From the NCBI GenBank assembly GCA_004377135.1, contig SOHS01000160.1, positions 1 through 34,150 on the forward strand: 34,150 nucleotides of DNA, read 5' to 3'. The notes beneath the pieces are model-generated. The model worked only from the letters and a program-made list of their open reading frames with translations, did no database searches and was not told the origin of the DNA. Of the stretch, positions 1 to 34,150 are shown piece by piece (positions within the stretch are counted from its first letter, which is position 1; every line of letters begins with the position of its first letter). This DNA comes from Dehalococcoidia bacterium. GTDB taxonomy: Bacteria > Chloroflexota > Dehalococcoidia > GIF9 > AB-539-J10. The translations under genes and the position numbers were made by a program.

Positions 1-2
1 GC

Positions 3-608
3 ATGAGCCAGCGGGATATTGAGTATCAGGAGAAGGTGCTGGAGCGGATACTGGAGGAAACCGGGGGCTGGAAAGTCAAGAAGTGGCTGGAGCCGGAAAT
101 GGAGCAGTTTGCGCTATTGTACCTGCTCAGGCTGGGCAAGAAGAATCTGAACTTCGTCTATACCGGTGGTTGGATAGGCGGCTTCATGCAGGGCGGCACA
201 CCGGATTTCTTGAGTAAATACCGACAGGTCGCTGAAGATGCGACCAGAGAATACCAGGAGAAGGGATTACTGGTGGACTGCGGCGACAATTCAATGATGG
301 GGTCCATGGGCTCCATCAGCGGCGGAGGAAACTGCGGGTGGGAACAGTTCAGTTTTTATGATGTGGCCGACAAGGTATCGACTGCCGCCGCCGTAGAGTG
401 GATGAAGCACTGTATACAAGAAGAAGCCAGGCATAATATCCCGCCCGGGAAGGAAAGCATGTACCTTGCTGTGGGTAAAACGCACGAGGAACTGCAGCAA
501 GATCTGGCCAAGCAGCCAGCCACACACACCTGGCAGCGTAAGATTAAACAGGCGATAGACCCTAATAATCTTGGTGACCGGATGTATCCCACTCTTGACG
601 AGAGGTAA
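3..608 (+). CDS. C-terminal part of FAD-linked oxidoreductase (FAD-binding oxidase/GlcD-like), probably 5'-truncated by window edge
   Basis: Ends in WQRKIKQAIDPNNLG, matching the 'KIKxAFDPxN' C-terminal motif of FAD-linked oxidases; frame is open to the window start. Confidence 0.7.
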   Translation: MSQRDIEYQEKVLERILEETGGWKVKKWLEPEMEQFALLYLLRLGKKNLNFVYTGGWIGGFMQGGTPDFLSKYRQVAEDATREYQEKGLLVDCGDNSMMGSMGSISGGGNCGWEQFSFYDVADKVSTAAAVEWMKHCIQEEARHNIPPGKESMYLAVGKTHEELQQDLAKQPATHTWQRKIKQAIDPNNLGDRMYPTLDER

Positions 609-669
609 AATAAGCTAGACGAACTTTTTGCCTTGGAAAACTCAAGCAAAGAATAGAGCGTGTTATTTA

Positions 670-961
670 ACTCTGCTGCCTTGCGTGAGGGTGACTCTGA
701 CCTGTTTCCCTGTTTACGCCAGCGATTCGCCTCCCTTCTAACGTAGCCGAGAAATTCTCTGATGTGCCACTCTTTAAGAAGCCTGATATCGTCAGACCAT
801 GCTTGCTTTTCAGCATACCATAGGAAACGACTCAGAATGCCACGGTAGTGTTCTACCGTGTGGTGGCTTAATCCCTCGGTCTGGTGGGTAAAGAGATAGC
901 CTTTGACCAAAGATTTGAGGGATGTACCTCGCGGTACCTCTAATTTGATTGATTTGAGCAT
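670..961 (-). pseudogene. Truncated tyrosine recombinase/integrase, N-terminal SAM-like domain only
   Basis: LKSLVKGYLFTHQTEGLSHHTVEHYRGILSRFLWY...WHIREFLGYVR resembles integrase N-terminal domains; no R-H-x-x-R-Y catalytic domain follows; the rest of ORF 356..961 runs antisense over the convergent gene; lies just 3' of tRNA-Pro; left boundary approximate. Confidence 0.7.
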
Positions 962-992
962 AATTCATTGCGCGGACCCGCCCCAGAAAAGA

Positions 993-1054
993 CCATGAGG
1001 TCTAAACCCTTACTTATTCATATTTAGTTTCCTAAGAGAGCCATGAGATCTAAA
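993..1054. repeat. Direct repeat CCATGAG(G/A)TCTAAA (993-1006, 1041-1054), candidate integrase arm sites
   Basis: 13/14 identical copies between the integrase start and the tRNA-Pro 3' end. Confidence 0.45.
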
Positions 1055-1072
1055 TCTCTTGTTTCCAGTTTA

Positions 1073-1148
1073 TGGTCGGGGTGAGAGGATTTGAACCTCC
1101 GACCTCATGGTCCCAAACCATGCGCGCTAGCCGCTGCGCCACACCCCG
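1073..1148 (-). tRNA. tRNA-Pro(TGG), CCA encoded
   Basis: Reverse complement CGGGGTGTGGCGCAGCGGCTAGCGCGCATGGTTTGGGACCATGAGGTCGGAGGTTCAAATCCTCTCACCCCGACCA forms a cloverleaf with anticodon TGG. Confidence 0.97.
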
Positions 1149-1159
1149 TATAGCTAAGT

Positions 1160-1188
1160 ATTATAGTAGGTAAGCAGAATTGAAGCAA
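1160..1188 (-). promoter_or_regulatory. sigma70-type promoter of tRNA-Pro
   Basis: TTGCTT (1188-1183), 17 bp spacer, TATAAT (1165-1160), 11 bp upstream of the tRNA. Confidence 0.7.
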
Positions 1189-1211
1189 TCAAACTTGCTC
1201 ATTAGAAGAAA

Positions 1212-2147
1212 TCAAGTTGAAAAACAGGCTACCTTTGCCTTGAGTTTGGCATATTCTTCATTTACATGCTCTTGAATTTTTTCAATCTCCTCATCCAGCA
1301 AATGACGGAACCGGCCTTGCGTCTTCAAGTATTCCTCGACCGGTTTAAGCTTGGGGCGATCAATATTTAATTTATACCGGCCATTTTCCACTTCATAGAG
1401 AGGGAAGATGCCTGTCTCTACGGCAAGCCGACCTATCTCAATCGCTAAATCAGTGGCATGTCTCCAGCCTGTTGGGCAAGGAGAGAATATATGGACATAA
1501 GCTGGCCCTTTGATATCCCCACCCTTTTTAACCTTGTTCATCAAATCGAAAGGATAGCCGGGAGAGGCTGTGGCTACGTAAGGGATATTATGGGCGACAG
1601 CAATTTCAGGCAGGTTCTTCTTCCAGGTGGTCTGGCCAATGCTCAGCTTGCCCGCAGGTGCCGTGGTAGTCGAAGCTCCATAAGGAGTAGCACTTGACCT
1701 CTGGATCCCGGTATTCATATAGGCTTCGTTATCAAAACAGAGATACAAAAAGTCATGGTTTCTTTCAAATGCTCCAGACAAAGCTTGAATTCCTATGTCA
1801 GTTGTCCCGCCGTCTCCAGCCACAGCCACACATTTGATATTCTTCTCAGGCGTCTTGCCCTTCTTCATCAAAATCTTTAATCCTGCTTCTATGCCCGAAG
1901 CTGTGGCAGCAGTGTTCTCAAACAGTGTATGTATCCAAGGAACCCTCCATGAGGTGACGGGAAGTGGCGAAGTACAGACCTCCGTGCACCCGGTAGCATT
2001 GGCAATTATTACATGCCTTCCCAATGCTTTGCAGGCAAGCCTCAGTGCCAAAGCTTCGCCACAGCCAGTACAAAACGTATGCCCCTGAGCTAGAAACTCC
2101 TCGGTTGTTACGAAGTTTTTGCCAAACTTTATAGATTGCCCCTCCAT
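1212..2147 (-). CDS. porB: Pyruvate/2-oxoacid:ferredoxin oxidoreductase beta subunit (TPP-binding)
   Basis: CTGCGE, ATGC, GDGG...DNEAYMNTGIQRS, SPCPTGW motifs. Confidence 0.93.
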   Translation of the reverse strand: MEGQSIKFGKNFVTTEEFLAQGHTFCTGCGEALALRLACKALGRHVIIANATGCTEVCTSPLPVTSWRVPWIHTLFENTAATASGIEAGLKILMKKGKTPEKNIKCVAVAGDGGTTDIGIQALSGAFERNHDFLYLCFDNEAYMNTGIQRSSATPYGASTTTAPAGKLSIGQTTWKKNLPEIAVAHNIPYVATASPGYPFDLMNKVKKGGDIKGPAYVHIFSPCPTGWRHATDLAIEIGRLAVETGIFPLYEVENGRYKLNIDRPKLKPVEEYLKTQGRFRHLLDEEIEKIQEHVNEEYAKLKAKVACFST

Positions 2148-2150
2148 TTC

Positions 2151-3347
2151 TTACCCCCTTATGTCTGTTACCTTGCCTCTTATGCCCACTGTCTCATATA
2201 ATTCCTCTGACCCATTTTCCGCGATTTCTCGACCCCGGTCAATAACATACTCAAAATCCTTTGCCGACATGTCCCTTCCACCTAAACCACCTATAAAACT
2301 CACAACCTTTGGCCTTTGCTTTTCATCATATAAGGTTGACCTGATTTCAGAAGAAACTGGTCCTCCCGGACCCCCGAAGGAGATACAACGGTCAAAAACG
2401 ATAAGAATTTCGGCACTCTTCACCGCCTGGCGAAGTTCCTTGAATGGGAAAGGTCTCCAAAGACGCAAGTTGATAAGTCCTACAGATTCTCCTCTATCCT
2501 TCTTCGCATCTATGACAGTCTTTGCTGTTTCACTAAAACTTCCCATAGTCAGAAGCAACGTTTTAGCTCCTTCTGTTTTATAGGGTTCGACGGGGTGATA
2601 ATAGCGGCCAAAGATGTCTCCTAATTCTTCGAACCCCTTAATTACCACTGCCTTGGATTTCCTGAGAGCCACCTCCTGAGCCACCTTCGCCTCCGAATAT
2701 ACGTCGGGCGGCGCGAACGCCCCAAGGGTCATCGGCTTATCGGGATCTAAAGCAAAAGGATAGTGAAACTTGGGGAGAAATTTATCCACTTCTTCTTGCT
2801 CTGGCAAAATAACCGGCTCTGTTACGTGAGTGAGGTGAAATCCGTCCAAATGAACCATGACTGGCAAAAGAACTCCTGCGTCTTCACCAACACGAAATGC
2901 CCAAAGAGTCATATCAAATGCCTCCTGGCTATTCTGGCAAAATACCTGGATCCAGCCGGTATCCCTGACAGACATGGCATCGGAGTGGTCTCCCCAAATA
3001 CTCAGCGGTGCGGATAAAGCTCGGTTGGCCACCGTCATAACCACTGGCAGTCGCATGGCTGAGGCGACGTATAGGACATTGTGCATATATTCCAATCCTG
3101 GACCTGCAGTGGCAGTGAAAGTTCTTGCCCCTACCGCAGCAGCTCCAACGCAGGTGCTCATGGCTGAGTGCTCCGATTCAACCGGTATATAAGCTGCGTC
3201 TAATTCTCCATTAGCTACCATCTCGGCAAGCCGCTCAGGGATATGTGTCTGGGGCGTTATAGGATACGCTGCAATAACATCAACGTCAGCCATCCTGGCT
3301 GCTTCGGCAGCAGCATGTGAGGCCTCTAACCCTATTCTTTCACTCAT
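2151..3347 (-). CDS. porA: Pyruvate/2-oxoacid:ferredoxin oxidoreductase alpha subunit
   Basis: AYPITPQT, VESEHSA, NRALSAP, DGFHLTH, RPFP motifs. Confidence 0.93.
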   Translation of the reverse strand: MSERIGLEASHAAAEAARMADVDVIAAYPITPQTHIPERLAEMVANGELDAAYIPVESEHSAMSTCVGAAAVGARTFTATAGPGLEYMHNVLYVASAMRLPVVMTVANRALSAPLSIWGDHSDAMSVRDTGWIQVFCQNSQEAFDMTLWAFRVGEDAGVLLPVMVHLDGFHLTHVTEPVILPEQEEVDKFLPKFHYPFALDPDKPMTLGAFAPPDVYSEAKVAQEVALRKSKAVVIKGFEELGDIFGRYYHPVEPYKTEGAKTLLLTMGSFSETAKTVIDAKKDRGESVGLINLRLWRPFPFKELRQAVKSAEILIVFDRCISFGGPGGPVSSEIRSTLYDEKQRPKVVSFIGGLGGRDMSAKDFEYVIDRGREIAENGSEELYETVGIRGKVTDIRG

Positions 3348-3652
3348 TTTTCCTCCTCCTCTATCATAGTTATAGCCCCCTTAGGACACACTTTGGCACA
3401 AATGCCGCAGCCTTTACAGTAGAAAAGGTCGTTTTCATAGTATCCATCCTCGAGAGGCTTTATGGCTGCATCAGGACAATGAAGCCAACATAGGCCACAT
3501 TTGTTACATTTTTCTTTATCAACTATCGGCCTTTGGGTCCTCCAATCTCCTGTCTCACGCAGCGCAGCATTCCCTGCTTCTGTAATCACATTGCCAACTT
3601 CCATGTCTCTCCAGGTAAAATCAGGCCCCGTTTTTAGCCTCTTCTCCGTCAT
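3344..3652 (-). CDS. porD: 2-oxoacid:ferredoxin oxidoreductase delta subunit (2x[4Fe-4S])
   Basis: TGDWR..RP, CNKCGLCWLHCP, CKGCGICAKVCP. Confidence 0.93.
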   Translation of the reverse strand: MTEKRLKTGPDFTWRDMEVGNVITEAGNAALRETGDWRTQRPIVDKEKCNKCGLCWLHCPDAAIKPLEDGYYENDLFYCKGCGICAKVCPKGAITMIEEEEK

Positions 3653-3655
3653 TCC

Positions 3656-4213
3656 TTACTCCTTTATTACAATTTCCTTGTAAGCCCTTTCCACTGCCTC
3701 GATATTTCCCTTAGCCCGTGCCCCAAAGCGCTCCTGCAATTGCTCAACCAGTGATTCCATCTTGACCATCTCGGTAATTTTTAGCAGTGCGCCTATCATA
3801 GCGGTGTTAGTGATGGGCACCCCGATAGTTTCTCCGGCGATTTTCTTAGCGTTAACTGTAGCTACAGGCCACTTATACCCAAATTCAGACTTCAGTTCAG
3901 CGGGCGATTTCCTGGAATTGATGATAACCTTGCCCGTATCCTTGAGCCCTGAGGTCACATCTACAGCACGAAGCAGCCCTGGGTCGAGCACAACTACTAC
4001 ATCAGGCTCATAGATAGGCGTTCTGGTCCTGATAGATTCATTGCTTATCCTCAGGAAAGCAAGGACTGGCGCTCCCCTCCTCTCGGGGCCAAAGCTAGGG
4101 AATGACTGAGCATATTTCCCTTCGCTTATAGCAGCACGAGCAACTAATTCTGCTGAAGTCACTGCTCCCATCCCTCCCCGACCATGCCATCTTACCTCAA
4201 GAAGCTCAGCCAT
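3656..4213 (-). CDS. porC: 2-oxoacid:ferredoxin oxidoreductase gamma subunit
   Basis: RWHGRGGMG, FGPERRGAP, NTAMIGA; GGAGG RBS and TATAAT (4235-4230) upstream. Confidence 0.93.
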   Translation of the reverse strand: MAELLEVRWHGRGGMGAVTSAELVARAAISEGKYAQSFPSFGPERRGAPVLAFLRISNESIRTRTPIYEPDVVVVLDPGLLRAVDVTSGLKDTGKVIINSRKSPAELKSEFGYKWPVATVNAKKIAGETIGVPITNTAMIGALLKITEMVKMESLVEQLQERFGARAKGNIEAVERAYKEIVIKE

Positions 4214-4400
4214 AACTTAACACCTCCCTATTATACAAAGAGATTGCTCAGTTTTGATTTCTTGTTCCATTCTGGGTATTTTTGTAGCTGCTTGATTTAC
4301 CAGGTCCGGTCTCCCACTAGACTCTCACCTCACCAAATCTGTGATTTTGTGGGGCAAAATAAATTGGGCAACTACATTTTTAAACAGCCTAATTACAAAC

Positions 4401-4472
4401 TGCCCCTGAAGGGACTCGAACCCTTGCACCTGGCTCCGGAGGCCAGCGCTCTCTCCTCTGAGCTACAGGGGC
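4401..4472 (-). tRNA. tRNA-Arg(CCG), CCA not encoded
   Basis: Reverse complement GCCCCTGTAGCTCAGAGGAGAGAGCGCTGGCCTCCGGAGCCAGGTGCAAGGGTTCGAGTCCCTTCAGGGGCA; anticodon CCG. Confidence 0.95.
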
Positions 4473-4494
4473 TGCTTAATTCTCACATAGTGTA

Positions 4495-5502
4495 TCACAA
4501 ACCAATTCCTGAATTAAATAAGGCATAAGCGCCAAGGATATAGAGCACGATTAAAGCGGGGGCATACCAGCTAGCTACCCGAAAAACTTTGCGCCTTTGC
4601 CGAAACCTCAGCCCGACAATAACCAGAAGGCTCATCATCACTGCTACAGCGGCAATAATAAGATGACTTTTCGATACTGCGGAAAGAATAAACCCCTGAC
4701 CATAGGCAAGGTCAACCGGGACAATCATAGCAATATCAAGCATATTGGCGCCTAATATATCAGCCACTGCCAAATCTATGGCACCCATACGGAGGGCAGT
4801 AATAGCAACCACTAACTCCGGTGCCGAGGTAGTAATCGCCAGAAATAAAGTCCCGACAAATGTGCTACCCCAACCAGTAGTCTCAGTGATTTCATCACCA
4901 ATGAATGACAGCCATATTCCAGCAGCAATCACTGCTGCTGCCGCCAGAGCAAATCTGATGCACACTGTTCTTGTAGTAAACTTATCGTACCGGAGAGCGG
5001 TAGTTGGAGCAGCATGCACTCTCTGCCCGCGTTCGCGTCGTAACATCCACCACATCCCCAGCAAATACAGTATAAGAATAACAATGCTTGGTATCCCTAT
5101 CCAGCCCGACTCCAAAAAAGGAAATCTGCCTGCGGCGATTATGCCTGCGGCGGCAATGGCAATGAGCAATGCTCCCCAGCCAGCCGTTATCACATGCCTC
5201 GGGCTTGCCAGGGATAAGACCGGGGTACGCGAGTGAAGAATATCGAGTACAGCTAAGATAGAAAGGTTGAAACAACAGCTTCCAAGAAGCGTGCCCAAAG
5301 CTAAATCAGCCGAGTGAACCAGTGCTACAGAACTGACTGCAGTGACAAGTTCCGGCATGGTGGTAATAGCAGCAATAAGCACCAGCCCTATCCATATCCG
5401 CCCCAAGCCCGTCTTCTCGGCGATAGCATCCCCATATTGAGCTAGCTTTGTGCCGGCAAATAAGATAACGGCCAGGCAGAGAACAAACTTGAACCAAATC
5501 AA
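4495..5502 (-). CDS. Sodium/calcium (CaCA, YrbG-like) antiporter
   Basis: Two alpha-repeats (TTMPEL...GS and TTSAPEL...GAN), many hydrophobic segments; TTG start with AGGAG RBS. Confidence 0.88.
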   Translation of the reverse strand: MIWFKFVLCLAVILFAGTKLAQYGDAIAEKTGLGRIWIGLVLIAAITTMPELVTAVSSVALVHSADLALGTLLGSCCFNLSILAVLDILHSRTPVLSLASPRHVITAGWGALLIAIAAAGIIAAGRFPFLESGWIGIPSIVILILYLLGMWWMLRRERGQRVHAAPTTALRYDKFTTRTVCIRFALAAAAVIAAGIWLSFIGDEITETTGWGSTFVGTLFLAITTSAPELVVAITALRMGAIDLAVADILGANMLDIAMIVPVDLAYGQGFILSAVSKSHLIIAAVAVMMSLLVIVGLRFRQRRKVFRVASWYAPALIVLYILGAYALFNSGIGL

Positions 5503-5591
5503 AGACTGCTCCTGTAACCTAGTAAAGTAGTGTAATCATACTACATAGGAGGGAAGCCTGCCAAGAATCATCTAATCAAGGATACCCTGTA

Positions 5592-5600
5592 TGGTATAAT
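5592..5600 (+). promoter_or_regulatory. Extended -10 promoter (TGnTATAAT), presumed native tRNA-Ser promoter
   Basis: TGGTATAAT 15 bp upstream of the tRNA-Ser 5' fragment. Confidence 0.6.
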
Positions 5601-5615
5601 TGGCTATGCAATCAA

Positions 5616-5654
5616 GGAGAGGTGACCGAGTGGTTTATGGTGCCGCTCTCGAAA
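5616..5654 (+). repeat. attL: 39-bp 5' half of tRNA-Ser(CGA)
   Basis: GGAGAGGTGACCGAGTGGTTTATGGTGCCGCTCTCGAAA is identical to 11477-11515 and ends exactly at the end of the anticodon loop. Confidence 0.92.
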
Positions 5655-5772
5655 TTTGTCAGCAGTTGTCACGAACGGTCACTTTACGTTCAAATTAGAA
5701 CTTTTGTGTCAATCACCCGAAACCCGTTTTGTTCGTAAAATACCAACTGGTAACAACCAGTTTCACTATGTC

Positions 5773-5794
5773 TATTAGCAAATTATTAGCAAAA
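5773..5794. repeat. 22-bp repeat TATTAGCAAATTATTAGCAAAA, copy 1 (putative integrase arm sites)
   Basis: Identical to 11416-11437; tandem TATTAGCAAA units. Confidence 0.75.
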
Positions 5795-6155
5795 TTCTAG
5801 CTTTGGTTTATGCGTGAGACAATGACAACAAGGGACTAACAACATACCATAGCAATAAAAACAGCAACGTGGATAACAACTATATATCTAACTAGACGTG
5901 ATATGGAATTTTCAGCTAGGGATTGATGTAGTGTTGAGATGTCTGTGGACAGTGAAGTTTGAGGACGGCTTGAGGCTGTATTGTAGGATTGAACAATCCG
6001 CTATTTTGCCACGCCAGAGTCAACAAGACAGGCGTTCGCGTGATTTCATCCTCACGTGTACTCTGGCAGAAAGGACGTCGCATATCTGACCCCGAATCAT
6101 ATTTGCCCGTTTATGTGTTTAATCGGAGTTCAGAAGCAGATATTTGTGCGGGTGC

Positions 6156-7121
6156 TCACATTCTAGTGAAAGTCCGTTTGCCTTTGAGATGCCGATATAT
6201 TTTATTGAAATCCATGGTATACTCGAGGTCGTCAACTTCTATTTTTCTCTGACCTTTGATATCGATATTATGTATAATTAATAGCTCTTCATTGAAATGA
6301 GATGCTTGTACAATATTAATACCGGACGGTGCCCATAGGCCCGAGCCTCCCCAAAACTTAGTCCCACTAATTGTGTGAACGCCGACAGAATTACATGCAA
6401 TAGTCCAGACTTGATTCGTTGCAGAACGCGACGATAAAAGCATATCCCAGAGCATCCCATAGTATGTGTCAGTATGAATATTCATCGTCGGATATTCCCT
6501 CGTACCTGTTCCCTTCCAAGATGCGACCTGCACAACTGCGTCAATTTGGTCAATCTTAGAGTATTCCTGTAACAATTGTGAAAAGCAATAATCATAACAG
6601 GTCGTAAATCCAAATCTTCCCCATTTCGTGTCTATCACGAGTCTATCATCTAGACCCGATCTGGTATAGATCTTTTCTATTCCTGGTAGCATGATTTTGT
6701 CGTAGATATAATCTTCTTTCATATAATCAACGGTTCTATTCAAGATATAGGTAGAATTGAGATATTTCCTGTGATGGCCACTAGAGCCCTTCCTAATATT
6801 ATTGAAGACAATGTAGTTAAGGTCATCATCAAGCATTGGGAAAAGCATATCTGTAATCCAGTCATGGTGCCTTTCAATTACAGCTGAATTCATATAGTCC
6901 CTGCATTCCTGTTGGTTCTCCCAGAAATAACCGGACAAACAAAACTCAGGGAAAACGACCATATTAACTTTCTTTTCTTTGAAAACCGCCATCGTCTCAA
7001 GGATCTTCCTTTTGTTTCTTTCTATTCCAGGAACTACCGCATGAATATTCGCTATTCCAATGGATAGAGAGTTTTCGCCCGGGGCAAATGCTCGCTCTCT
7101 GATACTAATACTACTACTCAT
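6156..7121 (-). CDS. Carbon-nitrogen hydrolase (nitrilase superfamily)
   Basis: Catalytic triad contexts VVFPEF (E), YDK (K), TCYD (C); C-terminal GGS..WAP.G. Confidence 0.88.
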   Translation of the reverse strand: MSSSISIRERAFAPGENSLSIGIANIHAVVPGIERNKRKILETMAVFKEKKVNMVVFPEFCLSGYFWENQQECRDYMNSAVIERHHDWITDMLFPMLDDDLNYIVFNNIRKGSSGHHRKYLNSTYILNRTVDYMKEDYIYDKIMLPGIEKIYTRSGLDDRLVIDTKWGRFGFTTCYDYCFSQLLQEYSKIDQIDAVVQVASWKGTGTREYPTMNIHTDTYYGMLWDMLLSSRSATNQVWTIACNSVGVHTISGTKFWGGSGLWAPSGINIVQASHFNEELLIIHNIDIKGQRKIEVDDLEYTMDFNKIYRHLKGKRTFTRM

Positions 7122-7274
7122 GATATTACCTCTATACCGCAGGTCTCATATTGTAGGCTAATCCTCTCAAAAGTACAAAGCCCTCCCTGTAAATAATCAA
7201 AATCTTATTCTTCATTCAAACACAATGGCTTATCGCAAGGGTATCGATTGGATCCAATATAGAGAATTATAGGA

Positions 7275-7463
7275 TTAGTGATGCTGGGATATAGTAATGG
7301 TGACAGTGTCCCCAGGCTTAACCACAGCTGGACTTACAATTAGGTTGGCTACTACAAATCCAGCCGGGCTATTGGTCAAAACCATGATGCCTATGATGAT
7401 GAAAAGCCCCACAAGCCAAGCTAACCCACCAATTAGCAACTTCTTTTTCACCGCCTTGTTCAT
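7275..7463 (-). pseudogene. Short membrane-anchored ORF ending in the start of a CARDB/Ig-like domain, probably truncated
   Basis: N-terminal TM helix then PAGFVVANLIVSPAVVKPGDTVTITI, stopping abruptly. Confidence 0.4.
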
Positions 7464-7826
7464 AATAGAATCATAATCTGACTAGACTTCAAATAGGTTA
7501 CCATCGTGTGATATTAAACGGGTTAGTAGAGGTCGATGGAGGTCGTTTTGATGGAGATTAAGCAGGCTCGGTCTCCCTCTCAAATATGATTAAACGTTAC
7601 GGATTTACTTCAGGACACTCTTCTTGTTGGCAGGGTTAAACCTATCTTATAACTTAGTAGATTGATTATAATTTTTATCTATACAAGATGTTGATTAGGT
7701 CCGAACGAAATTATCAGAGAATAAGTTTAAAATATTTTAAAATAAAGCGTTTTTACGTTATTGTATAATCATCAAACATTTGGCACCGAACGCGACTAAT
7801 AAATAGATTAGGAGACATATATAAAA

Positions 7827-8834
7827 ATGGAAAATAAGAACCCGAAGAAGATGCGTACAATCACTCTTGAAGAGCATTATGCAACCCCGGCTTTCATGGA
7901 AGCCTCAAAACACCGTCTGAGGGACCAGGCGAAAAAGTTATCAGACCGAGGTCCGGGACCAACGCTCATTGATAGACTATGTGATCTTGGTGATTTAAGG
8001 ATCGAAGAGATGGATGCCGCAGGTATTGATATGCAGGTTTTGTCGCTAACTTCTCCAGGTGTCCAGCAGATGGAGGCGGCTGAAGCAGTGGTGATCGCCC
8101 ATGAACAAAATGATTATCTGGCAGATCGTGTGAAGTATTATCCAGAACGGTTCGTGGGATTTGCAGCTTTGCCGACTCCAGTTCCAGACCAAGCGGCCGA
8201 GGAGTTAGAACGTACAGTAAGTAAATATGGTTTCAAAGGGGCAGCCATCATGGGTCACACCCGGGGGCGCTACCTGGATGATGAATTCTTCAGGCCAATC
8301 CTAGAAAGTGCCTCCGTGCTCAAAGTTCCGATCTATATTCATCCAACACCACCTCCCCAAAAGGTCATCGAGGCCTCTTATACTGGAAATTATACGCCAA
8401 ACGTGGCAGTATTGTTATCGACCATGGCCTGGGGCTGGCATATTGAAACTGCAATACACTCCCTGCGTCTTGTCGCCAGCGGAGCATTTGACCGTTATCC
8501 AGATCTACAGATTTTGATTGGACATCTGGGTGAAGCTATTCCGTTCATGCTTTCGAGAATTGATCAAAAATTATCCAGGGAACAGACGCATCTGGAACGA
8601 TCTGCTGGAGCCTATTTCCGCGAGAACTTCTCTTACACCTTCAGTGGTTTCAATTATCTCCCAGCTTTTCTCGACCTACTACTTCAGGTCGGAGTCGACC
8701 GGATCCTATTCTCCGCGGATTATCCTTATGCGTCGATGGAGTCAGCGCGAAATTTCTTGGACCAACTCCCAGTGAGCCCTGCCGACAAAGAGCAAATCGC
8801 CCATGGTAATGCTGCGCGCCTTCTGCAGATTTAA
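7827..8834 (+). CDS. Amidohydrolase-2 family protein (LigW/dihydroxybenzoate decarboxylase-like)
   Basis: ITLEEHY, IYIHP, GHLGEAIPF, FSADYPY motifs; AGGAG RBS. Confidence 0.85.
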   Translation: MENKNPKKMRTITLEEHYATPAFMEASKHRLRDQAKKLSDRGPGPTLIDRLCDLGDLRIEEMDAAGIDMQVLSLTSPGVQQMEAAEAVVIAHEQNDYLADRVKYYPERFVGFAALPTPVPDQAAEELERTVSKYGFKGAAIMGHTRGRYLDDEFFRPILESASVLKVPIYIHPTPPPQKVIEASYTGNYTPNVAVLLSTMAWGWHIETAIHSLRLVASGAFDRYPDLQILIGHLGEAIPFMLSRIDQKLSREQTHLERSAGAYFRENFSYTFSGFNYLPAFLDLLLQVGVDRILFSADYPYASMESARNFLDQLPVSPADKEQIAHGNAARLLQI

Positions 8835-8933
8835 ATCAGATAGCTCATAAACTCTGTAAAATGGATAATTAGATAACATCTGTTGAGTTAATCGGACAAT
8901 AAGGTCATACGTACTTATTCATATTTGCAAATG

Positions 8934-10739
8934 TTATTTGTTGATGCCGAGTTTGTCCAGAAGTGAATTATCAGGATTACCGGTTGATAAGTCCCAACCC
9001 AAAGCGCGGTAGTAATCATCCTTCAGCTTCTCCAGGGGAACCACTTCTCCTTTGGTTGGGCCGTCGGGCTTGGGTTCATTTAATAATCTTCCTGGCAGCG
9101 TGTCGTCTTCTCGTGTAATGCCTTCACGCATATTGAATAGCCGTTCCCGACATATAATTCTCATACCTGCTTCTTTCAGATCATCAAATGCCCAAGCTTC
9201 TCCAAATAAGGATGAGACATTCTTATCTACGGAGCCAAATACCTGCCGCCCAAATACACAGCATGGAATGGAATCTGCGATCATCTGGCCAATAGCCATA
9301 TTCTTTACCTGCTCCCCTTTGCCTTCTAATTGCAGTCTTGTTCCATCATGGATTTCCACTCTAGCCACCACTCCGTAACCATGATGGCATCCTCCCCGAT
9401 TGTTAATCGCAAATTGTAGGGCTTGGCCGTTGGCACCCCGGCACTCATAGCCACCAAGCTCCAGACCTTTAGCCTGTATGGCAAATGACTCAGACCCTTT
9501 AATTTCTTGTGATGCTCTTCTCACCCCTTCTGATAGCAGCAAGCCGAACCCCTCTTGACTCACTATTTTCTTCAGCATCGCAATCATCGCTTTATCGTCG
9601 CCAAACCGAAGCTCAATGCCATCGGTGTCTGTTGTCCCTATAAGCCCCTTTTCAAAGCATTCCATGGCAAAGCCAATACTTGATCCGGCTGACATGGTGT
9701 CAATACCATTTTCATCACATATCTGGTTCGCAGCAATAATAGCATCCAGTTTGTCAACCCCACAACTCGGGCCAAAGGCATAAATTGTCTCGTACTCAGG
9801 GCCATCACAGTGTGCGCCCTGATAAGGCCCTTTTTCGACCTCCATATATAGAGAACAAGGTGTAGGACAAAAGGGACCACAAGGCTTGTTCTGCCAGGTC
9901 CACTCTTTCTCATGAGAGGGGAAGCTCAGCCTCTCGGCACCTTCAAATGTTCCTCCTTGCCAGTTTCGTGTAGGCAGCAGCCCCAGCTTATTTAGTGTAT
10001 CAACGCTCATGCGTGTACCGTAGCGGCGCCACAAAGTTGCCCATTGTTCGTTTTCCTTTACTCTACTCAAGATATCCTTTCTTATCTTTTCAAATCCGTC
10101 CCTGTCACCAACTTCTATCTTTCCATCTCCATAGATCACTATCCCCTTAAGCTTTTTAGACCCCATAACACAGCCTGAACCCCCTCTGCCAAAAGCACGA
10201 TAGACAGGACCATCAACCATGATAGCCGCGTATCTAAGCAACCTTTCTCCGGCCGGACCAATTGCCATTGTGGCTGCCTTCCTTGCCGATAAGCCTCCCA
10301 GCATTACTCGCTGTGCTTCACCGGATTCCATACCCCACAAAGGGGTGGCGTCCTTGAACTCAACCTTCTGGTTATTTATCTCAAGATAAGTCGGAGAATC
10401 AGCAATGCCGGCAACGTCAATGGCCCATAAACCAGCCTTTCTCATTTGATGTCCAATCGTGCCGCTGGACATTGCATATAAATAGATGCCAGTCAGTGGC
10501 GACTTGGTATTAATAACTGTCTTGGAAGAATAGGACAAATTTGTACCGTTTGATGGGCCAGCAGTAAATATAAGGTGATTCTTCTCACCTAAAGGGTCAA
10601 TCCGCGGGGGTACTGAGTTGTATAAAAGATAGGCTCCCAGACCTCTACCCCCTATATACTGGTTAATTATCCTATCTGGGATCTCTTCGACTCGGTAAGA
10701 CCTGTTCGACAGGTCTATCCTCAGTATCTGGTTTGCCAT
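8934..10739 (-). CDS. aor: Tungsten-containing aldehyde:ferredoxin oxidoreductase family protein
   Basis: ILRIDLS, KSPLTG, GRGGSGCVMGSKKLK, CxxxCxxxC, PEYET, NRGGCH; start moved to ATG 10739 (MANQILR), which has an AAGGAG RBS. Confidence 0.9.
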   Translation of the reverse strand: MANQILRIDLSNRSYRVEEIPDRIINQYIGGRGLGAYLLYNSVPPRIDPLGEKNHLIFTAGPSNGTNLSYSSKTVINTKSPLTGIYLYAMSSGTIGHQMRKAGLWAIDVAGIADSPTYLEINNQKVEFKDATPLWGMESGEAQRVMLGGLSARKAATMAIGPAGERLLRYAAIMVDGPVYRAFGRGGSGCVMGSKKLKGIVIYGDGKIEVGDRDGFEKIRKDILSRVKENEQWATLWRRYGTRMSVDTLNKLGLLPTRNWQGGTFEGAERLSFPSHEKEWTWQNKPCGPFCPTPCSLYMEVEKGPYQGAHCDGPEYETIYAFGPSCGVDKLDAIIAANQICDENGIDTMSAGSSIGFAMECFEKGLIGTTDTDGIELRFGDDKAMIAMLKKIVSQEGFGLLLSEGVRRASQEIKGSESFAIQAKGLELGGYECRGANGQALQFAINNRGGCHHGYGVVARVEIHDGTRLQLEGKGEQVKNMAIGQMIADSIPCCVFGRQVFGSVDKNVSSLFGEAWAFDDLKEAGMRIICRERLFNMREGITREDDTLPGRLLNEPKPDGPTKGEVVPLEKLKDDYYRALGWDLSTGNPDNSLLDKLGINK

Positions 10740-11079
10740 ACATTTGCTCCTTTCGTCATCAAGCGTCTCGTTGAACTTGGCTATCCAGGGCATGATTTCC
10801 TATTTTGAGTCAAGGTAGTCAACGGCCTCGAAGCAGGCGCGTGATGCCTTCACTCACCAGGTACATATAAATGCAATCACTAATCTCCTGGTCTCTGACA
10901 GAATGGCTTATGAAAACATCATGACTCGCGAATCTATAAATACCATAGTGCGGACACAAAGTCAAAGAACAGGGACTTTAATATAGGAGAGAAGCGACAC
11001 CAGGGACACTTTTTTAGCCTCTGGATGCTACTTGCCTCTTTGAATCTTCCCTGTGAAGAACCGCGGGTCAAGATAAATT

Positions 11080-11421
11080 AGGAATACTACTAAAAGACGA
11101 TGATTTGATATTCAGCACACTGGAAGGCAAGCCATTGCGCCATAACACGGTAAGCAGAGCGTGGATTATGCTGGCCGCTCGTGCTGGCCTAAAGGTTATC
11201 AGGCTTCACGATGCAAGGCATACCCATGCTAGTTTAATGCTCAAGCAAGGAGTACACCCCAAAATAGTGCAGGAGCGGCTAGGTCATGCTTCAATAAAAA
11301 TAATCTCGCTACATATTCCCATGTAGCACCCGGCCTTCAAGAAGCCGCTGCGGAGAGTTTTGCTAAACTGGTGTCGCCAAAGTATAATGGGGAAGCCGAA
11401 CCTGTTCAAGAGCATTATTAG
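11080..11421 (+). pseudogene. C-terminal fragment of phage-type tyrosine integrase, frameshifted
   Basis: RLHDARHTHASLMLKQGVHPKIVQERLGHAS, then a 1-nt frameshift near 11302 resumes as TYSHVAPGLQEAAAESF...EHY* (TAG 11419-11421); N-terminus absent. Confidence 0.9.
11360..11388 (+). promoter_or_regulatory. sigma70 promoter inside the integrase 3' end, facing the reconstituted tRNA-Ser
   Basis: TTGCTA (11360-11365), 17 bp spacer, TATAAT (11383-11388). Confidence 0.65.
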
Positions 11422-11437
11422 CAAATTATTAGCAAAA
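11416..11437. repeat. 22-bp repeat, copy 2 (overlaps the integrase stop codon)
   Basis: Identical to 5773-5794. Confidence 0.75.
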
Positions 11438-11476
11438 ATGCTTTATGTAAGGGCTTGGCGGCAAAAATTAGCTTTG

Positions 11477-11561
11477 GGAGAGGTGACCGAGTGGTTTATG
11501 GTGCCGCTCTCGAAAAGCGGTGGGCAGAAATGCCTCGTGGGTTCGAATCCCACCCTCTCCG
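11477..11561 (+). tRNA. tRNA-Ser(CGA), CCA not encoded; contains attR
   Basis: Anticodon arm CCGCT-CTCGAAA-AGCGG, long variable arm, GGTTCGAATCC T-arm, G discriminator. Confidence 0.96.
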
Positions 11562-11562
11562 C

Positions 11563-11651
<89 letters not shown>

Positions 11652-11947
11652 TTAACGGCGCTGAATCAGAAGGAGGATTTAGAACCGGATTCCTTAGATT
11701 TGGATATTAGCATTTGGGGCTTCTTTGCTATACCTCATGCCGCATAGTGATACCAGGATTATTCCACTATCCTGGGAAGAAGGCAATGCGTTGCTTAGTT
11801 ATGGCAACCACAAAAGAGTTGCAAAAGGTTATGATTTTATATAGGCTTACTTGGTTAAGGGATAGTATTTTGATCATGATGGCAAACCTTGTGAATTTAC
11901 TTGCTGGTTCTTGAAAATCTAGGACTACCTTGGTGAAGTAACTAACA

Positions 11948-13252
11948 ATGAAAAATGCTAAGGAAGTTAAGAAATCTGCCGGCTCAGCTAGTTCTGATTT
12001 ACTTCTATCTGATCAGGGCAGCAAGGCTGAGAAATATTATCATGACCTTGTAGCTTTGAGTCGAGTCTCGGCGGCAATCAGTGGTCTACTGGACTTGGAT
12101 GCTATTCTTAATATTGGCTTAGATAATGTGCTTAACATCATGAACGGGACCGTTGGAGGAATAATGCTCCTGGATGAACCTAGTCAGACATTATCCTACC
12201 AAGTCTATCACGGTCTGTCTGATACGTATGCTGAAGAAATGCGTCTAAAAGTTGCCGAGGGAATTGCCGGAAAAGTAGCTCAAAGCGGCAGGGCAATACT
12301 AGTGGAGGACATTTCCTCAGAATCAAATGCCGCTCGGATTGACCTGATAAGTTCAGAAGGTTTAAAGGCATTCATAAGCGTCCCCCTCCGAGCGAAAGAC
12401 AATGTTCTAGGGGTGATGAATGTTGCTAGCCATATGTCGCATCGCTTTACCAAAGAAGATGTGCATCTCCTGCACTCGATTGGGGATCAACTTGGCACAG
12501 CCATTGAGCAGGCAAGACTTCATGAGAGGCTTAGGAAGGCACGGGAACGATTACGCAAACTTGCACGACAGAACCTTGTGGCAGAGGAGGAGGAACGGAG
12601 GAGAATTGCTCGTGAGCTACATGATGAGACCAGTCAATCTCTCTCCGGGATAGCACTTCAGCTAGAAGCGCTGTTGGAAATGTCCTCGAAGTCTGGTAAT
12701 CAAGATGCTGAATTAATTGCTGGACTGAAGAAAGTCCAATCGCTGACAGTGCAGGTACATAAAGAAGTAAGTAGGGTAATTTCCAATCTCCACCCTGCTG
12801 TATTGGATACGCTGGGGTTAGTCGCTGCTGTTCGCCAGCATGCCCACAGTAGGCTTCAGCCCTTGAACATTAACGTAACAATGGAGGTTAGAGGGACTGA
12901 GATTAGGTTTCCTCCTGATGTAGAAGCTGCTATTTTCCGCGTTGTCCAGGGAGCCATTGGCAATATTGTCAAGCATTCTAAAGCAAAGAATGCTTCCATA
13001 GTGCTGGTGTATCAACCAGATGAGTTCTCGCTACGTATTAGCGATGATGGGCAAGGATTTGATGTTTCCAAACTCACCGATGTAGAGGAAAGTGGGCGAG
13101 GCCGTGGATTATTCAGTATGAGAGAGAGGATCGGCTTCCTTGGCGGCACCAGCGGTGTTGAGTCTAAGATTGGAGCAGGAACTACGCTTTGGGCTAAAGT
13201 TCCAATAGGTCAAGACATTATATATGACGAAAATAAGGGTACTGGTGACTGA
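11948..13252 (+). CDS. Cytoplasmic GAF-domain sensor histidine kinase (HisKA_3, NarX/NreB-like)
   Basis: GAF domain, EEERRRIARELHDE H-box, NIVKHS, DDGQGFD, GRGLFSMRER; no TM segment. Confidence 0.92.
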   Translation: MKNAKEVKKSAGSASSDLLLSDQGSKAEKYYHDLVALSRVSAAISGLLDLDAILNIGLDNVLNIMNGTVGGIMLLDEPSQTLSYQVYHGLSDTYAEEMRLKVAEGIAGKVAQSGRAILVEDISSESNAARIDLISSEGLKAFISVPLRAKDNVLGVMNVASHMSHRFTKEDVHLLHSIGDQLGTAIEQARLHERLRKARERLRKLARQNLVAEEEERRRIARELHDETSQSLSGIALQLEALLEMSSKSGNQDAELIAGLKKVQSLTVQVHKEVSRVISNLHPAVLDTLGLVAAVRQHAHSRLQPLNINVTMEVRGTEIRFPPDVEAAIFRVVQGAIGNIVKHSKAKNASIVLVYQPDEFSLRISDDGQGFDVSKLTDVEESGRGRGLFSMRERIGFLGGTSGVESKIGAGTTLWAKVPIGQDIIYDENKGTGD

Positions 13253-13877
13253 CGACCATGCCATCATACGCGATGGTATTTGTGCCTTGCTTTCTCTCAC
13301 CGGGGATATAGAAGCAGTAGGTGTGGCCGCCAATGGAAAGGAAGCATTAGAAATGGTCAGGGAGCTTACGCCTGATGTGGTACTCATGGATATCGCTATG
13401 CCTATTATGGGCGGGGTGGAGGCTATAAGAAGGATACGTAAGGAATTTCCCAAGGTAAAAGTATTGGCGCTGACCCAATATGATGACAAAGCTTATGTAT
13501 TCCCAGTGATTGAAGCTGGAGCCTCTGGCTTCATCAGTAAGACAGCAGCATCTTCGGAACTTACCGCTGGTATCCGCTCCGTTCATCGGGGGGATTCCTT
13601 CCTGTCTCCTTCCGTAGCGAGGTTTTTAGTCGAGGATTATCAACAAATAGCCAGTATGAAAGGAAGTCAGGATCCCTACGAGCAGCTAACGAATCGGGAA
13701 AGAGAAGTGCTTAAACTGGTGGCGGAGGGACATACTACCCAAGAAATAGCGGCTATGTTAGTGCTTAGCCCAAAAACAGTGGAGAGGCATAAGACCAATC
13801 TTATGAGCAAGCTTGATATCCACAATCGTACTGAGCTGGTTAAATATGCCCTGCGCAAGGGCATTATCACCGTCTGA
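13224..13877 (+). CDS. NarL/LuxR-family DNA-binding response regulator
   Basis: DDH, PDVVLMDIAMP receiver; LTNREREVLKLVAEG...LSPKTVERH HTH. Confidence 0.95.
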   Translation: MTKIRVLVTDDHAIIRDGICALLSLTGDIEAVGVAANGKEALEMVRELTPDVVLMDIAMPIMGGVEAIRRIRKEFPKVKVLALTQYDDKAYVFPVIEAGASGFISKTAASSELTAGIRSVHRGDSFLSPSVARFLVEDYQQIASMKGSQDPYEQLTNREREVLKLVAEGHTTQEIAAMLVLSPKTVERHKTNLMSKLDIHNRTELVKYALRKGIITV

Positions 13878-14098
13878 GATTATTACCTCGTAGTCTTCGC
13901 GATACTACTTATTTCCCATACCCCACTAATGGGAAGCGTTATCCACATAAATGAGCGATTAACTGTAGAAAATTGCGGTGATATTTCCCTACCTTCTGGG
14001 GTAAACACCTCTATTCCTTCAGTAGACTGGTTATTATAATTTGTAGTAGCAGGCTAAAATAAGCTTCTAAAAACGTGTAGTTGGCAAGGGGGTGCAAG

Positions 14099-14926
14099 AT
14101 GGAAAAGAACGCTAAAATTCTGCTGGTGGATGATGAGTCAGAGTTCATCGAGGATATGCGAGCTAAATTACTGGCAAAAGGTTGGCAGGTGTTTACCGCT
14201 GGTAATAGATTACAGGCAGAAGAGATAGCGCATCACGAAAAACCTGACCTGATTATTTTAGGAACAATAATGCCGCGTGGAGATGCCTTTCATTTGCACC
14301 AGTGGTTAAAACAGAACCCCAATTTCAGAGAAGTGCCTCTCATTGTGGTTGATGCCCCACCGGAAAAGCGTCTGATTAAGGGGTGGCGTATGGACGAGGG
14401 CTTGAAGCTTGAAGCCGAACAATATTTAATCAAGCCAGTCGAGTCAGATTCAGTAGTGGTCTGGGCTGAGAAATTCCTGGATAAGACACTGAGGAGAATC
14501 AAGGTACTGGTGGTAGATGACCATTCTGTAGTCAGGGAAGGAATTTGCGCACTGCTGAGTCTGCAAAAAGACATGGAGGTAATAGGTGAAGCTGTTGACG
14601 GAAGAGATGCTATTGATAAAGTGCAGCGTCTCATGCCGAACGTAGCGGTGATGGATATAGTCATGCCGGTGATGAGCGGACTTGAAGCAACGAAACGAAT
14701 AACCGAGGAATACCCGGAGACAAAGATTTTGATTCTAACCCAATATGACGAAGAAGAGAACATGTTTGTTGCTAAGCAGGTAGGGGCTTACGGCTTTATT
14801 GCCAAGAGCGCTGCCAGTTCCGACCTCTTGACTGGCATAAGGACAGTAGGTGGAGGAAGATACTTCCCCCGGTCTTTTGCCTACGTGTCTGCCAACTGGC
14901 CGGAGGGTCTGGATAAAAATAAATAA
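14099..14926 (+). CDS. Tandem receiver-domain protein (pseudo-REC + REC), no output domain
   Basis: REC1 ILLVDDE...PDLIILGTIMP lacks the phospho-Asp; REC2 VLVVDDH...AVMDIVMP; ATG 14099 follows a GGGGGTG RBS. Confidence 0.85.
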   Translation: MEKNAKILLVDDESEFIEDMRAKLLAKGWQVFTAGNRLQAEEIAHHEKPDLIILGTIMPRGDAFHLHQWLKQNPNFREVPLIVVDAPPEKRLIKGWRMDEGLKLEAEQYLIKPVESDSVVVWAEKFLDKTLRRIKVLVVDDHSVVREGICALLSLQKDMEVIGEAVDGRDAIDKVQRLMPNVAVMDIVMPVMSGLEATKRITEEYPETKILILTQYDEEENMFVAKQVGAYGFIAKSAASSDLLTGIRTVGGGRYFPRSFAYVSANWPEGLDKNK

Positions 14927-14980
14927 TCCCCTTCGGAAAGCCTTACCCCAACCTGCTGGGTTATGAAGGAGGATATTGGT

Positions 14981-17671
14981 TTGCAGCCGATAACCATTAC
15001 TCTTGATGGTCGTGAGGTAAGTGGCTATCCGGGGACGACCATCCTAGAACTGGCGAAGGAATCAGGTATAGATATCCCCACACTCTGTCATGCCCCTCAA
15101 CTAACTTCGGTTGGGGCTTGCCGTGTCTGTCTGGTAGAAGACGAACGAAATAGTACCTTATTGGCGTCTTGTGTTACACCGATAGCATCAGGGATGGTAA
15201 TCAACACGCATTCCCCGCGAGTTATAGAGCGCCGCAAGACCATAGTTAAGCTGATGCTTGCCAGCCATCCTGATTCTTGCTTGGTATGCGATAAAGGCAA
15301 TCGCTGCCAGCTACGCCAAATTGCCTCGGACCTGGGCATCGGATTGGTAGAGCTTCAAAGAATTCCCCAGATGGCTAGCATTGAGGAGGTCAACCCCTTC
15401 CTTGAACGGGATTTGAGCAAGTGCATATTGTGTGCCAAATGTATTCGCGCCTGCCAGGAACTAGTCGTTGAGGGTGCTATTGACTACTTTCAACGAGGAT
15501 TTACGACCATACCGGCGACACTGAACAATTTGCCGCTGGAAAATTCCGAGTGCACTTTCTGTGGAACTTGTGTGGCCCTGTGCCCTACAGGCGCGCTAAC
15601 TGAAAAGGAGAAAATATATAGAGGAACAACCCAGACTGTTGTCCAGACAACCTGTCCCTTCTGTGGCTGTGGCTGTAGCATTTGCCTGGAAGTCAAGGAT
15701 GGACATGTAGCGCGGATCACGCCGGGCAAGGAAAGATCGGTGCACAAAGGCACGCTATGTGTGAGGGGAAGCTATGGCTGTGATTTTATCCACAGCCCGG
15801 ATAGGTTGCTCAAACCCTTGGTCAAGAGTAATGGTAATTTTGAGGAACTGTCCTGGGAAGAAGCTTTAGAACTGGTAGGCACTCAATTCCAGCGAATAAA
15901 GGATGAATCTGGCTGTGACAGCCTAGCCATCCTGGGTTCCTCTAAGTGCACTAACGAAGAGAATTACCTTTTGCAGAGATTCGCCAGATCCGTGCTGGGC
16001 ACCAACAATATTGATAATGGCGGTCGCTTGTATAACTCTGCCAGCTGTGTCGGCCTGGGATCTTCACTTGGCTTCCCCGGTACTACAAACTATCTTAGCG
16101 GTCTGGAACAATCAGAGCTTATATTAGTTATTGGGGCCGATCCCAGTTCCTCAGCACCTGCCGTCGGTTATGCCATAAAGCGTGCTGTCAAAAGGCAAGG
16201 TGCCAAGTTACTGTTGATAGACCCTCGACAGACAAAGCTCCTTATGTTTGCCCATCTTTGGGTGCAACCCGAGGTTGGCACTGATGTGGCTCTTATAAAT
16301 GGCCTGGCCAAGGTGATTATCGACGAAGGCTTGCTGGACGAGGAATTCGTCGCCAGAAGTACGGATAACTTTGAAGCTTTTAACGAAGGCTTGAAAAAAT
16401 ATACCCTGGAGTATGTTGAGGAGACTACTGGTGTTTCAGGTCAACAAATTCGTGCTGCTGCTCGACTATACGCCAGGGCAAGCCGGGCAGCAATTGTCTA
16501 TGGCACAGGAATCACGCAGCATGTGACAGGAACTGACAGTGTGAAGGCTCTGGCAAACTTGGCGTTGCTGACGGGCAATATTGGGCATAAGAGAGGCGGC
16601 GTCTACGCGCTGCAAAGAGAAAACAATGGGCAAGGCGCCTGCGACATGGGAACATTACCCATATTCCTCCCCGGATATCAGAGTGTAGTGGACGCCCAGG
16701 CTAGGAGGAAGTTCGAAGAAAGTTGGGGAGTAAGCTCGCCGGCTGAGCCTGGGCTAACAGCCTTGGAAATCATGAAGCAAGCAAAAAAAGAAAAGATTAA
16801 GGGCATGTACATCGTAGGAGAAAATCCTGCCTTGAGCTTTCCAAATTCGAGACTCATTATTGAGATTCTAGCCTCCATCGATTTCCTGGTAGTCCAGGAC
16901 ATGTTCCTTACGGAAACGGCTAAACTGGCAAACGTGGTTTTACCTGCGGCAAGCTTCGCCGAAAAGGACGGGACATTCACCAACTTCGAGGGGAGGGTAC
17001 AAAGGGTGCAAAAGGCAATCCCTCCTCTGGGCGAAAGTTTGCCAGACTGGGAGATAATCCTGCGACTGGCTGACAAAATCGGGGCTCCGATGCCATATTC
17101 CTCTCCCCAACAAGTTATGGACGAAATAGTTGACACTTGTCAGCTAGCAACCTATAGCTCATATGAAGGGAATGGCCATACAGAGCCAGAGGCGCAGAGC
17201 CTGTATCAGGCTGAGTCGAGTAGCCATTGGGGAGTCGGGCGCATACATGGGGGGCAGTTCCCGAAAGGGTTTGCCCGCTTTTGCCCGGTTGCGTATGTTC
17301 CACCGACAAAGGCGAAGAAGGGCTATCCCTTTACCTTGCTAACCGGGGGTATCCCTAATCATTTCGGCACTGGCTCTAGAAGCTCCAGGTCTACGCGATT
17401 GAAGAAATTCTCCCCGGAGGCTTTTGTGGAAATTTGTGAGTCTGACGCCAGAAAACTTGCCATCACTGTGGGTGAGAAGGTCAAGGTCATCTCACCTGTA
17501 GGCGAGGTGACTACAATAGCCAAGATTACCGATACACTACGTCAGGGGATGCTTTTTATGCCAGTTTCATACCCAGAGACTCCGGTTAATGAGCTATTCG
17601 ACATTGTCTTAAATTCCGAAACAAAAGCGCCTTCACTGAAAGCATGCAGCGTAAAAATAGAGAAATTGTAA
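14981..17671 (+). CDS. FdhA/NuoG-like molybdopterin-oxidoreductase-fold protein with degenerate active site
   Basis: N-terminal [2Fe-2S], HxxxCxxC cluster, 2x[4Fe-4S], CPFCGCGC cluster, MopB body and binding domain; likely TTG start at 14981 with AGGAGG at 14967-14972. Confidence 0.88.
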   Translation: MQPITITLDGREVSGYPGTTILELAKESGIDIPTLCHAPQLTSVGACRVCLVEDERNSTLLASCVTPIASGMVINTHSPRVIERRKTIVKLMLASHPDSCLVCDKGNRCQLRQIASDLGIGLVELQRIPQMASIEEVNPFLERDLSKCILCAKCIRACQELVVEGAIDYFQRGFTTIPATLNNLPLENSECTFCGTCVALCPTGALTEKEKIYRGTTQTVVQTTCPFCGCGCSICLEVKDGHVARITPGKERSVHKGTLCVRGSYGCDFIHSPDRLLKPLVKSNGNFEELSWEEALELVGTQFQRIKDESGCDSLAILGSSKCTNEENYLLQRFARSVLGTNNIDNGGRLYNSASCVGLGSSLGFPGTTNYLSGLEQSELILVIGADPSSSAPAVGYAIKRAVKRQGAKLLLIDPRQTKLLMFAHLWVQPEVGTDVALINGLAKVIIDEGLLDEEFVARSTDNFEAFNEGLKKYTLEYVEETTGVSGQQIRAAARLYARASRAAIVYGTGITQHVTGTDSVKALANLALLTGNIGHKRGGVYALQRENNGQGACDMGTLPIFLPGYQSVVDAQARRKFEESWGVSSPAEPGLTALEIMKQAKKEKIKGMYIVGENPALSFPNSRLIIEILASIDFLVVQDMFLTETAKLANVVLPAASFAEKDGTFTNFEGRVQRVQKAIPPLGESLPDWEIILRLADKIGAPMPYSSPQQVMDEIVDTCQLATYSSYEGNGHTEPEAQSLYQAESSSHWGVGRIHGGQFPKGFARFCPVAYVPPTKAKKGYPFTLLTGGIPNHFGTGSRSSRSTRLKKFSPEAFVEICESDARKLAITVGEKVKVISPVGEVTTIAKITDTLRQGMLFMPVSYPETPVNELFDIVLNSETKAPSLKACSVKIEKL

Positions 17672-17720
17672 CACCTCGGCTTGTCTTCGACAAAAGGATG
17701 GGGACAAGCCCCCGTGCTAC
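17668..17720. repeat. GTAG-type REP-like imperfect palindrome
   Basis: GTAACAC..GGCTTGTC ... GACAAGCC..GTGCTAC; overlaps the stop codon of the fdhA-like gene. Confidence 0.55.
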
Positions 17721-17750
17721 TTAATATAAGAATAGAAAGGGTGAGGCTTC

Positions 17751-18242
17751 ATGAATAAAGCGAAGACCATCACAAAGGCTGACCTGGCACGAATTAATAT
17801 CATCATTTCTGAATATAGTAGTCAGCAGAAGTGGGCAATGATACCGCTGCTGCAAAAAATCCAAAGTGAGTTCGGGTTTATCCCTCCTCAGTCTGTACCA
17901 TTTATAGCCAGAAGCTTGGGGGTTTTCCCCAGTCAGGTACAAGGGGTGATTAGTTTTTATACCCAGCTCTACACTCAGCCACGAGGCAAAAAAATTGTCA
18001 GAGTTTGTCGAGGGACAGCTTGCCATGTGCGGGGAGGAAAGACGATACTGAAATTGGTTAAGCAGCACCTGGATATAGAAGAGGGCGAGACTACCCCTGA
18101 TTTTGAATACACACTGGAAACCGTAGCCTGTATCGGCGTCTGTGCCCTAGCGCCTAATATGGTCGTTAGTGACCATGTCCACGGTCATATGAACCCCAAA
18201 AAAGTGGAGCAACTGTTTAAGCATCAAGAGGGTGAAAAGTAA
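17751..18242 (+). CDS. NuoE/HydC-like [2Fe-2S] subunit
   Basis: CRGTACHVRGG and ACIGVCALAP thioredoxin-like 2Fe-2S motifs. Confidence 0.92.
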   Translation: MNKAKTITKADLARINIIISEYSSQQKWAMIPLLQKIQSEFGFIPPQSVPFIARSLGVFPSQVQGVISFYTQLYTQPRGKKIVRVCRGTACHVRGGKTILKLVKQHLDIEEGETTPDFEYTLETVACIGVCALAPNMVVSDHVHGHMNPKKVEQLFKHQEGEK

Positions 18243-21200
18243 TATGGAAAGCCATTGCACCATTTTTATTTGTCAGGGAACAGGATGCCTCTCCAGCAGC
18301 TCTGAAGCTGTCTATGATGCGCTTAAAGAAGAAATAAAACGGCAAAGGATAAGCTATGCCGAGGTGGATTTCACTGGTTGTCACGGCTTTTGCGAGCAGG
18401 GTCCTAATGTAGTCATTGAACCTGAAGGTATTTTCTATACCCATGTCCAGGCCGAGGATGCTCCAGAAATTGTCACTTCTCATCTTCGAGATGGCAAGCC
18501 TGTGGAACGCCTTTTCTACCATGATCCGGTAACTGGCGAAGCCATACCACGCTATTCAGAGATAAACTTCTACAAAAAGCAGCAGCGTGTCATTCTGCGA
18601 AATTGCGGGCAAATCAACCCGGAAAAAATTGAGCATTACATTGATCGTGGAGGTTATCAGGCGTTGAGAAAGGCTCTTCTAATAACTTCCGAGCAGGTTA
18701 TTGAGGAGATTAAGAAATCTGGCCTTCGCGGGCGAGGTGGCGCTGGTTTTCCCACCGGCCTCAAGTGGGAGTTTTGCCGTAATGCTCCCGGAGAAAAGAA
18801 ATACGTCATCTGCAATGCCGATGAAGGCGACCCCGGTGCTTTTATGGACCGCTCCATCCTGGAAGCAGATCCCCACGCTGTCGTTGAGGGGCTGACCATT
18901 GCTGGATATGCCATGGGTGCCAATGAGGGCTACATCTATGTCCGTGCTGAGTATCCCTTAGCAGTAAAGCGAGTTCACACTGCCTTAGAGCAAGCCCGAC
19001 AAAGGGGCTTTTTGGGTAAAGATATTCTCGGCTCAGGCTTTGATTTTGTGGTGCACATCAAAGAAGGCGCCGGGGCCTTTGTTTGTGGCGAGGAAACAGC
19101 TCTAATGGCTTCCATTGAGAGCCGACGGGGCATGCCTCGTCCCCGCCCCCCATTTCCCGCCCAATCAGGTCTGGAAGGAAAGCCTACTACTATCAATAAT
19201 GTAAAGAGTCTGGCTTCCATTCCCGTTATCATTGATCGAGGGGCTGATTGGTTCGCCGGCATAGGTACCGAAAAGAGCAAAGGGACGGCTGTCTTTGCCC
19301 TCACGGGGAAGATTGCCAACAGTGGGTTGGTGGAGGTACCTATGGGCACTCCCCTATCCACCATTATTTTTGATGTCGGGGGTGGTATCCCCCGGAGCAA
19401 GCAGTTTAAGGCGGTGCAGACGGGTGGTCCTTCAGGTGGCTGTATTCCTGCCCGGTTTCTCGATTCCCCCGTGGAATATGAAACACTGGCTCAATTAGGT
19501 TCGATTATGGGCTCTGGCGGTATGGTGGTGCTGGACGAGACCACCTGTATGGTAGAGATAGCCAGGTATTTCTTGAGCTTCACTCAATCTGAGTCCTGTG
19601 GGAAGTGTGTCCCTTGCCGCCTGGGAACCAGACAAATGCTAGAAATACTGACCAGAATCACTCAGGGCAAAGGACGTGAAGAGGATATGGATACTCTGCT
19701 TACCATAGCCAAGACAGTTAAGGAATGCTCGCTCTGTGGTCTGGGACAGACCTGTCCCAACCCCGTGCTCACCACCATTGAGTACTTCAGAGATGAATAT
19801 GAAACCCACATACAAGAAAAGAAATGCCCGGCTGCTGTCTGCGATGCCCTCATGATATCACCGTGTCAGCATACCTGTCCTGTAGGAATCAATGTTCCCA
19901 AATATGTGGCTCAAATTGCTGACTGTGAGTACCTGGAGGCTGTCAACACCATCAGGGAGCGTAATCCCTTCCCCGCTATTTGCGGCCGCATCTGCCATCA
20001 TCCCTGCGAGGGGAGATGCCGCCGCGGGGAACTCGACGACTCTGTAGCTATCAGGGCGCTTAAGCGCTTTGCCGCCGACTGGTATTTTGACCACATTGGG
20101 GAATTACCTGAACCAGAACCCTTTCCCCTGACTCACAGCCAAAAAGTAGCAGTAGTAGGAGCGGGACCTACAGGGCTGTCCTGCGCCTACTTTCTGGCTC
20201 AGATGGGCTATCCTGTCACGGTCTTCGAAGCCCTCCCCCTAGGCGGGGGCATGCTCTCGGTAGCTATACCTGACTTCCGCTTGCCGCGGGAGGTTATTGA
20301 AAAGGAGATAGATTATATCGCCAAGCGGGGAGTGGAGATAAAATACGACACGCCAATCAATGTAAATTTCACCATAGAAGATATCAAAGATAGTGGCTTT
20401 GAAGCTGTCTTTATTGCCGCTGGGGCTCAAAAGAGCCAGATTATTGGTATACCCGGAGAATTGGAGGACATTGAGGGCTTCTACTATGGTTTGAGATTTC
20501 TCAGAGATGTGAAGTTTGGTAAGTCTATTAAGATTGGACGCAGGGTAGCTGTTATCGGGGGTGGTAATGTAGCCCTTGACTCTTCGCGCACAGCTCTTCG
20601 CCTTGGTGCCGATGAGGTGAGTATCTTTTACCGTCGGTCGCGGGAAGAGATGCCGGTAACTGAGGTGGAGTATGATGAGACTCTGGCTGAAGGCGTCCAG
20701 GTTAATTTCCTCGTCAGCCCCACCCGCCTGGCAAGCGATGACTGGAAAGTGACCGGTTTACAGTGTGTCCACATGAAGCTGGGTGAGCCTGATGCCGGTG
20801 GACGCCGTCGCCCAATTCCTGTTCCTGGCTCAGAGTTTTTTGCTCCAGCGGATACCGTCATTGCTGCTGTGGGGCAGGCTCCAGACCTGTCGTTTTTACC
20901 CCCGGATAGTGCTCTTGAGCGTACTCGGTGGGAAACGCTGGCGGTTGATGAAAACAAATTAGCTACTAATGTTTCCGGGGTCTTTGCTGGGGGGGATTTT
21001 GTCTCCGGGCCGGGCATGGTTATAGAAGCTATTGCAGCTGGCCGGAGAGGGGCCATCGCCATAGACAAATATCTCCAGGGCGATACCTCACGGGTCGAGA
21101 TGTACGACCTGAAGCCCAGCGTCATTGAAGAAGAAGTAATTAGAGAGGAAGAAGAAAGCTGGGAACCACAATTCAGGCCGGAAACACCCCATCTCCCTCT

Positions 21201-21303
21201 CCAGGAGAGGAAAGGTAGCTTTAAAGAGATAGAACTGAGCCTTTCTGAGGAGAAGGCGAGACAGGAGGCTAAGCGTTGCTTAAGATGCGACTTGGAAAAG
21301 TAA
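18232..21303 (+). CDS. NuoF/HydB-like FMN/NADH subunit fused to GltD-like FAD/NADP(H) oxidoreductase
   Basis: CQGTGC/GCHGFC 2Fe-2S; GRGGAGFPTG, NADEGDPGAFM, GEETAL, GGPSGG, CGKCVPCR; then CQHTCP/CGRICHHPCE, GAGPTG, GGGNVALD, YRRS. Confidence 0.92.
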   Translation: MKSNMESHCTIFICQGTGCLSSSSEAVYDALKEEIKRQRISYAEVDFTGCHGFCEQGPNVVIEPEGIFYTHVQAEDAPEIVTSHLRDGKPVERLFYHDPVTGEAIPRYSEINFYKKQQRVILRNCGQINPEKIEHYIDRGGYQALRKALLITSEQVIEEIKKSGLRGRGGAGFPTGLKWEFCRNAPGEKKYVICNADEGDPGAFMDRSILEADPHAVVEGLTIAGYAMGANEGYIYVRAEYPLAVKRVHTALEQARQRGFLGKDILGSGFDFVVHIKEGAGAFVCGEETALMASIESRRGMPRPRPPFPAQSGLEGKPTTINNVKSLASIPVIIDRGADWFAGIGTEKSKGTAVFALTGKIANSGLVEVPMGTPLSTIIFDVGGGIPRSKQFKAVQTGGPSGGCIPARFLDSPVEYETLAQLGSIMGSGGMVVLDETTCMVEIARYFLSFTQSESCGKCVPCRLGTRQMLEILTRITQGKGREEDMDTLLTIAKTVKECSLCGLGQTCPNPVLTTIEYFRDEYETHIQEKKCPAAVCDALMISPCQHTCPVGINVPKYVAQIADCEYLEAVNTIRERNPFPAICGRICHHPCEGRCRRGELDDSVAIRALKRFAADWYFDHIGELPEPEPFPLTHSQKVAVVGAGPTGLSCAYFLAQMGYPVTVFEALPLGGGMLSVAIPDFRLPREVIEKEIDYIAKRGVEIKYDTPINVNFTIEDIKDSGFEAVFIAAGAQKSQIIGIPGELEDIEGFYYGLRFLRDVKFGKSIKIGRRVAVIGGGNVALDSSRTALRLGADEVSIFYRRSREEMPVTEVEYDETLAEGVQVNFLVSPTRLASDDWKVTGLQCVHMKLGEPDAGGRRRPIPVPGSEFFAPADTVIAAVGQAPDLSFLPPDSALERTRWETLAVDENKLATNVSGVFAGGDFVSGPGMVIEAIAAGRRGAIAIDKYLQGDTSRVEMYDLKPSVIEEEVIREEEESWEPQFRPETPHLPLQERKGSFKEIELSLSEEKARQEAKRCLRCDLEK

Positions 21304-21322
21304 AAATAAGCGTTTACCAGAT

Positions 21323-21398
21323 GTCATTGCGAGGAGCGTTAGCGACGAAGCAATCTCGACGGTTGATGCTTAGATTGCTTCGCCTCGCTCGCAATGAC
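21323..21398. repeat. REP/RPE-like nested palindromic element
   Basis: GTCATTGCGAG...CGAAGCAATCT-loop-AGATTGCTTCG...CTCGCAATGAC. Confidence 0.8.
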
Positions 21399-21439
21399 TT
21401 AGAATTTCGAGTTTGTATTTTTGACGTGGGAGGTCAGGC

Positions 21440-22084
21440 ATGAAATCTATTACTAAACAAAAGACTTTTGAGGAAATCGAACAGCAGTTAGACGGGTTTG
21501 ACCGGGTGTATATTGCTGGTTGTGGCACATGCGCCACAATGACTAAAACTGGTGGGCGGGAAGAGGTCTTGGAAATGAGGGAGCGTCTACAAGAACTGGG
21601 CAAGTTAGTCACCGGCTGGATAGTTATCCCTACCGCCTGTGATGAGATGACCGAAGTAGCTGTTAAAGAAAATAATGGAGCCATTCAGAATGCCAAATGT
21701 ATTCTGGTCATGTCCTGTGCTTTAGGAGTGCATAAGCTGAGTACCTATATTGACAAGCCGGTCATTCCAGCCCTGGATACTCTTTTCATAGGCGTCGAGG
21801 ATGGTCCGGGCTGTTTTCAAGAGGTTTGTGCCCAGTGTGGTCAGTGCGTCCTGGGAGAGACTGCTGGCATCTGTCCCCTGACGGCATGTCACAAAGGTTT
21901 GCTGAACGGCCCATGTGGTGGCACCGACAATGGTAAGTGCGAGGTGGATAAGGAAAAGGATTGTGGCTGGACTCTCATATATCAACGACTAAAAGAACAG
22001 GGCCGGCTTGATTTGATGCGTAAGTATCATTCCCCCAGAGATTGCAACGTGGCACCCAGGCCGCGAACGGCCAGGATTACATGA
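21440..22084 (+). CDS. metV: Methylenetetrahydrofolate reductase accessory Fe-S/Zn subunit
   Basis: GCGTCATMTKTGG and CAQCGQC...CPLTACHKGLLNGPCGG...CEV...CGW (MTHFR_C); directly upstream of metF. Confidence 0.9.
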   Translation: MKSITKQKTFEEIEQQLDGFDRVYIAGCGTCATMTKTGGREEVLEMRERLQELGKLVTGWIVIPTACDEMTEVAVKENNGAIQNAKCILVMSCALGVHKLSTYIDKPVIPALDTLFIGVEDGPGCFQEVCAQCGQCVLGETAGICPLTACHKGLLNGPCGGTDNGKCEVDKEKDCGWTLIYQRLKEQGRLDLMRKYHSPRDCNVAPRPRTARIT

Positions 22085-22094
22085 AGGAGGAGCT

Positions 22095-22985
22095 ATGGCA
22101 CCGAGTTTTAGGGAAGTTCTCAAATCTGATAAATTTATAATAACCAGCGAAATCGGTCCACCAAAGGGGACGAACATTGAGAAGATGCTCCACCATATTG
22201 ACCTTCTCAAGGATAAAGTAGATGCGCTGAACGTCACTGACCACCAGAGTTCCGTAATGCGCTTTCCCTCCATTGGTGGCTGCCTGGCCATCAAGGAGAA
22301 AGGTGGCGAGCCTATATTACAGGTGACCTGCCGCGACCGTAATCGCCTTTCCCTTCAAGCCGAGCTTCTCTTCGCATACACCAGAGGCATAAGAAATGTC
22401 CTCTGCCTAACTGGAGATGCTGTTTTAGTTGGCGACCATAAGGAGGCCAAGGGCGTTTTCGACCTGGATTCAGCACAGTTGCTGAAGACAATTCGACAGA
22501 TGGAAGCGGGCAAAGACCTGGGAGGGAATGAACTCGACGGGGCTGTGGAGTTCTGTGCCGGAGCCATAGTCACACCTGAAGCAAACCCGATTGAGCCTCA
22601 GTTAATCAAGTTTGAAAAGAAGATTGAAGCCGGTGCCGAATTCTTTCAGACGCAAGCCATCTATGACCTGGACAAATTTGCTAAGTTTATGGAATATGCC
22701 CGCCAATTCCCGGTCAAGATATTAGCTGGCATTATTCTGCTTGTGTCAGCCAGGATGGCGAAATATATGACCGAAAATGTCCCGGGCGTCTCTGTGCCCC
22801 AGAACTTGATTGACGAGTTAGCGGCTGCCCCCAAAGGCGAGGCAATCAATAAAGGTATAGAAATCGCGGGCCGGATGATTACCACTCTGGAAAAAGAATC
22901 AATATGCGATGGAGTCCATGTCATGGCTATAGGCCGGGAAGAGGTGGTGCCGGATATCCTGAAAGCGGCTGGACTCGCTACCTAG
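22095..22985 (+). CDS. metF: 5,10-methylenetetrahydrofolate reductase
   Basis: EIGPPKG, NVTD, TCRDRNR, LCLTGD, KKIEAGAEFFQTQ. Confidence 0.95.
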   Translation: MAPSFREVLKSDKFIITSEIGPPKGTNIEKMLHHIDLLKDKVDALNVTDHQSSVMRFPSIGGCLAIKEKGGEPILQVTCRDRNRLSLQAELLFAYTRGIRNVLCLTGDAVLVGDHKEAKGVFDLDSAQLLKTIRQMEAGKDLGGNELDGAVEFCAGAIVTPEANPIEPQLIKFEKKIEAGAEFFQTQAIYDLDKFAKFMEYARQFPVKILAGIILLVSARMAKYMTENVPGVSVPQNLIDELAAAPKGEAINKGIEIAGRMITTLEKESICDGVHVMAIGREEVVPDILKAAGLAT

Positions 22986-23032
22986 TACCCCATGTAGCTA
23001 GTAGAAAAGGCAGAGACCGCTTGCCTCCTTTC
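22984..23032. repeat. Dispersed hairpin-containing repeat, copy 1
   Basis: AGTACCCCATGTAGCTAGTAGAAAAGGCAGAGACCGCTTGCCTCCTTTC; overlaps the metF stop. Confidence 0.9.
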
Positions 23033-23232
23033 AACCTCCAATATTATTTCTCTATCTTATATCTTGTCAATACTTAATTATGTTAATACTAATCCGGAAA
23101 AACGCTTGGCAATGTGCGGGGGGTGATACAGTATAAATTAAGATTTTGAGCAACTAAATTATTACTAGTGCATTATATTTATTGAGGTATGCTTAGTTTT
23201 TCCATTGGCTAATATGGATTTAAGCGAAGAAT

Positions 23233-23895
23233 ATGAGGCTGAAGATAAAGGATAAGATATCGAAGCTTTGGACTTCTCTACTTGTTCCTCTGCCTATATT
23301 GTTCATCCAAGTAATTCCTTCATTTATATATAGAGGTATCATGTTACTCCCCGTGCTCTCATATTTTACCCGGCCCTTCGATGAGCGTTTCTATGAGGAC
23401 TTAGGCTTGTTATTTCGCACTCCCTCTCATATACCTGGCTGGGCAATCGCCAGTTTTGGTTTCCTTCTCTTTATTATCGCTTTGACGAGCATGCTTAAGA
23501 AAAGAGGTGGGCTCCTGACTTCAGGCCTATACGGAAAGGTCAGGCACCCTCAATATCTCGGCTTTATCGTGATGACATGGGGAATCTCTGCAGTTTCAGT
23601 CATCTGGGAATTCCAGAGACCCTGGTTAGGCCTCTCGTCGGGAGTCTTCGGCTATTTTTCCCATCATTGGGTTGTGGTGTCGTTAGCATATGTAGCGCTT
23701 GCATTTCTTGAAGAAAGGTATTTGTTGAAAAAGCACCCTCAAGAATACAAGGAATATAAAGAAAAGGTGCCTTTCCTATTCCCTGTACCTCATCCAAAGA
23801 AAATCCCCCAACCGATTTTTGATTTGGGTATCATAATCTTATTTTCTTTCGTTCTACAAGAAATCTATCCTCGAATTATTCAAATTCTCATTTGA
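23233..23895 (+). CDS. Isoprenylcysteine carboxyl methyltransferase (ICMT/PEMT) family membrane protein
   Basis: LLTSGLYGKVRHPQYLG, EERYL, YKEYKEKVP motifs; several TM helices. Confidence 0.85.
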   Translation: MRLKIKDKISKLWTSLLVPLPILFIQVIPSFIYRGIMLLPVLSYFTRPFDERFYEDLGLLFRTPSHIPGWAIASFGFLLFIIALTSMLKKRGGLLTSGLYGKVRHPQYLGFIVMTWGISAVSVIWEFQRPWLGLSSGVFGYFSHHWVVVSLAYVALAFLEERYLLKKHPQEYKEYKEKVPFLFPVPHPKKIPQPIFDLGIIILFSFVLQEIYPRIIQILI

Positions 23896-23945
23896 TGATT
23901 CAGTATTTGAGCGGAGTGGTTTTATAAAAATTCTGCTCTTCGACC

Positions 23946-23995
23946 AGTACCCCATGTAGCTAGTAGAAAAGGCGGAGGCCGCTTGCCTCCTTTTC
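23946..23995. repeat. Dispersed hairpin-containing repeat, copy 2
   Basis: AGTACCCCATGTAGCTAGTAGAAAAGGCGGAGGCCGCTTGCCTCCTTTTC. Confidence 0.9.
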
Positions 23996-24072
23996 AGATC
24001 CTAATAGCGTTTCCCACCCTCGTATTAAGGGGGGAGTTGGTCTCTCGAAAGACGGACTTTATCGCTTTTGAA

Positions 24073-24369
24073 CTAGGTTGCTCTCCTAGCTTTCAGAGAA
24101 ATATCCAAACCCAGCGCCTCCGTTGCCCTTAAAAGAGTGCTGAGTGTGGTATTATAGTCGCCTTTTTCCAGTCTGGATATGGCAGGCTGTCTTGTCCCGA
24201 TTCTCCTGGCAAGCTCCGTCTGGCTCATTCCCAGTTTGCTCCTGCGCGCTATCAGGATTCTTACCATATCGTATTTGGGCTTCAAAGCCTCATATTCCTT
24301 TCGGATTTCAGGCTTTTTGAGAAGCTCTGCCTCAAATTCGTCATAGTTCGTAGCTTTTTTATTTACCAT
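24073..24369 (-). CDS. XRE-family HTH protein, HigA-like antitoxin (no adjacent toxin)
   Basis: EYEAL...MSQTELARRIGTRQPAISRLEKG...TLSTLLRATEALG. Confidence 0.85.
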   Translation of the reverse strand: MVNKKATNYDEFEAELLKKPEIRKEYEALKPKYDMVRILIARRSKLGMSQTELARRIGTRQPAISRLEKGDYNTTLSTLLRATEALGLDISLKARRAT

Positions 24370-24401
24370 TCTTTACCCACCTAAAATACTTATTACAATC
24401 T

Positions 24402-24430
24402 ATAATATAACATATAAGTTATAATGTCAA
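24402..24430 (-). promoter_or_regulatory. Promoter TTGACA-N17-TATTAT with internal operator palindrome TATAAC-N6-GTTATA
   Basis: -35 at 24430-24425, -10 at 24407-24402, inverted repeat at 24406-24423. Confidence 0.7.
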
Positions 24431-24440
24431 TACCCTGTCA

Positions 24441-24500
24441 GAATTCCAGGGACACCATACCAATTAGGCCTACTACAAATTAGGATTATGTACCCAGAAT
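24441..24500. repeat. Imperfect palindrome resembling REP ends of RAYT-type elements
   Basis: GAATTCCAGGGACACCATACCAATT ... AATTAGGATTATGTACCCAGAAT. Confidence 0.4.
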
Positions 24501-24580
24501 ACCAAAGGATATGTTAAGATGGGCGAAGTGGACCTCCCACTGTGGCGTGATTTCAGCAACATCTTGCTCGAGGAATAATT

Positions 24581-25264
24581 ATGTCTCTAACAAGATTCAT
24601 CAAGGATGTACTGAGGAAGCCTGAAGCAATCCCAACCCCTGGTGCCATATTCTACAATGCGACAGTGGCAAAAGTTCTTCGAAAGCCTGAAACAAAGATA
24701 GCTAATGACATAGTGGAAAAGATGGGAAACGGGACTATTCTTGATTTAGGTTCGGGAACAGGCTATTTGTCAATAGAGATTGCAAAGAGGTCACCCGGCC
24801 TGCAGGTCTATGGCATCGATCTCAGCAGGCAAATGGTCAAGATTGCAAGACGCCATGCAAAAGGCGTTGATAATGCTCGATTCGTGTTTGGCAACGCGGC
24901 CAAACTCCCTTTCAAGGATGATTCGATAGACCTTGTGATTAGTACGGGCGCTTCGCACCATTGGAAGACACCACGCATGGTGTTTGATGAATGCTATCGT
25001 GTTCTAAAAACCGGCAAGGAAGCCTGGATATACGATGGGTGTCCTGAGGTTTTCAACAATCGGGCTGATAGAAGAAAACTGAACGAGAAATATGGGTTCC
25101 TGGTTGGCCGACTCGGGCACAGAGTCTCTACACTACATGGTTTCACCAGGGAAGAATACCAGACCATGATTAAGGACATGCTGGAGCAAACGGCATTCAA
25201 AGGCAGCTACCAGATGGCGCTAACAGATATCTGGATGAAGATTACGCTTAGGAAACGGAAGTGA
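24581..25264 (+). CDS. Class I SAM-dependent methyltransferase (UbiE-like)
   Basis: ILDLGSGTG, GIDLS, LPFKDDSIDLVIS, YRVLKTG. Confidence 0.9.
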   Translation: MSLTRFIKDVLRKPEAIPTPGAIFYNATVAKVLRKPETKIANDIVEKMGNGTILDLGSGTGYLSIEIAKRSPGLQVYGIDLSRQMVKIARRHAKGVDNARFVFGNAAKLPFKDDSIDLVISTGASHHWKTPRMVFDECYRVLKTGKEAWIYDGCPEVFNNRADRRKLNEKYGFLVGRLGHRVSTLHGFTREEYQTMIKDMLEQTAFKGSYQMALTDIWMKITLRKRK

Positions 25265-25391
25265 GCACGTTTGCTGTCTCACAACTTTTAATTATCTAAT
25301 CAAGCCTGTTGAGCCTGATAACCTAGAGAGACTAATCCGAGAGACTCTCCTTAAACTCAAAGGTAGGCATTAGAAGAGCGAGGGCTTAATT

Positions 25392-27242
25392 TTATTCCGA
25401 GGGATTATAGGGGCACATCCCGGTTACTCGATATACCTCAATAGGTGCTGACTTCCCCTTAAGCCTCTGTGCCTCGAGTTTCTCGGCCTCTATACAATCC
25501 TTTGTTTGATTGTACGTGTCAGCACCGATCCAGACTTCACCACCGGGAGCGCTGCTACAAATGCGTGAAGCAACGTTAACAGAATCTCCGATGACGGTAT
25601 ATTCAGTGCGTCCAACCGAGCCTATATTGCCGGCTAAGGCTATACCAGTGTTAATGCCAATGCCGAATTGCACCAGGATTCGCTGGTTATCGCTTTGCTG
25701 CAATTCAGCAATTTTTTGCTGTGCTTCCCACGCTGCCTGCACTGCCGACAATGCGTGCTCTGGTTGAGATTGCGGCGCGTTCCATACAGCCATGATGTTA
25801 TCACCGCCAAACTTGTTAACTATACCATCGTGCTGTACTACTGCATCGGTTACAGCTGATAAGTAAGTATTGAGCATTTCCACTACAGCTTCAGGGGGCA
25901 ACTGCTCACTTATCCGGGTAAAGTTACGGATATCAGCAAAGAGAACACTTACCTCCCTTTGCTCGCCCCCGAGGTGAAGTTCCCCAATATCAGCCCGGTT
26001 AACTATCTCCCTGGCTATTTGGGGCGAAATATATCGACCAAAAAGCTCTTTAACAAACCGTTTATCCGACTGCTCACTAACAACCATATAAACAACATTA
26101 CCGACATAGAGTACTGGAAGTAGCAACAGGGGATAAAATAGACACAGGATATATCCTCGGTCGAAAGCAAAGAAGCCGACTATCAGGTAAGCAACAAATA
26201 GGCCTACCGTTATTCCCGCTCCTTTAGCTATATCGGTCCAGTACCAGGTCCCGCAACGGGGCAAGGCAAAGGCAGTGATGCCAATTAGCAGCAGCATAAT
26301 CATTAATGTGACGATGGGGCCAGGCTCTGTTAAGAAGCGCTCTGTGAGGATGGTATCCATGGCACCAGCGTGTATAAAAACTCCGGGAACATTGCTGACT
26401 GAAGTGGGGATTGCCCAGGTGTCAGGTTCACCAGTAGCGGTCATCCCGATCAATACTATCTTGTTGTTGACTAGCGACGGGTCAAAGTCGCCACTGATAA
26501 TATCGCCATAGGGGACATAGGGTCGTTGTCTAAAGTCGGCGGAAAAGTTGATGCGTATACAGTACGAGGCATCAACTGGAATATCACGAGCCAACAAGTT
26601 AACCGTGCCATTTTCTAGCAGATATTCCTGCGGTAAAGTCATGGAGAAATGCCTGTAGAGTGCAGCCAGTGTCAATGAGGGATAGACCTGTCCTGAGCTT
26701 GACTTAACAATCAACGGTAGTCGCCTTACTGTGCCATCGCCATCGGGAATCACATTAGCGTGCCCAATATTACTGGCAGCCTGTTCTAGAGAAGCTATCG
26801 GCAGCAGGAAATTATCATAGGTAATCTCAGCTCTAGCCCGGGTGACAAGTTGGGTGCCAACGGCGGCCAGGACAACACTGTCCGCTTCGACCATTGCTGT
26901 CGCCAGCAATTCATCATCGGAGGAACTATCAACGAAGATGACATCAAAGCCGATTACTTTGGCTCCAGCTTGGCTTAAGTTATCGATGGCTTGGGCATGG
27001 AGACTGCGTGGCCACTCTGCCCACCGTCCATAAGTGTCAAGGGTATTGTCATCGATACCAGCGATAACAATATTAAGAGAAGGGGGTTGAGATGTGAAAA
27101 GCTGGTCTGACAACCACAGATTGATGCTATAGAATGGTTGGACCAGTAAAGCCACAAGCACAAAGAGGCAGCCCACCCCTATGATTACTAAAGTATGATA
27201 AAGGCGCTTACGTTGGCGCCTAGTTCTTCTACGCTTGGACAA
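25392..27242 (-). CDS. CHASE2-domain membrane class III adenylate cyclase
   Basis: N-terminal TM, CHASE2 (WPRSLHA, FDVIF, DGDGTVRR, PGVFIHA), 3 TM, FADIRNFT, KFGGD, YTVIGDSVNVASR (K/T adenine-specifying residues, N/R catalytic residues). Confidence 0.93.
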   Translation of the reverse strand: MSKRRRTRRQRKRLYHTLVIIGVGCLFVLVALLVQPFYSINLWLSDQLFTSQPPSLNIVIAGIDDNTLDTYGRWAEWPRSLHAQAIDNLSQAGAKVIGFDVIFVDSSSDDELLATAMVEADSVVLAAVGTQLVTRARAEITYDNFLLPIASLEQAASNIGHANVIPDGDGTVRRLPLIVKSSSGQVYPSLTLAALYRHFSMTLPQEYLLENGTVNLLARDIPVDASYCIRINFSADFRQRPYVPYGDIISGDFDPSLVNNKIVLIGMTATGEPDTWAIPTSVSNVPGVFIHAGAMDTILTERFLTEPGPIVTLMIMLLLIGITAFALPRCGTWYWTDIAKGAGITVGLFVAYLIVGFFAFDRGYILCLFYPLLLLPVLYVGNVVYMVVSEQSDKRFVKELFGRYISPQIAREIVNRADIGELHLGGEQREVSVLFADIRNFTRISEQLPPEAVVEMLNTYLSAVTDAVVQHDGIVNKFGGDNIMAVWNAPQSQPEHALSAVQAAWEAQQKIAELQQSDNQRILVQFGIGINTGIALAGNIGSVGRTEYTVIGDSVNVASRICSSAPGGEVWIGADTYNQTKDCIEAEKLEAQRLKGKSAPIEVYRVTGMCPYNPSE

Positions 27243-27394
27243 CGGATTGACTGTAATCTTGATTCGCCTCTAAGTATCTGTTTTTCGTCGCCGGCTTCTA
27301 ATACGATCTCGCCATCATGATATACTGCTCTTATCTTGGTACAACCAAGCTAGAAAATGTATTGATAATAGCCTGGCAATCCAGCTAACCCCTT

Positions 27395-28588
27395 CTATTG
27401 GATAGTAAAAGAAACTGAGACGAGAGAGTCTGCAGCTAAATACCCGTAGGCAGCCTCAGCATCACCCACAGGAGCAGCTTTGATAGACCAATCGTCAGGA
27501 TAACTCGTTACAAGGTACGCCTCGTTTGGAAGGTCTACCCAGACGTAATAGTAGCGTCCTCCAGCAACAGTGATGGTAGCTGGTGTTTCGTGATTAGTTC
27601 CATTCACTGGCTTCTCAGTATCTTTGTCTATAGCCCACTCACCAACGGTATCATCCCAGATAAATATTACAGCCCCCGGCCCCTGAGCTATGGTAACATT
27701 AAGACTGGCGAACGTTTTAAGGACAGTAACGGTGACGGTAGCTGTATCGGTACCGCCATTACCATCACTTATGGTGTAGGTGAAGTTATCGATACCATTG
27801 AAGCCAGGGTCTGGGCTGTAACTAACATGGTGATCATCAATGATGGTGACGTCGCCATTAGTCCCTTGAGTTACTGAGTCCACAGTCAGTGTGTCACCAA
27901 TATCGGGATCGTAGTCGTTGTCCAGGACAGGGATGGTGACCGGGGTATGCTCATTGGTATCGGCGATATCATCTTTTGCTACTGGCATTAGATTAGGTGG
28001 CTGACCGGGTATCATAATGCATTGTTCCCCCTCGGGGACCTGCAGTTCCACACCCTGTGCAATGGCATATATGTTCCCTTCCAGATTAGTTGCCAATGTC
28101 GTGCCGTCTTCATATTCCAAGTGATCGAAGATGACCTGAATTCTCACGCCACTGCCCCTCACTCCCACCACGCCACTTGGTGTTTCGACCTCATAGCTAG
28201 ATGCCGGGTCGAGAATCTTTGTCACGCGGCTTATGGTGTCCCCTATCATCTGCTCCAGAGTGATGGTTGTGACGCCAGTGTCGCAGGCAAGATCGAGTGA
28301 GAGAATTTCGATCTCGGTGCCAGCCTCCAGTTCCATAGTGCTGCCATCAAAAAAAGTAATTTCGGCACTGGAATTACCGCCGGTCTTTATGGTATCTCCC
28401 ACTTCTAATTCCATCTCGACCTCCGCTTCTGTCCAATCATCCGTACCTGTCTTCATCACGGATACTTCCCCCTCGGTTATCGAAAGTATAGTAAGCGTCG
28501 AAGGACATGGCGAACCCCCGCCACAGCCGACTAAAGCTGAGGCCACTAGAATAGTCAGAGTAAGTATTAACAGCAATTTTTTACGCAT
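27395..28588 (-). CDS. FecR-domain lipoprotein with one Ig/cadherin-like repeat and an unrecognised C-terminal domain (paralog 1)
   Basis: Lipobox LVGC; FecR (GDTIKTG, FFDGS, ETPSGVVGVRG); VLDNDYDPD...FTYTISDGNGGTDTATVTVTV. Confidence 0.85.
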   Translation of the reverse strand: MRKKLLLILTLTILVASALVGCGGGSPCPSTLTILSITEGEVSVMKTGTDDWTEAEVEMELEVGDTIKTGGNSSAEITFFDGSTMELEAGTEIEILSLDLACDTGVTTITLEQMIGDTISRVTKILDPASSYEVETPSGVVGVRGSGVRIQVIFDHLEYEDGTTLATNLEGNIYAIAQGVELQVPEGEQCIMIPGQPPNLMPVAKDDIADTNEHTPVTIPVLDNDYDPDIGDTLTVDSVTQGTNGDVTIIDDHHVSYSPDPGFNGIDNFTYTISDGNGGTDTATVTVTVLKTFASLNVTIAQGPGAVIFIWDDTVGEWAIDKDTEKPVNGTNHETPATITVAGGRYYYVWVDLPNEAYLVTSYPDDWSIKAAPVGDAEAAYGYLAADSLVSVSFTIQ

Positions 28589-28773
28589 GGTAGGCTTTCT
28601 ATAAGTGCTGCGGAGGGTTTTACTAGCAGCATAGGCTTCTGAGGATATATATTGTTTATCTGCAATGCTTTACTGGCACGCAACTTGTAATTTCTCTCAG
28701 CTAATTTTTTAAATTTTTTAGCTACTGAGAGGTATTAATAATAGTCCGGCAACCCAGCTAACCCCTTCTAGTC

Positions 28774-30291
28774 TTAAGTAATTTCACCAAAATGAACCGG
28801 GTAGTTAGAGCCTGCGGCTGCATATCCATAAGCAGCACCAGCATCACCTACAGGAGCAGATGTGATAATCCAATCCTTAGCCTTAGGCCAGTTCTTTACA
28901 TAGTACACGGTGCCTTCCGCCTCTACCCAGACATAATAATAGTGTCCTGCAGCAACAGCAATGGTATTAGATGTCACGTGATTCGTCCCATCTACTAGCT
29001 CTTGAGTATCCACGTCTGTAGCCCACCCATCAGTGGTATCGTCCCAAATAAATATTGAAGCCGTCGGCCCCGTATCTATTTGAACATTGATAGTGGCAGG
29101 CGTTTCAGTGACAGTAACGTTGACGGTGACGGTAGCCGTATCGGTACCGCCGTTACCATCGCTGATGGTGTAGGTGAAGCTATCGATGCCAGTGAAGTTA
29201 AGGGCCGGGGTGTAGGTGACATTGCCGCCATTATTGATGACTGAGCCGTTAGCCCCTTGAGTTACTGAGTCCACAGTCAGTGTATCACCGTCGACATCGG
29301 AGTCGTTATCCAGGACATCGATGATAACGGGGGTATCCTCATCGGTAATGGCACTATCGTTTACTGCTACTGGCGGGTCGTTGACACCATTAACAGTAAT
29401 GGTCACAGTGGCGGTATCGGTACCGCCATCGCTATCGGATACCGTGTAGGTGAAGCTGTCCGTGGTTGAGCTGCCAGCCTGCAGATACTCGAATTGTCCA
29501 TCAGGGTTATAGGCGAAGGAGCCATCTGCATCCCAGGCATTGACTGCACCTACAGTCCCGCTCGTATCCAGTGCGGTTACAGTCAAGGTATCGCCAACAT
29601 CGGGGTCGGAATCATTGCTCAGGACTCCCGGAGCGGCAACAGTTACTGGGTTGTCCTCATCGGTAGTGGCGGCATCGTCCTCTGCCACCGGGGGATTATT
29701 CACGAGCTCAGGCTCCTGACCGGACGCAATGATTCCTGTTCGCCCCTCGGGTATCGGCAGTTCCACGCCCTCCCCAATGGCATATATATTCCCTTCTTCA
29801 TTAGTTATCAAGGTTGTGCCATTTCCGCCAACCGTAACTATCATAGTACTACCTCTCACCCCCGCCACACCAGTTGGTGTTTCAATTTCGTAGCTAGATG
29901 CTGGGTCGAGAAGCTTTGTCACGCGGCTTATGGTGGTCCCTATTGTCTGCTCAAGAGTAATGGTCGTGACGCCAGTGTCACAGGCAAGATCGAGTGAGAG
30001 AATTTCGATCTCGGTGCCCGCCTCCATTTCCATAGTGCTGCCGTCAAAAAAAGTAATTTCGGCACCAGAATCATCGCCGGTCTTTATGGCATCTCCGATC
30101 TCTAATTCCATCTCAGACACCGCTCCTACCCAATCGTCCGTACCTTCCTTCATTACGGACACATCACCCTCGGTTATGGAAAGTATAGTAAGCGTTGAAG
30201 GACATTGCGACCCCCCACCGCCGTCACAGCCGACTAAAGCTAAGGACACCAGAATAGACAGAACAAGCATTGACAGCAGTTTTTTACGCAT
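28774..30291 (-). CDS. FecR-domain lipoprotein with two Ig/cadherin-like repeats and the same C-terminal domain (paralog 2)
   Basis: Lipobox LVGC; start moved to ATG 30291 (MRKKLL) with AAGGAG RBS; two NxPPVAxDD-type repeats. Confidence 0.85.
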   Translation of the reverse strand: MRKKLLSMLVLSILVSLALVGCDGGGGSQCPSTLTILSITEGDVSVMKEGTDDWVGAVSEMELEIGDAIKTGDDSGAEITFFDGSTMEMEAGTEIEILSLDLACDTGVTTITLEQTIGTTISRVTKLLDPASSYEIETPTGVAGVRGSTMIVTVGGNGTTLITNEEGNIYAIGEGVELPIPEGRTGIIASGQEPELVNNPPVAEDDAATTDEDNPVTVAAPGVLSNDSDPDVGDTLTVTALDTSGTVGAVNAWDADGSFAYNPDGQFEYLQAGSSTTDSFTYTVSDSDGGTDTATVTITVNGVNDPPVAVNDSAITDEDTPVIIDVLDNDSDVDGDTLTVDSVTQGANGSVINNGGNVTYTPALNFTGIDSFTYTISDGNGGTDTATVTVNVTVTETPATINVQIDTGPTASIFIWDDTTDGWATDVDTQELVDGTNHVTSNTIAVAAGHYYYVWVEAEGTVYYVKNWPKAKDWIITSAPVGDAGAAYGYAAAGSNYPVHFGEIT

Positions 30292-30367
30292 CGTAGGTCT
30301 CCTTATAATTTCTCTCAACTGATTTTGACTTTTTTAGCTGCTAATGTGATAATCCAAATAGCATTGG

Positions 30368-30429
30368 ATAGTACATTAGTACAATGTACTAAAGTACTAT
30401 ATTATATTATGGTACAAGCGATATGTCAA
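30368..30429 (-). promoter_or_regulatory. Consensus promoter TTGACA-N17-TATAAT followed by a 33-bp operator-like inverted repeat
   Basis: -35 at 30429-30424, -10 at 30406-30401; ATAGTACATTAGTACA-A-TGTACTAAAGTACTAT (30368-30400), 15/16 symmetric. Confidence 0.8.
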
Positions 30430-30618
30430 TAGGGTTTTACTTTGGGAGCGGAAGGGGTCCAGCGCAGCAGAAGTAACCTTTCACCAGGCTGTAAGTAGAG
30501 GGTGTTACCAGTGTCTGAGTAGGTGGTTGAAAAGTCGGCCGCTGCCGTGCGGGGAGGCCGTATCTCAGCTACACTGGTGTTGTCCAAGTCGGTGTCCGTA
30601 TGCACATGTTTGACATCA

Positions 30619-31413
30619 TTAGTCGATACCATTAATGGTAATGGTTACGGTAGCGGTATCGTTGCCGCCACAAGCATCGGATACCGTGTAGGTGAAACTA
30701 TCGGTGGTTGAGTTGCCAGCCTCCAAGTAGTCGAATTGTCCATTAGGGTCATAGGTGAAGGCGCCACGCGGGCCCCAGGCGATGACTGCACCTAGAGTCC
30801 CGCTCGTATTTACTGCGATTACAGTCAGGAGATCATAGACATCGGGGTCGAAATCATTGAACAATACTCCCGGACGAGTAACGGTCACCGGGTGAAACTC
30901 AGCGGTAACGAAGGCATCGTCTTGTGCCAATGGCGGTAGGTTCGGGGGCATCAGCTCAGGCGGCAGGCCAGGTATAATAAGGCCTCTTCGGCCCTTGGGG
31001 ATCAGCAGTTCCACACCGTGCGCCCCGGTCCATACATCTCCTTCCTGATTAACTATCCAGGTTGTGCCGTTTCCGGTGACACCAACTACCGTAGTAGCAG
31101 GTCTTGCCCTCATACTTGTCACACCGGATGGAGTTACAGTTTCGTAGCTAGATGCGGGGTCAAGGAGCTGTGTCAAGCGGCTTATCACGGTCCCGATTGT
31201 CTGCGTAATAGTAACAGTTGTACCGCCAGTATCGGTGGAAACATCGAGTGAAGTAATCTCGATCTCGGTATCGGCCTCTAATTCCATAGTGTTACCATCA
31301 AAAAAGGTGATTTCAGCGTTAGAATTATTGCCGGTCTTCACAGTGTCTCCGACTTCTAAGGACATCCCAACCTGCCCTTCCGTCCAACTGTCCGTACCTG
31401 CCTCCATCACGGA
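30619..31413 (-). pseudogene. Third FecR + Ig-repeat paralog, lacking the signal peptide/lipobox and the shared C-terminal domain
   Basis: Homology to paralogs 1/2 starts at SVMEAGTDSW (~31413) and ends at TATVTITINGID*. Confidence 0.6.
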
Positions 31414-31420
31414 TATGACC

Positions 31421-31825
31421 ATGGCAGAGAACAGAGTAGACGAGATGGCAGGCTTATCCAAATTCCGGCAAAGTTACCGGAAATCCGAGGTCATATTTAA
31501 AGAAGGAAGCACCGGCAGTGAAATGTATCTCATCCATAGTGGGAGGGTACTGCTCTCGGTTCGGCAGAACGAAACTCGAGAGGTCCCGTTGGTTGTCCTC
31601 AATCCCGGTGGTTTTTTCGGTGAGATGGCTCTGGTGGATGACTCCCCACGGTCAGCTACTGCCTCGGCTGTCGAGGATGACACCGAGTTAATTGTCATGG
31701 ATAGGGCTAGATTCCTGTTTATGGTGCGACAACAGCCAGAATTCGCCCTTAGTCTCATGCACACTTTGTGTCGGAGACTAAGAGACATGGACAAACGATT
31801 ACCTCCTGAAGGAACCTCACCGTGA
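31421..31825 (+). CDS. Stand-alone cyclic-nucleotide-binding (cNMP) domain protein
   Basis: IFKEGSTGSEMYLIHSGRV...FFGEMALVDDSPRSATA phosphate-binding cassette; no HTH; start ATG 31421 or 31445. Confidence 0.85.
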   Translation: MAENRVDEMAGLSKFRQSYRKSEVIFKEGSTGSEMYLIHSGRVLLSVRQNETREVPLVVLNPGGFFGEMALVDDSPRSATASAVEDDTELIVMDRARFLFMVRQQPEFALSLMHTLCRRLRDMDKRLPPEGTSP

Positions 31826-32643
31826 AAGAGAAGCCACTTAGCCCTCGGGTGCAAACTAAGGCTGAAGTGCAACCAGAGGCATCCAAAGTAGTTGAGCTGA
31901 TGCCAGGAATATACCAACTTCGTGGCGAAAAGCCCGGGAGTCATGTCTATTTTATCAAGGGCGACACCAAGAATGTTCTTATTGATACCGGGGTTGCCGG
32001 CAAATTCCCCGTTTTAAAGCGTCGGTTTACTGAATTAGGCCTGCGTGTAAAGGATGTAAATCTGATTATATTAACGCATGAACATTACGACCATATTGGT
32101 GCTACCTCCTTCTTCCATCGGACTGCTGTAGTAGCTGCACACCGTTTAGCGGCCAACAAACTGGAGTTACAGGATGAATTTGTCACCTTCAGAAAGTACA
32201 AGGACCAACCCAGTAAGCCCTTCTGGGTAGATATCTGGCTGGAGGATGGTACTATAATTGACCTTGGGAATTATGAACTTCAGGTAATACATACACCAGG
32301 ACACACCTCGGGTTGCATCTGCTTATATGAGCCAAGAGCGAGATTGCTGTTCACTGGCGATACAGTATTTGCTGGAGGTACTCTGTCCGAGATAGCTGTG
32401 GGCGGTAACGTCAGCGATTATGTGAATTCGGTCCGGCGTTTGAGTAATCTAAAAATTAAGCAGCTTTACCCTGGTCATGGTAAAGTATCCAGCACACCCG
32501 ATGAAGACTTGCCCAAAGCCATAATATATGCCCAGACAATGCTTGATGACTGCAAGACTTTTTTTGAAGCTTTCATAAAGACTAGAAAACCGCAGGACAA
32601 GCTTGGATCGGCTTTTGGTTACTGGACAGAGGTCCAGGATTAA
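31822..32643 (+). CDS. Metallo-beta-lactamase-fold hydrolase (glyoxalase II-like)
   Basis: LIDTG, THEHYDHIG, HTPGHT, FTGD, PGHG; GTG start overlaps the cNMP gene stop. Confidence 0.9.
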   Translation: MKEKPLSPRVQTKAEVQPEASKVVELMPGIYQLRGEKPGSHVYFIKGDTKNVLIDTGVAGKFPVLKRRFTELGLRVKDVNLIILTHEHYDHIGATSFFHRTAVVAAHRLAANKLELQDEFVTFRKYKDQPSKPFWVDIWLEDGTIIDLGNYELQVIHTPGHTSGCICLYEPRARLLFTGDTVFAGGTLSEIAVGGNVSDYVNSVRRLSNLKIKQLYPGHGKVSSTPDEDLPKAIIYAQTMLDDCKTFFEAFIKTRKPQDKLGSAFGYWTEVQD

Positions 32644-32721
32644 GAGAAATAACCCCTTAACTAAAAGTCGCCTTTTTTATTCTCAAGTAACCTGTGCCTT
32701 ATAGATAGCTGCGTATTTCTA

Positions 32722-33492
32722 CTATAGGATAAGCTCTTCACCCTCGTGAGCAATATCAATCGAGGTCCCCAGCGACTTGGCTACTTCTCTGACTTCTCTC
32801 TCTATCTCAGGCTCATGTTGTGGACTCACGTGAATTACAGCCACCCTTGGCAGATAATTATTTACTCGACGGAACTCAATCAGTTCCTCCTTGAGCATCT
32901 CCGGACAAAGATGACCAGCATCCTTAGCTGCATTAGCGAGATTGTTGGGCCAAGTTACATCAGTTATTATTAATTGCGGAGATATGTTGCCCCATATGGA
33001 GGAAAGCCCGGGACCGGTATCGCCCGTGTAAAATAAGGTTTTTCTATCTCTAGAAGTTATTTCAAAGCCCACGCCATCAAGATTATGTCGCATAGGCACT
33101 GCCAGAATATCATAGCCTTCTATTTCCTGCCGAACAAGAGGCTCCACCGAGACTAATTGAAGTGTTGCCTTTCGCAAAAATGAAGCCTCGCTGGTAAATT
33201 TGGGGTAGACTACGTCATCAATCAGGTGTGAGGAGAGAATCTCAAGGGTCTTTGAGGTGGCGATGACTTTGGTAGTGCGGTCAGAATTGTTAAAGGCAAA
33301 AGCGGGGATCGCCCTGATATGGTCGTAATGACCATGAGAAAGCAATATCGCCTTTATCTTCTTCTGCTCGGGGAAGGTCAGTTCTGAAACCAGGCTCCCG
33401 GCATCTACAGCGAGGACATCATCAATGAGGAAAGACACGAGCCTAGTGTTTTTGGACTCCGCATTATGTGTCCCCAGGAATCTTATTATCAT
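32722..33492 (-). CDS. MBL-fold 3',5'-cyclic nucleotide phosphodiesterase (class II-like)
   Basis: IRFLG, LAVDAGSL, LSHGHYDHI, YTGDTGP, GHLCP, IH; start moved to ATG 33492 with GAGGTG RBS. Confidence 0.75.
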   Translation of the reverse strand: MIIRFLGTHNAESKNTRLVSFLIDDVLAVDAGSLVSELTFPEQKKIKAILLSHGHYDHIRAIPAFAFNNSDRTTKVIATSKTLEILSSHLIDDVVYPKFTSEASFLRKATLQLVSVEPLVRQEIEGYDILAVPMRHNLDGVGFEITSRDRKTLFYTGDTGPGLSSIWGNISPQLIITDVTWPNNLANAAKDAGHLCPEMLKEELIEFRRVNNYLPRVAVIHVSPQHEPEIEREVREVAKSLGTSIDIAHEGEELIL

Positions 33493-33692
33493 TGAAATCA
33501 CCTCGTTGCCATATCATTTATTGGTCTTTAATAAATCCGGCTAATTCACATCTTCCTTCGATGGTAGTCATAAAGACCAGTGTGTTCCCTGGCGTAACGG
33601 CATAATTTTTTTGATGGGTCTAGGTCAAATGTAGCCACCTTTGGCTTTTCCGAGGTATTAGGTGGTCTGACCACTTTATTTCCAATACAAAA

Positions 33693-33734
33693 TCGGGGTG
33701 AGAGGATTTGAACCTCCGACCACCTGAACCCCAT
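33693..33734 (-). repeat. 3' half of tRNA-Pro(GGG), att-site remnant
   Basis: Minus strand ATGGGGT-TCAGG-TGGTC-GGAGGTTCAAATCCTCTCACCCCGA; 33693-33721 is identical to tRNA-Pro 1076-1104 but the anticodon arm differs; no 5' half. Confidence 0.85.
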
Positions 33735-33773
33735 ATAGCTAGTAGAAAAGGCAGCGACCGCTTGCCTCCTTTC
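33728..33773. repeat. Dispersed hairpin-containing repeat, copy 3, fused to the tRNA-Pro(GGG) fragment
   Basis: ACCCCATATAGCTAGTAGAAAAGGCAGCGACCGCTTGCCTCCTTTC. Confidence 0.9.
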
Positions 33774-33980
33774 TGAGAGAGATCCTAGCAAATATTAACC
33801 GGAGAGGTCAATGCGCTACTAGCCATTTGCCGAGCGCAACAATCCGATATTCTGCATTGCTAGATAACGAAACAGGTTCTGGTGCAACAATCAAGCCTAT
33901 TATCTGATTCTTTCTCAGCTATACTCTGAGCCTCGGAGTAGTTGTCTCGCCACTCACACTAACATGGGCAGGGGTGAGGC

Positions 33981-34150
33981 TCAATTCAGGTCCCAGCCGC
34001 CGACATCGCACTGCCCGTCGTCGTTCTGTCCCACAGCCACCACCTGGCCGTTCGCCCTAAGTCCCACGGTATGATAGCTGCCTGCGGTGACCTGGACTAT
34101 GTACGGCCAGCCGCCGACATCGCAGTGCCCGTCATAGTGCCACCCCGAGG
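33981..34150 (-). CDS. C-terminus of an RCC1-repeat protein (partial, not in ORF track)
   Basis: Manual translation: SGWHYDGHCDVGGWPYIVQVTAGSYHTVGLRANGQVVAVGQNDDGQCDVGGWDLN*. Confidence 0.85.
   Translation of the reverse strand, partial: SGWHYDGHCDVGGWPYIVQVTAGSYHTVGLRANGQVVAVGQNDDGQCDVGGWDLN

What the first reader, a model, noticed from the sequence alone, without database searches (positions are those of the whole stretch)
14981..22985. Candidate new methylene-THF reductase complex: MetVF with a Mo-ligand-less FdhA-like / NuoE / NuoF-GltD module
Seen: five co-oriented, closely spaced genes (fdhA-like, nuoE, nuoF-gltD, metV, metF) behind a two-component system. Established: characterised acetogen MetVF enzymes act alone or with RnfC2 or HdrABC-MvhD, and HydABC/Stn-type NuoEFG modules bifurcate electrons. 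Inference: a HydABC-like core with an FMN/NADH site and a separate FAD/NADP(H) site may serve as the electron module of MetVF. It would couple the methylene-/methyl-THF step to NAD(H), NADP(H) and possibly ferredoxin in a forward or reverse Wood-Ljungdahl pathway. I do not recognise this combination as characterised.
Basis: partly seen in the sequence, partly recalled or inferred. Interest (0 to 1): 0.8.

Follow-up and report, generated by a model that had tools for sequence, protein, structure and literature searches.

The report
Possible new methylene-THF reductase complex
A conserved five-gene cassette in uncultured sediment bacteria places the folate reductase MetVF behind an NADH- and NADPH-binding iron-sulfur module with a dead formate-dehydrogenase-like subunit, which suggests an undescribed way of powering a key step of the Wood-Ljungdahl pathway, though no physical complex has been shown.

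Summary
The window carries fdhA-like, nuoE, a nuoF-gltD fusion, metV and metF on one strand, behind a GAF kinase, a LuxR regulator and a double-receiver protein. The FdhA-like protein lacks the Cys/Sec-His-Arg active-site residues.

The order is conserved in all 27 orthologous loci found among 250 other genomes of the class (named Dehalococcoidia in records of close homologues), across 14 further families. It also occurs in three Desulfobacterota MAGs.

The three upstream proteins are a permuted relative of Stn/NfnABC (Bfu-type) transhydrogenases. The GltD NADP(H) module sits on the C-terminus of the NuoF-like subunit, where Bfu enzymes carry the ferredoxin-docking 2x[4Fe-4S] domain.

Elsewhere the same NuoE/NuoF-GltD core is followed by a catalytic Sec/Cys FdhA, by a site-less BfuA plus NiFe hydrogenase subunits, or by an FeFe hydrogenase. 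By that analogy MetVF is the catalytic partner here (confidence 0.55).

The main rival is a stand-alone transhydrogenase merely encoded beside MetVF, as stnABC lies beside metVF in Sporomusa ovata. No binding, co-transcription or activity was shown. I found no description of this combination in eight of nine full-text searches. I rate it a new variant of a known kind, interest 0.7.

The parts
11948..13252 (+). GAF-HisKA_3-HATPase histidine kinase
   Evidence: Pfam. Homologues lie upstream of the cassette in L004, L006, L008, L010, L012 and L022 and in L076. A 50% identical paralogue flanks the genome's second metVF locus.
13224..13877 (+). LuxR-type response regulator (REC + GerE)
   Evidence: Pfam. 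It is 63% identical to its paralogue at the second metVF locus.
14081..14926 (+). Double-receiver (2x REC) protein
   Evidence: Pfam finds two Response_reg stretches. Homologues at 43-71% identity lie directly upstream of the FdhA-like gene in 10 of the 18 orthologous loci that reach that far: L004, L005, L006, L008, L010, L012, L013, L014, L015 and L022. The paralogue at the second locus is 54% identical.
14963..17671 (+). FdhA-like / BfuA-like iron-sulfur subunit without the Mo/W-ligand residues (alternative start TTG 14981)
   Evidence: Domains come (TIGR01591 scores 704 bits against a cut-off of 666). Tyr357-Asn358 and Gln551 replace Cys-His and Arg. None of 18 orthologues has Cys, Sec or His at these positions. 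The Cys ligands of the [2Fe-2S] cluster, of the His-ligated [4Fe-4S] cluster and of the Mo-proximal [4Fe-4S] cluster (C231, C234, C238, C266) are invariant in 14 sequences, and so are seven of the eight in the two ferredoxin-type motifs; the eighth, C164, is Asp in the majority.
17751..18242 (+). NuoE/BfuC-like thioredoxin-like [2Fe-2S] subunit
   Evidence: PF01257 and NF005722 match. Its end overlaps the start of the fusion gene, as it does in 16 of 20 orthologous loci.
18232..21303 (+). NuoF/BfuB-like FMN-NAD(H) subunit fused to a GltD-type FAD-NADP(H) module (alternative start ATG 18244)
   Evidence: Residues 10-541 best match Bfu B subunits (7t2r_B, 784 bits). Residues 543-1020 best match NfnABC BfuA (9bov_A residues 102-567) and StnC (8oh5_C). 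Homology to BfuB ends after 'KKCPAAVC', and no CxxCxxCxxxCP motif follows.
21322..21398 (.). Palindromic REP-like repeat that inflates the nuoF-gltD/metV gap to 136 nt
   Evidence: It folds into a hairpin. Three copies occur in the genome. Depth is very high, with loose ends on both sides, in sediment and cold-seep libraries. Most orthologues have gaps of 8-82 nt.
21440..22084 (+). MetV (zinc/FeS subunit of MetVF-type methylene-THF reductase)
   Evidence: PF12225 matches at 5e-34. It is 64-81% identical in the orthologous loci.
22095..22985 (+). MetF (flavin-containing methylene-THF reductase subunit)
   Evidence: PF02219 matches at 4e-42. The score is far below the cut-offs of the NAD(P)H-type MetF equivalogs (TIGR00676: 86 bits against 294).

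Best explanation
The five genes form one conserved cassette that I think encodes a soluble multi-subunit methylene-THF reductase.

Shown by sequence comparison:
- NuoE plus the NuoF part form a Bfu/HydBC-type core that binds NAD(H) at FMN.
- The GltD part binds NADP(H) at FAD. It sits where Bfu enzymes carry the ferredoxin-docking 2x[4Fe-4S] domain.

Inferred by analogy with the NiFe-HydABCSL type of Bfu enzyme:
- The FdhA-like subunit, which kept its chain of five FeS clusters but lost its catalytic residues, acts as a wire and scaffold.
- MetV and MetF are the separately encoded catalytic pair at the end of that wire.

The most coherent reaction is inference only: NADH is oxidised at FMN, one branch runs downhill to methylene-THF, and the other runs uphill to NADP+. 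That gives 2 NADH + NADP+ + CH2-THF -> 2 NAD+ + NADPH + CH3-THF. It would be reversible, so it could also serve methyl-THF oxidation. The adjacent two-component system probably switches between this system and the genome's second MetVF system.
For: (1) Conserved linkage. I fetched the 70 best-scoring fusion loci from 250 other genomes of the class. All 27 loci of the window's orthologue clade have metV directly downstream. All 23 loci that reach far enough have metF. All 18 loci that reach upstream have the FdhA-like gene and nuoE. The fusion-to-metV gap has a median of 36 nt and is at most 82 nt in 22 of 27 loci. The clade is monophyletic and spans 14 families besides the window's own.

(2) Second phylum. 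The same five-gene order, with a dead FdhA-like gene where it is readable, occurs in 3 Desulfobacterota MAG contigs (L078, L084, L087).

(3) Modularity. The same NuoE/NuoF-GltD core is followed by different catalytic partners elsewhere.
- In 24 loci it is followed by an FdhA homologue. Of 21 that could be read, 19 have Cys or TGA(Sec)-His plus Arg.
- In 12 of 12 loci with a short site-less BfuA it is followed by NiFe HydS and HydL.
- In 3 of 3 tested loci of other phyla it is followed by FeFe HydA.
Only the dead-FdhA version is followed by MetVF.

(4) Missing ferredoxin site. The BfuB ferredoxin-like B3/B4 domain, shown to be the ferredoxin site in NfnABC (PMC12018979, passages), is replaced by GltD. 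A stand-alone enzyme would therefore lack the canonical third-substrate site.

(5) Selection on the dead subunit. All FeS ligands of the FdhA-like subunit but one (C164, Asp in most orthologues), including those of the Mo-proximal cluster, are invariant, and mean column identity is 67% over its whole length.

(6) Precedent. Type III MTHFR uses RnfC2, a PF01512 flavoprotein, as the NADH module of MetVF (PMC8760232, passages). MetV-RnfC fusions are common.

(7) Parallel in the same genome. The second metVF copy follows a GltD-ferredoxin-MvhD fusion with overlapping genes. That order is conserved in 14 of 14 orthologous loci. GltD-type modules therefore recur as MetVF neighbours.

(8) Isolation from other pathway genes. 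The cassette lies apart from the other Wood-Ljungdahl genes found: ACS on contig C131 and FTHFS on C26. It holds the only PF01512 protein found in the ~90% complete genome.
Against: - No direct evidence exists for a complex, for co-transcription or for activity.
- In Sporomusa ovata, stnABC lies directly downstream of metVF, yet Stn purifies as a MetVF-free trimer with transhydrogenase activity (PMC7483475).
- Stn's own FdhF-like domain is also inactive and serves assembly (PMC10482914). A dead domain therefore does not by itself demand a partner.
- Type II MetVF enzymes work alone with reduced ferredoxin in vitro (PMC8760232).
- In the window the nuoF-gltD/metV gap is 136 nt and holds a strong hairpin. 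Five of 27 orthologous loci have gaps of 170-581 nt.
- The cassette is patchy. None of the 7 other genomes of the window's own family has it.
- All orthologous loci descend from one clade, so the 27 are not independent events.
- Whether MetV docks on the FdhA-like subunit or on the GltD domain is unknown.
Confidence: 0.55

Rival explanations
1. The first three genes encode a stand-alone, domain-permuted Stn/NfnABC-like transhydrogenase that balances NADH, NADPH and perhaps ferredoxin pools. MetVF is a separate type II reductase. The two are co-located only because both serve the Wood-Ljungdahl pathway.
For: - Both halves of the fusion score best against Stn/NfnABC/Bfu chains.
- The GltD part has the same circular permutation as the Stn insertion: it begins 'PC..CP' and ends 'RCLRC'. 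It also has the equivalents of StnC Lys170 and Arg239 and a GxGxxA motif (PMC10482914 and PMC7483475, passages).
- S. ovata stnABC lies beside metVF, but Stn purifies alone.
- Stn's FdhF-like domain is inactive too.
Against: - The ferredoxin-docking B3/B4 domain of BfuB is absent. In Stn the GltD module feeds the BfuA chain, whereas here BfuA carries no substrate site at all. The five-cluster chain would then lead nowhere.
- Every other version of this core that I examined has a catalytic partner encoded directly downstream.
- The dead-FdhA version was never found without MetVF: 0 of 27 loci, plus 0 of 4 in the genome-contig scan.
- The cassette is not embedded in a larger pathway cluster, unlike the S. 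ovata genes.
Confidence: 0.3
2. The FdhA-like subunit is still a catalyst. It might hold a pterin cofactor with no protein ligand, or act on a substrate other than formate. The trimer would then be an NAD(P)-linked oxidoreductase for an unknown compound, linked to MetVF only at pathway level.
For: - The protein scores above the TIGR01591 cut-off (704 bits against 666).
- It keeps full length, including the Molydop_binding domain.
- It is strongly conserved throughout.
- Some enzymes of this superfamily work without a protein ligand to the metal (recalled, not tested).
Against: - All three formate-dehydrogenase active-site residues are replaced.
- The ligand position varies among orthologues: Tyr in 14, His in 2, Ser in 1 and Val in 1 of 18. 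That is not expected for a catalytic residue.
- Purified Stn, whose StnC was annotated as a formate dehydrogenase, showed no formate activity. Its FdhF-like domain is described as inactive.
Confidence: 0.1
3. The adjacency has no functional meaning. It would be an accident of assembly or a recent rearrangement in this genome.
For: - The window has a 136-nt gap holding a repeat element.
- The source is a fragmented genome of 179 contigs.
Against: - The same order occurs in 27 loci from 26 other genomes and in 3 contigs from another phylum.
- The genes are tightly spaced or overlap.
Confidence: 0.03

Closest known systems
Stn / NfnABC (Nfn-Bfu) electron-bifurcating transhydrogenase (Sporomusa ovata 8OH5, Caldicellulosiruptor 9BOV, Thermococcus 9N5U)
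   Same: It uses the same set of modules: NuoE-like, NuoF-like with FMN, a GltD-type FAD/NADP(H) module and an inactive FdhF/NuoG-like FeS subunit. These are the best PDB matches for both halves of the fusion. The GltD module has the same circular permutation and the same Lys170 and Arg239 equivalents. In S. ovata the genes also lie beside metVF.
   Different: In Stn/NfnABC the GltD module is inserted into the BfuA subunit after residue ~101. Here it is fused to the C-terminus of the BfuB subunit, where it replaces the ferredoxin-like B3/B4 domain. The FdhA-like subunit here is a full 902-aa FdhA homologue with no insertion. The gene order differs, and MetVF is always downstream.
NiFe-HydABCSL of Acetomicrobium mobile (Type 3 Bfu enzyme, 7T2R)
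   Same: It combines a site-less BfuA, which carries a molybdopterin-oxidoreductase-like remnant, with a separately encoded catalytic heterodimer that feeds it. 7t2r_B is the best PDB match of the NuoF part (784 bits) and 7t2r_A matches the FdhA-like protein over residues 8-537. Class relatives have exactly this layout with the NuoF-GltD core.
   Different: The catalytic pair here would be MetV/MetF rather than HydS/HydL. The BfuB subunit carries GltD instead of the ferredoxin site.
Type III MTHFR: RnfC2-MetV-MetF of Acetobacterium woodii
   Same: MetVF receives electrons from NADH through an added PF01512 (NuoF/RnfC-family) FMN flavoprotein with FeS clusters (PMC8760232, passages).
   Different: It has one extra subunit rather than three. 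It has no NuoE, no BfuA-like chain and no NADP(H) site, and it does not bifurcate.
Type IV MTHFR: MetVF-HdrCBA-MvhD of Moorella thermoacetica
   Same: It is a multi-subunit MetVF complex proposed to use NADH and to reduce a second, still unknown acceptor by bifurcation. The genome's second locus carries an MvhD domain.
   Different: Its electron module is HdrABC/MvhD, unrelated to the NuoEF/FdhA-like module in the window.
NAD-dependent formate dehydrogenase FdsABG (Rhodobacter capsulatus 6TG9/6TGA)
   Same: It is among the best full-length PDB matches of the FdhA-like subunit (594 bits; the top match, 9wxb_B, is another formate dehydrogenase alpha subunit at 601 bits), and it combines FdhA with NuoE-like and NuoF-like subunits.
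   Different: The active-site Cys386, His387 and Arg587 are replaced here. FdsB has no GltD module.

Membership tests
Bfu (HydABC-type) family as defined in PMC9304861 | BfuB has an FMN/NADH domain, an SLBB domain and the NuoF [4Fe-4S] domain | tested here: met
   Complex1_51K matches 160-331, SLBB 354-403 and NADH_4Fe-4S 442-526. The best PDB matches are Bfu B subunits.
Bfu (HydABC-type) family as defined in PMC9304861 | BfuB has a C-terminal ferredoxin-type 2x[4Fe-4S] domain (IPR017896; clusters B3/B4, the ferredoxin site) | tested here: not met
   Homology to BfuB stops after 'KKCPAAVC'. No ferredoxin-type Fer4 family hits the fusion, only Fer4_20 of GltD. No CxxCxxCxxxCP motif is present. 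The InterPro model itself was not run.
Bfu (HydABC-type) family as defined in PMC9304861 | BfuC is a NuoE-like thioredoxin-like [2Fe-2S] protein, and BfuA has 2Fe-2S and 4Fe-4S ferredoxin-type domains | tested here: met
   PF01257 matches the 163-aa protein. Fer2_4, NADH-G_4Fe-4S_3, Fer4_7 and Molybdop_Fe4S4 match the 902-aa protein.
Bfu (HydABC-type) family as defined in PMC9304861 | Electron bifurcation between NAD(H), ferredoxin and a third substrate | not testable with these tools
   This needs enzyme assays.
Stn / NfnABC transhydrogenase | GltD-type FAD/NADP(H) module with the Stn-type permutation, the Lys170 equivalent and a GxGxxA motif | tested here: met
   Alignment to 8oh5_C and 9bov_A shows 'ALKRF', 'IPDFRLP' and 'GGGNVA', and the module starts with 'PCQHTCP' and ends with 'RCLRC'.
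Stn / NfnABC transhydrogenase | GltD module inserted into the NuoG/FdhF-like subunit (StnC/NfnA, about 960-1240 aa) | tested here: not met
   The FdhA-like protein has no Pyr_redox_2 or Fer4_20 domain. GltD is fused to the NuoF-like subunit instead.
Stn / NfnABC transhydrogenase | [quoted passage not shown] | not testable with these tools
   This needs enzyme assays.
Formate dehydrogenase alpha subunit (TIGR01591) | Whole-protein score above the curated cut-off | tested here: met
   The score is 704.1 bits against a cut-off of 666.25.
Formate dehydrogenase alpha subunit (TIGR01591) | Mo/W-ligating Cys or Sec followed by His, plus the active-site Arg | tested here: not met
   Tyr357-Asn358 and Gln551 occupy these positions. 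None of 18 orthologues has them, whereas 19 of 21 FdhA genes next to paralogous cores do.
MetVF-type methylene-THF reductase (types II-IV of PMC8760232) | MetF (PF02219) is paired with an adjacent MetV (PF12225) | tested here: met
   Both domains are present and the genes lie 10 nt apart.
MetVF-type methylene-THF reductase (types II-IV of PMC8760232) | The partner module is none (II), RnfC2 (III) or HdrCBA-MvhD (IV) | tested here: not met
   The neighbours are FdhA-like, NuoE and NuoF-GltD. No RnfC or other PF01512 gene was found elsewhere in the genome. The window holds no Hdr or MvhD gene. An MvhD domain occurs only at the second locus.

The most novel reading that the evidence does not exclude
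A Bfu-type bifurcating core in which NADP+ has replaced ferredoxin as the low-potential acceptor, plugged into MetVF through a dead formate dehydrogenase. NADH oxidised at FMN would be split between methylene-THF (downhill) and NADP+ (uphill). The free energy of the most exergonic Wood-Ljungdahl step would then be stored as NADPH. This would supply the long-sought 'second acceptor' of a bifurcating methylene-THF reductase. The same NAD(H)/NADP(H) core would define a whole ferredoxin-independent branch of the Bfu family, with FeFe, NiFe, FDH and MTHFR members spread over many phyla.
Probability: 0.3. Interest if true: 0.85.

Novelty: new variant of a known kind. Interest (0 to 1): 0.7.

Why it matters
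- **Open question.** Methylene-THF reduction is the most exergonic step of the Wood-Ljungdahl pathway. Its physiological electron donor and any energy coupling remain disputed for MetVF enzymes. PMC8760232 calls this an energetic dilemma, and the second acceptor of the Moorella complex is unknown.
- **What this adds.** A conserved cassette that wires MetVF to both NAD(H) and NADP(H) offers a concrete, testable fifth type of reductase.
- **Ecology.** The organisms that carry it are uncultured. Close homologues are named Dehalococcoidia in public records, and the out-of-class examples are Desulfobacterota MAGs. Pieces 90-99% identical occur in libraries labelled cold seep and marine sediment. 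Energy budgets for such organisms depend on this step.
- **Enzyme family.** The NuoF-GltD core lacks the ferredoxin-type domain that PMC9304861 uses to define the Bfu family. A survey on that definition would probably have missed it, so the family may be wider than described.

Tried and rejected
- **Complex prediction.** I submitted FdhA-like residues 1-780 with MetV, each as a 14-row alignment. The tool gave no verdict (score 0.09 against a mark of 0.32). This says nothing either way.
- **RNA libraries.** Short contigs 90-99% identical to parts of nuoF-gltD, metV and metF occur in four cold-seep and marine-sediment libraries. Two of them are firmly labelled RNA. No listed piece bridges 21304-21439, and DNA carry-over cannot be excluded. 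This gives no statement on co-transcription or expression.
- **Promoter and terminator scan.** No sigma-70-like site and no T-tract terminator was called on the + strand in the 136-nt gap. The counts equal those of shuffled sequence, so the scan is uninformative.
- **Solved MetV structures.** None was found; the best E-value was 0.3. No structural template exists for a MetV interface.
- **MetV fusions in longer proteins.** Among 28 hits I found fusions to MetF, to RnfC-like proteins and to histidine kinases. None was fused to FdhA-like or GltD modules.
- **Literature.** Of nine full-text searches, eight looked for the combination; the ninth is. I read passages from the papers cited. No description of MetVF linked to a NuoE/NuoF-GltD/FdhA-like module turned up. 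One paper (PMC11216029, passages) notes a glutamate-synthase domain on HydB of an archaeal hybrid hydrogenase. Table 1 of PMC7483475 lists 891-898-aa 'StnC' homologues in Peptococcaceae that may belong to this architecture, but I could not reach those genomes.
- **Chance adjacency.** Rejected on the conservation data.

Full report
**1. What is there**

Positions 11948-22985 of the + strand hold eight co-oriented genes.
- The first three are a GAF-HisKA_3 histidine kinase, a LuxR-type response regulator and a protein with two receiver domains.
- The FdhA-like protein has 902 aa and runs from 14963 to 17671.
- NuoE runs from 17751 to 18242.
- The fusion protein has 1023 aa and runs from 18232 to 21303. 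It joins a NuoF/HydB-like part to a GltD-like part. The NuoF part has an N-terminal thioredoxin-like 2Fe-2S domain, the FMN/NADH domain, SLBB and the NuoF [4Fe-4S] domain. The GltD part has Fer4_20 and Pyr_redox_2.
- MetV (21440-22084) and MetF (22095-22985) follow.

Close homologues of the fusion are named Dehalococcoidia or Chloroflexota bacterium in public records. The genome is a 1.24-Mb, 179-contig assembly rated 89.65% complete. It also encodes acetyl-CoA synthase (CdhC family, contig C131) and formyl-THF synthetase (C26), so a Wood-Ljungdahl pathway is plausible. The fusion is the only PF01512 (NuoF/RnfC-type) protein found in the genome.

**2. The FdhA-like subunit is catalytically dead but otherwise intact**

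It scores above the curated cut-off of the FDH alpha model (704 against 666 bits). Its closest solved relatives are NAD-dependent formate dehydrogenases. In the alignment to R. capsulatus FdsA:
- Cys386-His387 is replaced by Tyr357-Asn358.
- Arg587 is replaced by Gln551.

The numbering was counted from that alignment. The catalytic role of these residues is recalled knowledge.

In 18 orthologues the ligand position is Tyr (14), His (2), Ser (1) or Val (1), and none has the following His. By contrast, the ligands of the [2Fe-2S] cluster, of the His-ligated cluster and of the Mo-proximal cluster are invariant in 14 sequences, as are seven of the eight Cys in the two ferredoxin-type motifs; the eighth, C164, is Asp in most orthologues. 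Mean column identity is 67%.

**3. The three upstream proteins are a permuted Stn/NfnABC (Bfu-type) module**

Residues 10-541 of the fusion match the B subunits of bifurcating NiFe and FeFe hydrogenases, NfnABC and Stn at 640-784 bits. Residues 543-1020 match best the GltD insertion of NfnABC BfuA (9bov_A 102-567, 408 bits), then archaeal Nfn-Bfu and StnC, all ahead of NfnB.

The module has the same circular permutation as the Stn insertion. It begins with 'PC..CP' and ends with 'RCLRC', which in NfnB lies at the N-terminus. It also has the equivalents of StnC Lys170 and Arg239 and a GxGxxA NADP-type motif. The roles of these features come from passages of PMC10482914 and PMC7483475.

The position is the difference. 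In Stn/NfnABC the module is inserted into the BfuA subunit. Here it follows the Bfu-specific 'KKCPAAVC' of the BfuB subunit and replaces the C-terminal ferredoxin-like 2x[4Fe-4S] domain. That domain (clusters B3/B4), together with the BfuC C-terminal domain, forms the ferredoxin-binding site and the low-potential exit in NfnABC (PMC12018979, abstract and passages). It is also one of the InterPro domains by which the Bfu family was defined (PMC9304861, passages). A survey on that definition would probably miss this fusion. The Bfu functionalities listed in that paper's main text include no folate enzyme, and the words tetrahydrofolate, folate, methylene and MetF do not occur in it. Its supplements were not available.

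**4. Conservation of the linkage**

I searched 250 other genomes of the same class with the fusion. One of them, G244, is unpublished and enters only this denominator. I fetched all 70 places that ranked above the first NuoF-only match and mapped them with the window's proteins.

Twenty-seven loci from 26 genomes in 14 families besides the window's own form the orthologue clade. Their fusions are 68-83% identical to the window's, with one at 60%. The clade is monophyletic in a FastTree of 74 fusions. Within it:
- All 27 loci have metV directly downstream.
- The 23 loci that reach far enough have metF.
- The 18 loci that reach upstream have the FdhA-like gene and nuoE.
- nuoE overlaps the fusion gene in 16 of 20 loci.
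- The fusion-to-metV gap has a median of 36 nt (range 8-581) and is at most 82 nt in 22 of 27 loci.
- The metV-to-metF gap has a median of 14 nt.

The window's 136-nt gap is explained by an inserted palindromic repeat.

The double-receiver gene lies directly upstream in 10 of 18 loci, often with the kinase and regulator. None of the 7 other genomes of the window's own family carries the cassette, while genomes of other families have copies 81-82% identical. This fits movement of the cassette as a unit, but I did not test that.

It kept 80 loci, and 16 of them hold both halves of the fusion in one alignment. Four of the 16 have metV, or metV and metF, directly downstream: one Dehalococcoidia contig (L076) and three Desulfobacterota MAG contigs.
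- L078 is from a Desulfomonilaceae MAG.
- L084 and L087 are labelled delta proteobacteria.
- In L087 the FdhA-like gene is again without Cys/Sec-His and Arg.

**5. The same core with other catalytic partners**

The remaining class loci divide as follows.
- 24 loci have the order nuoE, nuoF-gltD, fdhA. Of 21 FdhA genes that could be read, 19 have Cys or an in-frame TGA (6 loci) followed by His, plus the Arg.
- 12 loci have the core followed by a short site-less BfuA of about 650 aa. In all 12 this is followed directly by NiFe-hydrogenase small and large subunits (Pfam, tblastn). One further locus is a more distant NiFe variant.
- Two loci are odd (L072 and L073, see items noticed in passing).
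- Four loci are cut by contig ends.

In other phyla the fusion is followed by an FeFe hydrogenase HydA in 3 of 3 tested loci, or by a short HoxU-like protein in 3 of 3 tested.

The NiFe layout is that of the structurally characterised Type 3 Bfu enzyme NiFe-HydABCSL. There a site-less BfuA passes electrons between the BfuBC core and a separately encoded catalytic dimer (PMC9304861, passages). Chains 7t2r_A and 7t2r_B match the window's proteins. In the dead-FdhA clade, MetV and MetF occupy the place of that dimer.

**6. A second, parallel system in the same genome**

Contig C167 carries paralogues of the kinase (50% identical), the regulator (63%) and the double-receiver protein (54%). Between them lie a 703-aa GltD-ferredoxin-MvhD fusion, a second MetV (40% identical to the window's) and a second MetF (68%). 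The genes overlap. This order is conserved in 14 of 14 orthologous loci of the class sample, and 10 of those 14 genomes also carry the window-type cassette. GltD-type NAD(P)H modules are thus recurrent MetVF neighbours. The two systems look like alternatives under related regulators.

**7. How it most likely works**

Established by sequence comparison are an FMN/NAD(H) site, an FAD/NADP(H) site in the place of the ferredoxin site, a five-cluster chain without a substrate site, and MetVF.

Inferred is that MetVF is the catalytic end of the chain.

On recalled standard potentials, methylene-THF is about -200 mV and NAD(P)H is -320 mV. PMC9304861 quotes a physiological NADH value near -280 mV. 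A physiological NADPH value near -370 mV is recalled. On these numbers the most coherent reaction is NADH oxidation at FMN, split between methylene-THF and NADP+. A plain confurcation, NADH + NADPH to 2 methyl-THF, is also possible. The direction of operation and the docking site of MetV (FdhA-like subunit or GltD domain) are open.

**8. Against this reading**

- The known counter-example is S. ovata. There stnABC lies directly downstream of metVF, yet Stn purifies as a MetVF-free trimer.
- Stn's FdhF-like domain is also inactive and is needed only for assembly.
- Type II MetVF enzymes act alone.
- The one complex prediction gave no verdict, and the RNA libraries showed no bridging piece. Both are listed under tried and rejected.
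- All orthologous loci descend from one clade, so their number overstates independence.

**9. Comparison and novelty**

The published types of methylene-THF reductase are MetF alone, MetVF, MetVF-RnfC2 and MetVF-HdrCBA-MvhD (PMC8760232, passages). The published Bfu functionalities do not include a folate enzyme. Eight full-text searches aimed at the combination found no description of it; a ninth, concerned formate dehydrogenase residues. A glutamate-synthase domain on HydB has been noted once, for an archaeal hybrid hydrogenase, with ferredoxin guessed as its partner (PMC11216029, passages).

I therefore rate the cassette a new variant of known kinds, namely Bfu/Stn-type modules and MetVF-type reductases. 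It fails one defining feature of each family under which it could be filed. The linkage is well supported. The complex itself is unproven.

Noticed in passing
G000 contig C167 (locus L003) 79-6674: A second metVF locus lies here. Its order is GAF kinase, LuxR regulator, a 703-aa GltD-ferredoxin-MvhD fusion, MetV, MetF and a double-receiver protein, with overlapping genes. The order is conserved in 14 of 14 orthologous loci of the class sample, and 10 of those genomes also have the window-type cassette. It looks like another undescribed MetVF partner module.
   Followed up: partly
window 21322-21398: A palindromic REP-like element has arms of the type 'CATTGCGAGGAGCG...CGCTCGCAATG'. At least 3 copies occur in this genome. 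In four cold-seep and marine-sediment libraries its depth is tens of times that of its flanks in three libraries (684-792 against about 10-50) and several-fold in the fourth, with many different flanks.
   Followed up: partly
L025, L048, L051, L054-L056, L058, L059, L061, L064-L066: Relatives in the same class encode NuoE, NuoF-GltD, a site-less BfuA and NiFe hydrogenase small and large subunits. This is a NiFe-HydABCSL-like enzyme whose ferredoxin domain is replaced by an NADP(H) module.
   Followed up: partly
L027-L069 (24 loci), L077, L080: Loci with the order NuoE, NuoF-GltD and a catalytic FdhA carry Cys or in-frame TGA (selenocysteine). They are candidate formate dehydrogenases linked to both NAD(H) and NADP(H).
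   Followed up: partly
L081, L082, L130; L074, L088, L090: In MAGs labelled Hyphomicrobiales, Prolixibacteraceae and Ignavibacteriales the fusion is followed by an FeFe hydrogenase HydA. In MAGs labelled Eubacteriales, Promethearchaeota (Loki) and Bacteroidetes it is followed by a short HoxU-like protein.
   Followed up: partly
proteins P0308, P0309: A MetV domain 54-55% identical to the window's MetV is fused to HisKA and HATPase histidine-kinase domains. It may be a sensor built on the MetV fold. This is of interest because two-component systems flank both metVF loci.
   Followed up: no
L072 (G128:C48) and L073 (G194:C73): L072 has the order metV, metF, nuoE, nuoF, cut by the contig end. This is the order found in Sporomusa ovata. 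L073 has a fusion only 57% identical to the window's, directly followed by metV, with metF on the opposite strand.
   Followed up: no
window 1212-4213 (- strand) and 8934-10793 (- strand): The window also holds a four-subunit 2-oxoacid:ferredoxin oxidoreductase and an aldehyde:ferredoxin oxidoreductase. The organism therefore does use ferredoxin-linked enzymes.
   Followed up: no
L087 7075-7080: The FdhA-like gene of this Desulfobacterota contig continues in another reading frame after residue ~470. This is either a frameshift or an assembly error.
   Followed up: no
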